Assembly: GCA_038078835.1 (NCBI GenBank) | Contig: JBBTQI010000001.1 | Coordinates: 722-64,721 of the forward strand | Length of the DNA: 64,000 nt | Reading direction: 5' to 3' | Source of the DNA: Patescibacteria group bacterium | Lineage (GTDB): Bacteria > Patescibacteriota > UBA1384 > XYA2-FULL-43-10 > 1-14-0-10-43-13 | Part shown: in pieces, positions 1 to 64,000 of the stretch | How the letters are laid out: each line of letters starts with the position of its first letter | How positions within the stretch are numbered: position 1 is the stretch's first letter | The notes under the pieces: model-generated | The model's database searches: none | The model's input: the letters and a program-made list of their open reading frames with translations, nothing else | What the model was told of the DNA's origin: nothing | Made by a program: the position numbers and the translations under genes

Positions 1-707
1 AAGCCTCTGGCCTTTGGCCTCTGGCCTTTGGCCTTGGCGCTGTAAACACTATGATCCACCCCATTATAAATCACAGCAATTTTCTGCGGCGAAACCCGGT
101 ATGTCTCAATAATATCCTTCTTTGATGTTCCGGACACGGTAATAATCTTGGCCGAATCGTGTACCGCCGACTTCATCACCGCCCGGAAAGCGATACGTTT
201 GAGCGAGTTTTGCCGGTGGAGGTGGCCGAACATCGTCAGATCGTGGACGGTCACGACATATCTGCCGCGGTAGCGAAGAGGATGATTGAATTGGGTAAAG
301 TGGACAAGATCAAACTTTTTGGCGTTTAGATAGGAGAGTAGTCTCGTCTGCTCTGCCACGGAGTAGTGGGGAATATCGAGTATACAAACAGTCAAGTTAG
401 GATATCGTTTATCGGTCACGAGGTCTGTATCGTTAGGGGTCTGTCGGCCTTCGGCTCTGAGGCCGCTCAGGCTCGAATAGTTACGTAACCGCTCGATGCT
501 ACCGATACGAGCTTCGTTACCCTGACCGCTCGACGACCTGACGACCACATTTAACCACTCCTTCACCGCTTTCACTCCGGCCGGTCTGATCAGCAAAGTA
601 TATTGATTGGATTTATCTAATGCCAAAATGCCCCGCACGATCTCTAGGGTGTAGCGGCTGACCGACTCCCCCACGCCAATAAAACGACCATCAATCAAAA
701 TTTTCAT
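1..707 (-). CDS. Glycosyltransferase family 1 (GT4-like), N-terminal portion; C-terminus lies beyond window start
   Basis: Reverse translation from ATG at 705-707 reads MKILIDGRFIGVGESVSRYTLEIV...VVTVHDLTMF..., typical GT4 N-domain. The open frame runs to position 1. Codons at 1-45 are a GGCC-type tandem repeat encoding KAKGQRPKARG. Confidence 0.6.
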   Translation of the reverse strand, partial: MKILIDGRFIGVGESVSRYTLEIVRGILALDKSNQYTLLIRPAGVKAVKEWLNVVVRSSSGQGNEARIGSIERLRNYSSLSGLRAEGRQTPNDTDLVTDKRYPNLTVCILDIPHYSVAEQTRLLSYLNAKKFDLVHFTQFNHPLRYRGRYVVTVHDLTMFGHLHRQNSLKRIAFRAVMKSAVHDSAKIITVSGTSKKDIIETYRVSPQKIAVIYNGVDHSVYSAKAKGQRPKARG

Positions 708-715
708 AGAAAATT

Positions 716-848
716 CTGCAAATTCCAAATACCAAATGACAAACTACAGACAAACTTCAATTTTCAAGCACCAACGATCAAAGCGTTTGGAATTTGAGTA
801 TTCGGAGTTGTTATTTATTTGTGATTTGGAAATTATTATTTGGAATTT
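716..848. repeat. CAAAT/ATTTG-rich palindromic intergenic element (MITE-like family, copy 1)
   Basis: Left arm aattccaaataccaaatgacaaac and right arm tttgtgatttggaaattattatttggaatttcg are inverted relative to each other. The left arm is near-identical to the copy at 8688-8714. Confidence 0.6.
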
Positions 849-863
849 CGAGCCACTGGTGCT

Positions 864-2099
864 CTAATCAGCTATTTTACTGACTCGCCGATCTGCCAAA
901 CTGCTCCCCGCCAACACAAACAGGGTTATTGCCAGAGCCGGATTGTCCGCCCAAGTGTGGAGAAGGGCGGCGGCAATCGAAACAGCAACTATGCCCGCAA
1001 ACAAGCCGACCTCGCCCCGGCGGTACAACTGCCTCAAAACAAAATATATCAACAAAAGCCAAAGAAGCAAACCGATCAAACCCAACTCCAGCCAAAGCTG
1101 AAAGTACCAGCTCTCAGAGATCAAGCCACTGCCATACTTCACCGCCAGCGGTCCGGCCGTGCCCAATCCCGAACCAAGGAGAAATTGGGTTGGCTCATCT
1201 ACCCGCCGGACAATCTCGGCCCAGGAATTAATAATCGCGCTGTAATGCTCCGATTGCGAGGCGCCATGAGTCACGAGATCGCGCCAGAGACCAATGTTCT
1301 GATTCAAAAGCTCGACAGCGCCAACCGCCAAAATCAAAACCCCTCCCGCCGCCGCTCTTATCCAAACCTGCGTCGGCACTAAAAAGAGTGCCAGAAACGC
1401 ACCGCCGATTAATCCGATAAAAGTGGAGCGCGAAAAGGTAAAGATAACGGCAGTACCAATCAAGAGCAGACCAAAGAGATAGCGGCGGTTTTTATGCCGC
1501 CGATAAGCAAACCAGAGGAGGAAAAAGGCGGGCAGAAGATAGGCGCCAAGCTGGTTGGGAGTGCCGATGATGGAAGCGCTTTGGAGAATCGGATTGACGG
1601 CAAAGCCCCCCCAGCCAAAACCTTTACCTGCCGGAATCAGGCCCCACTCCGCCCAATAATTAGCCGGCAGGAATCTCTCGACAAGCGCCCAAAACGCTAC
1701 AAGAACCGCCACGATGAGATAGATTTTTTTAAAACGGTCTATCGTCCCGGCGGCATTGTCCCGCCACGCCAAAATCAGGATAATAACCGCCATTAAGTTC
1801 AAACGATAGCCTTCAAGCGCTCGCCCCGCGTCAGCCGAAAGGAAGAGAACGGAGATAATGCCCAGGATAATTAACGCGCAAGCGGCGACGATCAAGGGCA
1901 AAACCGGCCCTTTCCGGAAAAGATTCCGTTTAAAAATCACAAAAAATGCCCCAATCACAACCGGCTCATACCAGTGGGTTATCCAAAAAACTGCCGACTC
2001 GCTCCAAACCGTCTGCTTTTGCAGCAGATTGATTAAAAAACTCTGAAAGGGCAGATAAATTAAAAGAACCAAAAGAAAATTATCCGGCAGACGGTTCAT
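864..2099 (-). CDS. Polytopic membrane protein, O-antigen ligase/Wzy-like polymerase family (paralog 1 of 3)
   Basis: 411 aa ORF with about 10-12 predicted TM helices and a large loop, matching the Wzy_C / O-antigen ligase architecture. Family assignment is from pattern only. Confidence 0.45.
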   Translation of the reverse strand: MNRLPDNFLLVLLIYLPFQSFLINLLQKQTVWSESAVFWITHWYEPVVIGAFFVIFKRNLFRKGPVLPLIVAACALIILGIISVLFLSADAGRALEGYRLNLMAVIILILAWRDNAAGTIDRFKKIYLIVAVLVAFWALVERFLPANYWAEWGLIPAGKGFGWGGFAVNPILQSASIIGTPNQLGAYLLPAFFLLWFAYRRHKNRRYLFGLLLIGTAVIFTFSRSTFIGLIGGAFLALFLVPTQVWIRAAAGGVLILAVGAVELLNQNIGLWRDLVTHGASQSEHYSAIINSWAEIVRRVDEPTQFLLGSGLGTAGPLAVKYGSGLISESWYFQLWLELGLIGLLLWLLLIYFVLRQLYRRGEVGLFAGIVAVSIAAALLHTWADNPALAITLFVLAGSSLADRRVSKIAD

Positions 2100-3309
2100 T
2101 GTTTACCTCGATAAGGGCCAGGGCCAACCAGAACAGGGCGGCCAGATCATTTTTAAAATAAGTGGTGTCGAAAAAACCGTGAATTAAGATAGCAACAAGA
2201 GCCAGGACCGCCGCCCACTTCGCCGTTCCCCACTGCCGCCGCGCCCGCCGGAAAAATCGACCCAAAAGACCGAAAAAAGCCAAGAGGCCCCAAAAGCCCA
2301 GATTGAGCCAGAGGGCGAGATAGAGGTTGTGCGGATGGAGGGCGTAAGTTAAAAGATAACGCCGGAAACCGATATCGTTCTCTGTTGCGGCGGCAATCGC
2401 CCCCTCGTATCCGCCCAAGCCGAGACCGAAAAGCCAGTTCTCACGCAGAAGAGCCATTGAATAGTTATAAATATCCAGGCGTGAGCGATCAATGTCGGAG
2501 AGGGGCCGTCCCAGGGGAGTATTAAGCCCGACCCAAACCAGGGTTGCGGCCAGTCCCAAAGCAAGGGCAACTTTCGCCGCCGGCACCAGCCGCTGTCCCG
2601 GCAAATTTGCGACAAGCGCCTTTTGGCGCGAGAAGAAAACCAGGGCGCCCAAAGCCAGAGTCAGAGCCAGGGCCAGCAAACCGGCGCGGGAGAGCGCCAA
2701 AAAGATAGCGATAAGAACCGGAACCATAATGCAAGCCAGAGTCAGCCGCTCCCGGTTGTTCCTGGCCAACCCAAAAACCGGCAGCGAGAGAAAGAGCGCC
2801 GGCACCAGAAACATCGCCAAGTAGTTGGGCGATTCAAAGGGACCAAAAGCCCGGAAGTGCTCGGGGTTTAAATATTGAAAGAAGGATGAATCGCCGACCT
2901 GATAAGCCGCCAGCCGAACCGCCCCCAAACGCTGAAGAATCGCCCAGAAAGAGACCAGAAGAGTCGAGAGCAGAAGAGAGTATGACAGCTTGGAGAGATT
3001 GGCCCGGCCGATGCCATTGGCGACACTCCAGGCGTAGAGAGCCGGAATCAGAAACCAGCCCTTAAAGATGCCCAGCGCATTGTAGTGATCGCTCGCCACA
3101 GCAACCGAGACCAGAGCCGTCGTCAAAAAGAGAACAAACCGGAGTGAACTAAATCGAATCCCTGCCCTGTTCCGAATCACCCTTGTTAGAACTGCGGCGA
3201 AAGCCAGCAAAACGGCCGCTTCAAAGATATTGGTTTTGACTGCACCAAAGCTAAAACGGAAAAAATAGAAAGGAATCAAAAAGGTCGCAAGATAAATTAA
3301 CAGGTTCAT
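2080..3309 (-). CDS. O-antigen ligase/Wzy-like polymerase family membrane protein (paralog 2)
   Basis: Multi-TM ORF. Start chosen at internal MNLLIYLATF (ATG 3307-3309), which gives an ATGA overlap with the upstream gene. Similar topology to the neighbours. Confidence 0.45.
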   Translation of the reverse strand: MNLLIYLATFLIPFYFFRFSFGAVKTNIFEAAVLLAFAAVLTRVIRNRAGIRFSSLRFVLFLTTALVSVAVASDHYNALGIFKGWFLIPALYAWSVANGIGRANLSKLSYSLLLSTLLVSFWAILQRLGAVRLAAYQVGDSSFFQYLNPEHFRAFGPFESPNYLAMFLVPALFLSLPVFGLARNNRERLTLACIMVPVLIAIFLALSRAGLLALALTLALGALVFFSRQKALVANLPGQRLVPAAKVALALGLAATLVWVGLNTPLGRPLSDIDRSRLDIYNYSMALLRENWLFGLGLGGYEGAIAAATENDIGFRRYLLTYALHPHNLYLALWLNLGFWGLLAFFGLLGRFFRRARRQWGTAKWAAVLALVAILIHGFFDTTYFKNDLAALFWLALALIEVNNEPSAG

Positions 3310-4613
3310 CTCTGATTTGTCTCCGCCGCATTTTTGGCCGCCTCGGCCAGCGCCAGGAAAACCCAAATACTAAGAACGTAAAGCGTCGAGAAGGTCATAT
3401 ATTGAATAAAGATCGCCACCAGCGCCAGTGTCAGAAAAAGATTGTCAATCTGCCGCTCCGAATAATCATCGATTAGGGCAAAGAGGTTCTCGCCGATAAA
3501 TAATATCAGAAAGAGACCAAAGAGAATAAAGCCGAGCATTCCCTCCTCAACCAGAATCTCCAAATAAAGATTGTTGACAATCTGCCAGGCTGACTTTGCT
3601 CTGATCGGTTCAAACTCCGGCAGAGCACCAAAGGCGCCGGCGCCGACACCCCACGGCTGCTCTACGATCTTGTCGATCGCCACCCGCATTGTGTAGCCGC
3701 GGCTGGTAATGTAATCGTAATCTCTTGCCCCGGAAGCGGCCGTCTCGGTGTCGGGAATCGGCTCGGCCGTGCCCGACTGCTCAACGTAAGACCTGACACC
3801 CTTCTCCCCCGCCGCCAGATAGACGAGACCCATCGCCGCCCCAAAAGCAAAGGAGGCGATAGCAACAATAAGGAGAATCCGTTTGAGATGCGAACGGAAG
3901 CGCCCCAAAAGATACAGGCTAAGCAAAATAAAGCTGACGAGCAAAGACCAGAGCGCGCCGCGGGAGAGTGTCAGAAAAAAAACGGTCAAGAGGATCAGCA
4001 AAGCATAACCGTAGGGACGGCCGCGCCGGCGCATCATCTGCCGCATAGTAAGATAAACGGGGACAAGCAGAAAGTTAGCAAAGTAGAGCGGCTCCAAAAA
4101 GGTGGAGTGAACACGGGGAAACCCAAAGACCTCGCTTTGGTATGGGGAGCGGAGAAAGGAGAGGTGAGCCAGCGCGCCGCTGGCCTCGGCGACAAATTGC
4201 CAGAGAGCAAAGAGGGCGGCGGCCACGCCGACGCCGATAATAATATTATAATATCTCTCCAGCTTGGCCGGCTCGATTGACTGCTTTAGAACAAAGTAAA
4301 CTATAACGACAAAGAGGAAGAGACAGCTGGTAATCAGAGAGCGGAGCGGATTAATTGACCAGATGATTGTCAAAAAAGAGGAGGCGACAAAAGCCAGAAG
4401 AAAATAATCGGTCGCGGTGAGCTTGAGGTTGCGCCAGCTTCCCTGCAGAATATAGACGGCAACCAGCGCCAGAGCAACAAGATAAGAGAGCTTGACGGTG
4501 TAGCCAAAGAGGTCAAGGGTCGGCAGATACTCAAAGGGCAGAAGGAGAAGGAGCAGCAGAGTCAGACGATAAACAAGATTGCCCTCCCAAATTTTGCCAA
4601 GCACTTTTTTCAT
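3306..4613 (-). CDS. O-antigen ligase/Wzy-like polymerase family membrane protein (paralog 3)
   Basis: 435 aa multi-TM ORF starting MKKVLGKIWEG. It has a large soluble loop (SYVEQSGTAEPIPDTETAASGARDYDYITSRGYTMRVAIDKIVEQPWGVG). Confidence 0.45.
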   Translation of the reverse strand: MKKVLGKIWEGNLVYRLTLLLLLLLPFEYLPTLDLFGYTVKLSYLVALALVAVYILQGSWRNLKLTATDYFLLAFVASSFLTIIWSINPLRSLITSCLFLFVVIVYFVLKQSIEPAKLERYYNIIIGVGVAAALFALWQFVAEASGALAHLSFLRSPYQSEVFGFPRVHSTFLEPLYFANFLLVPVYLTMRQMMRRRGRPYGYALLILLTVFFLTLSRGALWSLLVSFILLSLYLLGRFRSHLKRILLIVAIASFAFGAAMGLVYLAAGEKGVRSYVEQSGTAEPIPDTETAASGARDYDYITSRGYTMRVAIDKIVEQPWGVGAGAFGALPEFEPIRAKSAWQIVNNLYLEILVEEGMLGFILFGLFLILFIGENLFALIDDYSERQIDNLFLTLALVAIFIQYMTFSTLYVLSIWVFLALAEAAKNAAETNQR

Positions 4614-4798
4614 CCTTCCCCCAATTATGAGACCATTAAGATTGAAAGCGAAATCTTAATTTTATGGTATCACCTCCTTCCTGAATTTTCCATTAATTTC
4701 CTTTGCGTCGCCAAGTGGTGGTATGGTAAACTAAAAGGGTAAGGATTGTTCCATTTTATAGCTCCTCTGACTCTGGAGGGGGAGTTATCGGTGTAGTT

Positions 4799-6028
4799 GT
4801 GATGATAAAATCTTTGGCCAAAATCTTGACTTTAACAGCACTAGCCAGCTTAATCATCGGTCTTAATCCCGGGCGGCTTTTAGCGTTGGATACCTCCAAG
4901 GATAATTTCTTGAGCGGCGATTATAAAAATAATCTTATTGATGATTACTCCTTTATTGACATTAACTCTGTGGATCAGGCGGCGATTCAGAAATTCCTTG
5001 ACGACAAAGAGTCGCCCCTGCGCGACTACTCCGAAGGCGGCCGCTCGGCCGCTCAAATTATTTACGACGCCGCTCACGGCGCCAATGAAGCCAGCGGCGA
5101 CTGGGGCGGTATCAGCGTCAACACAACAACCGGCACCGTCAGTCCCAAAATTATTCTAACCTATCTGGAGAAGGAACAAAGCCTCATCTCCCGCGACGAC
5201 CGGCCCGACAACGTCCTCATCAAAGCTATGGGCTACCAGTGCTACGTTGGCGTCTCCAATGACAACAACGAAAATACCTGCAACGACCGCTATGAAAATT
5301 TTACCCTCCAGATCGAAAACGCCGCCTGGCAGCTGCGCTACAACTATGAATACGCTAAACGGGGCACCAAACCGAGCGGCGTGGCCACCCACTATTTAAC
5401 CAATGATACAGAAACTTTTTATGGCGAATACAAATACAACAACCCCGACAGTGCTTACTACAACCCCAAATATTACGGCCCCTTTGAGATAACTTTCGCC
5501 AATGCCGCCACCGCTTCCATCTATAGCTACACGCCCTACATCTTTGACAGCTCTTACAACTTCTGGCAGATCTTTAACGACTACTTCACCGCCTCGCCGC
5601 CGCCGCCGCCCACCCCCACAACCAACGACACGGCCAGATTGGTCATAAAGACTTATACCAACCCCGTTACCGTGGGCGGAAGCAAGAGCGCCGAAGATGC
5701 CGTCTTCTTTAACAACACCCTTATCGAGGTCGCCGGCAAGACCGCCTGGCAGCTCACCTTTGAAACCGAGATCGGAACCAAAACCTACACCGTTGAGTAT
5801 AAGAACGGCAACAGCGAGGTTGTCGCAACCAAGGAGATTGAGGTTACCCGGCACAAGACCGCCGACATCAACGGCGATGGCAATGTTGATATCCAGGACC
5901 TCTCCCTTCTGGCCAACTATTGGGGGCAGGAGCACCCCGGCGACCCCTTTGCCAATCTGAACCCGGGCGAGGATGAGGTTGTCGACATTATCGATTTATC
6001 AATCTTGGCCAGCAATTGGAACGGCTAA
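4799..6028 (+). CDS. Secreted protein with C-terminal type I dockerin-like domain
   Basis: Signal peptide MMIKSLAKILTLTALASLIIG, a PPPPPTPTT linker, then DINGDGNVDIQDLSLLANYW ... DEVVDIIDLSILASNW, which matches the duplicated dockerin Ca-binding loop plus helix. GGAGGGGGAG RBS upstream. Confidence 0.6.
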   Translation: MMIKSLAKILTLTALASLIIGLNPGRLLALDTSKDNFLSGDYKNNLIDDYSFIDINSVDQAAIQKFLDDKESPLRDYSEGGRSAAQIIYDAAHGANEASGDWGGISVNTTTGTVSPKIILTYLEKEQSLISRDDRPDNVLIKAMGYQCYVGVSNDNNENTCNDRYENFTLQIENAAWQLRYNYEYAKRGTKPSGVATHYLTNDTETFYGEYKYNNPDSAYYNPKYYGPFEITFANAATASIYSYTPYIFDSSYNFWQIFNDYFTASPPPPPTPTTNDTARLVIKTYTNPVTVGGSKSAEDAVFFNNTLIEVAGKTAWQLTFETEIGTKTYTVEYKNGNSEVVATKEIEVTRHKTADINGDGNVDIQDLSLLANYWGQEHPGDPFANLNPGEDEVVDIIDLSILASNWNG

Positions 6029-6029
6029 T

Positions 6030-6150
6030 CTCCTACAAAATTACAAATTTATCGAAACTACAAATACTACAAAACTATGAATCAGCGATCCCTCTTTGTT
6101 TGTGATTTTGTAAGATTTGTACTTTTGTGTAATTTGTAATTTTGTAGGAG
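6030..6150. repeat. MITE-like element with perfect 19-bp terminal inverted repeats (CTCCTACAAAATTACAAAT)
   Basis: tcctacaaaattacaaatt at 6031-6049 is the exact reverse complement of aatttgtaattttgtagga at 6131-6149. Internal arms are CAAAT/ATTTG-rich. The right TIR supplies the AGGAG SD of the downstream gene. Confidence 0.7.
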
Positions 6151-6156
6151 TGGGTT

Positions 6157-7401
6157 ATGAAAAAAGTTTTGATCTTAAGCGTGGGATTGATATTAAACTT
6201 ACTCGCAATCTCAAGTGTCCGGGCGGAGGGCGGGATCTTTGCCTCCGGCGGCGGTGCCAAGACGGTCGGCCAGACCTTTACCGTTACCGTGGCGGCCAGC
6301 GGCACCAATTTTGATAGCCTTCAAGGTATAATCTCCGTTTCCGGACCGGTTGATGTCGTCTCCTTCGCCGCCGGCGGCGCCACCTGGCTGCCCGGGAAAA
6401 CCCCCTCAAACGGCGGTCAATTTGTCGGCATCACCTCGGAGAGCAGCTCCATTACCGTCGCCACAATCAAGTTGAAGGGTAAATCGGTCGGCAATGGCAA
6501 TGTCTCGGTCAGCGGCGCCAAACTGGCCAACAAGGGCAGTATTGTCGGCACCGGCGCCGGCGGCGCCACTTTTAGCATCGCGCCTGCACCTGATTACCCC
6601 GACAAGGTGGCTATAACCTCGCCGACTCACCCTGACCCCAATGTCGCTTACGAAGCGACCACGGTCACGCTTAATTGGGAAAAGGAGTCGGGCGTCACCG
6701 GCTTTGCCTACGTCCTTGACCAAACCGAGGACACCGCTCCCGCTTCCAAGGTGACCTCAGCCGAAACGACGGTCACCTATGCCGACCAGGCCATCGGCGT
6801 TTATTATTTCCATATCAAAGCCCAAAACAGGGATGGCTGGGGTCCGGTCAACCACTTTAAAATCACCATCAAGGAGCCGGAGGCCAAGATTGATCCGGCG
6901 CTCGCCCCGCCGGCAAATCTCGCCGTCAAAAAGACCGCTGAATTTACAAATGATATCGAAAGTGGTACAGTGACGGGTATCACTATCTCGGGTCAAACCG
7001 AACCCGGTTTTAGCGTCAACTTAACACTCGATCCCGCTCTCACCGTACCGGAGGGTAAAACCTTAACGGCGTTGGCCGGCGCGAACGGCTACTTTGAGCT
7101 TAATCTCGATTATCCCGTCCGAGCCGGTTTTTACAAGCTAACAGTTCAGGGTCAGAAGGACAAAATCCTCACTCCGGTGAGCAACGAACTGCGCTTCGAG
7201 ATTAATCAGGCAGCGGGCGGCACCGTGAATGTCTTGACTGATAATGACCGTTTCCCACCAGTAATCGAACCGCCCAAACCCAAGCAGTGGTACGAAAAGA
7301 TTACCAAATCAATGATTTTTTATGCCGGCGCCGGCGCTCTTGTCTTGATGATACTTTCCAACACCGGCACAGCGTTGTTTTTCAAACGGCGATATCGATA
7401 A
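6157..7401 (+). CDS. Membrane-anchored surface protein with N-terminal cohesin-like module and FN3-like domain
   Basis: Signal peptide followed by GQTFTVTVAASGTNFDSLQGIISVSGPVDVVSFAAG...ITVATIKLKGKSVGNGNVSVSG, a cohesin-like beta-sandwich pattern. C-terminal TM helix plus KRRYR stop-transfer. Confidence 0.5.
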   Translation: MKKVLILSVGLILNLLAISSVRAEGGIFASGGGAKTVGQTFTVTVAASGTNFDSLQGIISVSGPVDVVSFAAGGATWLPGKTPSNGGQFVGITSESSSITVATIKLKGKSVGNGNVSVSGAKLANKGSIVGTGAGGATFSIAPAPDYPDKVAITSPTHPDPNVAYEATTVTLNWEKESGVTGFAYVLDQTEDTAPASKVTSAETTVTYADQAIGVYYFHIKAQNRDGWGPVNHFKITIKEPEAKIDPALAPPANLAVKKTAEFTNDIESGTVTGITISGQTEPGFSVNLTLDPALTVPEGKTLTALAGANGYFELNLDYPVRAGFYKLTVQGQKDKILTPVSNELRFEINQAAGGTVNVLTDNDRFPPVIEPPKPKQWYEKITKSMIFYAGAGALVLMILSNTGTALFFKRRYR

Positions 7402-7408
7402 GCCGCAA

Positions 7409-8740
7409 ATGAAAAAAATTGTCTTAATCTCCTCCGACAAGGTGGGTAGAACGATGGCGGGACCGGGGATCCGCTATTTTGAGATGGCTCGCGCCCTGGC
7501 CCAAGATTTTAACGTCACCCTGGCCGTCCCCAACGAGTGCGATCTGGCCGGCGAGGGCTTCTCTCTTAAGACTTACAACTCGCGCTGGCCGAGCCACACC
7601 CTCAAAGCGACGGTTGCCCCAGCCGATGCGGTTGTTGCCCAAGCCCTCTGGCCCGATCTGCTTTTTTACCTCAAGCGCCATAAAATCAAATATATCGCCG
7701 ACCTCTACGATCCCGTTGTCATTGAGGTGCTTGAATATTTAAAAAACGAACCGCCGGCCCGTCAGCGTCGGACATTTGACTTCCATCGCCGCAATCTCCT
7801 GCTGCAAGTTAATACCGCCAACCACCTCCTTTGCGCCACTCCGACCCAACGCGATTTCTACCTCGGCATCCTCTCCGGCCAGGGCCTGATTACGCCGCGC
7901 GAGTACAGCCAATCGGACGATCTGACCCGCTCCATCTCTCTCTTACCCTTTGGCCTGCCCAAAGATCCGCCCAAGCCGCCCGGCCGCTTTAAATTTGAGG
8001 AACTGTATCCGGCGATTCGACTCTCTGATAAAGTTGTTTACTGGGGCGGGGGCATCTGGAACTGGTTTGATCCCTTGACCGCTATCAAGGCAATCGAGCA
8101 GATCAGCCGGAAGCGGAGTGATATTAAACTGGTTTTTCTGGGCGCCAAGCATCCCAACAAAAAGATTAAAGCCATGGCGGCGGTGACTGAGGCCGTTGAA
8201 TACTGCCGGAAGCACGATTTACTTGACCGCTTCGTCTTCTTCAATTTTGACTGGACTCCTTACGAGGAGCGCGCCGGTTATCTTGCCAGAGCCAATATAG
8301 GCATTTCGACCCACCGCCAAAATCTTGAGACTCACTTCTCCTTCCGGACACGGATTCTTGACTATCTTTGGGCCGAACTGCCGATGGTCCTCACCGAGGG
8401 CGACGCCTTAAGCGAGATGGTGCGAGAAAAAAATCTCGGAGCGGTAATCAAGGCGAGCGATGTTCCGGGTGCGGCCAGAGCCATCATCGAGCTGGCCGAC
8501 AACGGTCGGCGGCGGGACGAGATAAAGCGCAATATCAGAGCGGTCAAAGATCAATACTGCTGGGAGAGAGTCGTTGCCAACCTGGCTGATTTGATTAAGC
8601 GGGACACCCTGCCCGATCGGCCTCTTTCTTACCTCAAACTGTTGCGCCTCGCCAAAAATTTTTACTGGGCGGGAATGATTAAAAAATTAAATTCCAAATC
8701 ACAAATAACAAATGTTTGGAAATTGATAATTGGACTTTGA
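7409..8740 (+). CDS. Glycosyltransferase family 1 (GT4)
   Basis: 443 aa with a GT4-type C-terminal domain (VYWGGGIWNWFDPLTAIKAI...LGAVIKASDVPGAARAI). The last ~18 codons (KKLNSKSQITNVWKLIIGL) are encoded by the repeat element at 8688. Confidence 0.7.
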   Translation: MKKIVLISSDKVGRTMAGPGIRYFEMARALAQDFNVTLAVPNECDLAGEGFSLKTYNSRWPSHTLKATVAPADAVVAQALWPDLLFYLKRHKIKYIADLYDPVVIEVLEYLKNEPPARQRRTFDFHRRNLLLQVNTANHLLCATPTQRDFYLGILSGQGLITPREYSQSDDLTRSISLLPFGLPKDPPKPPGRFKFEELYPAIRLSDKVVYWGGGIWNWFDPLTAIKAIEQISRKRSDIKLVFLGAKHPNKKIKAMAAVTEAVEYCRKHDLLDRFVFFNFDWTPYEERAGYLARANIGISTHRQNLETHFSFRTRILDYLWAELPMVLTEGDALSEMVREKNLGAVIKASDVPGAARAIIELADNGRRRDEIKRNIRAVKDQYCWERVVANLADLIKRDTLPDRPLSYLKLLRLAKNFYWAGMIKKLNSKSQITNVWKLIIGL

Positions 8741-8778
8741 GATTTATTTGGTATTTGTTATTTGATGTTTGGAGTTTA
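8688..8778. repeat. CAAAT/ATTTG palindromic element (copy 3)
   Basis: aattccaaatcacaaataacaaatg paired with atttggtatttgttatttgatgtttgg. Overlaps the 3-prime end of the GT1 gene and precedes the flippase start. Confidence 0.6.
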
Positions 8779-8784
8779 AAGATA

Positions 8785-10224
8785 ATGGGTGAGGAAAGCA
8801 ACAAAATCGCCTCCAACACTGCGGCTCAAATTATTGGGCGGATTTTTGTGCTGGCCCTGACCCTCATCTCAATCAAGCTGATCACCAACTATCTCGGTCC
8901 GACCGGCACCGGCTATTACACCGCCATCATTACCTACCTTAGTTTCTTCATCGTCATCGCCGACTTCGGTCTCTTCTCCGTCGCCGTCCGCGAGATCTCC
9001 AAGCGGCAAAGTGAGCGGGAGAGTATTCTCCGGAACGTCTTTTTGGTTCGGCTCATTAGCGCCCTGGCCGCCACCCTTGTCGCCATCGGCGTGATCTTCC
9101 TCTCCAACTACTCCCCGGAGGTTAAATACGGCGTCTTGGCCGCCGCCCTCTTTCCGGTCTTTAATCTCATCGGCAGTGTTTACGATATGATCTTTCAGTC
9201 AAAGCTTATGATGCAGAAGGTTGCCATTGCCGAGGTTGCCTCCAAGGCTGTCGCGGTCACGGCCATCTATCTTGTCATTCTGACTCAGACGGGCTTTTAC
9301 GGTATCGTCGCCACCATCTCGCTTGCCGCTCTCACCAGCTTCCTGATCAAGGCCTGGCTCTCCCGCCGCGACCTTCCCTTTGGCTTAAAATATGACCATG
9401 AATCCAGCATCAACATCATCAAAATGGCCCTGCCGCTCGGCATTGTTTTTATCGTCAATAATATTTACTTTAAGATTGATACTCTGATGCTCTTTTACTT
9501 TAAGGGGGCGGCCGATGTCGGTATTTATTCGGTCGCTTACCGGGTTTTGGAGACAACCCTCTTTGCCGGCTCCTACCTCTCAAGCTCCCTGAAACCCCTC
9601 CTGGCCACCTCGGTCGAGAATGACAAACCCAAGGCGGAGAAGGCGGTGACGCAAGCCAACATCTTTCTCCTCTTTATGGCTCTGATCATTGCCATCATCT
9701 GCATCGTCTTTCCCCGAGAGATCATTCTCTTTTTGAGCAATAGCGACTTCCTGGCCGGCGCGCCCGCTCTCGTCATCCTCGGCTTTGCCGCCGTCTTTAT
9801 CTATGTCGGCGGTCTCTTTGGCGAGGTGATGATCGCCAAAGATATGCGCCGGACGATGATTAAGGTCTCCGGTTTTATCCTCCTCTTTAATATCGGTTTA
9901 AACCTCCTCCTCATTCCTCGCTACTCTTACCTCGGGGCGGCGATCGCCACTTTGGCCTCTGAAATTATTCTCTTGGTTATTGGCTACACGGTCGCCCGCC
10001 GCGCGCTTGACATTAACTTGGACACCGGCCGGATCTCCCGCCTCCTCGCTGTGAGCGTTGTCTCGATTTTGGTCGCCCAGTATTTGAAGCATCTTGGCCT
10101 CTACTTTATTGTTAACATTACTCTGACCGCGAGCTTCTATGTCGGATTGGCCTACATTTTTGACGCCATCCCCAAGAACCTTGTCCGCGGCTATCTCAAG
10201 TCTCTCTCACTCAAATGGCAATAG
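8785..10224 (+). CDS. Polysaccharide/oligosaccharide flippase (MOP superfamily, Wzx-like)
   Basis: About 480 aa with 12-14 TM helices and Polysacc_synt-like spacing. ATG at 8785 chosen because the longer ORF start at 8716 lies in the repeat element. Confidence 0.65.
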   Translation: MGEESNKIASNTAAQIIGRIFVLALTLISIKLITNYLGPTGTGYYTAIITYLSFFIVIADFGLFSVAVREISKRQSERESILRNVFLVRLISALAATLVAIGVIFLSNYSPEVKYGVLAAALFPVFNLIGSVYDMIFQSKLMMQKVAIAEVASKAVAVTAIYLVILTQTGFYGIVATISLAALTSFLIKAWLSRRDLPFGLKYDHESSINIIKMALPLGIVFIVNNIYFKIDTLMLFYFKGAADVGIYSVAYRVLETTLFAGSYLSSSLKPLLATSVENDKPKAEKAVTQANIFLLFMALIIAIICIVFPREIILFLSNSDFLAGAPALVILGFAAVFIYVGGLFGEVMIAKDMRRTMIKVSGFILLFNIGLNLLLIPRYSYLGAAIATLASEIILLVIGYTVARRALDINLDTGRISRLLAVSVVSILVAQYLKHLGLYFIVNITLTASFYVGLAYIFDAIPKNLVRGYLKSLSLKWQ

Positions 10225-11009
10225 AACTCTCCATCATCGTCGTCCACTACAACAGCGCCGCCGAGATCGGCGCCTGTTTAGAGTCGATTGCGGCGCATCC
10301 GCCGCACTGCCGCTATGAAATTATTATTGTTGACAATGCCTCGCCGGAGCCGCCGCCGGGCGATGTTATCGACCGAATACCGGAAGCCAGAGTGATAACC
10401 GTCACGGAAAACCGCGGCTTTGGCGCCGGCAACAACGCCGGTGTCCGGGAGGCCAAGGGGGAATATCTTTTCCTCCTCAATCCCGATACGCTCATTATTG
10501 ATGACTCAATCAACAAGATGCTGGAGTTCCTTAAAAAGCGTGACGAGATCGGCGCGCTAACCTGCTTCCAATACGATGAGGACCAAAAAACTCTCCAAAC
10601 CTTCTTCTTTGGCGATTTCCAAACACTAACACCCCTGATCTTTAAGCGCGGTTTTAAACCAAGAATTGATCTTTCTCGAGAGTATGTGCCGGCCGAAATG
10701 GTCACCGGCGCCGCCCTAATGATCAAGACTGATGTCTATCAAAAGATCGGCGGCTTTGACGAGAAATTTTTTATGTATTTTGAGGATGACGATCTCTGTC
10801 GCCGTCTGGTTGAGGCGGGCTACCAAAATGCCGTTTTAACGGCGGCGCGAATCGTCCACTTGGGCGGCAAAAGCGCTAAAAGCACCCGGCAGAAAAAACT
10901 GTACTATTATGCCAGCCAGAACCGCTACTGGCAGAAACACAACGGCGCGATCCCGACTTTAATTATGCGCCTCCTCCGCTGGCCCTACAAGCTCCGGCAA
11001 ACCCGATAA
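10215..11009 (+). CDS. Glycosyltransferase family 2
   Basis: MAIELSIIVVHYNSAAEIGACLESI...LLNPDT, GT2 DxD-type N-domain. ATGGCAATAG start/stop overlap with the flippase gene. Confidence 0.8.
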   Translation: MAIELSIIVVHYNSAAEIGACLESIAAHPPHCRYEIIIVDNASPEPPPGDVIDRIPEARVITVTENRGFGAGNNAGVREAKGEYLFLLNPDTLIIDDSINKMLEFLKKRDEIGALTCFQYDEDQKTLQTFFFGDFQTLTPLIFKRGFKPRIDLSREYVPAEMVTGAALMIKTDVYQKIGGFDEKFFMYFEDDDLCRRLVEAGYQNAVLTAARIVHLGGKSAKSTRQKKLYYYASQNRYWQKHNGAIPTLIMRLLRWPYKLRQTR

Positions 11010-11045
11010 TTTCTTCTCCTGCTTGCGATTCTTCATTACTCCGAT

Positions 11046-11083
11046 TTGACGCGATCGTTTAAAATCGGAGTAATAGGACTAAT
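11046..11083 (+). promoter_or_regulatory. Perfect 12-bp stem hairpin (TTACTCCGATTT / AAATCGGAGTAA) between GT2 and the next gene
   Basis: Inverted repeat with a 14-nt loop. Not followed by a clear U-tract, so it could be an attenuator or a processing site rather than a terminator. Confidence 0.35.
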
Positions 11084-11142
11084 CCGGTTCGACAGCGGGG
11101 AGCGGTTTTTGATATGATGCGAGTCGAATATCGAAGGATGAT

Positions 11143-12309
11143 ATGAAACAAAAGCGAACGGCGCCAATTTGGCTTAAAGTTCTAATCATCTTCCTTGCTT
11201 GGAAGGTTTTATTGCTGTTTGCCGTGATCATTTCGGTCACTGAGGTTCTGCAAATCAAAAATCCGGAGAAACAACCCAAGATCAACGCTCCGATCTTTAT
11301 CCAGGCTGCGGTCAAGTGGGACGCCGGCTACTATTTAAAGATTGCCGAGGAGGGCTATGGTAGTGAACTCAATTCCAAGCCGGCCTTCTTCCCTCTCTTT
11401 CCACTACTTTTAAAAACCGGCACCAGCTTAACTGGGATGCAGCCGGCGACCGTCGGGCTTATTATCAATACCTTCGCCGCTTACTTTGCTTGCCTCTTTC
11501 TCTATCTCCTGGCCATTGAATACTTTAGTCAAGATAAAGAGAGCGCCAACCGAACGCTTCTCCTCTTTCTCTTCTTCCCGATGTCCTTCTTTCTGACCGC
11601 CCTCTATACCGAGGCGCTAACCTGTGCCCTGACCTTTGGCGCTTTTTACTATGCCAAAAAACAACGCTGGGCTTTGGCTAACTTTCTGCTTTTACCCTTA
11701 ACCGCCCTCCGTCTGCCTGGTTTGATCGCGGCCGGGGCTATTTTTACCGAATATCTATCCTCTCAACACTTCAGTTTAAAAAAAATAGACCGCCGGATTG
11801 GCTGGTTTATTCTCGCCCCGCTTGGCCTTATCGGTTATATGACCTACCTTTATTTTCACTTTGGCGATGCTCTGGCTTTTCTCCACGCTTATAATTACGA
11901 GTGGGAGTACTATCAGCGGAACTTTAATATTCTGGCCACCGTCTGGCGGGAGACCGCTAAAATTGGCTCGCTCCTTTTGGCCGGACCGGCCGGACTCAAT
12001 GAGAACTTAACCAATGAGCTCATCTACTTTATTCCCTGGGTGGCAACATTCGTTCTGGGAATCATCGGCCTCAAAAAAATGCCGGCAAGCTATTCGGTTC
12101 TGACTTTTTTGACGCTTTTTCTTGTCTCCAGCTCCAGCCACTTTGTCGCCGTTGGCCGCTACGTTCTGCCTCTTTTCCCGAATTATCTGATCTTGACAGA
12201 TCTCCTACGTTTCCGCTCACCCGCCCTCTTTGGCGCTATTTTAGCCGCCTCGGCGATCCTGCTAGGAATCTTCCTCCTTCTCTTTAGCAACGGTTACTGG
12301 GTCTCTTAA
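11143..12309 (+). CDS. GT-C fold membrane glycosyltransferase, PIG-V/GT76-like (mannosyltransferase-like)
   Basis: 388 aa polytopic protein with WDAGYYLKIAEEGYG ... FFPLFPLLLK, reminiscent of the PIG-V / DUF2029-type GT-C families. Confidence 0.45.
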   Translation: MKQKRTAPIWLKVLIIFLAWKVLLLFAVIISVTEVLQIKNPEKQPKINAPIFIQAAVKWDAGYYLKIAEEGYGSELNSKPAFFPLFPLLLKTGTSLTGMQPATVGLIINTFAAYFACLFLYLLAIEYFSQDKESANRTLLLFLFFPMSFFLTALYTEALTCALTFGAFYYAKKQRWALANFLLLPLTALRLPGLIAAGAIFTEYLSSQHFSLKKIDRRIGWFILAPLGLIGYMTYLYFHFGDALAFLHAYNYEWEYYQRNFNILATVWRETAKIGSLLLAGPAGLNENLTNELIYFIPWVATFVLGIIGLKKMPASYSVLTFLTLFLVSSSSHFVAVGRYVLPLFPNYLILTDLLRFRSPALFGAILAASAILLGIFLLLFSNGYWVS

Positions 12310-13083
12310 TAGATCTCGAACCCGGCAAAACTGATCGGGGCCAAAAGTGTTGATGAGACGCTCGACATCGGCCAGAAGGGGCGGTCCGGTCTGGATATTG
12401 TAATAGAATGGAACATGGCGGCTCCGCATTGGGATAAACTCCCAGGAGTGGAAATAAAGAACGGGCGTAACCCCCTGCGCCAAGAGCCAGCGGCAAGCGC
12501 CGATGGTTCGCCGCACCCCCAAGACGCGGGTAAAGAGCCAGCTAATCGGCAGGCGATGACGGCTGACGGCAACCGGAATCTCGACGATCAAATGATGCGG
12601 GAGCGGCCGGAAGGGAGCCAGGGGTGAGCAGGCATGATTGTAAAATCCGGGCAGATAGGCCGGATGGAGCGAACTGTCGTAAGCAAAACCGAATTTGTCC
12701 AAGATCTCCAAAAGCTGAGTTGAATACTGCATCTGCGGCGAGCGGAAACCCAATATCTTTGTGCCGACAACCCTCTCCAGTGTCTGTTTGGCCAATTTAA
12801 TATCCGCCGCCAGATCCAGTTCTGCGTTGCCGCGATAATAGTGGCTGTGGCCATGGCAGGCGATCTCGTGTCCCGCCCCGGCGATCTTCCTCACCTGAGC
12901 CGGCTCCCCTAGAGCATAATCACCGGTGACAAAAAAAGTCGCCGGCACCTTCGTCGACCTCAATAAGCGCAAGAGTCGGATATTGCCCTCTCTGCTTTGC
13001 CGGGTTTCGCCATTCTCCGGCACATCGTGTCCCTCAAGCAGGGGACAATTCCATTGTTCGCAGTCAATCGTTAAAGCGATCAT
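12262..13083 (-). CDS. Polysaccharide deacetylase (CE4 family)
   Basis: MIALTIDCEQW, TFFVTG and HGHSHY resemble the CE4 motifs (TFDDG-like, HxxxH). Confidence 0.7.
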   Translation of the reverse strand: MIALTIDCEQWNCPLLEGHDVPENGETRQSREGNIRLLRLLRSTKVPATFFVTGDYALGEPAQVRKIAGAGHEIACHGHSHYYRGNAELDLAADIKLAKQTLERVVGTKILGFRSPQMQYSTQLLEILDKFGFAYDSSLHPAYLPGFYNHACSPLAPFRPLPHHLIVEIPVAVSRHRLPISWLFTRVLGVRRTIGACRWLLAQGVTPVLYFHSWEFIPMRSRHVPFYYNIQTGPPLLADVERLINTFGPDQFCRVRDLLRDPVTVAKEKEEDS

Positions 13084-13901
13084 CGAGCCAGAGCCTCCTC
13101 CAAACTCTCTTCCACCAATGGGATAGCCGGGTCGGCTGAAGTTTTAAGCAAGCGGTGCCGCCGCCAACGCAGGATTAAACAGTCTTTGAGCGTTCGGAGG
13201 GCTAATCTGAGCGAGGATTTGGATGCGCCCGCCAGCCGATCACAAACTTTAATCGGCATCGTTTTGATCGGGTAGCCCATCAAAGCAAAACCGATGAGCG
13301 TCTCCAGCTCAATCATGCCGTAATTGAGAGTAAAGTTAATGTTGCGCAAATCCGCCCGCGCCATCAGCTTTAAGGAGTTGGCATCGGCGGTCTTCAAACC
13401 AAAGAGGAGAGAAACATAAGCGTTGTAGGCCCGGGATTGCCAGCGGCGAAAGACCGAATAATACTTGTTTTGGGGCAAGCCGATAAGAAAGCGCAAATTC
13501 TCCCGCGTCGCCCGGTCATACATCCGCTTTAGGTCAGCCGGGCGATACTGGAGATCGGCGTCGAGGAAAGAGACGTAGTCCTTGGCGGCGGTGGCAAAGC
13601 CGGTCCGGATAGCGTGGGAGTAGCCGCGATTGGGCGAGTAGTAGAGATAGCGTACCGCCGGAAAGTGTGACAGAGTTTCGAGCATCAACCGATGGGTCCG
13701 GTCGGTACTGCCGTCATTGACGACGATAACCTCAAAATCACTGCCGGCAAATGTCCGACAGGTCTGCTTTAAGCACGGAAGGATACACTCCTCCTCATTA
13801 TAGACGGGAATGACGATTGATAGCCCCACCAGACCTCCGTTTCTTGGAACAATAACCAAGATACAAGAAACAACAATCACTAAGATGTAATAATCAAACA
13901 A
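13080..13901 (-). CDS. Glycosyltransferase family 2 (polyprenyl-phosphate sugar synthase, DPM1-like)
   Basis: LSIVIPVYNEEECI...VIVVNDGSTDRT...FLDADLQY. N-terminal start is uncertain. Confidence 0.75.
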   Translation of the reverse strand: MFDYYILVIVVSCILVIVPRNGGLVGLSIVIPVYNEEECILPCLKQTCRTFAGSDFEVIVVNDGSTDRTHRLMLETLSHFPAVRYLYYSPNRGYSHAIRTGFATAAKDYVSFLDADLQYRPADLKRMYDRATRENLRFLIGLPQNKYYSVFRRWQSRAYNAYVSLLFGLKTADANSLKLMARADLRNINFTLNYGMIELETLIGFALMGYPIKTMPIKVCDRLAGASKSSLRLALRTLKDCLILRWRRHRLLKTSADPAIPLVEESLEEALAR

Positions 13902-14070
13902 TAGTTTGTTGGCAAGTTAACAAGCCTGCTAATCTCGACGTGATTCTTCCGTCATTATAGATCAATTTTTCAGTTCAGCCAAAAGTGTCAAGCCAAGTAA
14001 TATTTCTCTCCCCCTGCTCAGCCAGTTTAATATCCTTAACTTTATAATCCATACTGCCTTCCTTCTTTGC

Positions 14071-16326
14071 TTACTTGCTGTCTTGCTTACTTGCCTGCTC
14101 CTCGGAGCCTTGGCGCAGTGGGGCTGTCTTGCTGACAAAAACGATGTCGGCAATCGCATTTTCCCCGGCGACATTGATGATTTTGATCTCGTCGTCCGCT
14201 TTAATATCGATATCGCCCAGCTTGCGCCAAACAAACTTTTCCACTCCAACATCCTTGTCAACTTGGAACTTGTCACCCTTCGGGTGATCGCCCGCAGGGC
14301 GAAAAACTGAAAACTGGAAACTTCCTGACGAGCCTCCGACAAGGTGGCGAATCCAGAGCTCATAGGAGCCGCTCTCAGTCGCTTTTCCTGACAGAACGCT
14401 CTCCGGCTTGTCGGTGTAGATAAAATCCTGCCGCAGTTGGGTAAAGAGGTGTTTGCGCCAGAAATCATACCGTCCCCGACTCCAACCATCTTCATAGTAG
14501 GCAAACCCCCTTGCCCACTCCGTTATCGGCAATTGTTTAATTGCCTTATTGCCCCACTGTCCCCTTGCCGAATTGCCAATTTTGGTTATTCGATCATTGG
14601 AATTTATTTGGGATTTGTTGTTTGGATTTTGGAATTTGAAAATATGGATATTTTCCCCGAACCTCTTTGTTTCCACCAATCCCTCCTTTGATCTCACCAA
14701 TGCCAGAAGATCGGTCTGATTCCACTTTTTGACGATAACCGGATCGGTCTCTCGCCAAAGATTGGAGGCTTGAGCAAAGCGGCTCTCCGTATCCAGACGA
14801 AGAATGACGCAATCAACGCCGCCCTCTGCCAGCAGAGAGGCAAATTCGCCCTGATCATGCTTTTCGTAAAATTGCGACACTAATTCATTGCGATAGAACC
14901 GCTCGGCCGTCGGCAAAAAAGAGAAGGTCGCGCCATCGTCAAGGCGCGGCACACCCAGCGCCAGAGCCAAGAGATCGGAGTTGGCCGCATCGCGAAATTC
15001 GGCCCGCTCATCTTTAAAGTAGACAAAGCCCAGTCCCGGCGGATAATAGGCCTTTTGACACACACCGCTATCAGCCAGATAATTTTTCAGTTCCCGATAC
15101 TCCGCCGGCACTTTGGTGAGCGGCAGGTAACCGGCATAGTCAAACGTTAAATAGGGCGCGATGATAAATAAGGCGCTGCCGGCAAGCAAGGTCTTAAGGC
15201 CGGAGGCTAAAGGCCGGAGGCTAAAGGCCGATAAGCAAGCGAAAAGATAATCCAAGCCAAAGGCAAAGAGAATAATGGCGGCGGCCGCGACAATGAATTG
15301 GAGATGATAGATCTCGCGGAAAATACCCAGCGCCGGTATCCGCTCAAACAGCGCGACAAAGATTGGCCCCAACGGTCCGCTCGGACCCTTGGGAAAGGGG
15401 GCAACCGATATTAACGTCAATATGCTGGTCAGCGCCAATTCGCGGCGGGGACGATTCCCGAGGCCGAAAAGAGCCGCCAACCAGAAGACAGCCAAACCAA
15501 AAAGATAGCGGGGATCATGCGAGAGGGCGTAAAAGAAATTATGGGTAATCTGGTGATCGGAGAAGTTCAGAAAATTCCCGGCGCTGTGGGGCATCATTCG
15601 CATATACTCCAGCGTTGTGACGGCCACTGCCCTAATCTGCTCCGCACCCTGATCATAGCTCAAAGACAAGACGAACCAGGGCAGAAGAAAGAGGACAAGA
15701 GCCGACCAAGAGAAGATCAAATTAAAGAAACGCTCTCGTCGTCGCCCGGCGGCAACGAGAAGGTTAATCATCAAAAAGAGGGTCAGAAGCAGGCCCGCCT
15801 GGACTTGGGCAAAAACAAGCGAATAAAGAAAACCCAAACCAAGATAGTGCCGCCAGTTTTTTTTCTTGATATTAAAATAAAGGTGGAGAAAAAAGGGCAA
15901 GGCGGCGAAGGCCAAAAGCGACCAGCGGAAACCAACAATTGTTCGGACAAAAAGATAAGGATTAAAGGCGTAAACCAGAGCCGAAATCGTGGCAGCGAGC
16001 CGGTTTACGCCTTGCGACTTAGCGAAAAGAAAAAACCCGGCGGCGGCCAGAGCGTGAAGAAGAATAAGAAAGAGAGCGAAACTGAACTCCGGTCGAAATA
16101 GACCCAGCGGGGCCAGAAGAATCAAGCCGTTTTTGCTGGCAAAGTCAAAGGGATTGCCGGCCCGAAAATCGCCAAACTCCCGCCAAAGATTTCTCATATC
16201 CAGAAGCGGCCAATCCCAATCATAACGAAGGGGCAGGCCGTCTGATCGCAAATGCGATAAAACCAAAACAGCAAGCATCAATAAAGATACCGCAATCACT
16301 TGTTTTGATTTGATTATGTTAAACAT
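14071..16326 (-). CDS. Large GT-C fold membrane protein (YfhO/ArnT-like) with C-terminal extracytoplasmic domain
   Basis: 751 aa with an about 12-TM N-terminal region and a soluble C-terminal domain. Carries in-frame repeat insertions at 14581-14645 and 15193-15236. Confidence 0.55.
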   Translation of the reverse strand: MFNIIKSKQVIAVSLLMLAVLVLSHLRSDGLPLRYDWDWPLLDMRNLWREFGDFRAGNPFDFASKNGLILLAPLGLFRPEFSFALFLILLHALAAAGFFLFAKSQGVNRLAATISALVYAFNPYLFVRTIVGFRWSLLAFAALPFFLHLYFNIKKKNWRHYLGLGFLYSLVFAQVQAGLLLTLFLMINLLVAAGRRRERFFNLIFSWSALVLFLLPWFVLSLSYDQGAEQIRAVAVTTLEYMRMMPHSAGNFLNFSDHQITHNFFYALSHDPRYLFGLAVFWLAALFGLGNRPRRELALTSILTLISVAPFPKGPSGPLGPIFVALFERIPALGIFREIYHLQFIVAAAAIILFAFGLDYLFACLSAFSLRPLASGLKTLLAGSALFIIAPYLTFDYAGYLPLTKVPAEYRELKNYLADSGVCQKAYYPPGLGFVYFKDERAEFRDAANSDLLALALGVPRLDDGATFSFLPTAERFYRNELVSQFYEKHDQGEFASLLAEGGVDCVILRLDTESRFAQASNLWRETDPVIVKKWNQTDLLALVRSKEGLVETKRFGENIHIFKFQNPNNKSQINSNDRITKIGNSARGQWGNKAIKQLPITEWARGFAYYEDGWSRGRYDFWRKHLFTQLRQDFIYTDKPESVLSGKATESGSYELWIRHLVGGSSGSFQFSVFRPAGDHPKGDKFQVDKDVGVEKFVWRKLGDIDIKADDEIKIINVAGENAIADIVFVSKTAPLRQGSEEQASKQDSK
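14581..14645. repeat. CAAAT-family element copy inside CDS (in-frame, encodes FKFQNPNNKSQINSNDRITKIG)
   Basis: ttggaatttatttgggatttgttgtttggattttggaatttg. Same orientation relative to the coding strand as the other intragenic copies. Confidence 0.55.
15193..15236. repeat. GGCC-type 13-mer tandem repeat (AAGGCCGGAGGCT x about 2.7) inside CDS
   Basis: cttaaggccggaggctaaaggccggaggctaaaggccg. In-frame, encodes ...SAFSLRPLASGLK.... Related copies at 1-45 and 57326-57390. Confidence 0.6.
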
Positions 16327-16694
16327 TAATCGCTCGGGGCGGCGCCGGACCTGCCGTCTTTTTCCCGTCGCAGCTCAACCAATGCCATTACTACAGCCAG
16401 GATCAAAAAATAATAGGTATAAATGGCAAACTTCTCGGCATAATCTTCTTTGCCCATTATCAACAAAACCGGCACCAAACAAAGGAAATACAGCGCGACT
16501 TTGGCGTATCGGGAGCTTGACCAAGGATTCAATATCGCCCAAATAATAAAAGCCAGGCCGGCGATATTATCTATCGACCAATTAAAATCAATACCAATTA
16601 AAATACCGATTGTGACAAACAAAAGATCAAGGTACGGCTTTGGCAGATACCGGCGATATAACTGAATTAACTTTTGCTTGATTTCCGGCAGCAT
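16326..16694 (-). CDS. Small (122 aa) 3-4 TM membrane protein, paralog of 20889..21272
   Basis: LNPWSSSRYAKVALYFLCL aligns with LNPIRSELLLKVALALMAL in the 127 aa paralog. Function unknown. Confidence 0.5.
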   Translation of the reverse strand: MLPEIKQKLIQLYRRYLPKPYLDLLFVTIGILIGIDFNWSIDNIAGLAFIIWAILNPWSSSRYAKVALYFLCLVPVLLIMGKEDYAEKFAIYTYYFLILAVVMALVELRREKDGRSGAAPSD

Positions 16695-16703
16695 CTCAAT
16701 TTT

Positions 16704-18293
16704 TTATCTCATGATCAAATCCCCTTCTAATCTCAAACTCGTCAGACCGCAAGAACCCGCCTTTGACTCCGGATAGCACTCGGCCTTTAAAAAGACAACC
16801 GACGCTTGACCATTAATCTTTATTTGTTCCTCGAACTTACCCGGAATCTCCTCTCCCTCATCGTCAAGCCTATGAGCCAGCACTCGCCAATCTTTATTGT
16901 CCAGAGAATAAAACAGTCTGACTTTCTCTTCTTTGCTTTGACTGCCATCTGCTTCAACTCTTAAGCGCTTAGCTGGATAGAGTGTGTTGACTCTAATCCG
17001 ATACGACTTGCCCTTTTTAACGCCCACTATGCCGTTTTGGCGGTTAAAGGTGTAAAACACATCGTTACTATCACGATCTTCCGGTATTATACTTAAAAAG
17101 TCGGCATAATTTCCCTGCGTTTGGTAAAAATATCTTCCTTCTCCTTGGCCAAAATCTTCAACTCTGGCTCCGTTTAATAATTCGGGGTCGCCCGATTGGC
17201 GGCGAAGGAGATGCAACTTAAAGTAAAAATCACCCAGCTCCTCCCCGCTTCCGTCAGCCAAGCGCTTTGCCCCCTGGCCGTCGGCATAATCTCCGCCCCT
17301 CCTTGAACCATGAATAGACAAATAGCTCCAAGGAGTCACCTTGGCATTAGCGGCATCAATACCGATAAAATAATACTTGTCCCGCTCCAGATTATAGCTC
17401 AAAGGTAAACGATACACCCCGCTCCCGTTCTCCTCTTCGTAGTACTTGAGGCTCTTTAAATTAAAGAAGTACTGGGTGAGAACCTTCGGCTTCATTATAA
17501 AACGGCCATCAACATACTCCGCCTCGTTTAATTGCAAAACATAATTGTCCTCGCTTTGGCCGCGATAGGATAGTTTCAGGCTAATGCCAGTCAGTATCCC
17601 ATCGCTCACCTTAAAGGTCTGGCCGGCGACCCGGCGGCTACGCCAGAAGCGGTAAAGGGAAGCAAGATTCTTGGGCTCGACCGGAGCGATTAACTCGTAA
17701 TTGTAAAGATTGTTTTCCAGATACGGCTTCAATTTTTCGGCTTCCTCCAGCGAGGATGTCTCCAGTTTGACGAGGTGAAAATTTCTTAAAAATACCCTGT
17801 TGTCATCATAATTTTCTGCTCGCCTAATCATGATATTTTGATAGTTATCATCGGTTTGGAAGTAGAGTTCATGCCGGCTGTAAAACGGCTGATTCTTGCC
17901 GACTATCTCGCCAATCTTTTGCTGGCCATTAAACTTTGAGTCGGTCAGTATCTCCAAAGGAGAATCATCCAGCTCCTCGGGTGAGAAAATCTCGGCATAA
18001 GACACTCTCTCAAAAAAATCTTCTGGGTACAACATTCCGTTTGGACGAACTTTTAAATCAAAGACTAATCGATATGTTTCCCCGGCGCCACTACCAATAA
18101 CGTTAATGAATTTATAATCATTTTTTGCGCTATCAAGAACAAGGTTTCCGTCCCCGAATAACTGTTTCGACGAGGCGATATTGACTTTGGGACGATCATA
18201 AAAAACAACCGTTGACAACAAGATAGCGATCACTAATAAATAGCGGCCGTTTCCTTTTATCGCTTTTACAACAAAATCATATCTGCTCTTCAT
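16704..18293 (-). CDS. Signal-anchored secreted protein (529 aa), paralog of 21279..22874, function unknown
   Basis: N-terminal TM/signal anchor then a Y/N/D/G-rich beta-type extracytoplasmic domain. Shares the motif RLVFDLKVRP versus RLLFDLEAVP with its paralog. Confidence 0.5.
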   Translation of the reverse strand: MKSRYDFVVKAIKGNGRYLLVIAILLSTVVFYDRPKVNIASSKQLFGDGNLVLDSAKNDYKFINVIGSGAGETYRLVFDLKVRPNGMLYPEDFFERVSYAEIFSPEELDDSPLEILTDSKFNGQQKIGEIVGKNQPFYSRHELYFQTDDNYQNIMIRRAENYDDNRVFLRNFHLVKLETSSLEEAEKLKPYLENNLYNYELIAPVEPKNLASLYRFWRSRRVAGQTFKVSDGILTGISLKLSYRGQSEDNYVLQLNEAEYVDGRFIMKPKVLTQYFFNLKSLKYYEEENGSGVYRLPLSYNLERDKYYFIGIDAANAKVTPWSYLSIHGSRRGGDYADGQGAKRLADGSGEELGDFYFKLHLLRRQSGDPELLNGARVEDFGQGEGRYFYQTQGNYADFLSIIPEDRDSNDVFYTFNRQNGIVGVKKGKSYRIRVNTLYPAKRLRVEADGSQSKEEKVRLFYSLDNKDWRVLAHRLDDEGEEIPGKFEEQIKINGQASVVFLKAECYPESKAGSCGLTSLRLEGDLIMR

Positions 18294-20892
18294 CTCTCTG
18301 TCCTCGCCTTACCAGTAGGTACCGCAAACTTGCCAACATGGCTAACGCTGATATAATCAATCCCAGATAGAATAATCTCTGTGGCCAGAACTCAATAATT
18401 AATTCGAGGCTCTTGGTGCCATCGGGATTGGTTTGACAATGGCCGCTCTCTTGGCAAAACCTTTCTGCATTGACAATCCATGCATTAGCGTAACCGTTTA
18501 CTTTAAGATGGGTTTGAGCATCGCCAAGAGGAGCCTTAAACCAGGTTTCGGCAACTCCACCATTACCTAGATTATCATTTTGAATGGTTCCTTGGAAGTT
18601 TTTGGACACAAAGTCAATCTTGTTCCGATCGCCTAAAGTTGACACCAAACCTCGATTAACATAATCAGCCAGCTCCTCCCGAGTTGCCCCATCCGCCTCA
18701 TTCCCCCCTGGAATTTGATAAGAATTCAGCAGGTCAGCAGGTAAGCTAGTAAGCGAGTCAGCTGTCTTGCTATCTTGCTGTCTTGCTATCTTGCTTATAT
18801 AAATCTTCCACCCCCTATGGTACGCCTCATTAAAAACCAGCAGGAAGTCTTCCCTGGCCTGATGTGCAACAACGCGATATTTGACCGGGGAGATTTTCTT
18901 GAATTCAATTGCCGGAGGATTAACCGTTTCTTCCGCCAAGCGCGCCATGGATTCGGCTTTATTCGGATTGTCGCCGCCAAAGACTACTGCCGATGCCGTC
19001 TCCTTCGGCCAAATATCCAGAATTTTGGCCGGCACTTCATTTGATTTGACGATTTTTCGAGGAACGTAAATATGCGGGAGGAAAGATTGGCCGTTCAGGC
19101 GGTAGAGAAAAAAGTCGCCCCAGATTTGTACTAAAGAGAAGCGTTCACTTCTGAGCATGCTTGCGATCATCTCTCTGTTAATCTTGTTTTTATAGACTTC
19201 CTCATTGACATTATCCCGACGGAAAATAACATAACGCGTATTCAAAATCGCCAAATAGCGATCGATCTCTTCGGAGAAATTCTGAAATTCATTCTCGTAC
19301 CGACGATAAAGATCGGCTAATAGTGGTGACGATTGCGGATTAAGACCGATGCTGTTACCGTACTGGTTCAAAATTAAATAGGGGGCGGGACCGAGTAAAT
19401 TCCAGAGCGGGTCAACACCGACGCTTGACCAGCGGTAAATCGTCCAGGAGCCGGAGGGAGAGCCGGCATTATCGGGCAAAATCAGGTTGCGTTGGTCAAG
19501 GCGAATCCGCTTAACTCGCTCTGCCCCTGCATAATAATCCACCGGAATAGAGTAGTAGCGTTTAAGAAATTTATTGGGGATCACCTCGTTCCGGGGAATG
19601 ATGCCATTAATAAAGAAGGGGTAGGCGTTAATGGCAATCGCTCCCAATGTTAGAGCCAGAGCCAGCCAGCCCAACTTCCTCCGATAAGCAAATACTGCTG
19701 ATAGAGCGAGCGCCAAGAAAATCGACAGGACAAGAATGAGAATCGGATAGAATTTTTCCATCGAGAAACGGAAGATCCGAAAGGGCGTGTTGTCAATCAG
19801 CCAGGCAAAGGGAGCAGCCAGAGGATCATGAATGCCCTTAATAAGAAAGATTAAAACTAGCGCTGTTACCGCCCACACAAAGTATCTCTTCAAGTACTTG
19901 CCCTTTTCCCAGAGAAAAAAAGTCCAGGGCAACAAAGCCAAAAAGTATCCGGCCAGGATTATAAGCGGTTTGGTAAAGTAATATTTCCCGAAGAGATAAT
20001 AATTGGGATCACGTGTCGCCCAGAATCCTTGAAGGCGCAAAACCTCAAAAAAGGAAGTGAAGCGAAACTCATAATTCCGCAAGTTTCCATTGTCAACCCC
20101 GGCGCTCTGGCCCATAAACTTGCTCGATTCAAAAAAAGAGAGTGGGCGCAGAATCCACCATAGGTTGGCTAGTAGGTAAATCAGGGTAAATTGGAGATAA
20201 GTCGTTTTATTCTGCCAAATATCCCGCCGGTAGATGATGCCTAAGGGAATTAAGATCATAAAGAAGGCCAAAAAGTAAGCCGGATTCTCAAAAGCCGGGA
20301 CAGCTAAGATGTTTACAAAAATAAAATATAGAAAATAACGTGACTTAACCCTTTTCTCCTTCGCTTCAAATATCCTGATCAGATAATAAATAAGCAAGGG
20401 GGCGATGCTGTATATGAACATGGCGATCAGGAAACCGTGTCCCCAGCGATAGTTATAGAGAAAGGGATTAAGGGAGTAAAACAGGGCACCAACTAAACTG
20501 ATCAAGTTCAGTGCCGGCTGTTTCGCTAAGTTCTTTCTGACAAAATGCCGCACCAGAACAAATGCCGAGAGGCCCGAAAAAAAGAACCAGATTAAAAAAA
20601 GCATCTTCTCGGTGAGAGAGATATTGCGGGTGAAAAAGTGAATCAAGACAAGCAATGAGGTATAAATAAGCGAAGCAGCGTTCCGGTCTTGGGAAACACC
20701 CAGACCGCGAGTGTGATCCCAGCGATACCAGAGTTTCTCCGTGTCAGTGATCGGCTCAAGCATAAAGGAGAAATCGGCCACGTTGATAATGTTATTACCG
20801 TGAAACCAGAAAAAGACCTGACTGGCCAGAACGGCCAAAAGCAGGACATAAAACCAATCTCGGCTGAGAATTTTCTTGAACTTATCGATCAT
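18277..20892 (-). CDS. Large GT-C fold membrane glycosyltransferase-like protein (871 aa) with C-terminal beta domain and terminal TM anchor
   Basis: About 13 TM helices then a soluble domain. The C-terminus ...NGYANAWIVNAERF...LELIIEFWPQRLFYLGLIISALAML mirrors the YfhO-type C-terminus. Paralog of the 832 aa protein. Confidence 0.55.
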   Translation of the reverse strand: MIDKFKKILSRDWFYVLLLAVLASQVFFWFHGNNIINVADFSFMLEPITDTEKLWYRWDHTRGLGVSQDRNAASLIYTSLLVLIHFFTRNISLTEKMLFLIWFFFSGLSAFVLVRHFVRKNLAKQPALNLISLVGALFYSLNPFLYNYRWGHGFLIAMFIYSIAPLLIYYLIRIFEAKEKRVKSRYFLYFIFVNILAVPAFENPAYFLAFFMILIPLGIIYRRDIWQNKTTYLQFTLIYLLANLWWILRPLSFFESSKFMGQSAGVDNGNLRNYEFRFTSFFEVLRLQGFWATRDPNYYLFGKYYFTKPLIILAGYFLALLPWTFFLWEKGKYLKRYFVWAVTALVLIFLIKGIHDPLAAPFAWLIDNTPFRIFRFSMEKFYPILILVLSIFLALALSAVFAYRRKLGWLALALTLGAIAINAYPFFINGIIPRNEVIPNKFLKRYYSIPVDYYAGAERVKRIRLDQRNLILPDNAGSPSGSWTIYRWSSVGVDPLWNLLGPAPYLILNQYGNSIGLNPQSSPLLADLYRRYENEFQNFSEEIDRYLAILNTRYVIFRRDNVNEEVYKNKINREMIASMLRSERFSLVQIWGDFFLYRLNGQSFLPHIYVPRKIVKSNEVPAKILDIWPKETASAVVFGGDNPNKAESMARLAEETVNPPAIEFKKISPVKYRVVAHQAREDFLLVFNEAYHRGWKIYISKIARQQDSKTADSLTSLPADLLNSYQIPGGNEADGATREELADYVNRGLVSTLGDRNKIDFVSKNFQGTIQNDNLGNGGVAETWFKAPLGDAQTHLKVNGYANAWIVNAERFCQESGHCQTNPDGTKSLELIIEFWPQRLFYLGLIISALAMLASLRYLLVRRGQRDEEQI
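18721..18806. repeat. About 80-nt segment near-identical to 23296..23372, containing 8-mer tandem repeat (RTCTTGCT x4)
   Basis: gaatttgataagaattcagcaggtcagcaggtaagctagtaagcgagtcagctgtcttgctatcttgctgtcttgctatcttgct. Encodes QQDSKTADSLTSLPADLLNSYQI in-frame. Confidence 0.6.
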
Positions 20893-21272
20893 CTGCCTGG
20901 CTTCCGAGACTTTTTTAACTTAGGTGTCTCGTTTCTCATTTCGACCATCGCCGCGAGGGCCGCCAGAGTCAAGAAAAGAAACGCCCAATTTACTACCTCC
21001 TCGGCGCGTCCGCTCCGATTACCGATAAGTAACATTGGAGAGAGCGCCATTAACGCCAGGGCGACTTTTAACAACAGCTCGCTCCGGATTGGATTTAAGA
21101 TTAACCAGGACACCAAGACAAAAGCAGCAATTGTAGTCAACTCCCAATTGAGATAAGCGCCAAGCAGGAAAACGAACCCCAGTAGAGCCAAATCGATATT
21201 GCGCTTGGAAAAAATCTTCTGCCGATCAGATTTGATTATAAAGTCGTCAATTTTTATCTTCAGGTGTGCCAT
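20889..21272 (-). CDS. Small (127 aa) membrane protein, paralog of 16326..16694
   Basis: 3-4 TM helices. Sits between the GT-C gene and the 531 aa secreted protein, as its paralog does. Confidence 0.5.
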   Translation of the reverse strand: MAHLKIKIDDFIIKSDRQKIFSKRNIDLALLGFVFLLGAYLNWELTTIAAFVLVSWLILNPIRSELLLKVALALMALSPMLLIGNRSGRAEEVVNWAFLFLTLAALAAMVEMRNETPKLKKSRKPGR

Positions 21273-21278
21273 AGGATA

Positions 21279-22874
21279 TTATTTGATAACCAACTCGGCT
21301 TCGGCGGTCAGCTCCTTCAAGCCAAAGAGCGGGATCTTCTGCTCCATTGTGTCGGCGGGATCATAAGTAACTTTAAGGTAGAGTGTTCTAGTCGCGCCAT
21401 CTCCGGTGATCATCTCAGAGAAAATCTGTTGAGAGGCGTCCGCGCTGTCCTTTTTGACTGTGATCGCCTGCCAGTTTTGGCCGTCGGCTGAATAAGAAAT
21501 AAGGCAGTTCGTGAACTGATTTGAAGTCGGTTTGGCCCTGATAGCAAAGCGTTTATAAGGGTAGAGGGTGTTAAATTTGTAGGTGAAGTCGGCTTTATCG
21601 ATGATCCGGCCGGAGATGCCGCGCTGAACGTTATCGTAAAAAACCAGATTATCGCTCGTTTGGCGGAAATCAGTCAAGTCGAGAAAATCACTAGAGCTGC
21701 CTGAGGTACGATAAGTGTAACGGCCCTCGCCGCCGCCCAGATCTTCGATAATGGCGCCGGTCAACACCGGCTCACCCTGAGTTTGGATAAAGTCAGCGCC
21801 GTAAGCTTTGAAATAAATATCGCCCGAGGCTTTCTTCGGCTTGTTGCGGACAAAGACCTTGGCCTCGCCCGGAGAGTAATTATCCGCCCTCGACCCCTTG
21901 AGGCTTAGGATGTTCAAGTAATTAAAATTGGCTGCTTCATTACTAATGCCGATATAATAAAGTTTGCCCGCCTCGAGCCGGGCGGCCAGCGGAAAGCGAT
22001 AAATGCCCCGATTCGGATCGATCAATAACCGGTTGGCCTGCTCTTTGTTGAAATAATAGTATGCTTTGCGGTCGCGGCTGAAATCAACCTCCCCGCGATC
22101 GTTCGCTTCGCGCAGTTCAAGAAAATAATTTCCGCCGCCGCCGCTACCAGAGAACTTTAGCGCCAGATCAACTTGAGAAATGATATCGGCTTCGGCCCGA
22201 AGGGTCTGGCCGATCCTCTGACCCTTGCGCCAAAATCGATACTCTTTATTAAGATCAACCGAACCCGCTCCGGCAATGACGCCGTTGAAATCGGATTGAC
22301 CAACGATCGTCGGCTTCAAGCCGGCAAGAGAACTGCCATCAAGGCGGAGAGGATAAGAGCGCAGATTAGAGATACGGAGCCGTCCGGGAAAATCAAGGTT
22401 GCCTTTACCGAGTTTTAGCTTCGTTGCTCCAAATCTTGAAACAAAAGTCGTCTCAGTAATCATTTTCCCCTGATTCAGTCCAACCTGCGTCCAACCAAGT
22501 ACCTGCTCCTCACCAAAATCAGAGAGTAGGGACGCTGTCATCTCAACGCGAGGCATCTCCGACGGCAGAGCTTTGCCGTCATACTCCGGAACCGCTTCAA
22601 GATCAAAGAGAAGACGATAAGCTTGGTCCGGTCTGACCGATATCTCCCGAGTGAGGGTTATCACCTCCACCGAAGAAGCAATGTCAAATGTTCCCCGCTC
22701 GGCGCTTTTGAGTTCCTCAATCTGGCGGACCATGATTTCCTCGCTCTGGCGGGGCGGATTAAAATCTTTGCCGAAAAGAAACGCCAGCCCCGATATTAAA
22801 AAGAAGAGCAAATAGCGTTTGTTCTCTCTAACTAAGCAATAAAGATTGCTAGACATTTGCAACTTTCTGACCAT
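21279..22874 (-). CDS. Signal-anchored secreted protein (531 aa), paralog of 16704..18293
   Basis: Same architecture and length as the 529 aa protein. Confidence 0.5.
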   Translation of the reverse strand: MVRKLQMSSNLYCLVRENKRYLLFFLISGLAFLFGKDFNPPRQSEEIMVRQIEELKSAERGTFDIASSVEVITLTREISVRPDQAYRLLFDLEAVPEYDGKALPSEMPRVEMTASLLSDFGEEQVLGWTQVGLNQGKMITETTFVSRFGATKLKLGKGNLDFPGRLRISNLRSYPLRLDGSSLAGLKPTIVGQSDFNGVIAGAGSVDLNKEYRFWRKGQRIGQTLRAEADIISQVDLALKFSGSGGGGNYFLELREANDRGEVDFSRDRKAYYYFNKEQANRLLIDPNRGIYRFPLAARLEAGKLYYIGISNEAANFNYLNILSLKGSRADNYSPGEAKVFVRNKPKKASGDIYFKAYGADFIQTQGEPVLTGAIIEDLGGGEGRYTYRTSGSSSDFLDLTDFRQTSDNLVFYDNVQRGISGRIIDKADFTYKFNTLYPYKRFAIRAKPTSNQFTNCLISYSADGQNWQAITVKKDSADASQQIFSEMITGDGATRTLYLKVTYDPADTMEQKIPLFGLKELTAEAELVIK

Positions 22875-25347
22875 CCGATCTCACTCTGTCTCGCCGATAA
22901 TACCAAATTAGAAATCCCAAACAAGACAAAAAAGTAATTCCGCTTATAGCCAAGCCCAAATAAAAAACTCTCTGAAGCCAATATTCGATCACGATCTCCA
23001 TTTCGTAACCGCCATCTGAATTTAGCGCACAACCGCCGTTTTGGCAAGCCGCCGCCGGGTCAATTACCCAGGCGTTGGCGAAACCGTTGGCCGTAAGATG
23101 CGGCGTCTCAAAGGAAGGCTTAAAATACGTCTCGTAAAATGGCCCCCCCCCTAGATTATCATTCTGTATTGTACCCCGATTCTCCCGGGAGATAAACTTA
23201 ATCGTGCCCTTCTCCCCCAACGTCGTCACCAAATCTTTGGCAATGTAATCTTTAAGCTCATCTCTACTCGCCTGTTCCCCCTCATTTCCCTTCAGAATTT
23301 GATAAGAATTCAGCAGATCAGCAGGTAAGCTAGTAAGCAAGTCATCTGTCTTGCTGTCTTGCTGTCTTGCTAATTTATAGATTTTCCACTTCTCGTCAAA
23401 GCTTTCATTGAGCACAAGGCTAAAAGGTTTGCGGACGCTACTGATCTTCAGTCGGTATTTAACCGGCGAGATTTTTTTGTATTCAATCCGCGGTGCTTGC
23501 TTCCCGTCAATTTGACTTACCAGTTGATCGATTCCCCTAGGGTTTTGGCTGCGTAAAAAGACGGCTGGCGAAGTATTTTTATTAATATCGCCGCCAAAGC
23601 CTTGCAAAGCAGCTATCTCCCCGTTGATAATCCGGGCGTCGCCGGTCGCATATAAATGCGGCCGGGTATTTTTCAGGCGATAGATGACCGTTTGCCCCTC
23701 GGCAAACACCTGCTCCAGCCGACCGCCTAAAACCTCCTTCTCGAGCGCTTGCCACATTTGCCGGCGGCCATCGTTATTAAGATCGTAATTTGAGATATTT
23801 TTTCGCAAAACGATATATCTAACCCCTGTCGGCCATAAGGCGTCCGCAATATTGCCCTCGACGGTTGACTTCTTTAACATATCCAGAAAGTCAGTCGGGC
23901 CAAGGTGGCGATCGGTGGCGGTTAATAAGCCGGGAATGGGAGAGTAGATGGCAAAGATATCGCGAATGCCGCGGGAATATTTCGGGTCATCGTCAACAAC
24001 CATACCACTATAGGAATAGGGCAAATAAAGCACCTTGATATCAGCCTCTTGCCGCGCCATAAACTCCTCGGCCCGATACGCCTCAGGCGGGAAGATCTTG
24101 GTTGTCAGGCGACTGTCGTTGCCGGCGCGATGCTCCCAGGCCGCGAGCTCCCCCGACCACCAAGGGACAAGATAGGTAATCCAAATAGTAAAAAGAAGGA
24201 TGATCGCTATTCTATATTTGCGGTACGAAAGCCAAAAATGATCTACCGCCAGGGCAATCAGAACAGAGAAAGCAAAAACCGATAGCACGCTAAAACGGGC
24301 CAAATCCCGTATCACATTTGAGAAGGGAATATTGAGGAGCACTTCCCGATGCAAGCTAAGATAATACATCTCCAGAGGCACCAGGGCTACAAGCCAGAGT
24401 GAGACAATCAGCCTTCTTCTCTCTTTAATAAAAAGGGTTGGCAGCACTAACAGGGGCACTAAAAATGACAGGAGTGAAAGACCATAGTTGTTAATGATTG
24501 TTTCGTACTGCATATTGTAGAGCGAGCCCCAAAGACGAATTATATTAAGAGGATAAAAATTAAGCGTTGTTCCCCGACTTGTAGTAGCAAAGACATATTC
24601 CGAGCCGGCCACTCCCTCATCCGAGAAAAAAATCTGTTGCAAAAGAGTCGGAGACAATAGGAGAAGGGCAATTATATTGACACTTAAAAGGACCTTTATT
24701 ATTCTGCCGGGACTACCGGCCGTCTTGTAACGGTAGTATGTAAACGCTAACAGAATAATATTGAGCCAAACAAGCGATTGGGGCTGCAGAAAAGAAATTG
24801 CTATCAAAAAAGAAGTGATGACAACCGCCCGGTTGTTTCCGTTAGCCACAGCCTCAATAAAGTACTTTGCCGCCAGCGGTGCAATACCCAAGAACAAGAT
24901 AGCGTAAAACCAGCCGATGATCGCGTAGTTAAACATCACCGGAGTTGTGACATAAAATACCGCCATCAGAGCAGCAACCGGATAGCCAAACTTCAAGTAC
25001 CTGAGAAAGTTAAAGAAAGAATATCCGGCTAGGGCAAACAGGGTGAGAATTAATAATTTTATATGAACCTCGCCGCCCAGCCCGATCAAAGACATGGCGT
25101 TGTTAACAAGTTGCCTCGATAGATCAAATCCAACGGTTTGATTGCGAAACGCGACAATACTGTTAAAGTCCCAAGCGTAAAATGCCATCTGCAGGGATTT
25201 GTATGTCTGAATTTTAGTTAAGGGAAAAGCAATATCTTCACCGATAATAAATCCGGGGAGAGCAACAACGCGGAAGAGAAGCGCAACTGATATCGCGGCA
25301 AAAAAGATGAGGGGTAACAATATTTTTACTTTAGGGAAAATCTTCAT
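22849..25347 (-). CDS. Large GT-C fold membrane glycosyltransferase-like protein (832 aa), paralog of 18277..20892
   Basis: C-terminal region ARQQDSKTDDLLTSLPADLLNSYQI...NGFANAWVIDPAAAC...EIVIEYWLQRVFYLGLAISGITFL is collinear with the 871 aa protein. Confidence 0.55.
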   Translation of the reverse strand: MKIFPKVKILLPLIFFAAISVALLFRVVALPGFIIGEDIAFPLTKIQTYKSLQMAFYAWDFNSIVAFRNQTVGFDLSRQLVNNAMSLIGLGGEVHIKLLILTLFALAGYSFFNFLRYLKFGYPVAALMAVFYVTTPVMFNYAIIGWFYAILFLGIAPLAAKYFIEAVANGNNRAVVITSFLIAISFLQPQSLVWLNIILLAFTYYRYKTAGSPGRIIKVLLSVNIIALLLLSPTLLQQIFFSDEGVAGSEYVFATTSRGTTLNFYPLNIIRLWGSLYNMQYETIINNYGLSLLSFLVPLLVLPTLFIKERRRLIVSLWLVALVPLEMYYLSLHREVLLNIPFSNVIRDLARFSVLSVFAFSVLIALAVDHFWLSYRKYRIAIILLFTIWITYLVPWWSGELAAWEHRAGNDSRLTTKIFPPEAYRAEEFMARQEADIKVLYLPYSYSGMVVDDDPKYSRGIRDIFAIYSPIPGLLTATDRHLGPTDFLDMLKKSTVEGNIADALWPTGVRYIVLRKNISNYDLNNDGRRQMWQALEKEVLGGRLEQVFAEGQTVIYRLKNTRPHLYATGDARIINGEIAALQGFGGDINKNTSPAVFLRSQNPRGIDQLVSQIDGKQAPRIEYKKISPVKYRLKISSVRKPFSLVLNESFDEKWKIYKLARQQDSKTDDLLTSLPADLLNSYQILKGNEGEQASRDELKDYIAKDLVTTLGEKGTIKFISRENRGTIQNDNLGGGPFYETYFKPSFETPHLTANGFANAWVIDPAAACQNGGCALNSDGGYEMEIVIEYWLQRVFYLGLAISGITFLSCLGFLIWYYRRDRVRSDGQKVANV
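23296..23372. repeat. Second copy of the about 80-nt conserved segment / 8-mer repeat (GTCTTGCT x3)
   Basis: gaatttgataagaattcagcagatcagcaggtaagctagtaagcaagtcatctgtcttgctgtcttgctgtcttgct. Confidence 0.6.
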
Positions 25348-25361
25348 AAACTAAATCAAAT

Positions 25362-27662
25362 TTAATCGCCTCTCCCTTTGAATCTCCGAGAAAGGATGGC
25401 GGAGGCAAATGCCAATATAATCAAAGATAAAATTACTTGAAGATAAATATAAAACTGCGGCAGGAAAAATAAGACCACCTCCAAATCAAGCGAACCATCG
25501 GGATTTTCTTTATAATAATCGGTTGAAAATTTACCCCTTATATCGTCAGCAGTCAATATCCAGCCGTTCGCATACTCATCACTGAGAAAATGATCTGTCA
25601 GCCGATTCCTGTTCACGGCGTATTCCGCATCTCCCCACTCAAAAAAGGAGTCTTTTTTAACAACGCACTCCTTCGTTTTGGAGAGCGAATAATTAATTTC
25701 GCCGCCGCAAGAAAAATGATTTGATCCCGTTTTTTTAACAAAAGCCGACCATTGCGAATTAAACGATTGATTAAGCACAATCGCACCGTTGCCGCTCAAC
25801 CCGGTCAGTCTGATTTTGTATTTAACCGGGTTGACCCGCGCAAATTCAACATTTTGGACATTACCCTGAAAAGAAATTACCGGTCTTATATATTCAGGGG
25901 AAACTCGGTAGAGGTCAAAAAGGCCGTTCTCGTTTATTTTATCGACTACTTTCTGGTCTTCCAGCTTTTTCAAGGTTGAAGATACCACTTTTGAGCGCTC
26001 ACTAAACCTTTTATCAATGTCTCTGTGGAAGATCACGTATTCTCCGCTAAATTTTTGAATCAGATAAATAAGCCTGTCCGTGTCAACCCTTTTTTGTCGG
26101 TCAAAATTTTCAAAGGAGGATTCGCTGCCGGCATTCGGATGATCGAAAGTGTTAGCAGAAATATAGTTTTTATCAAAGAGGAGGTGCAAGATGTCTTGGC
26201 CGACAAAACCCCATTTGGGGTAATTCGCCCAATTGATGGAATTAACAACCGAGAAGGGCAACGAAATAACAGATGTGCTCTTACTGCCATTGTTTACTGT
26301 GCCCCTAATAGACTCGTATTCCGCCGGGATTTTTTGAACATAACTGTAATCGCTCCCCTTATTTGACAACATACCGACTATTTTGCCCGTATAGAAAGGG
26401 TGGGGAATGAGCAAGAGCAAGAGAAAAATTATCCGAATAGGCCACTTTCTTATTCTAAGCTCGAGAATTAGGCCCAATAAAACCATTAAATAGACGAAGG
26501 GGATAAAACTAAATAATTTCTCCGGGGATCTGAAAAAACTAAAGAGGGGCAGAAGGTAAAAAGATAAATTCATCTCCTTTACCGGACCGTATGCCCGAAC
26601 CGAAAGAGTGATTAATAGGAGAAAGATTAATATGAAAACAATGGTTAGGTTATGGTTGCTTGTTCCGGTCAACCTTTCTTTGCGGTTACGATAATTCGCG
26701 GCGGCATATTTAACCATCAACCCGACCAGAATGATCATATACGAAGCGGACAAGATCACAGATGAGCCAAGAGTGGCCATCGGGAAGCGATATTTATCAA
26801 CGGCGAAGAAAAAAGAATTGACAAAATCACTGCTTGTTGCCGTAATCCACCCCTCCAGGTCAGAAATAACGGCTGAGGTGGCAATCCCGCCCAGAGAAAC
26901 GGTGGACGCGATCGAAGAAAAATAGAAACCCGCAGCCGCCGGCAAGAGTACTACAAAATAAATGGCGGCTATTTTGCTGATCTTCCGGCACAGCTCAATG
27001 TTAATTCTAACCTTTTCCTTACAAAAAATCAGTAACAATGACAACATTAAAAAATAGATCGGCAACAGTGCCCCCAGGAAAGCCAGATTATTAAAAGCGA
27101 GAAGCGACAACAGCAAAACCAACGAAAAAAGAGCATAATTAGAACCTCTCTCTGGAGCAAGAATAATCTTTAAAGGCAGGGCAACCAATGGGGGGATAAA
27201 TATATAGAAAAGAAAGTGATGAGTAAATCCCCAAGGGTAGGTAAATATCGTGAGAGTGAAATTATTAAGAGCGTAAACTAAACCACCCCAGATTGTAATT
27301 TCTTTAGAGATTTTAGATAAAATAAGATTGACAGAAAAATAAAAACTTAAAAAGGAGCCGTACAGAAGAAAGAAAAGATAAAAACTGCCTATGACACCCG
27401 AACTCGCACCAAAGTAATCCAGAACGGCCAATAAAGAATAAAATGGTGCGTCCACCCACATATTGTTGTATGCCCCCTGACCGATTTGATTTATCCAGGC
27501 GTAAAAATAGCGGCCAAAGTGTTCGGCTGGATCAATCAGCTGGTAGAAGTCTCCCCCGGCGATGAAACGGTCCGGCGGAACAGCATTAATCCAAAATGCA
27601 ATAATAATAAAAAAAAGGAAGAACCCTATGTGTAAGACAATGCTCTTATTTCGCTTGTGCAT
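25362..27662 (-). CDS. Large GT-C-like polytopic membrane protein (766 aa) with C-terminal extracytoplasmic domain and terminal TM
   Basis: About 14 TM helices, a soluble C-terminal domain (NQSFNSQWSAFV...ANGWILTAD) and a final TM (LQVILSLIILAFASAIL). Same overall plan as the other GT-C proteins. Confidence 0.5.
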   Translation of the reverse strand: MHKRNKSIVLHIGFFLFFIIIAFWINAVPPDRFIAGGDFYQLIDPAEHFGRYFYAWINQIGQGAYNNMWVDAPFYSLLAVLDYFGASSGVIGSFYLFFLLYGSFLSFYFSVNLILSKISKEITIWGGLVYALNNFTLTIFTYPWGFTHHFLFYIFIPPLVALPLKIILAPERGSNYALFSLVLLLSLLAFNNLAFLGALLPIYFLMLSLLLIFCKEKVRINIELCRKISKIAAIYFVVLLPAAAGFYFSSIASTVSLGGIATSAVISDLEGWITATSSDFVNSFFFAVDKYRFPMATLGSSVILSASYMIILVGLMVKYAAANYRNRKERLTGTSNHNLTIVFILIFLLLITLSVRAYGPVKEMNLSFYLLPLFSFFRSPEKLFSFIPFVYLMVLLGLILELRIRKWPIRIIFLLLLLIPHPFYTGKIVGMLSNKGSDYSYVQKIPAEYESIRGTVNNGSKSTSVISLPFSVVNSINWANYPKWGFVGQDILHLLFDKNYISANTFDHPNAGSESSFENFDRQKRVDTDRLIYLIQKFSGEYVIFHRDIDKRFSERSKVVSSTLKKLEDQKVVDKINENGLFDLYRVSPEYIRPVISFQGNVQNVEFARVNPVKYKIRLTGLSGNGAIVLNQSFNSQWSAFVKKTGSNHFSCGGEINYSLSKTKECVVKKDSFFEWGDAEYAVNRNRLTDHFLSDEYANGWILTADDIRGKFSTDYYKENPDGSLDLEVVLFFLPQFYIYLQVILSLIILAFASAILSRRFKGRGD

Positions 27663-27663
27663 C

Positions 27664-28254
27664 TCACCTTGCCTTTTTCATAACCAGAGAGATCTCGGCC
27701 GCGCCACCAACCCAATAACACCAAACTCTCTCAAAGAAGATCGGTGACAATTTTATTAAGAAATTCACCATTCTGACAAAGGGGCGGGTAAACTGGGGGC
27801 ACTGGTTGGGATGAATATGTTTGGCATATATACCGGAGTTCGGGTAAAGACCAAGGTATTTTATTTCTTTTAAGAGAACCACAAAATCGACCTTGGTATA
27901 AAAGTGGTGATAATGACCCTGCTCCAAACAATCAAACGACAAATAACCAAATGGCCTGATGTGAGTTAAATCCGTAAAGGCTGCCATAGATGAGAAATGC
28001 GGCACGCGCACATACAATAGTCCTCCCGGCTTTAGAATTCGGTACAACTCTTCCAATTTCGCGATGGGGTCATGGAAATGTTCTAGGACATGATACAGGT
28101 GAATCTCATCAACCGAACCTCCCCTAAAAGGGTATGGCAAAACATTAAGGTTATGGACAACATCAACAAACCCCTCAATCTTAACCCTATCAACCCCGAT
28201 GGCGCCAGGGATTTTGGTTTTACCGCATCCCAGATTTAAAATCACTTTTTTCAT
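27664..28254 (-). CDS. Class I SAM-dependent methyltransferase
   Basis: MKKVILNLGCGKTKIPGAIGVD...ILKPGGLLYV (Methyltransf_11/23 motifs I and post-I). ATG at 28252-28254 abuts the stop of the upstream YfhO gene. Confidence 0.75.
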   Translation of the reverse strand: MKKVILNLGCGKTKIPGAIGVDRVKIEGFVDVVHNLNVLPYPFRGGSVDEIHLYHVLEHFHDPIAKLEELYRILKPGGLLYVRVPHFSSMAAFTDLTHIRPFGYLSFDCLEQGHYHHFYTKVDFVVLLKEIKYLGLYPNSGIYAKHIHPNQCPQFTRPFVRMVNFLIKLSPIFFERVWCYWVGGAAEISLVMKKAR

Positions 28255-28255
28255 A

Positions 28256-30580
28256 TTATTTATTTCGAGCAAATAGATATACCCCGATAAGAATCGAGGC
28301 GAGAGATAAGACGCCCCCAACTAGCAAATAGGGCTGCTTATATTGCAGTGTGATCTCGTGCTCTCCCCGATTAAGACAAAATCCCATAAGACCGCCGTCT
28401 ATTTTGTAAACATCGGCTTTTTCTCCATCAATCTCAACCTTCCACCCCTTGTCATAAGGAAGGGATAAGAACATCATACCAGGAATATCGGCGCTCAGTC
28501 TCCCCCTGAGTCGTGTCGGGCTCTGCTCGTAAAGTTCCACCCCGTTGGAACGTGCTTTTTTAAGCTCCCGATTAAAGTCAAAATTAGTTAAAAACTTATT
28601 GAGCTCCCCTTGGCCACTTTTTTTCAGACCGCAAACCGTCTCCCCTGCGTCCGAGACAAAATGGCCGAGGAGAGCGATGTCTTTTTGCGAATCGCTCAGA
28701 TTCTTAAAGGTTGGCGAATTGATAAAGCGATCGTAAACAAAGCCGGTTGGCAAAATATTATTATTGCGATAGAGATAAAGATCACCAAAAGATCCTATCA
28801 GTTCATGGCCATCATATGTTGCGGTTGGCAGTTTGCTTAAAAAGTATTTAACGCCCAACAGGTTTCTGACAAGATTCCTGTTGCCAAAACCGGCGAACGC
28901 CCGGTAAGCAAAACTGCCGTCAATCATATTCAAGCTCCTCAAAAAATCAACATAGGATCTCTGGACGAGAGATTGATAAAAATCCGTGCCTTTGTATGCC
29001 TGAATAAGAGAATCGTTGCAGCAAAAAACCGATTTGTAATCCTTGTCAACCCGGTAAAAGCTCGGATCGGCATTTTTAATGTAGTCGATCGCCTCGTTGG
29101 AATAGTCGTTGTACCCCGCCTTTTCCTTGAGCGTGAGCGGAGTAAGCGTCTCGCGGAAATTCACCACGCCAAAAGAAAAGAATATCAATTCGGTCACAAA
29201 AGCAAACAGGAGCAAACCCCTAACCATCCGCTTTTTCTCGCCGTGAAGCAAGAGAAGCAAAATCAGATAAATCAGTAAAAAGATATCAGCGGCAGCCAGC
29301 ATTCTGACGTTAATGATTGATCTCTCGGGTGCAAGAAGGTAGAGAAGGATCGGGATAAGCGAGAGAAAGAGAAAGGTCATCGTCAAAACTCTTTTATTCA
29401 GTACATCAGTCTTAAGAATCCTATCCAGGACAATGACGGCGGCAAAGATCAAAATAAAATCTACGAAGAAGGAGTTTAATTTGTAGTAATCGGCCGAAAA
29501 ACCGATTGTTGCCGACCGGAAAAGAGGAACAAAAAGATAGAGAAGAACGAAAACGAAGAGGGGGAGAAACGGCAAGATTTTTTTCCTGTTGGCCGCGGTC
29601 AATAATTGCGACAGCAGCAACAGCGGCAACACTCCGATGTAGAGACCGGGACCCTCAAAATAATTTGACCAGCCTCTATAATTATTGATCCCGCCCAAAG
29701 CGTCATTTGAGAAAAAACGAAGAAATTGCGTGTAAAACTCTTGGAAGCCAATAAAAAATCTGAAATCCAGCAGGATGGAGGATTCAGCAAATCGCAAACT
29801 GCTCAAAAGAGTTACGAGGTTGGGTAAAAAAATGATAAATCCCCCCCCCACACCCAAAGTGCAGTAAAAAAGTAATCTGAGGTGAAAAGCGCAAAACTCT
29901 CTCAGAATCAAATGTTGCGTCGCCCCAAAACGATAAATGGAATAAACTATCAGGAGAAGAAAGTAAGCAAATACCAGAAACGGACTATAACCAGCCAACC
30001 AAAGAAAAGCCAGGGAAAGATACAACCGTTTTTTTCTCTGCAGGAAAACCTCATAAGCCATAAGGAGCAAGGGGAAGAAGGCCATCTCGGTACCATAATA
30101 ATACCAGCCAGAGCGGATGATCATCGGACCGGAGAAGACATAGGCCAGTGCTCCAACTAGGGCTGCAAATCCGGAAATTCTAATATAATTCTTCAGGTAA
30201 AGATAAAAGAAAATTCCGGCCAGAAATATTTTTAGGACTATGACATAAGATAACAGGTAAACTAAAGAGTCGGGGCGAAAAAGGAAGAGAAGCAGGTTAA
30301 AGGGATCGAACGGGCTGCCTCCGTACAGTGCACCGGAAAAAATGTTTGAACCCAATCCGACACTGTGTGACCAGAGAGGAAAGTGACCAGCTCTGACCAA
30401 ACCGGAAAAGTATTCCAAATTCGGCCAAAGCTGGAGCCAAACATCCTTTCCGGCGTCGGTATAGATAAACACCCTCTTTAATGTCAAGAAGTCCCAAAAA
30501 AGAATGACGAGAGCGGCCAAGATAATCACCGCCGCTAAAACAAACGGCCGACCTCTCAATTTTTTCCAAAATATGATCAT
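28256..30580 (-). CDS. YfhO-family GT-C membrane glycosyltransferase
   Basis: 774 aa polytopic protein. C-terminus YDKGWKVEIDGEKADVYKIDGGLMGFCLNRGEHEITLQYKQPYLLVGGVLSLASIL matches the characteristic YfhO C-terminal pattern. Confidence 0.65.
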   Translation of the reverse strand: MIIFWKKLRGRPFVLAAVIILAALVILFWDFLTLKRVFIYTDAGKDVWLQLWPNLEYFSGLVRAGHFPLWSHSVGLGSNIFSGALYGGSPFDPFNLLLFLFRPDSLVYLLSYVIVLKIFLAGIFFYLYLKNYIRISGFAALVGALAYVFSGPMIIRSGWYYYGTEMAFFPLLLMAYEVFLQRKKRLYLSLAFLWLAGYSPFLVFAYFLLLIVYSIYRFGATQHLILREFCAFHLRLLFYCTLGVGGGFIIFLPNLVTLLSSLRFAESSILLDFRFFIGFQEFYTQFLRFFSNDALGGINNYRGWSNYFEGPGLYIGVLPLLLLSQLLTAANRKKILPFLPLFVFVLLYLFVPLFRSATIGFSADYYKLNSFFVDFILIFAAVIVLDRILKTDVLNKRVLTMTFLFLSLIPILLYLLAPERSIINVRMLAAADIFLLIYLILLLLLHGEKKRMVRGLLLFAFVTELIFFSFGVVNFRETLTPLTLKEKAGYNDYSNEAIDYIKNADPSFYRVDKDYKSVFCCNDSLIQAYKGTDFYQSLVQRSYVDFLRSLNMIDGSFAYRAFAGFGNRNLVRNLLGVKYFLSKLPTATYDGHELIGSFGDLYLYRNNNILPTGFVYDRFINSPTFKNLSDSQKDIALLGHFVSDAGETVCGLKKSGQGELNKFLTNFDFNRELKKARSNGVELYEQSPTRLRGRLSADIPGMMFLSLPYDKGWKVEIDGEKADVYKIDGGLMGFCLNRGEHEITLQYKQPYLLVGGVLSLASILIGVYLFARNK

Positions 30581-30654
30581 TTTTTGTGTTGGCGGATGGA
30601 AAACTATCTTATCGATTGTACAGTCACCACCAGAGGTGGTGGATAGATATCATT

Positions 30655-31629
30655 CTATTCAGCCAATTTAATTGATTTTAACCATCTCCTGTTTTCTTTA
30701 TACCACTCTAGGGTCATCTTAAGCCCTTCATCGAAGGTTACTTTTGGGCTCCAACCGAGAAGTTTCTTCGCTTTGGTAATGTCGGCCTGGGTATTGGGTA
30801 TATCGGCTTTATCGATCGGCTTTCGGATAATCTTAGCTCTCTTGCCAAGATACTCCTCAGTTTTGGCAATCAGATAATTAATCGCCACCGGATTGTTGCT
30901 TCCACCAAGATTAATAATTTCGTACCCAATTTTTTTTAATGCCAGAATGGTTCCCAGCGCCACGTCGTCGACATAGGTAAAATCCCGCCCTTGGGAACCG
31001 TCGCCATAGAGCACAATCGGAAACCCCTCATCTATTGATTTGATAAAGCGAAAATAACTCATATCCGGCCGGCCGGCCGGCCCGTAGACAGTAAAATAGC
31101 GCAAGATTGAGACATCTATTTGGTGCAAGTAATGATACGTGTATGACATTACCTCCGCCGCTTTTTTAGAAGCGGCATAAGGTGAAATTGGCAGACTTGT
31201 GTCGTTTACTTCACTAAATGGCAATTCCTGGCCGGCGTACAGAGAAGACGTTGAGGCCGTTACCAGCTTCTTAACCCCCGAGACTCTCATTCCCTCCAAG
31301 ATATTAAGTGTGCCGAGAACGTTTGCCTGCACATAAATATGTGGATCCTTGACGCTCTGTCTCACCCCGGCCATGCCGCCTAGGTGGATGACGGCGGCAA
31401 AATCATTCTCCTCGAAGAGTTTGTCAATCGAAATTCTGTTTAGAAAATCGATCTTTTTAAATCTGAAGTCGTTCCACCTTTTAAGCCTTTTCAGGCGATA
31501 ATTTTTTAATCTGACGTCGTAGTAATCATTTAAATTATCTATGCCAAAAACAGCACTCCCTTTTTCGAGAAGCATTTCGGTCGTTCGGTGTCCGATAAAG
31601 CCACAGCAACCCGTGACTAAGATTCTCAT
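30655..31629 (-). CDS. NAD-dependent nucleotide-sugar epimerase, UDP-glucuronate 4-epimerase-like (WbnF/Cap1J type)
   Basis: MRILVTGCCGFIGHRTTEMLL...NDYYDVRLKNYRL...YAASKKAAE (GxxGxxG, YxxxK). The DYYDVxLK motif is typical of UDP-GlcA 4-epimerases. Confidence 0.7.
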   Translation of the reverse strand: MRILVTGCCGFIGHRTTEMLLEKGSAVFGIDNLNDYYDVRLKNYRLKRLKRWNDFRFKKIDFLNRISIDKLFEENDFAAVIHLGGMAGVRQSVKDPHIYVQANVLGTLNILEGMRVSGVKKLVTASTSSLYAGQELPFSEVNDTSLPISPYAASKKAAEVMSYTYHYLHQIDVSILRYFTVYGPAGRPDMSYFRFIKSIDEGFPIVLYGDGSQGRDFTYVDDVALGTILALKKIGYEIINLGGSNNPVAINYLIAKTEEYLGKRAKIIRKPIDKADIPNTQADITKAKKLLGWSPKVTFDEGLKMTLEWYKENRRWLKSIKLAE

Positions 31630-31704
31630 TGTCGATTAATCCCCCAAATCAATAAATCTCTGCTACTTAATTCGCATAGTGGGATTATAACAAAATTCTG
31701 GTTG

Positions 31705-32820
31705 TTATAAAATATGATTTAAAATATCAAGGATTCTTTGGGCTGAATTTCCGTCACCATACGGATTAACAATGCGAGACATTGCCAAGTATCCCTCCTT
31801 TTCCCGAAAGAGCTCTGAAACCACATCAACTATCTTCTTGCTGTGCAGCCCGACAAGGAGGGCGCTACCGGCTTTGATACCCTCGCTTCTCTCGGTGTTC
31901 ACTCTGGTGATCAGCACGGGCTTGCCCAAAGACGGCGCTTCCTCTTGGATACCGCCGGAGTCGGTTATTATCAAATAAGACTGCTTCATCAGCCAAATAA
32001 AACTGGGGTAATCGAGAGGCCCTAAAAGATGCACGCGCTTAACACCCTCCAATATCTCCTTTGTGGCGGCACGAACGTTGGGATTGGGATGAACCGGGTA
32101 GATTATCTCGGCGGAGAATTTTCGGCTGATCTCCTTAATTGCCATGCAAACCTCCCGCAAAGGCTGCCCGAAACTCTCACGGCGATGGCCGGTCACAAGG
32201 ATTATCCTCTTACCAAAATCAATCATTCGAAACGAGTCTTTAATCGCCTCTTCCTTCTTGCCTTTTATAATATTCAGCCCTAAAAATAAAGCGTCGATAA
32301 CCGTGTTTCCGGTGAGCCAGACATTTTTGGTTATCCCCTCTCGGCTTAGATTTTTCACCGACTGCTCCGTCGGAGCAAAGTGCAGGTCGGCCAATCTGGA
32401 AATTAAACAACGGTTCATCTCCTCCGGAAAGGGCGAGTATTTAGCGTGACTTCTTAGGCCCGCTTCAATATGGCCAACTCTAACTTTTTCATAATAGGCA
32501 GCTAGGGCGGCGGCAAAGGCGGTGGCAGTATCGCCCTGAACCAAAACCAGATCCGGTTTTGTTCTCCTGATAACCCCCTTGACCTGAAGCAGACAGGCGG
32601 AGGTGATGTCAAATAAGTCCTGATTCTGCCGCATTAAATTCAACTCAAAATCCGGCTTGATGCCGAAAAAATCCAGAACTTGCTTTAGCATCTCCTGATG
32701 CTGGCCTGTCGAACAGATTACCGCCCTCAAACTATGACTCGGTTTCAATTTTTTGATTAGAGGCGCTACTTTAATCGCTTCCGGCCTCGTTCCGAAGATG
32801 AATAATATTCTTTTCATCAA
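31705..32820 (-). CDS. wecB: UDP-N-acetylglucosamine 2-epimerase (non-hydrolysing)
   Basis: MMKRILFIFGTRPEAIKVAPL...VGHIEAGLRS...DSGGIQEEAPSLGKPVL, hallmark WecB/MnaA motifs. Confidence 0.85.
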   Translation of the reverse strand: MMKRILFIFGTRPEAIKVAPLIKKLKPSHSLRAVICSTGQHQEMLKQVLDFFGIKPDFELNLMRQNQDLFDITSACLLQVKGVIRRTKPDLVLVQGDTATAFAAALAAYYEKVRVGHIEAGLRSHAKYSPFPEEMNRCLISRLADLHFAPTEQSVKNLSREGITKNVWLTGNTVIDALFLGLNIIKGKKEEAIKDSFRMIDFGKRIILVTGHRRESFGQPLREVCMAIKEISRKFSAEIIYPVHPNPNVRAATKEILEGVKRVHLLGPLDYPSFIWLMKQSYLIITDSGGIQEEAPSLGKPVLITRVNTERSEGIKAGSALLVGLHSKKIVDVVSELFREKEGYLAMSRIVNPYGDGNSAQRILDILNHIL

Positions 32821-33686
32821 TCCTCGTCTTTTCTGGCGACAATATTAGCAGGGTAATGCATCTCCAGTAAACTCAGGAGGCTGGCAAGCAAACGATTCAG
32901 TTTTAGGCGGATAAAAATGCTGGCAACTCTCTTGAGAGTTGCGGTTTGTCCCCAGCCGGGTACCTTGCCTGGCCGGAATCGGTATTTAAACAACCCTTTT
33001 CCGGTATCAATAACTTCATAAGAGGCTTTTTTTAGTAATTTTTTTACCTTTCCGATCGTGACAAAATTAACTTCATCTAGAAACTTGATATTTTTGCCAT
33101 GGATTGTAAGCCATAATTTAAAACAGGACTTGCCTAAAAAGAGAGGAAAAAAAATGGCGTAATGAGGCTCCCAAAAGGAGTTGTAATTGGGAAAAACAAG
33201 GTACAAATACGAACCTTTTTTTGACACCCTTTTACACTCCTCAATAACTTTATCTACGTCCTGAACGTGTTCTAGTGCTTGAAAAGAAATAACGAGATCA
33301 AAGATATCTTTGCCAAAAGGCAAATCCTCGCCGGGTGCCTGCCAAACCGGCACCTTCTTGATACCCTCCAGTTTAAATCGCCTTTGAATTATTTCAAAAC
33401 ATTCGCGATCAGGTTCTATCCCCGAGTATAAATAACCTTTTTTGGTTAAAAAGAGACCCATGTTTCCAAACCCGGCGCCAACTTCTAATATTTTCCATTT
33501 TTTGCTTATAGGAATATATTTCTCAAGTATTGAAAGCCGTTCCTCTTCCTTCTTGTCGTTCAGGGTTTCGTTAACCAATATTTTCCAGTCAGCAGCAATA
33601 CCCTGATAATTCATCTTATAGAAACGCATGATTAGGTTTCTTGTCTCCTTGATTTTCTCCTTACTTGCCGAATCGATCTTGCTCAT
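32817..33686 (-). CDS. Class I SAM-dependent methyltransferase
   Basis: ILEVGAGFGNMGLFL...FDLVISFQALEHVQD (motifs I and II). Confidence 0.75.
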   Translation of the reverse strand: MSKIDSASKEKIKETRNLIMRFYKMNYQGIAADWKILVNETLNDKKEEERLSILEKYIPISKKWKILEVGAGFGNMGLFLTKKGYLYSGIEPDRECFEIIQRRFKLEGIKKVPVWQAPGEDLPFGKDIFDLVISFQALEHVQDVDKVIEECKRVSKKGSYLYLVFPNYNSFWEPHYAIFFPLFLGKSCFKLWLTIHGKNIKFLDEVNFVTIGKVKKLLKKASYEVIDTGKGLFKYRFRPGKVPGWGQTATLKRVASIFIRLKLNRLLASLLSLLEMHYPANIVARKDED

Positions 33687-35248
33687 CTTTTTCCTACTCT
33701 GCTTAAATCAGTAAAGTTTAGCGCCTGACTGTTTTTATTTATAGTTCGGCAGATTTCTTTCAGATTTTCTATAACCATCGGCTGGGCGAGACCACTCAAG
33801 GGATTAACGGGATAAACATGGCAGTGGGCCGGGTTACCGCCAATAACTTTTGTGTGACTTACGATTGTTAAAACAGTCCCGTGGTATTGAAATATTTTAT
33901 TAAGATAATTTAACAATTGGTTTAATTTTTTTCTGTTTTTTGTCCTGAGATACTCATCAATGAAAAGGCAGGGGTATTCCTGTAAATTTGCCAAAGAGAG
34001 CTTGCCGGCTTTCTCACTGAACAAATAGTAAGGAATAGGAGGCGAGGGGTTCTCTATTTTAAGAAGATCGGAAGAATCAGCATATCCCATTTCGGCCAAG
34101 TAACCGACCACTTGACTGGAGCGTCGAAAACCAGGGTGACGATGAAATCTTGTAAATTTAATCCCCTCCTTACCGAAAAAATTTGCCAAACCTTTTATTT
34201 GTCGATTTAATTCCCCCCTACTAAACTCACCCCTAATTCCCAACTTCGCTTTTGGAACATGATTTTTAACACTCCAAATCAGGAGACGAAATAATTGTGG
34301 CAGATCCCCCCCCGAATTAAAAAAATATTTCATCTTTGGCAAAAACCCCATCGGTTGGCAGTGAGAGTTGCCATAAAGAAGCCATCTTTGATGATCCAGG
34401 GAGTGGGTTCCAACCGAAACTTGCTCGCTTGACGAGAGTGATCTCAAAAAGGAAACATTATCTTCCGGTTTGGCAAGCGCGTTTCCAAAGGCGTCTTTGG
34501 ACTCCTGACGCAGATCGCTCCCTGTTACCATGAACGTCGGGCGGATTCCCAGGTTGGTCAACCTCTTGATACTTTCCCTAACCAAAACATTCGATCGCAT
34601 GTCGTCGCATTCGTTTTTGTCTCCTTTTAACTCGGTGCAAACCGCATTTTTATTATCATAATAGATGTGCTGATCTTCGGCGTCAACGGTAAAAAGTGTA
34701 ATCGGTTCCTGATTTGACAGAGATAGATTCCAAAATTTTTCCAGAAGTGATCGATGGAAATGAAGAATAGCACAAACCCTGCTGGGATTAATCTTGCCTG
34801 ACGCATATGCGAGAATTTCCTCAAAATAATCAGCTAAAAACTGGGGGCGTACCCAAGCATTATCATCCCTTTTAATAACTAAACTGTCTCCAGAGAAAAA
34901 AAATTCTCCGGGAACTTCCTCTGTCAATCTGGTTTCGCCCAGATTATAATCAAATGACCTGCTTTTGGTTAAATTGCACATCTTCCCCTTAAGAGATATT
35001 GGAAAAAAAATTGCCTTATTTACTTTTTCAAGATAAGGACGGAGATCACTCTCAAATCCGATAAAAAAACTGCTTCTTTTCTTGTTTTTTATTAATTTAA
35101 GTGAGCAAAATTCTGGAACCTCGGCAATACTCCTTAAAATCGAGGCCAGAGCTAAAGCAGATTTTTTAACTGTCAGGTCATCACTTGTTAGGAAACAACA
35201 AAATTGTCTTGAGTTGCCTTTCGGTAATATTATCTCTATTTTGTTCAT
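33683..35248 (-). CDS. Unknown 520 aa protein with divergent CE4 (NodB-like) deacetylase motifs
   Basis: FTVDAEDQ and GTHSLDHQ resemble the TFDDG and HSxxH motifs of CE4. ATG at 35246-35248 forms an ATGA overlap with the upstream methyltransferase stop. Confidence 0.4.
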   Translation of the reverse strand: MNKIEIILPKGNSRQFCCFLTSDDLTVKKSALALASILRSIAEVPEFCSLKLIKNKKRSSFFIGFESDLRPYLEKVNKAIFFPISLKGKMCNLTKSRSFDYNLGETRLTEEVPGEFFFSGDSLVIKRDDNAWVRPQFLADYFEEILAYASGKINPSRVCAILHFHRSLLEKFWNLSLSNQEPITLFTVDAEDQHIYYDNKNAVCTELKGDKNECDDMRSNVLVRESIKRLTNLGIRPTFMVTGSDLRQESKDAFGNALAKPEDNVSFLRSLSSSEQVSVGTHSLDHQRWLLYGNSHCQPMGFLPKMKYFFNSGGDLPQLFRLLIWSVKNHVPKAKLGIRGEFSRGELNRQIKGLANFFGKEGIKFTRFHRHPGFRRSSQVVGYLAEMGYADSSDLLKIENPSPPIPYYLFSEKAGKLSLANLQEYPCLFIDEYLRTKNRKKLNQLLNYLNKIFQYHGTVLTIVSHTKVIGGNPAHCHVYPVNPLSGLAQPMVIENLKEICRTINKNSQALNFTDLSRVGKR

Positions 35249-36039
35249 TGGCACCTTTGTTTTCTAAATTTTATTATTACCTCTGTCCCGAAAGTAGAGA
35301 AAAATAACTGGCAAAACGAAGCTAGAAATAAAAAACTCGGATAGAGTACAGCTATAGCTGTTTCATATTTGAACCCCAATCTGGAGAGCAGATAAGCGCC
35401 TTTTGACATGTGATAGAAAAGATTAAATGGTAGATACTTTTTCAACAATTCAGTCCGGAATCCCTCTTTGGCCACGATACCCTTAATCTTCTCCAAATCA
35501 AATCCCCAGTGAAGAGTTTTTGCTCCGGACAACTTTTTGTATGGTAAATAAGTTTTACGAAAATTAAGAGGAATTCCCAAATAATAAGTACCGCCGGGAT
35601 TCACGAGTCTGGCTGTCTTTTTTAGAAAATCTTTCGGTTCCACAAGGTAGTCAAGCACACCCAAACACAGTACGGTGTCAAACCGCTGAGTCAAACCTAG
35701 ATCTTGATCGAGGTTTTTTTGAATCGTTTTTATGGGCAACGAATGAAGTTTGGCGTAACCAGAGAGTAAGCTGAGAGTCTTTTTAGAAATATCAATTGCC
35801 ATTACTCTCTTACGGCTTAAGCCGTAAAGCAGACTAAACTCCCCCAGACCGCAACCGACATCCAGAACATTTTTAATTTGAGACATGTCCCCTTGCATTT
35901 TCGGCCACAACATCTTTAACCGGAAGTGTTTTCCCAAAAACGGTAAACCCCAAAGGGATAGATATAGATTTATTAATAATGATGATTTCTTCTCTCCGGC
36001 CAAGACGTAACGATAATATTTTTTAAGCCCTGCTTTCAC
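35245..36039 (-). CDS. Class I SAM-dependent methyltransferase
   Basis: VLDVGCGLGEFSLLYG...FDTVLCLGVLDYLVEP...VNPGGTYYL. Confidence 0.75.
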   Translation of the reverse strand: MKAGLKKYYRYVLAGEKKSSLLINLYLSLWGLPFLGKHFRLKMLWPKMQGDMSQIKNVLDVGCGLGEFSLLYGLSRKRVMAIDISKKTLSLLSGYAKLHSLPIKTIQKNLDQDLGLTQRFDTVLCLGVLDYLVEPKDFLKKTARLVNPGGTYYLGIPLNFRKTYLPYKKLSGAKTLHWGFDLEKIKGIVAKEGFRTELLKKYLPFNLFYHMSKGAYLLSRLGFKYETAIAVLYPSFLFLASFCQLFFSTFGTEVIIKFRKQRCQ

Positions 36040-37267
36040 TCTCTCTTCTTTCGTTCTCTTTTATTATTTGCCAATAAAGATCAATCAATCTCTTACTGTT
36101 CTCCTCCCAAGAAAAACTTTTCGCCCTCAATCTTGCTTTGTTCTGATAGCTTTTCCAATTATTCTTCTCTCTTATAGCCTTAACTATTCCCTCTGCCAGC
36201 GCCTGAGAGCTATTTGGCCGAACTAATATGCCGACATTATCACTGAGCATTTTGTCGCAGTCGGAAATTGATGTTGCCACAATAACTTTGCCCATAGCCA
36301 TATACTCGGGAAGTTGTGAAACGAAACCGCCGCGGGTAATTTCATTATCTTTACGGGGAGAAACGAGAATATCGGCAATCGTTAAATACTCTTTAACCTC
36401 ATTATGAGGCACCATCCCTAAGAAAGTGCAATGTTTTACAATACCCAGCCTCTCTGTCATCTGCTGATAATATTCCTTGCCCAAGCCCCCATCACCCAAA
36501 ATTGCCAAACGAAAGCGCACCCTCTGTCTTTTTAGTTTCGTCAATGCTTTGAGTAAAATATCCAAACCCTGATAATCTTTGAGGGTGCCAGCATACATAA
36601 TCAGCGGGGCATTATCCGGCTTAAGTTGCCCAATTTCCGACGGTACCCCCGAAGACAAAGCAAAACGCCTTAAAAGAACATAATCAGAAAACACCTCTGC
36701 TTTAGATTTATTCTTAATCCGAGTAGACACATATGTGCGAAGTCCCTCCGATGTTACCAGTAACCGACTGCAAAATGCATACATTACCTTCTCGGCAACA
36801 ACAAACATCCAGATGATCGGGCGAAAGTTGGGGATCATTTTATAATGCATCAACTCGGGTAGCAACGGCCCGTGTAAGTCAGCAATGATAGGTAAGCGGC
36901 GCCAAGCACGCATGGAGGCCAATATGGCAATCAGGACACCTTCGGGGGTATGCCCATGGAGAAGACTTAATCTTCCTTGACGAATATCACTAGCCACCAA
37001 TCCGGCCAACTCCCAATCAAGCATCAGTTTGCCCAACCAAGAGTAGTATCGATAATAATCATCCGTTTTAAGTTGTCGTCTGGCGAACACGATTGTCGCC
37101 CCGGAAATGCGAATTGATTTTGTCCTTGTCGCCGCTTGGGCACAATAGAGTCTCATTGCAACTCTTCTACCAAGTACTTCAACTTCATTTTGGACTCTGA
37201 TGCCGGCCGCTTTGTGCGGCGGAAAAGGCATCGCGGCGATCATGCCTACAGTGATTTTTTGCTTCAT
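36023..37267 (-). CDS. Glycosyltransferase family 1 (GT4)
   Basis: C-terminal GT4 domain (LIMYAGTLKDYQGLDIL...VSPRKDNEITRGGFVSQLPEYMAMGKVIV). N-terminal start uncertain. The annotated ORF overlaps the upstream gene by about 80 nt. Confidence 0.7.
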   Translation of the reverse strand: MKQKITVGMIAAMPFPPHKAAGIRVQNEVEVLGRRVAMRLYCAQAATRTKSIRISGATIVFARRQLKTDDYYRYYSWLGKLMLDWELAGLVASDIRQGRLSLLHGHTPEGVLIAILASMRAWRRLPIIADLHGPLLPELMHYKMIPNFRPIIWMFVVAEKVMYAFCSRLLVTSEGLRTYVSTRIKNKSKAEVFSDYVLLRRFALSSGVPSEIGQLKPDNAPLIMYAGTLKDYQGLDILLKALTKLKRQRVRFRLAILGDGGLGKEYYQQMTERLGIVKHCTFLGMVPHNEVKEYLTIADILVSPRKDNEITRGGFVSQLPEYMAMGKVIVATSISDCDKMLSDNVGILVRPNSSQALAEGIVKAIREKNNWKSYQNKARLRAKSFSWEENSKRLIDLYWQIIKENERRESESRA

Positions 37268-38222
37268 TTAATCTCCATTGATAAATCGCTCGAACCACAT
37301 AAGGCTGTTTGCCCTGAGATTCGTAATAAGTCCTCATCAATAACTCTGCTAAAATACCGGTTAAAACGAGCTGGGCACCAACAATTAAAAACATCGCTCC
37401 AACCACCGGCAGTGGAGTCGCGATAAATGAGCGGCCATCAACCACCTTCAGTATCACCGCCCAAAACTCAAAACCTGATCCTACAGCAAAAGCACAAAAA
37501 CCATATTTACCAAAAAAGTGAACCGGCCGACTCATATAAGAGTGAAGAAAACGTATAACCAACAAATCAAGTATTACCTTAAAGACCCGGGAAAAACCAT
37601 AATTACTCTTGCCAAAACGACGAGGCCGATGATTGACAATAATCTCGGTTACTCGTCCTCCCGACCAAGCAGCGAAAACCGAGATAAACCGATGCATCTC
37701 ACCGTAAAGAGGGACACCCTCAATTATCTCTCGCTTGTAGGCTTTGAGCGAGCAACCATTGTCGTGTAGCCTTACTCTGGTTGCCCGAGTAATAATCCAG
37801 TTAGCTATCTGTGATGGCAAAACACGCAAAAAAGAATCTTTTCGTTTTTTCCGCCAACCTGAAACAACAGAGTAACCCTTACTGATTTCTTTTAATAGCC
37901 TTGGGATATCTTTGGGGTCATTCTGAAGATCCCCATCTATTGGTATTATAATATCGCCGCTTGAAAGAGCGATGCCGGCTGAAAGTGCAGCAGTCTGGCC
38001 GAAATTCCTAGCGAAATCAATGATTTTAATTTTATCATTCTTCTTGGCCGCTTTAATTAACTCACTCAAACTATCGTCCGTTGAAGCATCGTTAATGCAT
38101 ACTATTTCATAAGAACTTTTAAGATTATCAAGAACACTTCGCAATTCTCGAAGAAGAATGGGGAGATTTTTCTCCTCATTAAAGACGGGTATTATTACAG
38201 AAATATCCTGATTGCTTTTCAT
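37185..38222 (-). CDS. GT2 polyprenyl-phosphate glycosyltransferase (GtrB/CsbB/ArnC-like) with C-terminal TM helices
   Basis: ISVIIPVFNEEKNLPIL...VCINDASTDDS...IPIDGDLQNDP plus two C-terminal TM helices, as in bactoprenol glucosyltransferases. Confidence 0.75.
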   Translation of the reverse strand: MKSNQDISVIIPVFNEEKNLPILLRELRSVLDNLKSSYEIVCINDASTDDSLSELIKAAKKNDKIKIIDFARNFGQTAALSAGIALSSGDIIIPIDGDLQNDPKDIPRLLKEISKGYSVVSGWRKKRKDSFLRVLPSQIANWIITRATRVRLHDNGCSLKAYKREIIEGVPLYGEMHRFISVFAAWSGGRVTEIIVNHRPRRFGKSNYGFSRVFKVILDLLVIRFLHSYMSRPVHFFGKYGFCAFAVGSGFEFWAVILKVVDGRSFIATPLPVVGAMFLIVGAQLVLTGILAELLMRTYYESQGKQPYVVRAIYQWRLNEAKNHCRHDRRDAFSAAQSGRHQSPK

Positions 38223-39265
38223 ATGATATTAACAATTTCTATCAATCGAGCTACCCTGTTATGATAAGTATGATGTTGTAATACTTTCCGTCGGGCTTTT
38301 TGAATAAAAGTATGGCGTTTCTCGGGATTTTTAAGATAATAGTTAATTTTTTGCAACCAATCATTACCATCTTTAGCCACAATCATTTCATCACTAGTGA
38401 AGTATTGCCTGATACATCTGACATTGTCGGTTATCTCGAATCCGCCGGCGAGGGGGATTTTAAATGTTCTTTCATTGCAATCACCCCCATATTTTTTCTG
38501 GTAATCTTCGTGAATGTTAATTGAAATCAGCGAAGAGTTATAAATCGTAGCCTCATCCTCCAATTGCAATTTTGGTTTTTGGATTGCAGCCAGGGAATGA
38601 ATATTGAAATATTGACCGAAGCGCTGAACCCAACCCTTGCTCCGATCCAGTAAAGTCCAGTCCTGACCATATAGTCTAAGATTATATTTTTTAGCAAGAG
38701 GAAAGACATATTTCTTAAAATATGCCCTCTTTTCAGGAAGGTTGGTGCCAATAAAAGAAATATCAGCCTTAAATTTATTATCAAAATGCCCCTTAATAAT
38801 CATTTTATCAGCCGCCAGCGGGACAGTGTGGTATTTGCAACCTGTTCCCTTTTCAAACCCGGCCATTCTCTCATCAAATTGTTCACAGGGGCTGATGTAG
38901 GCGTCGGCAAAAAGACCATTTTTAATCAGATTTACATACTCGCTATTATTTTCAAGGCCCGAAGTCTCATTGATCCTTAGTTTAGAAAGGGGGGACCGCC
39001 AAAAGGGAGTGTTGGCTAAGACATTGAGGCCTTTCTTTCGATATTTTTTTAAGAGATTGATGTCCAAATAGCGCAGAGACCAGCGGGTAAGACCGGTAAT
39101 CAAAATATCCGGATGGTAGTCCTCCATAATCTCTTTAAAATTGTCATCGGCAGTATAAGGCTTAAATTTGTGTCCTAGGTCCAAAAAAGCATTTTTATAG
39201 CCATTGTAGATAGTCCGGCCGGCATATATCGTCGTCAAACTGGGAATTTGATAAAGAATCTTCAT
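38219..39265 (-). CDS. Glycosyltransferase, CgeB-like (DUF3880 / Glyco_trans_1_2-type)
   Basis: 348 aa soluble protein. The C-terminal half (TFKIPLAGGFEITDN...VAKDGNDWLQKINYYLKNPEKRHTFIQKARRKV) resembles the CgeB-family GT1-like fold. Confidence 0.45.
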   Translation of the reverse strand: MKILYQIPSLTTIYAGRTIYNGYKNAFLDLGHKFKPYTADDNFKEIMEDYHPDILITGLTRWSLRYLDINLLKKYRKKGLNVLANTPFWRSPLSKLRINETSGLENNSEYVNLIKNGLFADAYISPCEQFDERMAGFEKGTGCKYHTVPLAADKMIIKGHFDNKFKADISFIGTNLPEKRAYFKKYVFPLAKKYNLRLYGQDWTLLDRSKGWVQRFGQYFNIHSLAAIQKPKLQLEDEATIYNSSLISINIHEDYQKKYGGDCNERTFKIPLAGGFEITDNVRCIRQYFTSDEMIVAKDGNDWLQKINYYLKNPEKRHTFIQKARRKVLQHHTYHNRVARLIEIVNII

Positions 39266-39311
39266 CCAATCTTTCCTTCCCTTTACAAAAATTTCACTCG
39301 CCGATAAAAAC

Positions 39312-40424
39312 TCAGGGCATTAACAGATCACTGAGCAATCTCGAATGGATGCCCTGATATTTTGCGGCCAACCCATACGATTTTTTTGAGTACTCATTGT
39401 AGTCATTTAATATGGCAACGATTGCTCGTTTATAGTCGTCTTTCTTCATTCGGCAAACCACGCCGGCGCCGGACAGCTTAATCTCATCAACTGTTGAGTG
39501 GGTATCTGTTGTAATCACAGGCAAACCATAACAAAAAAATTCTCGGCACTTCATGCTGTCGCCATAGTAATTAAAATTCCACTTGCCATTATAGAGAGCG
39601 AGGCCGATCCCGCTTCTGGAGATCTCGTCTAGTGCCCGGTGGTGGTTAAGATAACCCAAAAACTGAATGGTGTCATCCAATTTTTTTGCTTTAACGTAAT
39701 CTTGGCAGTAGCGTTCTTTCGGTCCGCTTCCAATAATCTTTAGGGACAATTTGGGATATTTTATTTTTAAGTCGAAAAACGCATTAATAATTCCCTTAAA
39801 ATCCAATTGATCGCCAATTACCCCAAGGGTGATAAGCTGATACTTATCCCTCTTGTTATTAAGATACTTTTTGTAATCATCGGAGGGGACATTTGGTACA
39901 AACAAGTTCCGGTCATCGGACAAAAATTTTCGGCGTTGTAGTATTCGGGAAGAAACATTCCAGACACTATCAGCATAGTTGGCGCAAATTCTATCTATAA
40001 GGCGATAGAAATAATTTAGGATTTTGTTCCCAAATCTCTTGTCAGCATAATCAGCTGAATAAAAAATAATTCTTTTGGTTCTTCCTATCTTTTTTAATAA
40101 GATACCGCAAAGAGCATTTAACGGATCAACCCCGATAAAAACCAGGTCGCTTCGTCTGGCGTGAACGGCAAGATGAAGACAAGTTGAGATCAATTCGGTT
40201 GCATACCTGAAAATTGAAATTTTTGATAAAACCCAAAGTTTTTTTTCACTAAAGACTTTTCCGCCACTGCAAATATAGCAAAATGAAGACATCTTCCCAT
40301 CTATTGAGTGTCTAATAAGAATAAAATCTTCCTTTTTTCTTTCAAGCACTTCTATTAGTGTACTGGTTGGAACTTCATGAATCTTTCCACACACCAAATA
40401 AGCGTGAGTTGCAATTACTATCAT
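39312..40424 (-). CDS. Glycosyltransferase family 1 (GT4)
   Basis: KIIGSGPKERYCQDYVKAKKLDDTIQFLGYL...GLALYNGKWNFNYYGDSMKCREFFCYGLPVITTD. Start taken at the internal Met. The ORF as listed overlaps the upstream epimerase tail. Confidence 0.65.
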   Translation of the reverse strand: MIVIATHAYLVCGKIHEVPTSTLIEVLERKKEDFILIRHSIDGKMSSFCYICSGGKVFSEKKLWVLSKISIFRYATELISTCLHLAVHARRSDLVFIGVDPLNALCGILLKKIGRTKRIIFYSADYADKRFGNKILNYFYRLIDRICANYADSVWNVSSRILQRRKFLSDDRNLFVPNVPSDDYKKYLNNKRDKYQLITLGVIGDQLDFKGIINAFFDLKIKYPKLSLKIIGSGPKERYCQDYVKAKKLDDTIQFLGYLNHHRALDEISRSGIGLALYNGKWNFNYYGDSMKCREFFCYGLPVITTDTHSTVDEIKLSGAGVVCRMKKDDYKRAIVAILNDYNEYSKKSYGLAAKYQGIHSRLLSDLLMP

Positions 40425-41475
40425 AGATTTTGCGCCAACTAATTTGCGGCGTCTCATTATTGCAATATTTTTGCCCAGCTTGGCGGCATCTTTTCCACAA
40501 TTTCAATCGCACCAAACTTTCTGGGTTCTCGGGGACCAACTTTAACCGCCCAATCCACCATTCTATTAACACCTTCATCCAACCCAACTGTCTTATTGAT
40601 GCCAAATACCCCCTTGCCTTTTCGTGACTGGAATACGCGTGTGCGACCTCATTACGGGCAGGCAAAAACTCAATTTGGGGCTCTCTCTGCATTGCCTTCG
40701 CGATTGTTCGAGCCAGATGCAAAATAGTGTAGGGCTTGTCGGCACCAATATTAAAAGTTTCATTCCTGGCACCATTAATATCAACGCTTTTGGCAATGTA
40801 GGGAGCGACATCATCAATGTGAGTGAATGCCCTGGTCTGTCGGCCATCTCCAAACACCGTCATCGGCTTTCCGCTCATAATATTATTTACAAAAATACCT
40901 AGAACGTTTCGATAGGGATCGCCGTGGTTCTGCCGCTCACCATAAACATTATGCGACCTGAAAATAGTGTGATTCAAACCGAACATCTCTGCGACCGTTC
41001 GCAAATCTAATTCGATAGCATATTTAGCAATACCATATGGATCTTCGGGTTTAGGCGCCAATGTTTCCAGCATGGGAAGTTGGTTGCGTCCATACACAGC
41101 AATACTGGAGGTAAAGACGAAATGCTTGACCTTAAACTTAATTGCCCTATTGATAAGATTAATCGAACCAATAAGATTATTCTCGTAGTTAAACCTTCTT
41201 ATGAAGTGGCTGAGACCCTCGGCGGCATAAGCTGCAAGATGATAAATATAAGAAACCTTATGTTGTTGAAATATCTTATCCAAAATATTCTCATCCACAA
41301 CTGACCCTTTAACAAAAATGGACTTAAAATTAACATTTTCTCGAAAACCGCCGCTTAAATCGTCGAGTACTATGACCTTATGCTTCATTTTTATAAGATG
41401 ATCAACAACATGTGAACCAATAAAACCCGCCCCGCCGGTAACAAGTGAGATTTTTGTTTGCATATTCGCTCCCAT
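40375..41475 (-). CDS. NAD-dependent epimerase/dehydratase (GalE-like SDR) with atypical about 50 aa C-terminal extension
   Basis: ISLVTGGAGFIGSHVVDHL...YGIAKYAIE (GxxGxxG, YxxxK). The tail WWIGRLKLVPENPES... is unlike SDR C-termini and may come from a frameshift or gene overlap. Confidence 0.65.
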   Translation of the reverse strand: MGANMQTKISLVTGGAGFIGSHVVDHLIKMKHKVIVLDDLSGGFRENVNFKSIFVKGSVVDENILDKIFQQHKVSYIYHLAAYAAEGLSHFIRRFNYENNLIGSINLINRAIKFKVKHFVFTSSIAVYGRNQLPMLETLAPKPEDPYGIAKYAIELDLRTVAEMFGLNHTIFRSHNVYGERQNHGDPYRNVLGIFVNNIMSGKPMTVFGDGRQTRAFTHIDDVAPYIAKSVDINGARNETFNIGADKPYTILHLARTIAKAMQREPQIEFLPARNEVAHAYSSHEKARGYLASIRQLGWMKVLIEWWIGRLKLVPENPESLVRLKLWKRCRQAGQKYCNNETPQISWRKIYDSNCNSRLFGVWKDS

Positions 41476-42426
41476 CTAAAGACGATTATGTATTGTTATT
41501 TTATTCATGCCCCTAATAACCTGAAGGTGTCTCTTTAGGGAATATGTCCTTTTTTTAAATTTTGACAGAAGGAAAAGGCCAAGAGAGAGCCCTTTAAATC
41601 TGGCGACTAAGTTCCTGGGGTGTCGAACATCTGAAACCAGCAGAACCATTCTTAACAAAAGTAGTAGCGGTAAATATAAGAAAAAAAGTAGATTGGGTAG
41701 ATTCTGCCAATAATTCAAAATCCGGTTCTTCTCACACAAGAAAACCTGAAAGCTGGAGGGGAGCCTAGACCCTCCCTGTAAGTGTTTGACGAAAGTGGCA
41801 TCAGTTGAAACCACAGCCATTCCATAATTATTTACTCTCCAAGAAATGTCAACATCTTCATAATACATAAAATAGTCGTGAAAATAACCGAGTTGTTTAA
41901 AGAGCGATGATCTTATCGCTAGCGCACAACCACTTGCCCAGAAACATTTGTGTAATGAATTTCCTCTAACAAAATCAACTCTTCTCTTTTCGCCCAGTGT
42001 TGTCCCGGTCCAAAACAAAAATCTGCCCCCCTTAATATCAATCTTCATATTGCCATCAACGACGGTTGGCATAATAATTCCAACCTCTTTGTTTTTGTCT
42101 AAGACACCGGTGATCTTCTCAATGAGGTATCTGTCACTTTCGGTGTCATTATTGAGCAATAAGTAATACGAATAACGACCTTTTTTTTTGTCCAGATATC
42201 TGCAGACAAAATTGTAGGCACCAGTAAAACCAAGGTTGTCCCCAGTGTTAATTATCTTAACACAGTCATAATTTTTTATTGTAAATTCCCTTGATCCGTC
42301 TGTAGAATTATTATCTACGAGAAAAATATCAAGGTCTTTTGATGTTTGGCACAGAAGAGAGTTAAAACACTTTTTCAAGTATTTTTTCCCGTTGTAATTT
42401 AAAACCAAGACCGCTATTTTTTTCAT
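41476..42426 (-). CDS. Glycosyltransferase family 2
   Basis: MKKIAVLVLNYNGKKYLKKCFNSLLCQTSKDLDIFLVDNNSTDGS. Confidence 0.8.
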   Translation of the reverse strand: MKKIAVLVLNYNGKKYLKKCFNSLLCQTSKDLDIFLVDNNSTDGSREFTIKNYDCVKIINTGDNLGFTGAYNFVCRYLDKKKGRYSYYLLLNNDTESDRYLIEKITGVLDKNKEVGIIMPTVVDGNMKIDIKGGRFLFWTGTTLGEKRRVDFVRGNSLHKCFWASGCALAIRSSLFKQLGYFHDYFMYYEDVDISWRVNNYGMAVVSTDATFVKHLQGGSRLPSSFQVFLCEKNRILNYWQNLPNLLFFLYLPLLLLLRMVLLVSDVRHPRNLVARFKGLSLGLFLLSKFKKRTYSLKRHLQVIRGMNKITIHNRL

Positions 42427-42513
42427 TACTTTCCTTTTCTTAAAACCACATGGAAGCGCGTGGCAAATCTGCGATCCGGACAAAGGTCAATCAGATAGCC
42501 CAGTATGTTAGCG

Positions 42514-43218
42514 CTAAAAAAAAGGGGGGGGAGCAATTAAGAACAAAAAAATACGCATCCAGGGATTACCATTTTTAATTCGACAGACCAACCATTGATT
42601 TGTCATTGCCGCCAAAGTTGTGCCATATCCCGTGTTTGACACTATTTTTACAACCTTTAGGTGGTTTTTTTCTGCAATATAGTAAAAAAAACCTTGGGCA
42701 TACCTAAAATAATCCAGCCGATGATCGGGATCCCCTCCGTGCATTCGGTAGAGAAAGGGGGAGGAAAAAATAATTTTACCGCCCGGCTTAACCACCCTGG
42801 TCGCTTCTAAAAAATATTTAAGCGGGTTATTTATGTGTTCAAGCACCTCAAAACTCAAATGGGCATCAAATGAGTTATCGTTGTGCGGCAAGCTTGTGGC
42901 GCTGCATATATTATCCAGTTTAATTCTCTGGCTGTAGCCAAAAAAAATTTCCGCGAGTTTCCCCCATTTTTTATTCAGTTGATTAAAATGTTCAAACTCC
43001 CTATCCCAATCCGCACAATCGGTTGCCAGGTATCTCCTGATATTTTTTTGAGTTGCTAAAAAATAGGCTTTTCTGGATCCGTCGCCCGCCCCAACTTCCA
43101 AAATATCACCCCTTAAATTTTGCGTGACCGCCCTATCGCCTTCAATCTTCTTCCTCACCTCCAACCAATGAGGATAAAGGGGGGAGTGCACCAACAGCGA
43201 AAGTAAGTGCAAAATCAT
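42514..43218 (-). CDS. Class I SAM-dependent methyltransferase
   Basis: ILEVGAGDGSRKAYF...FDAHLSFEVLEHINNP...VKPGGKIIF. Confidence 0.75.
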   Translation of the reverse strand: MILHLLSLLVHSPLYPHWLEVRKKIEGDRAVTQNLRGDILEVGAGDGSRKAYFLATQKNIRRYLATDCADWDREFEHFNQLNKKWGKLAEIFFGYSQRIKLDNICSATSLPHNDNSFDAHLSFEVLEHINNPLKYFLEATRVVKPGGKIIFSSPFLYRMHGGDPDHRLDYFRYAQGFFYYIAEKNHLKVVKIVSNTGYGTTLAAMTNQWLVCRIKNGNPWMRIFLFLIAPPPFF

Positions 43219-44030
43219 AGCGATAACTCCTTTTGCTCGGCCTCAAAGCCAAGCATTTGTTTGGCTTTGCTGACATCAAGAAGCAAATCTCTTAAATTAT
43301 TATTCGTTGGGGCACATTTAACAGTAAAACGATACTTCTTTTTTAAAATACCGATCAGATCGTTAATGGAGACCTTGACTGGATTAGATATATTAAAGAT
43401 TCCCGAGCCGTCGTAGTGCAAAGACTTTTCGATGGCCAAACAAGCATCTGAAACATGAAGGAAGTTCCTTGATTGGGTCCCGTCGCCGTTTATTGTGACC
43501 TCCCCTCTCTCTTTGATGTCGCTGATAAAATTATGAATTACCCCCTTGTCGTTCTCCGGACCGTAAACGTTGGGAAAACGCAAAATGACATATTCAATCC
43601 CCGAATTATGATGATGGTAAAGTAAGTACTCCTCGGCATATTTTTTCGAAAGCCCATAGTAAGTATTCGGCCTCAACTGGTCATCCTCTTTCGACTCTCC
43701 GGCCAACGGTTCGCCATAAACGGCGCCAGTTGAGGTAAGGATGATTTTTTTAATGTTGTTTTGCGGCGCGGCCCACAAGAGATTGGCTAGGGTTACGACA
43801 TTTACCCTGACTAAATCCTCAAAGCTCCCAGCAAAGAGGCCGACGAGATGAATAATTTGGTTGATATCTTTATTTTTAACAAAAAACTTAACGGCATCAT
43901 CCTTCTTCAGGAGGTCACCGGCAAAGGGGATAACCTCGATCTTCGGATTAGAATCTAATCTTTGCACAAGATTCCGTCCGATAAAACCATTGCTCCCTGT
44001 GATGCAGACTCTTAGTCTCTCCATAGCCAA
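43215..44030 (-). CDS. NAD(P)-dependent nucleotide-sugar epimerase/reductase (SDR)
   Basis: RVCITGSNGFIGRNLVQRL...YGLSKKYAE. Adjacent to a PseB/CapD-like dehydratase, as in 6-deoxy-hexosamine pathways. Confidence 0.65.
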   Translation of the reverse strand: MAMERLRVCITGSNGFIGRNLVQRLDSNPKIEVIPFAGDLLKKDDAVKFFVKNKDINQIIHLVGLFAGSFEDLVRVNVVTLANLLWAAPQNNIKKIILTSTGAVYGEPLAGESKEDDQLRPNTYYGLSKKYAEEYLLYHHHNSGIEYVILRFPNVYGPENDKGVIHNFISDIKERGEVTINGDGTQSRNFLHVSDACLAIEKSLHYDGSGIFNISNPVKVSINDLIGILKKKYRFTVKCAPTNNNLRDLLLDVSKAKQMLGFEAEQKELSL

Positions 44031-45028
44031 TCCTCTTTTTTTAAGATGGCGGTAAACTCCTCATCGCTCAGCCGTCTGGCATTATTGGAGTTAAACTCTT
44101 CAAACTCAATCGGTTTCAGAGAGCTGTATTTTTTCTCCAGCCCGGGCCTGTTATATTGCGGCAAAATGACATAATACTTATCACTAAAAACCCTGGTTTG
44201 GGGAGATTCGTTTTTTGAGACCAGCACTTCGTGAAACTTTTCGCCCGGTCTCACCCCGATGATTCGCCGTTTGGTCTTTTTGTTGCCAAATATAGAAGTC
44301 ATCACATTGGCAATGTTCTCCACCTTGGTTGCCGGCATTCTCATCACAAAAATCTCGCCGCCGACGGCATTTTGAACGGCTTCAAAAACCAAGCCGATCG
44401 CCTCCTTGGTGCTCATTAAATATCGAGTCATCTCGGGATCGGTAACAGTGATCTCGTTGCCGCTTATAATTTGATTCTTAAACAGGGGCAAAACACTCCC
44501 GTTCGTTCCCATAACGTTTCCGCCCCGAATGCAGACGAACTTAGTGTTGCTAATGTAATTTTGGTTCGCGTTGATCATAAGTTTCTCGCCGCACGCCTTA
44601 GTCACACCATATAAATTAAAGGGGTCAACTGCTTTATCGGTTGAAATATCGATAACTATTTTAATATCATTTTCAATCGCACACTCGATAATATTTTGCG
44701 TTCCGTAAATATTAGTCAGAACGGCTTCCCAGCAATTCTCCTCGCAGACAGGCACATGCTTCAATGCCGCCAAATGAAAAACATAATCAACGCTCTTCAT
44801 TGCCAAACCAAGAATATTTTTATCTCTGACGTCTCCGATAATAAATTTAAGTTTCGGATTGTGGCCAAATTGGCGCTTCATCTCAACCTGTTTGTGCTCT
44901 CCCCGCGAATAAATTATCACTCTCTTGGAATAATATCTATCCAGGAGTTGTCGAACCAGTTCGCATCCCCACGAGCCGGTCCCGCCGGAAACAAAGATTG
45001 TTTTGCCGTTAAAAATTGTTTCGTTCAT
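44012..45028 (-). CDS. UDP-N-acetylglucosamine 4,6-dehydratase (CapD/PseB/FnlA-like)
   Basis: MNETIFNGKTIFVSGGTGSWGCELVRQLL...KRVIIYSRGEHKQ...GDVRD, the Polysacc_synt_2 signature. Confidence 0.75.
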   Translation of the reverse strand: MNETIFNGKTIFVSGGTGSWGCELVRQLLDRYYSKRVIIYSRGEHKQVEMKRQFGHNPKLKFIIGDVRDKNILGLAMKSVDYVFHLAALKHVPVCEENCWEAVLTNIYGTQNIIECAIENDIKIVIDISTDKAVDPFNLYGVTKACGEKLMINANQNYISNTKFVCIRGGNVMGTNGSVLPLFKNQIISGNEITVTDPEMTRYLMSTKEAIGLVFEAVQNAVGGEIFVMRMPATKVENIANVMTSIFGNKKTKRRIIGVRPGEKFHEVLVSKNESPQTRVFSDKYYVILPQYNRPGLEKKYSSLKPIEFEEFNSNNARRLSDEEFTAILKKEDWLWRD

Positions 45029-45699
45029 TTGCTCCTCTCAGGTTGCGTCCTCTGTAAAAGAAAAACGAATTGAAGTGTAAAGAGGGTTGGCCAAATATAT
45101 TTTAGAATATGAAAAAAGAAAAACCTCGACGCTACTTCGTTGTGTCTGGTCGTTTTAATTATCTTCAGATCGACTTCCTTGAAAAGTTCTCGCATTGTTT
45201 TGAGGGTATAAAATTTGACATGCGTCTTGTCCATCACTCCGATCTCCTTATAGTCAAAGAAACCCAAGAGGAGCTTCAATCTGTATAAAATAAAGCCTAT
45301 GTTTGGCAAAGAGACGACAATGAAACCGTTCTTCTTGAGGTGTTTTAAATAATAAAATAAAACTTCTTTCGGAAAGAGCAGGTGTTCCAACACATCGGCA
45401 AATACGATCACATCATATTGATTCTCGCCGATACCAGGATCTTTAATTTGATTTAAGTCAACCCTAAAAACCCTTCGGTATCCTCTTTTCTGAGCTAGTT
45501 GGAGAGCTCTGTCACAGTTGTCAATTCCGTCCACCTCGCACTTTTTTTCTCTTATCAATTTGACACCAAGCGAGCCGCTCCAACAGCCCACGTCCAAGAC
45601 AGAAAAATTGTCCGGGACGAGGCCATAAACAGATGAATTAACGTGCTCGTACTTTGAAAGACGTGTCGTTTGGGTTTTTTTATTCTTCACCATAATCAC
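45025..45699 (-). CDS. Class I SAM-dependent methyltransferase
   Basis: VLDVGCWSGSLGVKL...YDVIVFADVLEHL. Confidence 0.75.
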   Translation of the reverse strand: MIMVKNKKTQTTRLSKYEHVNSSVYGLVPDNFSVLDVGCWSGSLGVKLIREKKCEVDGIDNCDRALQLAQKRGYRRVFRVDLNQIKDPGIGENQYDVIVFADVLEHLLFPKEVLFYYLKHLKKNGFIVVSLPNIGFILYRLKLLLGFFDYKEIGVMDKTHVKFYTLKTMRELFKEVDLKIIKTTRHNEVASRFFFFHILKYIWPTLFTLQFVFLLQRTQPERSK

Positions 45700-46514
45700 T
45701 CTTTTGAGTTTCTTATCGAATTAAACAACCAGATTTTAATTCTAGGCGGAATCAAAAAGATCGAAACATACTGCAAATAACAGTACACCCTATCCCTTAA
45801 GCTCATTTTATAACCATATTTCTTTGCATATTTTTTTCTAATGCGTATGGTATTAATTTCTATTCTTTTTAACTTGCTATAAGTCGCCGAATCAGGGTGC
45901 ACTCTATATTCAAGAAGCACTTCCGGGATATTGGCAAATTTATACTTGGTGCCAATGCGAAATGCCATATCAAGATCTTCAGCGGGAGGGCAACTTAAAT
46001 CATACTGTCCCAGCTCTTTGAAACACTTCGTTCTGATCATTGCCGTCGGCTGAGCCACCGGTGAATATAAAAATATTTTCGACCTGACAGTTGAATCGTT
46101 AACAGCATATTTTCTCACTCCGATGACCCCTTTCTCATTAAAGAAACGAATATACCCTCCGCACATTCCGACAGACGAATGTTTCTCCAAAAACCTATAT
46201 TGCTTTTTAACGCGATCCGGTAAAGAAATATCATCCGCGTCCTGCCAGGCAATATATTTTCCCTTGGCTAAAGAAATGCCCCTATTTCGGTTGCCGGCGA
46301 TTCCAAGGTTTTCTTTATTTCTAACAAAAACTATTCTATTATCAATCCGGGAATATTTTTTGATAATATTCCAAGTATTATCGGTGGAACGGTCATCAAT
46401 AATAATATATTCAAAATCTTTAAACGACTGACCGAGGATACTTTGAATTGTTTCGTTCAGATAGCGCCCGGCATTGTAAGCAGGCGTTATCACGGATACT
46501 TTTGGTGGTTCCAT
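45696..46514 (-). CDS. Glycosyltransferase family 2
   Basis: VSVITPAYNAGRYLNETIQSILGQSFKDFEYIIIDDRSTDNT. Confidence 0.8.
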   Translation of the reverse strand: MEPPKVSVITPAYNAGRYLNETIQSILGQSFKDFEYIIIDDRSTDNTWNIIKKYSRIDNRIVFVRNKENLGIAGNRNRGISLAKGKYIAWQDADDISLPDRVKKQYRFLEKHSSVGMCGGYIRFFNEKGVIGVRKYAVNDSTVRSKIFLYSPVAQPTAMIRTKCFKELGQYDLSCPPAEDLDMAFRIGTKYKFANIPEVLLEYRVHPDSATYSKLKRIEINTIRIRKKYAKKYGYKMSLRDRVYCYLQYVSIFLIPPRIKIWLFNSIRNSKE

Positions 46515-46528
46515 TGTTTTGGGTTATC

Positions 46529-47258
46529 TTAAGTTGTTCCCCGATATCTTCCTAATTCAAGATCGGCAATACCCTTCGCCTCTGCGGTTACGCGACCCTG
46601 ATAAGCCTCCGTTTGCGCCAACTGTTCATCCAGATTGGCATATAAACGATGTCTTACCGCCAAAATATCTTCAGCTGCAACGAAAATAACTTCGACCGAT
46701 CCGCTTGAAATATATTGGAGAGATTGCTTTAAGTCTTCGTCGCTAGGTAGCGCTAATTCGGACAACATTTTAAACATCTTGTTGACCCGGGGAATATGGT
46801 ATCGATTTGTCACTACCCCAACCTGCCGCCAACCCTTCTCACGACACAATTTACACAGCTCGAAAAGTTCAGTCAAAGTTGAATATGATTTCTCCTCCAA
46901 CACGATACGCTCTCTTGCAATGTGATATATTTCGGTGAGTTCATTTCCCGATAACCGTTGCATGGGTCGGTTCCGATTGCGTTTTGGAATGAATTGACCG
47001 GCTCGTCGTCACAATGTTTACCTCGGGAAAAGCCGCGGCAATTTCCGCCGCGGCAATCACCCTCGCCCTCCCCCCGGTTACACCGAAATCATCCTGGTCG
47101 CTGTATGAAGTTGATCGATATTTTAATTCGCTTTGCTTCACCTCTTTTATACCCCCACTCAAAACGAAAATAACCTCCGGAACAACACCGAAAACATCTT
47201 TGATCTCATTACGCCTCTCGTCCTGTTCGCCCTGCATTGTCGGCAACGATTCCGCCAT
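46529..47258 (-). pseudogene. DUF218 (YdcF/ElyC-like) gene split by a +1 frameshift near 46941-46963
   Basis: The upstream piece (VIFVLSGGIKE...) and downstream piece (STLTELFELCKLCREKGWRQVGVVTNRYHIPRV) together make one about 249 aa DUF218 protein. The two ORFs overlap by 23 nt in different frames. Confidence 0.5.
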
Positions 47259-47320
47259 TTATTCTCCACCTTTCACTTCGCCGGCTAACCTACGGCCGAT
47301 CCTCATATCTATTATTTAAG

Positions 47321-48469
47321 TTAACGCTGGCATTTGATTAGGCGACTAATCATCCTCTTCTCCGCTACGGCCAAGTTATCACACGAATACCGTCTGGTAA
47401 AATTATGGCCGTTATCACCAAAACCTTTGGCTTGCTGGTTGTCAGTCAACAGATTTATCACTGCTTGAGCAAAAGAGTCTATATCATTCTCTTTAACTGC
47501 AGTTATGCGACTGCCAAAAATTGAATGATAAACCGGCAGGTTCCAAGCAACGACCGGCACGCCGCAAGCCATTGCTTCGGCAATAGCGATGCCCCACCCC
47601 TCCTCGTGGCTGGGAAAAACAAAAACCTGGCTAGATTTGAGAAGAGCGTAAGCCTTTTCGTCCGGCAGATAGCCGCAAATTTCAATGTTTTTCCCAAGCC
47701 CTCGCGCCAAAATCCTGTTCTGCAAACTACGCTTAATCTCCTCTCCGCCGCCACCGATGATCTTCAGCTGGACCTTGGGTAAACTCTCCGCAACCTTGGC
47801 CCAAATTTCCACCAGATCATAGATCCCCTTAGTCAGATTAAGCCGGGCCAGAAAGCAAGCCTGAAGAGGCACCTTTTTCACTTTTATCCGATCAAAGTAT
47901 TTGGTGTCAACCCCGTTGGGATTAACCTTAATCTTGCCGGGGTCGAAGCCGGCAGTTATTAATTCCATCTTAACTGAATTATTAACGGTAATGATTAAAT
48001 CGGCGTGTTTTTTAATTAAGCGGAAGGAGTATTGCTGCAATATCTGAGCTAGGAGATTTTTTAACTTGTTGCCGGGACGCCGGCGCCAGTCCGTGTAGAT
48101 ATGGTGGATAACTTGTACCCATCTAGTCTTTCGGTGACACTGGCGATACCTTGTCGCCGGCCAAACGTCGGGGAAAAAATCGGAGGTAGCGTAAATCAAA
48201 TCGTAATTACATTTCAACATCTCATCGCCGGCCCATCGGCTTCTCCGACAATAAGCTCTTAAAACATTGCCCCTATTGAATTGATCGGGAGAAACAACAT
48301 AGTCTACTCCCTTTGTCCCCTTTGCAAGATAACTCTTGGCCAGCCGGGAAACATAACAATCAATTTCAAAATCATTGCTTATTCTTTTTAAAATTTGCTT
48401 TGCGCGCTGATCGCCGCCACTCACCGTCCAGAAGGCATTCATCAAAACAGCGATTCTCTTTTTTGACAT
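47321..48469 (-). CDS. Glycosyltransferase family 1 (GT4)
   Basis: C-terminal GT4 motifs (ACFLARLNLTKGIYDL...FVFPSHEEGWGIAIAEAMACGVPVV). Start at MSKKRIAVLMN (ATG 48467-48469). Confidence 0.75.
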   Translation of the reverse strand: MSKKRIAVLMNAFWTVSGGDQRAKQILKRISNDFEIDCYVSRLAKSYLAKGTKGVDYVVSPDQFNRGNVLRAYCRRSRWAGDEMLKCNYDLIYATSDFFPDVWPATRYRQCHRKTRWVQVIHHIYTDWRRRPGNKLKNLLAQILQQYSFRLIKKHADLIITVNNSVKMELITAGFDPGKIKVNPNGVDTKYFDRIKVKKVPLQACFLARLNLTKGIYDLVEIWAKVAESLPKVQLKIIGGGGEEIKRSLQNRILARGLGKNIEICGYLPDEKAYALLKSSQVFVFPSHEEGWGIAIAEAMACGVPVVAWNLPVYHSIFGSRITAVKENDIDSFAQAVINLLTDNQQAKGFGDNGHNFTRRYSCDNLAVAEKRMISRLIKCQR

Positions 48470-48473
48470 TTTA

Positions 48474-49490
48474 TTATTGTTTCCAGCCATCCCTGTTAAA
48501 CTCTTTTGGTTGGAAAAAAAACTGGCTCATAAAACCTAGGCTGTAAATCCAAACCGATAGCCAGCAAGCAAGCGGATGAAAAAACCAGGCTCGGTCGGGC
48601 CTCTTAATATATCCGCGACAAGACTGGAGAAAAGCAGGAATTACTAAAGTCGAGAATAGAATGAATTTGACGAAACCGATCTTGTTAAATTTAGTCCAGG
48701 GATACTTTCGGATATTTAATCTCTTGTGGTACGCGTAGTCTGTGATCCGCCGTTTCTGCTTACGAATGAAGGTGTGAACATCGCCCGAAAATACATGGAT
48801 AATTCCGACTTTGACTTTGGCGAATTTATTTTTACCCCGCGACACGAGTTCCGGAATAGCATCAATATCAAAAAGATAGTCCCTCACTTCATGAATAATA
48901 ACCTCCCTTCGGAACAAAGTCCCGTTTGCGCCGATAGTCGGAATTTTATATTTTTCGAGGGTTAGCTTAAGATAATTTCCCTTATTTTCATTAATAACGG
49001 GCAAATCTGTCCAACGACCGGTCAGGTAATTTTTGCGGTCATAATTACCCAAAAAGAGACAGATCGGGTCGTTCATCCCCATCAAGGCGCAATAGCGGGT
49101 AATATAGCCGTCCTCTTTCCGATAGGTATATTCGATCGGCTCCGAACCGATGATCTCCGGATCAGCAAAGGGCTCGACCATCCGCTTTAGCCAGTCCTTG
49201 GAGGACAGGTAGTTGTCAGAATCAATCAGAGCAATAATCTCATTTTTAGCCGCCCTAACACCGGCGGCCTTGCCAGCCTCGCCGGTTTTAAGCTTATTCT
49301 CAACAATCTTGGCACCAAATTTTTTGGCGATCTTTCTTGTTGTGTCAGTTGAGCCGCCATCAGCAACAATAATCTCCACCTTGCCTTTAGGATAGTCTTG
49401 ATCGACAATGCGCCTCAAGCACTCCGGTAGTGGTCCGGCGGCATTGAGAGTGGGAATAATGATCGAAATTGTGGGCAGATTGTCTTTCAT
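48474..49490 (-). CDS. Glycosyltransferase family 2
   Basis: ISIIIPTLNAAGPLPECLRRIVDQDYPKGKVEIIVADGGSTDTT...LIDSDN. Confidence 0.8.
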   Translation of the reverse strand: MKDNLPTISIIIPTLNAAGPLPECLRRIVDQDYPKGKVEIIVADGGSTDTTRKIAKKFGAKIVENKLKTGEAGKAAGVRAAKNEIIALIDSDNYLSSKDWLKRMVEPFADPEIIGSEPIEYTYRKEDGYITRYCALMGMNDPICLFLGNYDRKNYLTGRWTDLPVINENKGNYLKLTLEKYKIPTIGANGTLFRREVIIHEVRDYLFDIDAIPELVSRGKNKFAKVKVGIIHVFSGDVHTFIRKQKRRITDYAYHKRLNIRKYPWTKFNKIGFVKFILFSTLVIPAFLQSCRGYIKRPDRAWFFHPLACWLSVWIYSLGFMSQFFFQPKEFNRDGWKQ

Positions 49491-49523
49491 TGTTATTGAA
49501 CTACGATTAGAACTGCTGGCAGC

Positions 49524-51152
49524 CTATCTCGTCTTGGCGGTTTTTTCCCTCGGCGAGAAATCCATTAAGTGGCCCAAGACTTTGCCGGCCGCTCTAAAGA
49601 GAAATTTGACATCGCTAAGATTTCTGACGCCCAGAATTTTTCTCAAGATAAACTTCGGCGTGATAAATGATTTATAAAGACCTTGCGTCAACTCTTTGAT
49701 GTCCTCCTCTGTCAAAGGTGATTTCATCACTGCCATGCGCTGGTCGTAATCCTCCCAGTCCTCCGTTAAGAGCCAGCCATTCTTTTTGCACTCGGCAAAG
49801 AGCGGCGTGCCCGGGTAAGGGATAACGATGGTTGCCTGAAGAGTGTCGACATAACCTTTATCAAAAAGCTTCTTTGACAATTCGATTGTTCTTTCGGCGT
49901 CTCTCTTGCTCTCCCAGGGATACCCCATCATCGTCGTTATATGGGGCTCAAGTCCGCCCTTCTTGGCCATCCGGACACCTTTTTCGATTTCCGCTACCTT
50001 GAGGTTTTTATTGATCCGGTCGAGCGTCTTTTGGTTCGCCGATTCCAAGCCGTAGAGAATAAAGCGAAAACCGGCCTTCCCCATCAGATTATACTCCTCC
50101 TGATTTAGAGCTTTAAGGCGCATATTGCAGTCGATTTTGATCTTCTTGTTGTAACCGCGCTCAATCATCCCCTCACAGAACTCTTTGAGCCATGATCCGA
50201 TGGGAAAGGAGCCGGAGTCGTCCATAATCTCCTTAATGTGATATTTTTCAATCAATGTGCCGATTTCGTCCAGCACTCGCTTGACCGAGTGCTTGCGGTA
50301 ATCCTTACCGGGATAAAGGGTGGTCCAGCTGCAGAACCCACATTTTCCCCACCAGCAATCGCGAGCGGCATAAGTGTAGGTCCCAGGTGTTCGCTTGTAG
50401 TTACCGTTCTTGTAGGCGTAAAGATGCCACTTGGTGAGATCCCGGTCGATCAACGGGAGCTCATCAAGATCGTGATTAAGCTCAAAATGCCCCGTGTTTT
50501 GGTAGTTGGTAGCCAGTGATTGGTATTTGGTATTTAGGGATTGAGTTTTGGAACTTATTTGGGATTTGGGATTTGGGATTTGGGATTTTCCAGAGCGGTA
50601 CCAAATTCCCGGCTCGAGTGATTCGCCGTGATTAAGATGATTAGCGATATTCAATAGAAGAAAATCATAATCGCCGCCGGTGGCAATATAATCTACCTTT
50701 GAATTTTCCATTGATTCCCGCGGCAAAGCAGTCACATGATCACCGACCAGGACAATTTTCAAATTCCAGTCTTCAGTTTTCAATGATTCTTCTTTGAGAA
50801 CATCGATTACCTTCCAGTGGCGCTTGACTACCGGCGCTTTGGTTTCCAGCATTATAAGATCCGGCTTAAACCGCTTAATCCGCTCCAGCCACTCCTCCTG
50901 TGTCAACTCCTCGGCAATACCGTCATCCCACATCACTTCATAACCCTGATCCTGAAGCAGTGAGGCCGCGTATGAGGGGACCATCGGATAAATATAGGTC
51001 GGATTATTAAACCATTGAAACTGGCGGTTCTGGCCCAAACAGGGGGTGCCCTTCTCGTCCGGCATCGGCGGATAGGAAATCGCTACCTTGAATTTCGCGT
51101 TCTTCCTCCGCTGATCTTCTGTTGGTTTGGCAATATGTTTAATTGGTCTCAT
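49524..51152 (-). CDS. B12-binding domain radical SAM enzyme (class B rSAM, probable sugar methyltransferase/modifier)
   Basis: N-terminal cobalamin-binding-like domain (KPDLIMLETKAPV...KIVLVGDHVT), then CWWGKCGFC (Cx4Cx2C) and an rSAM core. Contains an in-frame CAAAT-family element at 50497-50590 in the interdomain linker. Confidence 0.6.
   Translation of the reverse strand: MRPIKHIAKPTEDQRRKNAKFKVAISYPPMPDEKGTPCLGQNRQFQWFNNPTYIYPMVPSYAASLLQDQGYEVMWDDGIAEELTQEEWLERIKRFKPDLIMLETKAPVVKRHWKVIDVLKEESLKTEDWNLKIVLVGDHVTALPRESMENSKVDYIATGGDYDFLLLNIANHLNHGESLEPGIWYRSGKSQIPNPKSQISSKTQSLNTKYQSLATNYQNTGHFELNHDLDELPLIDRDLTKWHLYAYKNGNYKRTPGTYTYAARDCWWGKCGFCSWTTLYPGKDYRKHSVKRVLDEIGTLIEKYHIKEIMDDSGSFPIGSWLKEFCEGMIERGYNKKIKIDCNMRLKALNQEEYNLMGKAGFRFILYGLESANQKTLDRINKNLKVAEIEKGVRMAKKGGLEPHITTMMGYPWESKRDAERTIELSKKLFDKGYVDTLQATIVIPYPGTPLFAECKKNGWLLTEDWEDYDQRMAVMKSPLTEEDIKELTQGLYKSFITPKFILRKILGVRNLSDVKFLFRAAGKVLGHLMDFSPREKTAKTR
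50497..50590. repeat. CAAAT-family element inside CDS with TTGGGA x4 hexamer run (encodes KSQIPNPKSQISSKTQSLNTKYQSLATNYQ)
   Basis: tttggaacttatttgggatttgggatttgggatttgggatttt. In-frame within the rSAM gene. Confidence 0.6.
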
Positions 51153-51159
51153 TGGCTCC

Positions 51160-52185
51160 TCAATCGTTAAATTGCTGGCTGGCTAATTTTCTGGTCAAAA
51201 ACCCTTGTCCGAATCTGATCCCATACCACACGTGGGTTAATAATATCATAAGCGGCGTCAAGATTCCAAGCAGAGGGTTGCGCCAGCGCCAAACGGCCAC
51301 CGAACCATCAACTAAAACACCAACCAGATAGAGAAGCAGGGGAATTAAGACCAAACCAAGAGGAAACCCTGAACTTGAAAATTGAACTATGAGTCCTAAA
51401 AGATATAAATCAAAAAGTAGGGGCACAAAGTAAAAAAGGCGGCGGGAGGTCTCCGGATATATTCGGGCGAAGTGGCCGCGATGCAGGGCATAGTTGCCAA
51501 TCTGGTAAAAATGTTTGCGCAAATTGCTCCGGCGATGGTGATAAACTATCGCCTTGGGCTCATAGACAATCTCGTAACCGGCATTAATCAGATCAAGACA
51601 AAGCTTGGTGTCCTCGCCGGGCCAGTAGCTGCTGTCAAATCCGCCCAACTGCGCAAAAGCATCAAACCTAACCAGAAAGTTAACGGTCGGCCAGTCATCA
51701 ATCCGCCGTGGTTTGCCAATGGGCAGATAGCGGCTGCGGGCGCCGCCCGCGCCGAGGAATGATTCAAAAACAGCGCCGGAGGTTTTCTGCAAAACATCAT
51801 CATCGGCCGGCGTCATTGCTGGCCCGCCCACCGCCGCGACTTTTTTCCGGCGAAAGTGTTTGACCGCCCTCCGAAGCCAATCGGGTTCCGGATAGGCGTC
51901 ATCATCCAAAAAAGCCAAGATCTCGCCGCGAGCATACTTGAGGGTCATATCGCGCTTCTCGGCCGGGCCAACCTTTCCCGAAGCAATAATCTTTGTTTTG
52001 GGCCAGCGGTGCTTTCTGTCCGGCTTATCCGGAATCACAATAATTTCATAGTCCGGCCAGTCCAACTCTAAAATCTTCGGGATCGATTCCTGAATATAAT
52101 CGTTGACGGCAACAACCGGAATGACAATTGAGACGGAGGGTAATTTACTCTTCACGCGATCACCTTTTAAAGGAGTCGAAGCCAA
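51160..52185 (-). CDS. Glycosyltransferase family 2 with C-terminal TM helices (polyprenyl-phosphate sugar synthase-like)
   Basis: VSIVIPVVAVNDYIQESIPKILELDWPDYEIIVIPD...FLDDDAYPEPDW. C-terminal TM segments (LFYFVPLLFDLYLLGLIVQF, LGLVLIPLLLYLVGVLV). Confidence 0.75.
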   Translation of the reverse strand: MASTPLKGDRVKSKLPSVSIVIPVVAVNDYIQESIPKILELDWPDYEIIVIPDKPDRKHRWPKTKIIASGKVGPAEKRDMTLKYARGEILAFLDDDAYPEPDWLRRAVKHFRRKKVAAVGGPAMTPADDDVLQKTSGAVFESFLGAGGARSRYLPIGKPRRIDDWPTVNFLVRFDAFAQLGGFDSSYWPGEDTKLCLDLINAGYEIVYEPKAIVYHHRRSNLRKHFYQIGNYALHRGHFARIYPETSRRLFYFVPLLFDLYLLGLIVQFSSSGFPLGLVLIPLLLYLVGVLVDGSVAVWRWRNPLLGILTPLMILLTHVWYGIRFGQGFLTRKLASQQFND

Positions 52186-52318
52186 TATAAAACACCCCTA
52201 GCTTGCGCCGCGGGGTATTTTTTAACGCACTGAATACACCTGCGGCGTTTACTATCTTATTTACCCCGCCCTTACGGGCATGGGTCTCTCTTGTTATAGC
52301 GTAAATGGGCCGGAACGT

Positions 52319-53230
52319 CTACCCCGCCTGATTCAAGATTGATTCGAGGTGAGATCTGATGGCCTGACCGGTTTCGGGATTTTTGAGAGCGAAATCAATA
52401 TTGGTTTTAATGTAATCAATCTTATTACCAATATCATAGCGCTGGCCGTTAATCTCGTAAGCGTAGAGTCCCTCTTTCTTGGCCAGCATCCTCATCGAAT
52501 CGGTAATCTGAATCTCACCGCCCTTGCCGGGCTTTGTCCGCTCGATATAGCCGAAGATCGCCGGCGCGAAAAGATAGCGCGAGGCCACCGCCAGCCGTGA
52601 AGGCGCCCGCGCCGCCGCCGGCTTTTCAACAAGATCATGGACATCAAGATATTTCACTCCGGCGGAAGTTTTTTGCGATTTGTTTTCGCCCGGATCAATG
52701 ATGCCGTAGCGGCTGACATCAGCGGGATTTTGAACATATTCCGTTGCCACGACCGATTTATCGGTTTCGTTAAAGATCTCGATCATCTCACTTAGACAGG
52801 GATCGCAGCCGTTCGAGTCGATAATCGTGTCGCCAAGAAGGACAACAAAGGAATCAGCGCCGACAAAACTTTTACCCTGATAAATGGCATCGGCCAAACC
52901 GAGCTGACGGCGTTGGCGAGTGAATTGGATCTTGGCCAGGTTGGCGATCTGCCGCACCTCTTGTAAAAGTTCGGTCTTTCCCTTGGCTTCAAGTAAATTC
53001 TCCAATTCAAAGGGGGGATCAAAGTGATCCTCGACCGCTCGCTTGCTTCGGCCGGTGATAATAAGAATCTCGGTGATGCCGGCGGCAACCGCCTCCTCAA
53101 CCACATATTGAATAACCGGCTTGTCTACCACCACCAACATCTCCTTGGGTTGAGCAATCGTTGCCGGCAAAAAACGGGTCCCCAGGCCCGCCGCCGGAAT
53201 AATGGCTTTTTTAATTCGGCATCGTTTCAT
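52319..53230 (-). CDS. galU: UTP--glucose-1-phosphate uridylyltransferase
   Basis: KAIIPAAGLGTRFLPATIAQPKEMLVVVDKPVIQYVVEEAVAAGITEILIITGRSKRAVEDHFD, a near-canonical GalU N-terminus. Confidence 0.85.
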   Translation of the reverse strand: MKRCRIKKAIIPAAGLGTRFLPATIAQPKEMLVVVDKPVIQYVVEEAVAAGITEILIITGRSKRAVEDHFDPPFELENLLEAKGKTELLQEVRQIANLAKIQFTRQRRQLGLADAIYQGKSFVGADSFVVLLGDTIIDSNGCDPCLSEMIEIFNETDKSVVATEYVQNPADVSRYGIIDPGENKSQKTSAGVKYLDVHDLVEKPAAARAPSRLAVASRYLFAPAIFGYIERTKPGKGGEIQITDSMRMLAKKEGLYAYEINGQRYDIGNKIDYIKTNIDFALKNPETGQAIRSHLESILNQAG

Positions 53231-54574
53231 TTAATTAGTTGCGACAACCTTTTCCTTGCTTCGTCCCGCCTGTTTGGATGTCCCGAACCGGCCGACGGAA
53301 TAATACTCAAAGCCCAGCTCTTTCATTCGGGCCGGGGCGTAAATGTTCCGACCATCGAGAATTACCGGCCGGCTCATTATCCCTCTAACCTCGGAAAGAT
53401 TAATTTGTTTGAATTCATCCCACTCGGTAATGACCAGGAGGGCGTCAGCGCCACGGCAGGCTTCTATTGATTTTTTTGCCAAAGAAGCTTGCGGAAAAAT
53501 TTTTGCGATGTTCTCCGCCGCAACCGGATCGTAAACCGTGATCTTGGCGCCAAGAGAGAGCAAACTTTCAATAATACTGACGGCCGGCGCATCGCGAATA
53601 TCATCGGTTTTCGGTTTAAAGGCGATTCCCCAGACCGCAATCCGTTTCCCCTTAAGATCACCTAGCGTTTCTTTCACCTTTAGCACAAACCGCTGGCGCT
53701 GCTCTTTGTTGACCGCCTCCACCTCCTCCAGTATCCGAAAGTCAACTTTGTTTTCCCTGGCAATCTGGATCAGGGCGGAGACATCCTTGGGGAAGCAGGA
53801 GCCGCCGTAACCAAGACCAGCGGAAAGAAACGCCCGTTGACCGATTCGTTTATCGAGCTTCATCCCGCGAGCGACATCAGCGACATCGGCCCCAACCTGT
53901 TCACAGACATTGGCAACCGAATTGATGAAGGAAATTTGCGTTGCTAAATATGAGTTTGAAGCGTATTTAATCATCTCGGCCGTCTCTAAGTTGGTAATCA
54001 GAATCGGAGCGCCCAGCACCATATAGAGTTCGGCAACTTTATAGGCTGCTGTTTTGCCATTGTTGCAACCAATGACCACGCGGTCCGGGTGCATAAAGTC
54101 ATCAATGGCCGATCCCTCCCGCAAAAATTCGGGGTTTGAAACAACATCAAAATCGCCGCGATAATATTTTTTAATTGTGTTCCGAACGAGTTCCCCCGTG
54201 CCAATGGGAACGGTGCTTTTGTTAACGATAACAGCATAATGGTCGAGACACTTGCCAATCTCCGCCGCCGCCGCCAGGACATATTTTAGGTCGGCCCGCC
54301 CCGATTCGTCCGGCGGGGTACCAACAGCGATAAAAATAATTTTTGTCCCCTTGATCTGCTGAGCCAGCGAAGTGTTAAAGCCGATTCGTCCTGCTCCGAG
54401 ATTCTTTCGGATCAACTCCTCAATTCCAGGTTCATAGATCGGCGAGACACCTCGCCGCAGTTTGGCGATTTTCTCCTCGTCAATATCAACACAAACAACC
54501 TCATTGCCAAGTTCTGCCAAACAAACACCCTGGACTAAACCGACATAACCCGTGCCGACAACAGCAATCTTCAT
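53231..54574 (-). CDS. ugd: UDP-glucose 6-dehydrogenase
   Basis: MKIAVVGTGYVGLVQGVCLAELGNEVVCVDIDEEKI...GGSCFPKDV (active-site Cys motif). Start at the internal Met rather than the TTG ORF start. Confidence 0.85.
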   Translation of the reverse strand: MKIAVVGTGYVGLVQGVCLAELGNEVVCVDIDEEKIAKLRRGVSPIYEPGIEELIRKNLGAGRIGFNTSLAQQIKGTKIIFIAVGTPPDESGRADLKYVLAAAAEIGKCLDHYAVIVNKSTVPIGTGELVRNTIKKYYRGDFDVVSNPEFLREGSAIDDFMHPDRVVIGCNNGKTAAYKVAELYMVLGAPILITNLETAEMIKYASNSYLATQISFINSVANVCEQVGADVADVARGMKLDKRIGQRAFLSAGLGYGGSCFPKDVSALIQIARENKVDFRILEEVEAVNKEQRQRFVLKVKETLGDLKGKRIAVWGIAFKPKTDDIRDAPAVSIIESLLSLGAKITVYDPVAAENIAKIFPQASLAKKSIEACRGADALLVITEWDEFKQINLSEVRGIMSRPVILDGRNIYAPARMKELGFEYYSVGRFGTSKQAGRSKEKVVATN

Positions 54575-54698
54575 TGCACCTCCAAATGAAAAAATCCCGA
54601 ATATGATGACAGTCAAGATAGTTGAATATCTCGCTTATATCTTAGTTCGATTCACCTGTTCACAATATTATCAAAACTGAAAATTTTAAGGAAGGACC

Positions 54699-54735
54699 CC
54701 CGCCACTCGTGAGTGGCAGGGGTCCATAGGTTGTC
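54699..54735 (-). terminator. GC-rich hairpin (GGACCCCCGCCACTC / GAGTGGCAGGGGTCC) followed on minus strand by T-rich tract
   Basis: 14/15 bp stem immediately downstream (minus strand) of the 54741..55121 ORF. The minus-strand continuation is ttccttaaaattttcagtttt. Confidence 0.55.
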
Positions 54736-54740
54736 CCTGT

Positions 54741-55121
54741 CTAGAGACGAAGGAGCTCAAAGCTGTTGGCGGAGTCTCTGATCTCGTTCTCCAGCCGCCC
54801 GAACTCGTCCCTGAGCACTCTGGCAAAAGCCAGGCTTGTGCCGCGAAAGAGCCGCTCGGCATCGTCAACGCCCTCGCAGCGGGTAGCGTTGACGAAATCG
54901 CTAAAGCTCCAGTGTGTCGGCTCCGGTCCCCTGATGTAGAACCGATCGCTCGGCAAGAAGCTCACCGTCGCCTGCAAGCCCCAGAGCGGCATCGCCAGCA
55001 CGGCGCCGATGCCGGCCTCCATCGCCAAATCCGAGGGATTGCCGGCCAGCGCCGCCCGCGCCGGCACCGAATATAAGAGTGATCGGATCGGCCAATCGTT
55101 CCCTGTGATCTCCATCTCCAT
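54741..55121 (-). CDS. Hypothetical protein (126 aa) in a GC-rich islet
   Basis: ORF in a locally GC-rich segment (54.7-55.1 kb) bounded by its own terminator hairpin. No recognisable family. Alternative overlapping frames exist, so coding status is uncertain. Confidence 0.3.
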   Translation of the reverse strand: MEMEITGNDWPIRSLLYSVPARAALAGNPSDLAMEAGIGAVLAMPLWGLQATVSFLPSDRFYIRGPEPTHWSFSDFVNATRCEGVDDAERLFRGTSLAFARVLRDEFGRLENEIRDSANSFELLRL

Positions 55122-55257
55122 CTCCTCTCATCAGAGACCATCGAGAGTGAAGATAACCGATTGTGCAAAAATAAGCAAGTAAAGCTCGTAGAGCAATAAG
55201 ACTATATAAAATAAATGCCTTACCAGCTTTACTGCGGATCTATTGATTCATCCTTTA

Positions 55258-56196
55258 TCATTTTGATTTTTGACGCTTAAACCACTCTATTGTCTTCTTC
55301 AGTCCCTCCTTCAATTTCACCTTTGGCTCCCAATCGAGTTCTTTTTTGGCCAATGATATATCGGGGCGGCGCTGGCCGGGGTCATCTTCGGGCAGGGGTT
55401 TGTGAATGATCTTCGATTTCGAGCCGGTCAGAGCCAGCACCTTTTCGGCCAGCTCCAGCATGGTAAACTCCTCCGGATTGCCAATGTTGATCGGACCCTC
55501 GATATCAGAGCGAATCATTCTTAAGTTGGCTTCGATTTGGTCGTCGACATAACAAAAGGAGCGTGTTTGCCTACCCTCGCCAAAAACAGTTAAATCCTTG
55601 CCGGCCAACGCTTGCCGGATAAAAGTTGAGACAACGCGGCCGTCAAAAGGCTTCATCTTGGGGCCGTAGGTGTTAAAGATGCGAATAAGACCGGTGTTGA
55701 CGCCAAAATCCTTACGGTAAATGTAGATTAGAGCCTCGGCATAGCGCTTAGCCTCGTCGTAGCAGGACCGTTCGCCATAGGAATTAACACGCCCCCAATA
55801 TTTCTCGGTCTGGGGATGTTCCAGGGGGTCGCCGTACACTTCCGAGGTAGAGGTGTGAAAAAAACGGGCTTGATGTTTCTTGGCTAATTCGAGCAAGTTT
55901 TTTACGCCGACCGAACTCACTTCCAGCGTCTCGACCGGATAGCGACGGTAATCGAGCGGCGAGGCCGGGCAGGCATAATTTAGGACGTAATCAATTTTGT
56001 CGTTGATTGGTAACGGCCTTCTGACATCATGTTCTAAAAAACGGAAGTTGGGATTGCTTTTAAATTCCTCAATATTGGAGAGCAGGCCGGTGATGAGATT
56101 GTCGACGATGGTAACCCGCTCTCCCTCATTCAATAGCCGATCAACTAAATTGGCGCCCAAAAAACCGGCGCCGCCGCAAACGAGGTAATGCTTCAT
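55258..56196 (-). CDS. UDP-glucuronate decarboxylase (UDP-xylose synthase, UXS/ArnA-C-like SDR)
   Basis: MKHYLVCGGAGFLGANLVDRL...FFHTSTSEVYGDPLEHPQTE...SCYDEAKRYAE...INIGNPEEFTMLELAEKV, hallmark UXS motifs. Confidence 0.75.
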   Translation of the reverse strand: MKHYLVCGGAGFLGANLVDRLLNEGERVTIVDNLITGLLSNIEEFKSNPNFRFLEHDVRRPLPINDKIDYVLNYACPASPLDYRRYPVETLEVSSVGVKNLLELAKKHQARFFHTSTSEVYGDPLEHPQTEKYWGRVNSYGERSCYDEAKRYAEALIYIYRKDFGVNTGLIRIFNTYGPKMKPFDGRVVSTFIRQALAGKDLTVFGEGRQTRSFCYVDDQIEANLRMIRSDIEGPINIGNPEEFTMLELAEKVLALTGSKSKIIHKPLPEDDPGQRRPDISLAKKELDWEPKVKLKEGLKKTIEWFKRQKSK

Positions 56197-56975
56197 TGTT
56201 CCGCCTCCACAATTTTGATCGCTCGAAAAGTCTTTGTCTGATCCGGCTGGCGGCGATAATAGTTGAGGACCCGGGCCCGGTAAAAGATCGCCAAGGTGTC
56301 AACCAGCATCCTTTTGATCGTGCCAAAGGTGGCCGCGCCAACTTTGCCGGCGTTAAACTTCATCTCCACCGGCGCCTCAAAGATACGGTGGAAGCCCAGC
56401 TGGCGGGCAATCACCAGCATCTCCAGATCAAAGGCATAGCGCTTGACCAGAACTCGCAGCATAACATCCTTGGCCGCCTTCTTGCGCAGAAACTTCAGAC
56501 CGGTTTGGGTGTCGGTCACATTCAAGCCAAAGAGAATTCGCACCATCTTGTGATAAGCATAGGAGTAGAGGCGGCGAGCCGGAGGATAATTAATCTTTGA
56601 GGCAGGATGGCGCTTGGAGCCGATCACAAAATCGGCATCAAAGATCTCCATCAGCTTGACGCACTTATCGAACTGGCCCGGATCAAAGTCGCCGCCGGCA
56701 TCGGTAAAGGTGATAATCTCCCCCTTGGCAATTCTTGTTCCGACCTTTAAGGCATAACCCTTGCCATGATTTTTGTCGTACTCAAAAACTCTGACCTTTT
56801 TGGAGCGATGGCGCCGTGCCTCTTTGGCGGTGTTGTCAGGCGAGCCGTCAACAATCACAATCACCTCGTAGTCATAGTCCAGAATATCGTGCGCCTTCAA
56901 AATATGATCTACCGTCTGATAGATGTTCTTCTCCTCCTTATACGCCGGAATGATGATTGAGAGTTTCGGATTCAT
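56193..56975 (-). CDS. Glycosyltransferase family 2
   Basis: LSIIIPAYKEEKNIYQTVDHI...VIVIVDGSPDNT...TFTDAGGDFDP. Confidence 0.8.
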   Translation of the reverse strand: MNPKLSIIIPAYKEEKNIYQTVDHILKAHDILDYDYEVIVIVDGSPDNTAKEARRHRSKKVRVFEYDKNHGKGYALKVGTRIAKGEIITFTDAGGDFDPGQFDKCVKLMEIFDADFVIGSKRHPASKINYPPARRLYSYAYHKMVRILFGLNVTDTQTGLKFLRKKAAKDVMLRVLVKRYAFDLEMLVIARQLGFHRIFEAPVEMKFNAGKVGAATFGTIKRMLVDTLAIFYRARVLNYYRRQPDQTKTFRAIKIVEAEQ

Positions 56976-57003
56976 CGTAAACCAATCAAGAATGGATAAC
57001 TAA

Positions 57004-57080
57004 TTTTCCAAATGACTAATGACGAATATGACGATCCCCTTATTGGTTATTCGTTATTTGGATAATTTGTCATCCATTTG
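57004..57080. repeat. CAAAT/ATTTG palindromic element (intergenic, between GT2 and rmlD)
   Basis: ttccaaatgactaatgacgaatatgacg paired with ttattcgttatttggataatttgtcatccatttg. Confidence 0.5.
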
Positions 57081-58056
57081 TGGCGCGATTGCGTAAGTAA
57101 TCGCCCAGCATTTCTTGCCACGGCCTAACCTCGATCCCTAATGCTGATTTAATCTTCTCTTTGGAGAGATAGGAGTAAGCCGGACGCCTGGCCACCTGAG
57201 GATATTCTGCACTAGAGATAGGCTTTAAGTCAAGAGTTGTCCCGGTTTGAGCGAAAATTTCTTTGGCAAAATCATACCAGGAGCACGCCCCCTCGCCGGA
57301 GAAGTGGTAGATACCACATGGCAAGCTTAAGGCCGGAGGCTTAAGGCCGGAGGCTACATCAATACTGCCTTCGGCCTTTGGCCTTAGGCCTTCGACGATC
57401 TGGTTAATGAAACTGACCAGATCCCCCGTATAAGTCGGCGAGCCGACTTGATCATTGACGACCGACAACGAATCGCGCTCTTTGGCCAAGTGCAGCATTG
57501 TCTCAACGAAATTTGTGTCGGGATGTCCCTCCGGCAATTCGCCGAATATCCAGGCTGTCCGGATAATGTAATAGCCGCCCTTCGGGGACTGTCCCCCTGA
57601 GAGCCTGCCCCGTACTCGATACGGGGGGACTGTCCCCTTGTATGCTCTCTCAACCGCCAGCTCCCCTTCATACTTTGTCATACCGTACACCGAGAGCGGA
57701 TGGGGCTCGTCGGTTTCGACGTACGGGACGCCATTTTCGCCGTCAAAGACATAATCGGTGGAGATGTAAATCAGGTTTACTCCGGCCGCAGCCGCGGCTT
57801 TGGCGACATTCTCGGTGCCGGCAACATTGATCCGGCGGCACAGCGCCTCGTTCTCCTTGGCCTTGTCAACTTGAGTGTAAGCCGCCCCGTGGATAATCCA
57901 ATCCGGTTTCTCCCTTGATATGACCGCGCTGACTTTATCCGGATCGGTGATATCCATATCATCGGAATCAGTCAAAATCAGCCGGTACTTAGTACCCAGT
58001 AATTCGGAAATCTTATGGCCAAGCTGGCCTTTTGCGCCGGTAACCAGAACCTTCAT
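57070..58056 (-). CDS. rmlD: dTDP-4-dehydrorhamnose reductase with two in-frame repeat-element insertions
   Basis: MKVLVTGAKGQLG...IHGAAYTQVDKAE...NVAGTENVAKAAAAAGVNLIYISTDYVFDG, the RmlD signature. 328 aa versus about 290 typical. Extra segments coincide with the repeats at 57326-57390 and 57581-57640. Confidence 0.8.
   Translation of the reverse strand: MKVLVTGAKGQLGHKISELLGTKYRLILTDSDDMDITDPDKVSAVISREKPDWIIHGAAYTQVDKAKENEALCRRINVAGTENVAKAAAAAGVNLIYISTDYVFDGENGVPYVETDEPHPLSVYGMTKYEGELAVERAYKGTVPPYRVRGRLSGGQSPKGGYYIIRTAWIFGELPEGHPDTNFVETMLHLAKERDSLSVVNDQVGSPTYTGDLVSFINQIVEGLRPKAEGSIDVASGLKPPALSLPCGIYHFSGEGACSWYDFAKEIFAQTGTTLDLKPISSAEYPQVARRPAYSYLSKEKIKSALGIEVRPWQEMLGDYLRNRATNG
57326..57390. 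repeat. GGCC-type element: TTAAGGCCGGAGGC x2 plus inverted copy (GCCTTCGGCCTTTGGCCTTAGGCC)
   Basis: In-frame within rmlD, encoding GLRPKAEGSIDVASGLKPPALSLP. Same 13-mer as at 15193-15236, and a one-mismatch variant at 1-45. Confidence 0.6.
57581..57640. repeat. Palindromic element: GGGGACTGTCCCC x2 flanking a CCCGTACTCGATACGGGG hairpin
   Basis: ggggactgtcccc at 57584-57596 and 57625-57637. In-frame in rmlD, encoding TVPPYRVRGRLSGGQSPKGG, which is absent from canonical RmlD. Confidence 0.55.
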
Positions 58057-58057
58057 C

Positions 58058-59050
58058 TCACTTGCCCCAATTCTTATATAATGCCTCGCTCTTTTTTTTC
58101 AACGGTTTCCACCAATTCGAGTTATTGGCATACCATGAAACAGTCTTCTTTAGTGCCTCATTAAACCCGTATTCCGGTTTCCAACCAAGTTCGCCTCTTA
58201 ATTTGTTCGAATTCACAGCATAGCGGACATCATGACCGGGCCGGTCTTTGACGTATTCAATTTCGTCTTCGTTTTTGTGAAAGAGTTTGATGATTTTTTT
58301 GGTGATCTCTAAATTGGTTTTGCGATATCCCGTACCAATATTATAAATCTCCCCGATTTGCCCCCTGTGCAAAATTGCATCGATGGCGCTGCAATGATCT
58401 TCGGTAAAAATCCACTCTCGGATCTGATTACCGGGAGTATAAACCGGCACTTTTTTCCCTTCTAAAAGATTAGTGATAAAACGAGGAATTAATTTTTCCG
58501 GAAACTGATAGGGGCCAAAGAAATTGCAAGAGTGAGTAATGATAACCGGGGCATTGTATGTCGTAAAGTAAGCATAAGCCAAGTGGTCGGCTCCGGCCTT
58601 AGAGGCAGAGTAAGGACTTCTTGGTTTGAAGGGTGCCTCTTCGTTAGTTGTTCCCTTTAAAACGGCGCCGAAAACCTCATCGGTTGAGATCTGAATAAAT
58701 CTTTTAATCCCGAATTTTCTTATCGCCTCAAGCAAAACACAGGTTCCCAGAACATTAGTTTTGACAAATTGATCGGGATGCAACAAGGATTGATCAACAT
58801 GTGTTTCTGCGGCGTAATTGATTATCGCATCCACACCCTCAATGGCTTTTTTAACATCATTTTCATTTGCAATATCGCCGCAAACAAACTGATAATTCGG
58901 ATTATCGTCAATATCTTTTAGGTTCTCCGGGTTGCCGGAGTAAGTTAATTTATCCAGGTTGACTATTTTGTAGTCAGGATATTTTTGAAGAATGTAGCGG
59001 ATAAAATTGGAAGCCATAAACCCGGCCCCGCCGGTGACTAATATTTTCAT
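58058..59050 (-). CDS. rmlB: dTDP-glucose 4,6-dehydratase
   Basis: MKILVTGGAGFMASNFIRYIL...VNLDKLTYSGN...YAAETHVDQS...YSASKAGADHL. Confidence 0.9.
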   Translation of the reverse strand: MKILVTGGAGFMASNFIRYILQKYPDYKIVNLDKLTYSGNPENLKDIDDNPNYQFVCGDIANENDVKKAIEGVDAIINYAAETHVDQSLLHPDQFVKTNVLGTCVLLEAIRKFGIKRFIQISTDEVFGAVLKGTTNEEAPFKPRSPYSASKAGADHLAYAYFTTYNAPVIITHSCNFFGPYQFPEKLIPRFITNLLEGKKVPVYTPGNQIREWIFTEDHCSAIDAILHRGQIGEIYNIGTGYRKTNLEITKKIIKLFHKNEDEIEYVKDRPGHDVRYAVNSNKLRGELGWKPEYGFNEALKKTVSWYANNSNWWKPLKKKSEALYKNWGK

Positions 59051-59051
59051 A

Positions 59052-59537
59052 TTACTCCTCTGTTGTCAAAGAGTCCCAATTAAAGTTAATGCTTTTATCA
59101 TAGGGGTCGATACGCTCCTCGTCAGGATTATCGCGATTGTAAGCTTTGGTCGTATGATAAAAAAGCAGGCAGGGCTCGTCAGATAAGACTTTATAACCGT
59201 GAACAACACCAACCGGAATCAAAACCAACTTGTAATCATTGCTCCCGCCATAGATAATCTCCGTTTGACCATAAGTAGGTGAATTTTTGCGTTGATCGTG
59301 CAAAACGATCGCTGCTCGACCGGAGGCCAAGAACCAAAGATCGTCCTGGTGTTTGTGCCAGTGAAAAGCCTTGATCGTACCCTTGCCGGCAATGGTAAAG
59401 TTACTCTGGCCAAACTTCGACAACAATTTGTCATCATCGCGCAGGATCTCCATAAAAATGCCCGGCTCGATATCCTGATCGAGATCGGGTTTATCGCGAT
59501 GCACCACTAACTCCTTAATTTTAACACCTTGTATCAC
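59052..59537 (-). CDS. rmlC: dTDP-4-dehydrorhamnose 3,5-epimerase (cupin)
   Basis: ...FHWHKHQDDLWFLASGRAAIVLHD...GVVHGY. True start probably GTG/TTG near 59534. The longer ATG ORF extends into the repeat element. Confidence 0.75.
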   Translation of the reverse strand: MIQGVKIKELVVHRDKPDLDQDIEPGIFMEILRDDDKLLSKFGQSNFTIAGKGTIKAFHWHKHQDDLWFLASGRAAIVLHDQRKNSPTYGQTEIIYGGSNDYKLVLIPVGVVHGYKVLSDEPCLLFYHTTKAYNRDNPDEERIDPYDKSINFNWDSLTTEE

Positions 59538-59540
59538 AAT

Positions 59541-59625
59541 GACTCCCAAATCCGATGCTAATTTACGAATGCATGCTAATGATACGAATATTCGCAATAT
59601 TCGTGTACCGATTTGTTATTCGCAT
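59541..59625. repeat. AT-rich palindromic element between rmlC and rmlA (ACGAATATTCGCAATATTCGT core)
   Basis: cccaaatccgatgctaatttacgaatgcatgctaatgatacgaatattcgcaatattcgtgtaccgatttgttattcg. Confidence 0.45.
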
Positions 59626-60335
59626 CGCCTGTTTTTCTCCGCCATGATCATATTGGCCCGCAACAGGCTGTCGAATGTTCCGGCATCCTCCCAGACACCG
59701 TCGATAATGTTGACGGAGAGTTCCCTGTTTTTAAGATAAATATTGTTTAGGTCGGTAATTTCAATCTCGCCTCGCCCTGATGGTTTCAAATTCTTAGCAT
59801 AGTTAACAACCCGATTGTCATAGACATAAAGCCCGACTACCGCATAATCGCTCTTGGGTTTCTTGGGCTTCTCCTCGATGGAGAGGGCCCGCATCTTCTC
59901 GTCAAATTCCACCACCCCAAACCGCTCCGGATCATGAACCTTTTTGGCAAAGACGCAGGCGCCGGACTTAAACGACTTGATCTGTCGAGAAAAATCGCGA
60001 TCAAAGATATTGTCCCCCAGAATCATCGTCACGCTGTCTTTGCCGATAAAAGTATCGCCGACAATAAAGGCATCGGCCAAGCCGCGCGGTTCCTCCTGGA
60101 TCTCATAACTGAACTTGGCGCCAAACTCCCGGCCGCTGCCCAGAAGGTGCAGGAACTGGCCGGCGTTATCCGGAGAGATGATAATCAAAATATTCTTGAT
60201 GCCGGCCTTAATCAGCGTCTGGATCGGATAATAGATCATCGGTTTGTCAAAAACCGGCAGAAGCTGTTTTGAGGTTACTTTAGTCAAAGGCCGAAGACGC
60301 GTCGCCCGCCCGCCCGCTAAAACGATGCCCTTCAT
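59616..60335 (-). CDS. rmlA: Glucose-1-phosphate thymidylyltransferase (short form)
   Basis: [41 protein letters not shown]... Confidence 0.8.
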
Positions 60336-60458
60336 AATATCTCCTTTGTTAATCCTGCACCTCAGAGTCCAAACTTTAGTTTGTGGGAAACGGCCCTTCG
60401 CCCAACAATCCCATTCTGCACACTAAAGTGTGTTCTCTGGCGAGTAAAAAGTGAATTA

Positions 60459-61760
60459 TTAACTTGCCTCGTCAAAATCATAGTCGCCTCTTATGACCGC
60501 TGAGAGCTGCTCCTTTTTTGTATAGAGATAATAGCCGATCATCTGGATAAAAAGCAAGCACAGACTGACAATCAAAATCCTGACCACTGCCAAAATTGAG
60601 GGGTGCCAAAGAGTTATGGCGACAATCTCCACCGCCATAACCAAACCGAATACCCAAAGAAAGAAAAAGTTCCGCACCGCCAAGTAATAACTGACAATCA
60701 GGCTGATCAGCGAATACAGGAGGACAACCATGCCTATCTCCGGCAAAATATAATGGAGACCAGTGTAAGATTGACCGTAAAGAAGGCCAATCACCTTTGC
60801 CGGCATCACGATATAAATTCCCAGTATGACCAGCGAACCCAGCAGGGTAAAGAGCAGGGAAAAAAGGAAGAGCCGATAGTGCTTCTGCCCAATCGTCCGC
60901 TGCTCGGCAATCATCGGAAACATTACGGCCACGATCGGAGTGGTAGCGTAAGTAATAATTTTGGCGATTGTTGAGACAGCGGCATAAGTGCCGGCCTCGT
61001 CGGCGGGGAAATAATGTTTGACCAGAATAACATCGACATTTAGGGCGAGGACAAGCAGGAAGGAGGCCAGCAAAGCCGGCAGAGAATAGTTGATTATCTC
61101 TTTCTTGTCAAACCGGAAGGCCTCTTTCTTGCCAGTTTTATCTCGGCTGGCCAGAATTTTTCTTAAGCTCACCAGGGAATAACCGTAAGCGATCGCCGTG
61201 GCCAAAACCCCCGCGCCGATGGCGCCACTGACGGAGAAGCCCAGCCACACCAGAGCGATACCCAGAGTCAGCCGCAAGATCATCTCTAAAATTCCCAGAA
61301 ACGAGAGAGGAACAAAGCGCTGTGTTCCCTGAAGGATGCCGCGGCTGACGACAATCAAAAAACTGAAAAAGAGGCCGGCGAAAGCCAAAATTAGCGGCGA
61401 GATCTGATCGATCGTCAAAAAGCGGCCGATTACTTTGGAGAACACTAAGCCGACCAAGAAAAGGCCGGCCGCCAAAATGAAAATATAGCGCGAGAAGATA
61501 CGAAAAAGTTTCCTTAGCGCCCGATACTCGCCCAGAGCATAGAGCTCGCCCGAGTAGCGCATTGTAACAGTTAAAATACCGCCGCCAATAACCGAGATGA
61601 TCGTCAGGAAGGAAAAGATCGCCGTCATCTCGCCGTATTGCGCCGGACCGAGCATCCGGCCCATAATCATATTAAAGAGATAAGAAAAGAAACTGGCAAT
61701 CAGGGTGCCGCCAAAGACAATCGAACTGCTGGAGAGCAGCTTTTTAGCACTGGAACTCAT
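60459..61760 (-). CDS. Polysaccharide flippase (MOP/Wzx-like)
   Basis: About 430 aa with 12-14 TM helices. Start taken at MSSSAKKLL (ATG 61758-61760) to avoid a divergent overlap with the gtrA-like gene. Start uncertain. Confidence 0.6.
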   Translation of the reverse strand: MSSSAKKLLSSSSIVFGGTLIASFFSYLFNMIMGRMLGPAQYGEMTAIFSFLTIISVIGGGILTVTMRYSGELYALGEYRALRKLFRIFSRYIFILAAGLFLVGLVFSKVIGRFLTIDQISPLILAFAGLFFSFLIVVSRGILQGTQRFVPLSFLGILEMILRLTLGIALVWLGFSVSGAIGAGVLATAIAYGYSLVSLRKILASRDKTGKKEAFRFDKKEIINYSLPALLASFLLVLALNVDVILVKHYFPADEAGTYAAVSTIAKIITYATTPIVAVMFPMIAEQRTIGQKHYRLFLFSLLFTLLGSLVILGIYIVMPAKVIGLLYGQSYTGLHYILPEIGMVVLLYSLISLIVSYYLAVRNFFFLWVFGLVMAVEIVAITLWHPSILAVVRILIVSLCLLFIQMIGYYLYTKKEQLSAVIRGDYDFDEAS

Positions 61761-61863
61761 CGCGCCTTTTACTTTAGCAGAAAGCGCCGCCAAATCCAAC
61801 GCTTGATTTCGGAGTTTTGCTTTGGTTATAATGGACTGGAATATCATAACTCAAGGAGGCAAA

Positions 61864-62325
61864 GTGGCGGAGAAAACGCAATCATTACTGGGACAGATGT
61901 TTAAGTATGCCCTGGTCGGCGGAGTCAGTACCACCATTGATATTGTTATTCTTCGCCTTCTGCACAACAATCTCGGCCTGGTTCTCTGGCTCTCTGTTGC
62001 TCTCGCCTTCCTCGCCGGCACGATTAACGGCTACTATATGAACTCGCGCTGGACATTCGGTTATAATACAAAGGGCAAGGAGGCGATCAAGTTCAGCCAG
62101 TTCGCCACCGTTTCGCTCATCGGCCTCGGCCTTACCGAGCTGATAGTCAATTTTTACGTCGCCAACATCAGTCAGAGTCTCAGTGTTGCCGGCAGATTGA
62201 TATCAGCCTATATGGTCGGGAAACTCATTGCCGTCGCTATTGTCTTTTTCTGGAACTTTGGCGCCAACAAACTCTGGACCTTCCGCGAAAAACCTACCGG
62301 TATTGCCATCGATAAGCTAAACTAG
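61864..62325 (+). CDS. gtrA: GtrA-family membrane protein (lipid-linked sugar translocation helper)
   Basis: MFKYALVGGVSTTIDIVILRLL...NKLWTFREKP with 4 TM helices. AAGGAGG RBS then GTG at 61864. Confidence 0.75.
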   Translation: MAEKTQSLLGQMFKYALVGGVSTTIDIVILRLLHNNLGLVLWLSVALAFLAGTINGYYMNSRWTFGYNTKGKEAIKFSQFATVSLIGLGLTELIVNFYVANISQSLSVAGRLISAYMVGKLIAVAIVFFWNFGANKLWTFREKPTGIAIDKLN

Positions 62326-62374
62326 ATTACAAGGTAAAACTTAGCACAATGACTTAAGGCAATAGTGATAGATG

Positions 62375-62464
62375 CTCCTGCAAAATTACAAATTCAACAA
62401 AATTACGAATCTTACAAATATTTGTAATATTTGTAGTTTCGGGAGATTTGCAATTTTGTAGGAG
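62375..62464. repeat. MITE-like element, same TIR family as 6030..6150 (CTCCTGCAAAATTACAAAT ... ATTTGCAATTTTGTAGGAG)
   Basis: TIRs match with 2 mismatches. The internal acaaattcaacaaaattacgaat is near-identical to the copy at 63694-63716. Confidence 0.65.
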
Positions 62465-62477
62465 ATTGGAGGTAGTG

Positions 62478-63101
62478 ATGCTCGAGGTCAATGTTGAAAA
62501 AATTATGCCGGTGACGGAGGCAAGAGACACGCTTAATAAGATCGTCGACGAGGTTGCGGCGGGCGATGAGCTCTACGTCTTAACGGTGAACGGCAAACCC
62601 AGCGCCGTCCTGGTCGGTGTCCATCATTTAGAGAAACTGACCGGTACCAAAGAAGAGGATCTGGTAGTGACGGCGGCAACATTGCCGGCACCAACCGTCG
62701 AAACGGACACATCAATCCCGCTTAACTCTATAACCGAGTCAGCCCCGACACCCCCTGTTGCGCCGGCGGCATCAACTGTGCCCGAACAGCCGGTCGGGCC
62801 AGCCCCGGCATCAATATCCTCGCCGCTTAATAATACCGATCTTTTTGGCGAGGACGCACTATCAACCCCCGCATTCGACACCGTTTCGCCGGCCGCGCCG
62901 ACAGCTTCGCCAACCCCTCCCGCTCCGCCCGCACTGGAACCGGCGCCGCCGCCCGAAATTAATCCCGCTGACGTTTTTCCCTCAACCGACAATATGGCAA
63001 CACCGCCGCCGGCCGCGCCGGCAACCGGCCAAATGGGAATTCCAGCCGTGACGAACAATCAAAATCCGCTGCCGGCAATTAACAATCCCCTAAATCAATA
63101 A
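62478..63101 (+). CDS. Phd/YefM-type antitoxin-like N-terminal domain fused to about 140 aa Pro/Ala/Thr-rich low-complexity tail
   Basis: MLEVNVEKIMPVTEARDTLNKIVDEVAAGDELYVLTVNGKPSAVLVGVHHLEKL then a P/A-rich tail. GGAGATTGGAGG RBS upstream. Confidence 0.5.
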   Translation: MLEVNVEKIMPVTEARDTLNKIVDEVAAGDELYVLTVNGKPSAVLVGVHHLEKLTGTKEEDLVVTAATLPAPTVETDTSIPLNSITESAPTPPVAPAASTVPEQPVGPAPASISSPLNNTDLFGEDALSTPAFDTVSPAAPTASPTPPAPPALEPAPPPEINPADVFPSTDNMATPPPAAPATGQMGIPAVTNNQNPLPAINNPLNQ

Positions 63102-63113
63102 GACGGAAGAACG

Positions 63114-63347
63114 ATGACACCAGCAAACACTCGGGGAAACAAGAAGAAGACCACTGTTAAAATTGATCAGGATCTCTGCGCCCGCTGTCTAAACTGCACC
63201 CAAATTGTCGAGGAGGTTTTCTTCTACGACGAGAAGGAAGATGAGGTTAAGGTCGACAACTCTGCCATCACCGACGAGAACATCGATCTGGTGAGAGAGG
63301 CCGCGGAGTGCTGCCCCTCCCAGGCAATTATTATCAATGAGGATTAA
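63114..63347 (+). CDS. Small ferredoxin (CxxCxxC...CP single-cluster type)
   Basis: DQDLCARCLNCTQIVEEVFFYDE...AAECCPSQAI. Confidence 0.6.
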   Translation: MTPANTRGNKKKTTVKIDQDLCARCLNCTQIVEEVFFYDEKEDEVKVDNSAITDENIDLVREAAECCPSQAIIINED

Positions 63348-63667
63348 TTGGGACCAAGTCCCAGCTCGCGCCTGATCTCCTCCGGAATCATCTCCGGCGA
63401 CCAGGGCGGATCAAAGACCACGTCGGTCACAACTTCTTCTATCTCTTCTATCTCCGCTGCTTTATCTTTGACATCATCCACGATCATCGCCGCCATCGGG
63501 CAGTGCGGCGTTGTCAGCGTCATTGTCACAATGGCCTTGTTTTTGTTAATTTCAACGCCATAAATCAGACCCATATCATAGACCGAGATCCCGATCTCCG
63601 GATCGGTCACCTCTTTGATCTTTGCTAAAACCGCGAGAGCCAATTTATCATTTTTGTCAATCTTCAT
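63344..63667 (-). CDS. DUF59/SufT-like Fe-S cluster assembly protein (MIP18 family)
   Basis: VTDPEIGISVYDMGLIYGVEI...TMTLTTPHCPMAAMIVDDV. Confidence 0.75.
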   Translation of the reverse strand: MKIDKNDKLALAVLAKIKEVTDPEIGISVYDMGLIYGVEINKNKAIVTMTLTTPHCPMAAMIVDDVKDKAAEIEEIEEVVTDVVFDPPWSPEMIPEEIRRELGLGPN

Positions 63668-63680
63668 TGTACCTCCAGTC

Positions 63681-63769
63681 CTCCGACAAAACTACAAATT
63701 CAACAAAATTACGAATTTTACAAATACATGTGGCGAGCAGAGTCGAATCCATTTGTAAATTTACAAGAG
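63681..63769. repeat. MITE-like CAAAT element copy (ACAAATTCAACAAAATTACGAAT core) between DUF59 gene and SOD gene
   Basis: ctccgacaaaactacaaattcaacaaaattacgaattttacaaatac paired with atttgtaaatttacaagag. Confidence 0.55.
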
Positions 63770-63775
63770 AAGTAA

Positions 63776-64000
63776 TTATTTAGCAAACCGCTCTGAAACT
63801 TTTTCCCAATTGATGATATTCCAGATACTATTAACATAATCAGCCCGCATGTTCTTGTACTTCAGATAATAAGCATGCTCCCAGACATCAATCAAGAGAA
63901 GCGGAGTGTGGCCCAGCGACAGAGGCGAATCCTGGTTGGGTAAACCATAAATTTTCAACTTGCCATTGCTTCCTTTAACCAACCAGCCGTAACCGCTGCC
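63776..64000 (-). CDS. Fe/Mn superoxide dismutase, C-terminal part (gene runs past window end)
   Basis: [37 protein letters not shown], the SOD C-terminal domain signature. The open frame continues to position 64000. Confidence 0.8.

What the first reader, a model, noticed from the sequence alone, without database searches (positions are those of the whole stretch)
50497..50590. In-frame repeat element (TTGGGA x4 run) in the linker of a B12-binding radical SAM enzyme
The rSAM gene at 49524..51152 carries the element in its interdomain linker, between the cobalamin-binding-like domain and the Cys motif. It encodes SGKSQIPNPKSQISSKTQSLNTKYQSLATNYQ. The TTGGGA hexamer run could also cause replication slippage, giving an on/off phase-variation switch for this glycan-modifying enzyme.
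Basis: seen in the sequence. Interest (0 to 1): 0.65.

Follow-up and report, generated by a model that had tools for sequence, protein, structure and literature searches.

The report
Slippery 7-base repeat inside an enzyme loop
A perfect four-copy repeat of seven bases sits in frame in a floppy surface loop of a vitamin-B12-type radical SAM enzyme of an uncultivated bacterium. The same loops in related enzymes are hot spots for such repeats, and in relatives their length changes have broken the gene.

Summary
It is in frame in the B12-binding radical SAM gene (49524..51152, minus strand). It replaces a 6-residue beta-hairpin turn with a 32-residue loop that AlphaFold2 predicts to be disordered.

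Most family members keep the 6-residue turn. Relatives with longer linkers nearly all carry heptamer arrays, with different units, at this loop or at two others nearby. Across 154 sequences (about 1.1 Mb), 25 of 31 perfect heptamer arrays of roughly 4-5 units lie inside this gene, all in those three loops (p about 1e-12).

Five split alleles in other organisms are frameshifted exactly at such arrays. One ON/OFF pair differs by 1 SNP and one 25-base repeat block over 3.35 kb. In the window, a change of 1 or 2 units would truncate the enzyme at residues 196-225.

For this species only the intact allele is on record (6 contigs). Two related lineages kept their arrays unchanged across about 1% divergence.

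Verdict: a slippage-born heptanucleotide microsatellite in a permissive loop, with real frameshift potential. True reversible phase variation is plausible but not shown.

The parts
49524..51152 (-). B12-binding radical SAM gene (542 aa) that carries the repeat. It sits in a long minus-strand glycan-synthesis gene cluster, 8 nt downstream of a GT2 gene.
   Evidence: ORF list; Pfam PF02310 at residues 60-157 and PF04055 at 266-425; identical to a Patescibacteria MAG protein found on 6 contigs; GT2, GT4, NTP-transferase and UDP-glucose dehydrogenase neighbours.
50557..50588 (-). Perfect heptanucleotide tract. It reads (ATTTGGG)x4.6 on the + strand and (AATCCCA)x4 on the coding strand. The + strand is the template strand and carries four GGG runs with 4-nt loops.
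   Evidence: TRF period 7, 4.6 copies, 100% matches, score 64; sequence read directly.
50499..50556 (-). Decayed continuation of the heptamer array, about 8 units of AATACCA / ACTACCA / AAACTCA type. It appears homologous to the CAAAC[CT]A-type second array of close orthologs.
   Evidence: TRF period-21 row 50499..50587; heptamer parsing; orthologs L086, L113 and L083 end with the same ...TNY[RKQ] peptide.
50499..50594 (-). The whole 32-residue loop (residues 187-218), in place of the family's 6-residue turn between GIWYR and NTGHF (called 'site B' here).
   Evidence: Alignment A1; 42 loci with a 6-residue linker; AF2 pLDDT below 50 at 190-214, flanked by strands 183-186 and 217-219.
50760..50792 (-). 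Second variable loop, inside the B12 domain (residues 121-131, ESLKTEDWNLK; 'site C'). The DNA is weakly heptamer-periodic here, and perfect heptamer arrays sit at this position in several orthologs.
   Evidence: Period-7 match is 0.67 in the window copy and 0.76-1.0 in L004, L028, L090, L019, L037 and L144; 51 nt is the commonest length of this stretch, in 40 of 78 loci. Perfect arrays map to residues 120-124.
50331..50357 (-). Cluster-binding Cys motif CWWGKCGFC (C266, C271, C274), downstream of the insert.
   Evidence: Translation; these columns are invariant in alignment A1.

Best explanation
The feature is a heptanucleotide microsatellite, (AATCCCA)n on the coding strand, that grew by replication slippage inside a structurally permissive beta-hairpin turn of a B12-binding radical SAM enzyme. 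It survives because its total length keeps the reading frame.

At the protein level it adds about 26 hydrophilic, disordered residues with no conserved sequence. I infer that these have no catalytic role.

At the DNA level the four perfect units remain slippage-prone. Gain or loss of 1 or 2 units would truncate the protein after the B12 domain (OFF). Gain or loss of 3 units would only lengthen or shorten the loop by 7 residues.

The same three loops of this enzyme family are hot spots for arrays of about 4-5 heptamer units in many lineages. Array length changes are the main visible cause of split alleles in relatives. The tract therefore behaves as a local mutational hot spot that can switch the gene off, and in principle back on.

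Shown: the anatomy, the insertion relative to orthologs, the predicted disorder, the family-wide hot spot, and array-borne frameshifts in relatives including one strain-level ON/OFF pair. Inferred: slippage as the generating process, switching in this organism, and any adaptive value.
For: Anatomy:
- Period-7 perfect tract plus a decayed array.
- The native linker is 6 residues in 42 loci from many phyla. The distance between the GGDYDF and DCWWG anchor motifs is at least 240 nt and mostly 240-243 nt.

Orthologs:
- Nearly all longer linkers in close orthologs are heptamer arrays with different units: CAGTAGT, TAGGACT, TCGGAAC, CGACCAA, AGTCCAC, GCTACAA, ACCACAA and others. Runs are often 4 perfect units.
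- Among 153 non-redundant loci plus the window, 25 perfect arrays of 3.6 or more units lie in the gene (228 kb) and 6 in the flanks (874 kb), binomial p = 1.5e-12. All map to residues 120-124, 174-178 or 186-209.
- Other periods from 4 to 12 have almost no arrays of 4 or more units. The heptamer length distribution has a second mode at about 4.5 units.

Structure and RNA:
- AF2 predicts a disordered loop between two strands.
- The mRNA segment is unstructured (z = +1.07).

Frameshifts:
- Frameshifts lie exactly at the arrays in L162, L164, L166, L167 and L168.
- L164 shows expansion of native codons: GAAATTC GAAATAC plus 2 units.
- L004 and L162 are ON and OFF with 1 mismatch in 3352 bp.
- Modelled slips in the window give stops at residues 196-225.

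Literature:
- Heptamer SSRs are over-represented in many bacteria, prefer 4 units, and have been tentatively linked to polymerase slippage (PMC4692102).
- Intragenic heptanucleotide SSRs with frameshifts occur in H. influenzae (PMC2651432).
Against: - Only 4.6 perfect units. Described phase-variable heptanucleotide tracts have 8-38 units (PMC2651432).
- The window species shows one allele on 6 contigs and no truncated variant. The 90% cluster has a single member.
- L086/L087 and L037/L127 differ by about 1% in DNA, yet their arrays are identical. The arrays are therefore not extremely unstable, or frameshifts are purged.
- None of the 161 top-ranked loci was frameshifted, although ranking by score disfavours split genes.
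- Three of the five array-borne frameshifts were picked because their protein tails looked repeat-like. Among the four picked blind, one was cut by a contig end and two of the three internal splits were at arrays.
- The native linker DNA has no general period-7 seed. Why these loops are hit so often is unexplained.
- Small repeat indels in metagenome assemblies could occasionally be assembly errors.
Confidence: 0.75

Rival explanations
1. It is a genuine contingency locus. [quoted passage not shown]
For: - The unit length is not a multiple of 3, and the tract is perfect.
- The gene lies in a glycosyltransferase cluster.
- Arrays are strongly enriched in this gene relative to its flanks, across phyla.
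- Perfect arrays recur although coding sequence should favour 3n periods.
- There is a strain-level ON/OFF pair, L004 and L162, and four more array-borne OFF alleles.
- Upstream GT2 genes in L163 and L168 also carry perfect heptamer arrays.
Against: - The tract is short, 4.6 units.
- Only ON alleles are recorded for this species.
- Arrays are unchanged over about 1% divergence in two lineages.
- At most 248 N-terminal fragments are on record, against 6158 proteins at E <= 1e-20 in the full-length search, and many fragments are simply cut by contig ends. Split alleles are therefore a small minority.
- Neither reversibility nor any phenotype is shown.
Confidence: 0.3
2. It is a copy of a small dispersed or mobile repeat ('the element') that inserted in frame, like the Rickettsia palindromic elements (RPEs) or MITEs that land inside genes.
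For: - Similar CAAAT-type heptamer arrays occur at 716-748, 8689-8713/8743-8777 and 14606-14641. AAGGCC-type arrays occur at 1-43, 15187-15235 and 57318-57400, giving 11 pattern matches against 1.6 expected.
- Some arrays come as inverted pairs that could form hairpins, including an in-frame one in the RmlD gene.
- Some orthologs show partly complementary first and second arrays (my own reading of the sequences).
Against: - The rSAM insert has no inverted partner and no RNA or DNA hairpin.
- Copies in the window are not near-identical. The pattern search gave only 3 matches outside the array, against 1.6 expected.
- Units differ completely between close orthologs at the same site and evolve in place.
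- L164 and L072 show arrays growing out of native codons.
- No terminal repeats or target-site duplications are visible.
Confidence: 0.08
3. It is a G-quadruplex element. (GGGATTT)4 on the template strand folds into a G4 that modulates transcription or replication through the gene. Four units are kept because four G-tracts are needed.
For: - The + strand carries exactly four GGG runs with 4-nt loops, plus a fifth GGG nearby.
- GGGNATC-type heptamer repeats in Xanthomonas and Nostoc prefer four units and form G4 in vitro (PMC4692102).
Against: - Most arrays at the same loops in orthologs have no G-tracts on either strand (AAAATTC, AAATTCG, CGACCAA, GCTACAA, TCGGAAC), yet also have about 4-5 units. 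The four-unit preference therefore does not need G4.
Confidence: 0.07
4. The inserted peptide is itself functional, for example a selected flexible tether or interaction segment between the two domains.
For: - Inserts at this position are retained in frame in many members of the close clade.
- The composition is consistently hydrophilic, rich in K, S, Q, N and P.
Against: - There is no sequence conservation between close orthologs, and length ranges from 0 to 36 extra residues.
- Close relatives at 75-82% identity lack any insert.
- The composition is simply what A/C-rich heptamers encode when read in all three frames.
- The segment is predicted disordered.
Confidence: 0.05

Closest known systems
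Heptameric simple sequence repeats of bacteria: 'long SSRs', the GGGNATC repeats of Xanthomonas and Nostoc, the cyanobacterial STRR heptamers, and the four-heptamer elements of Geobacter metallireducens
   Same: 7-nt unit; head-to-tail perfect copies; a preferred length of about four units; several motif families scattered through the genome, sometimes as inverted pairs; found within as well as between genes in Geobacter (PMC4692102, PMC2700814). The window tract is GGGNNNN-type with four G-tracts.
   Different: The described repeats are mostly intergenic and under-represented in coding sequence. Here the arrays are concentrated in three loops of one enzyme family and are translated. The host is a Patescibacteria (CPR) genome, for which my two literature searches returned no such report.
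SSR-driven phase-variable (contingency) genes for surface glycan modification in Haemophilus, Neisseria and Campylobacter, including intragenic heptanucleotide tracts in H. influenzae
   Same: A tandem tract whose unit is not a multiple of three lies inside the ORF of a gene in a glycan cluster. Length changes produce frameshifted alleles among close strains (L004/L162; PMC2651432).
   Different: The tract is much shorter: 4-5 units against 8-38. It lies mid-gene in a loop rather than near the 5' end. OFF alleles are rare. No switching rate or phenotype is known. The organism is an environmental uncultivated bacterium, not a host-adapted pathogen.
Rickettsia palindromic elements (RPE): selfish repeats inserted in frame into protein-coding genes (from my own knowledge: Ogata et al. 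2000)
   Same: Repetitive DNA is tolerated in frame because it lands in surface loops of otherwise conserved enzymes. Several genes in one genome are affected: here the rSAM gene, the RmlD gene, and three large ORFs without a Pfam match.
   Different: RPEs are 100-150 bp palindromic mobile elements with near-identical copies. This insert is a one-orientation tandem heptamer array with lineage-specific units, best explained by in-place slippage.
B12-binding (class B-like) radical SAM enzymes: HpnJ, AprD4, TsrM, OxsB
   Same: N-terminal B12-binding Rossmann-type domain plus radical SAM barrel. The best NCBIfam hit is HpnJ. The best structural match is AprD4 (6fd2), TM-score 0.61 relative to the query and 0.71 relative to the target.
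   Different: The HpnJ score is 154 bits against a cut-off of 577.6, so the protein is not an HpnJ. Cys spacing is CX4CX2C. The substrate is unknown. None of the solved relatives is reported to carry repeat-encoded loops, as far as I know.

Membership tests
Heptameric SSR (long simple sequence repeat) | Head-to-tail copies of a 7-nt unit, perfect or near-perfect | tested here: met
   TRF: period 7, 4.6 copies, 100% matches, 50557..50588.
Heptameric SSR (long simple sequence repeat) | Over-representation of period 7 relative to other periods and to chance | tested here: met
   Window: 6 period-7 arrays against 0.1 in shuffles. In 1.15 Mb of related loci, 27 perfect heptamer arrays of about 4 or more units against 0-2 for each other period.
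G-quadruplex-forming GGGNNNN heptamer repeats (Rehm et al. 2015) | Four consecutive G-tracts on one strand | tested here: met
   (GGGATTT)4 on the + strand, read directly.
G-quadruplex-forming GGGNNNN heptamer repeats (Rehm et al. 2015) | Actual G4 folding, and a preferred location next to ORF ends in intergenic DNA | tested here: not met
   Location is mid-ORF, on the template strand. Folding cannot be tested with these tools.
SSR-mediated phase-variable (contingency) locus | Tract inside the ORF with a unit length not divisible by 3, so that slippage changes the frame | tested here: met
   A 7-nt unit; modelled changes of 1 or 2 units give stops at residues 196-225.
SSR-mediated phase-variable (contingency) locus | Copy-number polymorphism with ON and OFF alleles among members of the same species | tested here: not met
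   For the window species: 6 contigs with the identical protein, a 90% cluster with one member, and no N-terminal fragment above 74% identity. The feature is met in a relative: L004 ON and L162 OFF, 1 mismatch in 3352 bp.
SSR-mediated phase-variable (contingency) locus | High-frequency, reversible switching with a phenotype | not testable with these tools
   Needs reads, cultures or reporter assays. Arrays unchanged across about 1% divergence in two lineages argue against very high rates.
In-frame mobile palindromic element (RPE/MITE-like) | Inverted-repeat or palindromic architecture able to form a hairpin | tested here: not met
   All units run in one orientation. RNA fold z = +1.07.
In-frame mobile palindromic element (RPE/MITE-like) | Multiple near-identical copies with defined ends | tested here: not met
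   Pattern search with up to 2 mismatches gave only 3 loose matches outside the array, against 1.6 expected. Ortholog inserts have unrelated units.
B12-binding radical SAM enzyme | B12-binding domain plus radical SAM domain with a three-Cys cluster motif | tested here: met
   PF02310 at 35.7 bits (cut-off 32.1) and PF04055 at 56.8 bits (cut-off 29.5). C266, C271 and C274 are invariant.
HpnJ (TIGR03471 equivalog) | Score above the curated cut-off | tested here: not met
   154.1 bits against a cut-off of 577.6.

The most novel reading that the evidence does not exclude
Three surface loops of this widespread B12-radical-SAM family are evolutionarily maintained heptamer-array 'switch sites'. In many uncultivated lineages (CPR bacteria, anammox bacteria, Nitrospinota, some archaea-labelled bins) arrays of about 4-5 heptamers are repeatedly regenerated there. 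The cause would be either selection for ON/OFF switching of a glycan or lipid modification, or a still unknown heptamer-specific, site-directed DNA process. This would be the first contingency-locus system described for the Candidate Phyla Radiation. It would also be a natural system in which to study why bacteria favour 7-nt repeats of four units.
Probability: 0.2. Interest if true: 0.75.

Novelty: new variant of a known kind. Interest (0 to 1): 0.55.

Why it matters
Translated heptanucleotide repeats inside a conserved enzyme are unusual, because coding sequence should favour repeat units of 3n bases. Here the opposite holds across a whole enzyme family: one gene holds about 80% of the perfect heptamer arrays found in 1.1 Mb of surrounding DNA, always in the same three loops, and natural frameshifted alleles map to those arrays.

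If switching is real, uncultivated CPR bacteria would gain a simple bet-hedging mechanism for surface-glycan chemistry, which matters for their attachment to hosts and for phage escape. Even if switching is not real, the locus is a clean natural experiment. It shows how microsatellites are born, homogenised and purged inside proteins. It also bears on the unexplained bacterial preference for arrays of about four heptamers, which here cannot be attributed to G-quadruplexes.

For annotation, the result warns that split 'B12-binding' plus 'radical SAM' gene pairs in metagenome bins may be repeat-length variants of one gene.

Tried and rejected
1. Hexamer reading: rejected. TRF and direct reading give period 7.
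2. Frameshifted alleles among 161 related loci, by tblastn: none found. I then realised that ranking by score hides split genes. An N-terminal query was used instead and did find them.
3. 'Native seed' idea, that the conserved EIKNTG codons form a proto-heptamer repeat which explains the hot spot: not supported on average. Period-7 match is 0.315, no higher than other periods. It does hold in L164 and L072.
4. Structured RNA or hairpin in the insert: rejected (z = +1.07).
5. Dispersed identical 'element' copies in the window: only loose matches, 3 outside the array against 1.6 expected.
6. The idea that the 4-5 unit mode is just 'native 1-2 units plus 3 in-frame units': insert lengths at site C (+9 and +15 nt over the commonest 51 nt) do not fit.
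7. Membership in HpnJ, BchE and other named B12-rSAM families: all far below their cut-offs.
8. An allele search by flanking DNA pattern in the public collections was not run.
Full report
THE OBSERVATION

The window carries an ORF on the minus strand at 49524..51152 (542 aa). Pfam finds a B12-binding domain at residues 60-157 and a radical SAM domain at residues 266-425. The protein is identical to a protein annotated 'radical SAM protein [Patescibacteria group bacterium]' that is found on six contigs.

The repeat is not a hexamer run. TTGGGA does occur four times, but at 7-base spacing. Tandem Repeats Finder reports ATTTGGG x4.6 with 100% matches at 50557..50588, and a degenerate period-21 array over 50499..50587. 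On the coding strand the insert reads GGAA (AATCCCA)x4 AATAAGTTCCA AAACTCA ATCCCTA AATACCA AATACCA ATCACTGGCTACCA ACTACCA AAAC. That is about 12-13 heptamer units, perfect at the 5' end and decayed towards the 3' end. Three heptamers make 21 nt, or 7 codons, which explains the NPKSQIP-type peptide periodicity.

IS IT AN INSERTION, AND WHERE IN THE PROTEIN?

I aligned 55 homologues and examined DNA from 160 related loci drawn from genome and metagenome collections. The usual linker between the conserved GIWYR and NTGxF motifs is only six residues, for example ENGEIK. It has that length in 42 loci from many phyla. The distance between the GGDYDF and DCWWG anchor motifs is never below 240 nt and is mostly 240-243 nt.

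An AlphaFold2 model was built from the alignment (mean pLDDT 80.4). It places the insert between two short strands, 183-186 and 217-219, with pLDDT below 50 for residues 190-214. The insert is therefore an extended beta-hairpin turn in the segment between the B12 domain and the Cys motif CWWGKCGFC (C266, C271, C274).

WHAT RELATIVES SHOW

Nearly every ortholog with a longer linker has heptamer-periodic DNA at that place, and the units differ between orthologs:
- L083: CAGTAGT and ACCGCAA
- L084: TAGGACT and AAACCCA
- L085: TCGGAAC
- L086: CAGTAGT and CAAACTA
- L088: TACAAGA, AAATCCC and GCTACAA
- L093: CGACCAA
- L098: AGTCCAC
- L113: ACCACAA
- L004: GAAATCC and ATTCGAT
- L037: CAAAACT
- L072: AAATACG

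Runs are often four perfect units. L005 carries an octamer array instead.

Two further loops behave the same way. One lies just before LEPGIWYR and carries, for example, (CCTCCAA)n in a Brocadiaceae bin and (AAAATTC)5 in L026. The other lies inside the B12 domain at residues 121-131; 51 nt is the commonest length there, and perfect arrays occur in L019, L037 and L090.

Among 153 non-redundant loci plus the window, 25 perfect heptamer arrays of 3.6 or more units lie inside this gene (228 kb in total). Only 6 lie in the flanks (874 kb), binomial p = 1.5e-12. All 25 map to residues 120-124, 174-178 or 186-209. Other periods from 4 to 12 have almost no arrays of four or more units. The heptamer length distribution has a second mode at about 4.5 units. 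The window tract, at 4.6 units, is typical.

Closely related inserts share end peptides (...TNYR...TNYK...TNYQ) while their units differ by one or two bases. This pattern fits an inherited array that keeps being re-homogenised in place.

DOES ARRAY LENGTH CHANGE SWITCH THE GENE OFF?

In the window, adding or removing one or two units gives stop codons at residues 196-225. Three units keep the frame.

No frameshifted copy appeared among the 161 top-ranked loci, but that ranking disfavours split genes. A search with the N-terminal 186 residues returned 248 N-terminal fragments. I looked up seven of them:
- One was cut by a contig end (L163).
- One had a 1-nt indel away from any array (L165).
- Five were split genes whose frame changes exactly inside a heptamer array: L162, L164 and L168 at the GIWYR/NTG loop, and L166 and L167 at the loop before it.

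Among the four fragments chosen blind, one was cut by a contig end and two of the three internal splits were at arrays. The other three fragments were chosen because their tails looked repeat-like.

L164 shows the native codons GAAATTC GAAATAC (E-I-R-N-T) expanded by two extra units.

L162 and L004 come from different samples. They differ by one mismatch and one 25-nt repeat block over 3352 bp. The block (ATCCGAAATCCGAAATTCGAAACAA) is present twice in the intact allele L004 and once in the split allele L162. That is a strain-level ON/OFF polymorphism caused by repeat copy number.

EVIDENCE AGAINST FAST SWITCHING

For the window species only the intact allele is on record. The best N-terminal fragment is 74% identical, and the 90% cluster has one member. 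Two lineages that differ by about 1% in DNA (L086/L087 and L037/L127) have identical arrays.

Fragments are few relative to the proteins found by the full-length query: at most 248 against 6158 at E <= 1e-20. Described phase-variable heptanucleotide tracts in H. influenzae have 8-38 units (PMC2651432).

WHY HERE?

The mRNA segment has no structure (z = +1.07). The insert has no inverted partner. Copies elsewhere in the window are only loosely similar. A transposed element is therefore unlikely.

The idea that the conserved EIKNTG codons form a general proto-repeat is not supported on average, although it holds in L164 and L072.

The + strand, which is the template strand, reads (GGGATTT)4. This is a textbook G-quadruplex motif. 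It resembles the GGGNATC heptamers of Xanthomonas and Nostoc, which prefer four units (PMC4692102). Most arrays at the same loops in orthologs lack G-tracts, yet also have 4-5 units. G4 formation therefore cannot explain the pattern.

The concentration of arrays in three loops of this one gene remains only partly explained. Tolerance of the loops to insertion is part of it. Selection for switchability, or a site preference of the slippage process, is not excluded.

CONTEXT AND FUNCTION OF THE ENZYME

The gene follows a GT2 glycosyltransferase gene by 8 nt. It is followed in turn by GT2 and GT4 genes. An NTP-transferase gene and a UDP-glucose dehydrogenase gene lie upstream. GT2 genes also lie immediately upstream of the gene in distant loci L164, L165, L167 and L168.

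The best NCBIfam match is HpnJ, far below its cut-off (154 against 577.6 bits). The best structural match is the aminoglycoside diol-dehydratase AprD4. A sugar- or glycolipid-modifying role is a reasonable inference but is not shown.

COMPARISON WITH WHAT IS KNOWN

Heptameric SSRs are known to be over-represented in many bacteria, with a suggested link to polymerase slippage. Four-unit heptamer elements are described in Xanthomonas, Nostoc and Geobacter (PMC4692102, PMC2700814). Intragenic heptanucleotide tracts with frameshifts are known in H. influenzae (PMC2651432). In-frame repeat insertions in enzyme loops are known from Rickettsia (my own knowledge).

Three things are new here:
- The host is a CPR bacterium. 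My two literature searches returned no report linking CPR with SSR phase variation.
- The arrays are translated, and they recur at the same three loops of one enzyme family across phyla.
- These short arrays demonstrably generate split alleles.

VERDICT

The structural placement is right. It is supported by relatives but not demonstrated for this organism.

My best explanation is a slippage-born, still slippage-prone heptanucleotide microsatellite in a permissive disordered loop (confidence 0.75). I give about 0.3 that it serves as a selected ON/OFF switch.

Noticed in passing
window 57318-57400 and 57577-57651 (RmlD-like gene 57070..58056, minus strand): This dTDP-4-dehydrorhamnose reductase homologue has two in-frame insertions relative to the solved RmlD structure 1vl0. 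Residues 223-247 are encoded by two inverted AAGGCC-type heptamer/14-mer arrays. Residues 136-160 are encoded by DNA that holds two copies of the palindrome GGGGACAGTCCCC (4 matches against 0.03 expected).
   Followed up: partly
window 14606-14641 and 15187-15235 (ORF 14071..16326, minus strand, no Pfam hit): The same large ORF carries an in-frame CAAATCC-type heptamer array (FKFQNPNNKSQINSN), similar in motif to the rSAM tract. It also carries a perfect 14-mer array, AAGGCCGGAGGCTA x2.5.
   Followed up: partly
window 18723-18798 and 23309-23378 (ORFs 18277..20892 and 22849..25347): Two paralogous large ORFs without Pfam hits each contain, in frame, a pair of octamer arrays in inverted orientation (AGCAAGAC-type followed by GCTTACTA/CCTGCTGA-type).
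   Followed up: no
window 1-43, 716-748, 6033-6146, 8689-8777: Intergenic heptamer and octamer arrays, two of them as inverted pairs between same-direction genes: CTACAAAA / TTTGTAAT at 6033-6146, and CAAATAA / TATTTGG at 8689-8777. They look like terminator-type hairpins built from tandem repeats.
   Followed up: no
window 50331-50357; proteins P0152, P0155; locus L165: The cluster-binding motif of this family is CX4CX2C (CWWGKCGFC), not the canonical CX3CX2C, and is invariant in the alignment. A sub-family has CWWRKDGGCTFC, which is CX7CX2C.
   Followed up: no
proteins P0124 and P0154: At the same GIWYR/NTG loop these orthologs carry a different, longer insert (…SCHSEPTKCHPELVSGSLDSGSESGMT…). 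It looks like a translated palindromic repeat rather than a heptamer array, so the loop seems to accept other repeat types too.
   Followed up: no
L162 849-852: In the split (OFF) allele the downstream radical-SAM ORF starts at the native Met of LPMIDRDL and overlaps the stop of the B12-domain ORF by ATGA. The two halves might still be made as separate polypeptides.
   Followed up: no
L163 2212-2238, L168 1730-1766, L048 5498-5589: The GT2 genes just upstream of the rSAM gene in two loci also carry perfect heptamer arrays (TCTACTT x3.9 and TTTACTT x5.3). In L048 an inverted pair of heptamer arrays sits right after the rSAM stop codon.
   Followed up: no

What the first reader, a model, noticed from the sequence alone, without database searches (positions are those of the whole stretch)
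57326..57640. rmlD carries two different palindromic insertions yet stays in frame
RmlD here is 328 aa, against about 290 typical. The surplus maps to two places. The first is the GGCC-type element at 57326-57390. The second is a separate element at 57581-57640, made of two copies of the 13-nt palindrome GGGGACTGTCCCC flanking a CCCGTACTCGATACGGGG hairpin; it encodes TVPPYRVRGRLSGGQSPKGG. A housekeeping sugar-nucleotide enzyme that tolerates two hairpin-forming inserts is unusual. Each insert adds a multiple of 3 nt.
Basis: seen in the sequence. Interest (0 to 1): 0.65.

Follow-up and report, generated by a model that had tools for sequence, protein, structure and literature searches.

The report
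Two hairpin repeats inside rmlD
An apparently intact sugar-nucleotide enzyme gene of a groundwater Patescibacteria genome carries two unrelated short hairpin-forming DNA repeats, each adding 20 amino acids to a loop that is modelled as disordered; this kind of event is already known from Rickettsia and other bacteria, but the repeats themselves appear undescribed.

Summary
rmlD (57070-58056, minus strand, 328 aa) is an intact RmlD. It has two 60-nt in-frame additions that solved RmlD structures and the shortest relatives lack.

Both additions are modelled as disordered coil at helix-to-strand junctions, and the modelled core fold is unchanged.

Site 2 (57326-57392) is the strongest hairpin in the 64-kb window. 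It is made of inverted arrays of the heptamer AAGGCCN. The same unit recurs in frame in at least two other genes of this genome. The same loop holds other, mostly decayed, heptamer inserts in most close Patescibacteria RmlDs. Two alleles that are 93% identical at the protein level differ by exactly such a 60-nt block.

Site 1 (57577-57637) is unique to this protein and is nested. A 36-nt hairpin is formed by two GGGGACWGTCCCC palindromes. A 24-nt module (CCGTATCGAGTACGGGGCAGGCTC) sits at its stem-loop junction. That module occurs unchanged in at least 119 metagenome stretches, in the loops of unrelated hairpin repeats. Empty copies of those repeats show a net 24-nt difference.

Best reading: tolerated selfish or neutral repeat DNA, working like Rickettsia palindromic elements and intragenic REPs. 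It is not a member of either family. Copy number in the host genome and enzyme activity remain untested.

The parts
57070..58056 (-). rmlD coding sequence (dTDP-4-dehydrorhamnose reductase, 328 aa), last gene of an rmlA-rmlC-rmlB-rmlD run (60335 down to 57070)
   Evidence: ORF. Pfam RmlD_sub_bind E 1e-91. PDB RmlDs at E 1e-59 to 1e-27. AlphaFold pLDDT 86.9, with TM 0.95 to 1vl0. Neighbouring genes.
57577..57636 (-). Site-1 net insertion, 60 nt, residues G141-G160 (GTVPPYRVRGRLSGGQSPKG). Absent from all 35 aligned relatives.
   Evidence: Alignment A1, columns 239-258. pLDDT below 50 at residues 144-155; coil between helix 123-138 and strand 162-166.
57584..57596 (.). First copy of the 13-nt palindrome GGGGACTGTCCCC; one arm of the 36-nt host hairpin
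   Evidence: It pairs with the second copy at 12 of 13 positions.
57625..57637 (.). Second copy of GGGGACTGTCCCC; the other arm of the host hairpin
57601..57626 (-). Conserved 26-mer CCCCGTATCGAGTACGGGGCAGGCTC (a net 24-nt module) nested at the stem-loop junction of the host hairpin. It contains the CCCCGTA/TACGGGG mini-hairpin.
   Evidence: Exact 25-mer in at least 119 metagenome stretches. Sharp information boundaries across 107 distinct contexts. Empty copies of host repeats show a net 24-nt difference. 28 of 29 nt identical to a tandem repeat in L129.
57322..57390 (-). Site-2 insert, residues 223-245 (GLRPKAEGSIDVASGLKPPALSL). Net +20 aa compared with empty-site relatives.
   Evidence: pLDDT below 50 at residues 226-242; coil between helix 210-223 and strand 248-251.
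57329..57354 (.). Arm 1 of the GGCC hairpin: 14-nt unit GCTTAAGGCCGGAG in about 2.2 perfect tandem copies (array 57325-57355)
   Evidence: 27 of 28 nt identical to 15196-15223.
57367..57392 (.). Arm 2 of the GGCC hairpin: heptamer GCCTTNG in about 3.7 copies. The 12-nt loop is 57355-57366.
15196..15230 (-). Same 14-nt unit (AAGGCCGGAGGCTA, 2.5 perfect copies), single arm, in frame inside a 751-aa membrane ORF (14071..16326). Encodes SLRPLASGLK.
1..38 (-). Same heptamer family (GCCTYTG, 4.7 copies), in frame in a GT4 glycosyltransferase that runs off the window (L127 11393..12688). Encodes KAKGQRPKARG. A second short array lies at L127 12211-12224 (QRPKAEG).

Best explanation
rmlD has been colonised at two permissive loops by two unrelated kinds of short, hairpin-forming repetitive DNA. 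The gene survives for three reasons. Each addition is a multiple of three (60 nt). Each is read in a frame without stop codons. Each encodes a Gly/Pro/Ser/Lys/Arg-rich stretch that is modelled as a disordered coil at a helix-to-strand junction, with all catalytic and cofactor motifs left in place.

Site 2 is a hairpin made of two inverted arrays of the heptamer AAGGCCN. This is the genome's own short-period repeat family, which also sits in frame in other genes. The arrays most likely grow by replication slippage and spread or homogenise between loci by recombination or template switching. The same loop of RmlD is a long-standing landing or retention site across related Patescibacteria.

Site 1 is nested. 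A 36-nt hairpin is formed by two GGGGACWGTCCCC palindromes around a UCAG loop. Into its stem-loop junction a discrete 24-nt module has been placed. This module is found unchanged in many uncultivated bacteria, and the comparison with empty copies indicates that it inserts precisely into the loops of otherwise unrelated hairpin repeats.

Shown here: the sequences, their hairpin potential, the frame, the loop placement in the model, the repeat-family relations, the filled and empty copies, and reproducibility across assemblies.

Inferred: that the inserts are selectively neutral or selfish, that the enzyme is still active, and the insertion mechanisms.
For: Insertions relative to solved structures and relatives.

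Hairpin strength. GGCC element as DNA: -22.7 kcal/mol, z -4.7; as RNA: -38.2 kcal/mol, z -4.8. It is the strongest hairpin of the 64-kb window. With the 24-nt module removed, site 1 folds at -25.8 kcal/mol, z -5.0, and that structure takes 98% of the ensemble.

Structure. pLDDT is 86.9 overall. The only segments below 50 are residues 144-155 and 226-242, both coil. TM is 0.95 and rmsd 1.8 A to RmlD 1vl0. G7/G10/G13, T100, Y124 and K128 are invariant.

GGCC family elsewhere in this genome. A 28-nt stretch is shared at 27 of 28 positions between 15196 and 57329.

Site-2 hotspot. 14 of the 19 closest relatives have 20-47 residues there and 5 have 5-10. P0002 and P0013 are 93% identical as proteins and about 95% as DNA, yet differ by a 60-nt heptamer block at exactly this site. 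The same heptamers also lie just upstream of the P0002 gene.

The 24-nt module. At least 119 exact copies. Sharp boundaries. 17 filled/empty matches in 6 host-repeat contexts, all with a net 24 nt, two of them within one contig.

Both site-1 modules also lie in frame in real genes elsewhere. Pfam confirms an Lhr helicase, a PMT glycosyltransferase and a Zn-ADH. An RND-transporter-like ORF and a helicase-like ORF were judged by sequence motifs only.

Reproducibility.

Precedent: RPEs and intragenic REP dimers that encode 20-30 aa, sometimes twice per gene (PMC10969869; PMC3733652).
Against: Only about 74 kb of the host genome could be read. In it the site-1 composite, the 13-mer and the 24-nt module each occur only in rmlD. 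Their copy number in this organism is therefore unknown.

No target-site duplication is evident at either site.

No transposase, RAYT or integrase is annotated anywhere in the window plus 10 kb.

No close relative (the best is 60% identical) gives an empty-site allele for this particular gene. Insertion is therefore inferred from distant homologues.

The filled and empty copies of the 24-nt module are members of the same repeat families, not orthologous loci.

Enzyme activity, transcription and translation of the insert-bearing gene are untested.

The wide occupancy of site 2 could instead reflect a selected loop.
Confidence: 0.7

Rival explanations
1. Origin in place. The hairpins arose locally in rmlD by slippage (tandem duplication of 7- or 14-nt units) plus intrastrand template switching that copied one arm in inverted orientation. 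No transfer from other loci and no mobile element was involved.
For: The 14-nt units are perfect tandem copies. Many different 7-8-nt arrays exist in the same window, which suggests a general slippage tendency. No target-site duplication and no transposase were found. The other GGCC arrays are single-armed.
Against: The same 28 nt, at 27 of 28 positions, is present in another gene 42 kb away. This cannot explain site 1: its 24-nt module is identical to copies in at least 119 other contigs, and its palindrome recurs in more than 80 species.
Confidence: 0.15
2. The inserts are selected for a function. Either the mRNA hairpins act like REP stabilisers, pause sites or processing sites within the rml transcript, or the extra loops serve the protein, for example in partner binding or oligomerisation.
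For: Both fold stably as RNA on the coding strand (-32 and -38 kcal/mol). Most close relatives keep an insert at site 2. REPs are known to act on mRNA (PMC3733652).
Against: The site-2 inserts of relatives have lost hairpin potential (z -1.2, -1.75, +1.07 and +1.44). Their peptide sequences are not conserved and they are gained or lost between 93%-identical proteins. Site 1 is unique to this protein. Both loops have pLDDT below 50. No Rfam family matches, and no U-tract follows either hairpin.
Confidence: 0.1
3. The gene is a pseudogene, or the inserts are assembly or sequencing artefacts.
For: Hairpin repeats can cause misassembly. No expression data exist.
Against: Three independent assemblies are identical over 6-7 kb, and 10 contigs carry the exact protein. 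The ORF is uninterrupted, all diagnostic residues are kept and a confident RmlD fold is predicted. The gene sits in an intact rmlACBD run.
Confidence: 0.03

Closest known systems
Rickettsia palindromic elements (RPEs; Ogata et al. 2000, reviewed in PMC10969869)
   Same: Palindromic repeats inserted in frame into unrelated housekeeping genes. They add a peptide at positions compatible with the fold, and the genes stay intact.
   Different: RPEs are about 100-150 bp, fall into families restricted to Rickettsia, and encode a conserved peptide. The inserts here are 60 nt, come from a Patescibacteria genome, are built from different sequences, and one is a nested composite.
Intragenic GTAG- and CGTC-tagged REPs (Di Nocera et al. 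2013, PMC3733652)
   Same: Short palindromic units, often as dimers encoding 20-30 aa, found inside genes of several species. Some ORFs carry two inserts. They are thought to be neutral decorations.
   Different: Neither insert carries a GTAG or CGTC tag. No RAYT gene is seen in 74 kb. The copy number typical of REP families is not shown for this genome.
Small dispersed repeats (SDRs) of Nostocaceae (Elhai et al. 2008, Genome Res 18:1484; recalled from memory, cited in PMC3116915)
   Same: Very small (21-27 nt) modules with sharp boundaries, nested inside other repeats. Mobility is inferred from filled and empty copies. This is how the 24-nt module behaves.
   Different: SDRs are cyanobacterial and different in sequence. 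The module here is spread over many metagenomes of varied GC content.
IS1397/ISKpn1-type insertion into the loops of REP palindromic units (reference listed in PMC3116915; details are my own recollection of Clement et al. 1999)
   Same: Insertion targeted to the loop of a repeated hairpin.
   Different: Those are full insertion sequences with a transposase. Here only 24 nt are added, and no enzyme is known.
STRR heptanucleotide tandem repeats of heterocystous cyanobacteria (Mazel et al. 1990; from memory)
   Same: Dispersed arrays of 7-nt units.
   Different: STRRs are mainly intergenic. Here the arrays lie in frame in genes, and at rmlD they form two inverted arrays that fold as a hairpin.
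Coding palindromes in Nematomorpha mitochondrial genes (PMC6649704)
   Same: Inverted repeats embedded in protein-coding sequence, with both arms translated.
   Different: Those are mitochondrial, much longer (up to 284 bp) and perfect, and belong to a different biological system.

Membership tests
RmlD (dTDP-4-dehydrorhamnose reductase) | RmlD_sub_bind domain and the extended-SDR fold | tested here: met
   Pfam E 1e-91. PDB RmlDs at E 7e-59. AlphaFold model TM 0.95 and rmsd 1.8 A to 1vl0.
RmlD (dTDP-4-dehydrorhamnose reductase) | GxxGxxG cofactor motif and the catalytic Thr/Tyr/Lys | tested here: met
   G7, G10, G13, T100, Y124 and K128 are invariant columns of A1.
RmlD (dTDP-4-dehydrorhamnose reductase) | Genomic association with rmlA, rmlB and rmlC | tested here: met
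   NTP_transferase, dTDP_sugar_isom and the dehydratase lie directly upstream.
RmlD (dTDP-4-dehydrorhamnose reductase) | Enzymatic reduction of dTDP-4-keto-6-deoxy-L-mannose | not testable with these tools
   Needs an enzyme assay or complementation.
Rickettsia palindromic elements | About 100-150-bp palindromic element of a defined RPE family in Rickettsia | tested here: not met
   The inserts are 60 nt and the host is a Patescibacteria MAG. Sequence similarity to RPE consensus sequences was not tested.
Rickettsia palindromic elements | In-frame insertion at fold-compatible positions of unrelated genes | tested here: met
   The same repeat units are in frame in other genes.
REP (GTAG/CGTC-tagged, RAYT-associated) | GTAG or CGTC tetranucleotide at one end of the palindrome | tested here: not met
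   Neither tetranucleotide occurs in 57577-57640 or 57322-57392 on either strand (sequence).
REP (GTAG/CGTC-tagged, RAYT-associated) | High copy number in the host genome, mostly intergenic | tested here: inconclusive
   Only 74 kb could be read. It holds 4 loci with GGCC units and no further copy of the site-1 modules. In other genomes both site-1 modules are mostly outside long ORFs.
REP (GTAG/CGTC-tagged, RAYT-associated) | Cognate RAYT (Y1 transposase) gene | tested here: inconclusive
   None among the Pfam-annotated genes of the window plus 10 kb. The rest of the genome was not seen.
MITE | Terminal inverted repeats plus a target-site duplication | tested here: not met
   Inverted termini are present. 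Only trivial 3-5-nt direct matches (AAG, AAGGG) flank site 1, and none flank site 2.
SDR-like very small nested repeats | 21-27-nt unit with sharp boundaries, nested in other repeats, with filled and empty copies | tested here: met
   26-mer with sharp boundaries. Net 24 nt in all 17 filled/empty matches, across 6 contexts.
SDR-like very small nested repeats | Sequence relation to the cyanobacterial SDR1-8 families | not tested

The most novel reading that the evidence does not exclude
The 24-nt sequence CCGTATCGAGTACGGGGCAGGCTC is an ultra-small mobile or templated insertion. It targets a CC dinucleotide at the stem-loop junction of hairpin repeats in many uncultivated bacteria, through an unknown enzyme or RNA-templated process. 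It always adds exactly eight codons. For that reason, alone or riding on host hairpins such as the GGGGACWGTCCCC dimer, it can generate new loops in proteins. Examples seen here are rmlD, an Lhr helicase, a Zn-ADH and a PMT glycosyltransferase.
Probability: 0.35. Interest if true: 0.75.

Novelty: new variant of a known kind. Interest (0 to 1): 0.55.

Why it matters
This extends the 'selfish DNA inside protein-coding genes' phenomenon, known mainly from Rickettsia and a few REP-rich proteobacteria, to ultra-small Patescibacteria genomes. Such genomes are usually regarded as streamlined.

It offers an explanation for part of the length heterogeneity of Patescibacteria proteins. Here the same RmlD ranges from 284 to 369 aa, through inserts at three or four recurrent positions.

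It also exposes two sequence modules, a 13-nt palindrome and a 24-nt loop-inserting unit, that are shared across many uncultivated lineages. Neither was found in the searched literature. If the 24-nt unit is truly mobile, its mobilising machinery is unknown and could now be sought by co-occurrence analysis.

In practice, such inserts mislead gene callers (spurious N-terminal extensions), homology-based length filters and structure prediction.

Tried and rejected
**Rfam.** Searching 57200-57800 gave only sub-threshold resemblance to miRNA precursors and to sRNA P26. No known RNA family matches.

**Peptide search.** I searched with the five open frames of the site-1 element. It returned only P0121, a spurious ORF over a tandem repeat. 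It did not return RmlD itself, although local phmmer gives that match E 1e-3. The negative result is therefore weak.

**Literature.** String searches for the 13-mer, the 24-nt module and their peptides found nothing relevant. Searches for intragenic palindromes or heptamer repeats in Patescibacteria also found nothing.

**Viral contigs.** One hit for the 25-mer and none for the GGCC unit. There is no sign of a phage vector.

**Genome-contig scan.** It therefore could not give the copy number in the host.

**Target-site duplications.** None is convincing.

**Nearby transposase or RAYT.** None in 74 kb.

**Selected hairpin at site 2.** Weakened, because the inserts of relatives fold no better than shuffled sequence.

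**Pseudogene or artefact.** Rejected.

**Intein or intron.** Rejected on size alone.

**DGR link.** bAvd/23S-IVP genes lie next to rmlD in two relatives, but there are none in this window. I did not pursue this.

Full report
**1. The gene and the observation**

The minus-strand ORF 57070..58056 encodes 328 aa. It matches Pfam RmlD_sub_bind at E 1e-91 and solved RmlD structures at E 7e-59 and below. It follows rmlA, rmlC and rmlB directly.

The exact protein is recorded on 10 contigs from Hainich groundwater assemblies and is labelled 'Patescibacteria group bacterium' by NCBI. Three loci from different assemblies are identical to the window over 6-7 kb.

HMMER alignments to 1vl0, 3sc6 and 4wpg break at residues about 139-160 and about 224-246. 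In a 36-sequence alignment of the nearest homologues (none more than 60% identical by BLASTP), the surplus is 20 aa at each place.

**2. Is the protein still a plausible enzyme?**

GxxGxxG (G7, G10, G13), T100, Y124 and K128 are invariant columns, and the DQxGSPT motif is kept.

An AlphaFold2 model has mean pLDDT 86.9 and pTM 0.86. Its only segments below pLDDT 50 are residues 144-155 and 226-242, which are the two inserts. Both are coil, one between helix 123-138 and strand 162-166, the other between helix 210-223 and strand 248-251.

The model superposes on RmlD 1vl0 with target-normalised TM 0.95 and rmsd 1.8 A. This argues against a pseudogene, but it does not show activity.

**3. Site 2, the GGCC element (57326-57392)**

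- It has 26-nt arms that are 81% complementary, with 12 nt between them.
- Folded as DNA it gives -22.7 kcal/mol, z -4.7. As coding-strand RNA it gives -38.2 kcal/mol, z -4.8.
- It is the top outlier when the whole window is folded in 70-nt steps, z -5.85 after GC correction.
- Its arms are tandem arrays. One is GCTTAAGGCCGGAG in 2.2 perfect copies. The other is the heptamer GCCTTNG in 3.7 copies.
- Only 2 of its 6 reading frames are open, and the gene uses one of them.

The same units occur in frame elsewhere in this genome:

- At 15196-15230, in a 751-aa membrane ORF. Of a 28-nt stretch, 27 positions are identical to rmlD.
- At 1-38, in a GT4 glycosyltransferase that continues beyond the window.
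- Again 150 nt further along in that glycosyltransferase.

This is therefore a repeat family of this genome, not a private feature of rmlD.

**4. Site 2 is a recurrent position in the clade**

Among the 19 closest homologues, 14 have 20-47 residues at this loop and 5 have 5-10.

Where DNA was available, the inserts are again two mirrored arrays of heptamers, but built from other units: TTAGGAC/GTCCTAA in L249 and CAGGACN in L125.

Their hairpin potential is no better than that of shuffled sequence (z -1.2, -1.75, +1.07 and +1.44).

P0002 (324 aa) and P0013 (285 aa) are 93% identical as proteins and about 95% as DNA. They differ by a 60-nt block at exactly this site. The same heptamers also lie just upstream of the P0002 gene.

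I infer a permissive loop that was occupied early and is still turning over. In the window genome its arms are made of the genome's own current heptamer family. This suggests replacement or homogenisation between arrays. That step is inference.

**5. Site 1 (57577-57637) is unique and nested**

None of the 35 aligned relatives has it.

It returned 120 stretches and 133 matches in more than 80 species of many phyla. My own composition-based estimate puts the chance expectation below 1. Flanks and spacers are lineage-specific. Some copies lie in frame in ORFs that look like real genes from their sequence motifs.

*The centre.* The central sequence CCCGTATCGAGTACGGGGCAGGCTC first surfaced through a spurious ORF over a 57-nt tandem repeat in an unrelated 1.83-Mb contig, with 28 of 29 nt identical.

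Across 107 distinct contexts, the information content drops to zero immediately outside a 26-mer.

The flanks belong to at least six unrelated hairpin-repeat families. For these, 17 'empty' copies were found among the fetched loci, two of them in the same contig as a filled copy. In every case the empty copy has 2 nt (CC, once CG) where the filled copy has 26. The net difference is always 24 nt, at the stem-loop junction.

*The window element.* Removing those 24 nt from the window element leaves AAGGGGACAGTCCCCTCAGGGGGACAGTCCCCGAAGG. This is a near-perfect hairpin with a UCAG loop (-25.8 kcal/mol, z -5.0, 98% of the ensemble).

Site 1 is therefore a 36-nt hairpin plus a nested 24-nt module, and both are multiples of three. 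Five of the six frames of the composite are open.

**6. The same modules inside other genes**

About 9 of 120 metagenome copies of the 25-mer lie deep inside long ORFs.

Pfam confirms that several of these are real genes whose domains are split or stretched by the insert:

- An Lhr-type helicase.
- A PMT-family glycosyltransferase.
- A Zn-dependent alcohol dehydrogenase with about 110 extra residues before its Rossmann motif.

In-frame decoration of enzymes by these repeats is therefore not peculiar to this rmlD.

**7. Surroundings**

The whole window plus 10 kb is one large envelope-glycan biosynthesis cluster. No transposase, RAYT or integrase has a Pfam hit.

The window also holds other 7-8-nt arrays in frame in genes. 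It further holds an AT-rich intergenic palindromic family with shared termini.

**8. Comparison with what is known**

In-frame palindromic repeats in housekeeping genes were established for Rickettsia (RPEs; PMC10969869). They were also established for GTAG/CGTC REPs in several species, where dimers encode 20-30 aa and some ORFs carry two inserts (PMC3733652).

The present inserts work like these but fail their membership tests on several counts: size and host for RPEs, no GTAG or CGTC tag, and no target-site duplication.

The 24-nt module behaves like the very small nested repeats described in cyanobacteria (Elhai 2008). I recall that paper from memory and could not read it.

No paper in the searchable library contains these sequences or describes such inserts in Patescibacteria.

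**9. Verdict**

The best explanation is tolerated selfish or neutral repeat DNA in two permissive loops (confidence 0.7).

The main gaps are:

- Copy number of the site-1 modules in the host genome.
- True orthologous filled and empty sites.
- Any measurement of expression or activity.

The most interesting lead goes beyond the original finding: the sharply bounded 24-nt, loop-inserting module that is shared across many uncultivated bacteria.

Noticed in passing
L004-L123 (genome-contig hits): The palindrome GGGGACWGTCCCC occurs as closely spaced pairs or arrays in more than 80 species of many phyla (Planctomycetota, Atopobiaceae, Bacillaceae, Acidobacteriota, Prevotella, Lachnospiraceae, Omnitrophota and others). 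The core is constant and the flanks are lineage-specific. Examples are a conserved 63-nt Planctomycetes element and 28-nt tandem arrays. I found no literature on it, and no control palindrome could be scanned.
   Followed up: partly
L130-L248 (metagenome hits); window 57601-57626: The 26-mer CCCCGTATCGAGTACGGGGCAGGCTC has sharp boundaries in 107 different contexts. Compared with empty copies of six unrelated hairpin-repeat families, it is always a net 24-nt addition at a CC (once CG) dinucleotide. It behaves as a discrete loop-inserting module.
   Followed up: partly
L199 about 6381; L206; L246; L165; L155/L146/L208: Real genes in other metagenomic organisms carry long in-frame blocks of mosaic hairpin repeats that include the 25-mer. 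Pfam confirms a Zn-ADH, an Lhr helicase and a PMT glycosyltransferase. A MalT-like ATPase gave only a sub-threshold Pfam hit, and a radical-SAM/HprK-like protein was not scanned. The ADH carries about 110 extra residues.
   Followed up: partly
window 50499-50588 (ORF 49524..51152, minus strand): A perfect heptamer array (ATTTGGG, 4.6 copies) lies within a 21-nt-period repeat, in frame inside a B12-binding radical SAM gene. It encodes SGKSQIPNPKSQISSK. This is the same 'NPKSQ/NPKTQ' style of peptide seen in the RmlD inserts and N-terminal extensions of relatives.
   Followed up: no
window 18761-18795, 23346-23371 and 14067-14094: Octamer arrays (GCTGTCTT/GCTATCTT) lie in frame in two large, possibly paralogous ORFs without Pfam hits (871 and 832 aa, peptides ARQQDSKT) and at the C-terminus of the 751-aa ORF (SKQDSK).
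   Followed up: no
window 6031-6150 and 62375-62464 (also 8687-8779): An AT-rich intergenic palindromic family has shared termini CTCCTRCAAAATTACAAAT ... AATTTTGTAGGAG and arms made of 7-8-nt units. The copy at 62391-62460 is the second-strongest hairpin of the window.
   Followed up: partly
alignment A1 (RmlD homologues), columns 1-35 and 157-205: Besides site 2, relatives show a third recurrent insert position after the YVFDG motif (10-34 aa). They also show N-terminal extensions of 10-31 aa with repeat-like peptides (NLNPKTQDL; FPRRRESS..LDSRLRGND). The extensions are probably upstream repeats swallowed by gene calling.
   Followed up: no
L249 2695..3057 and 5580..5936; contig of P0059: Genes of the 23S-rRNA-IVP/bAvd family (PF05635) sit directly next to rmlD in two relatives. 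None is in this window. Any relation to the inserts is unknown.
   Followed up: no
window 1-64000 plus L127: The entire 64-kb window and 10 kb beyond form one very large cluster of glycosyltransferases, sugar epimerases/dehydratases, methyltransferases, Wzy-like proteins and flippases, plus large ORFs without Pfam hits. This is unusually large for a small Patescibacteria genome.
   Followed up: no
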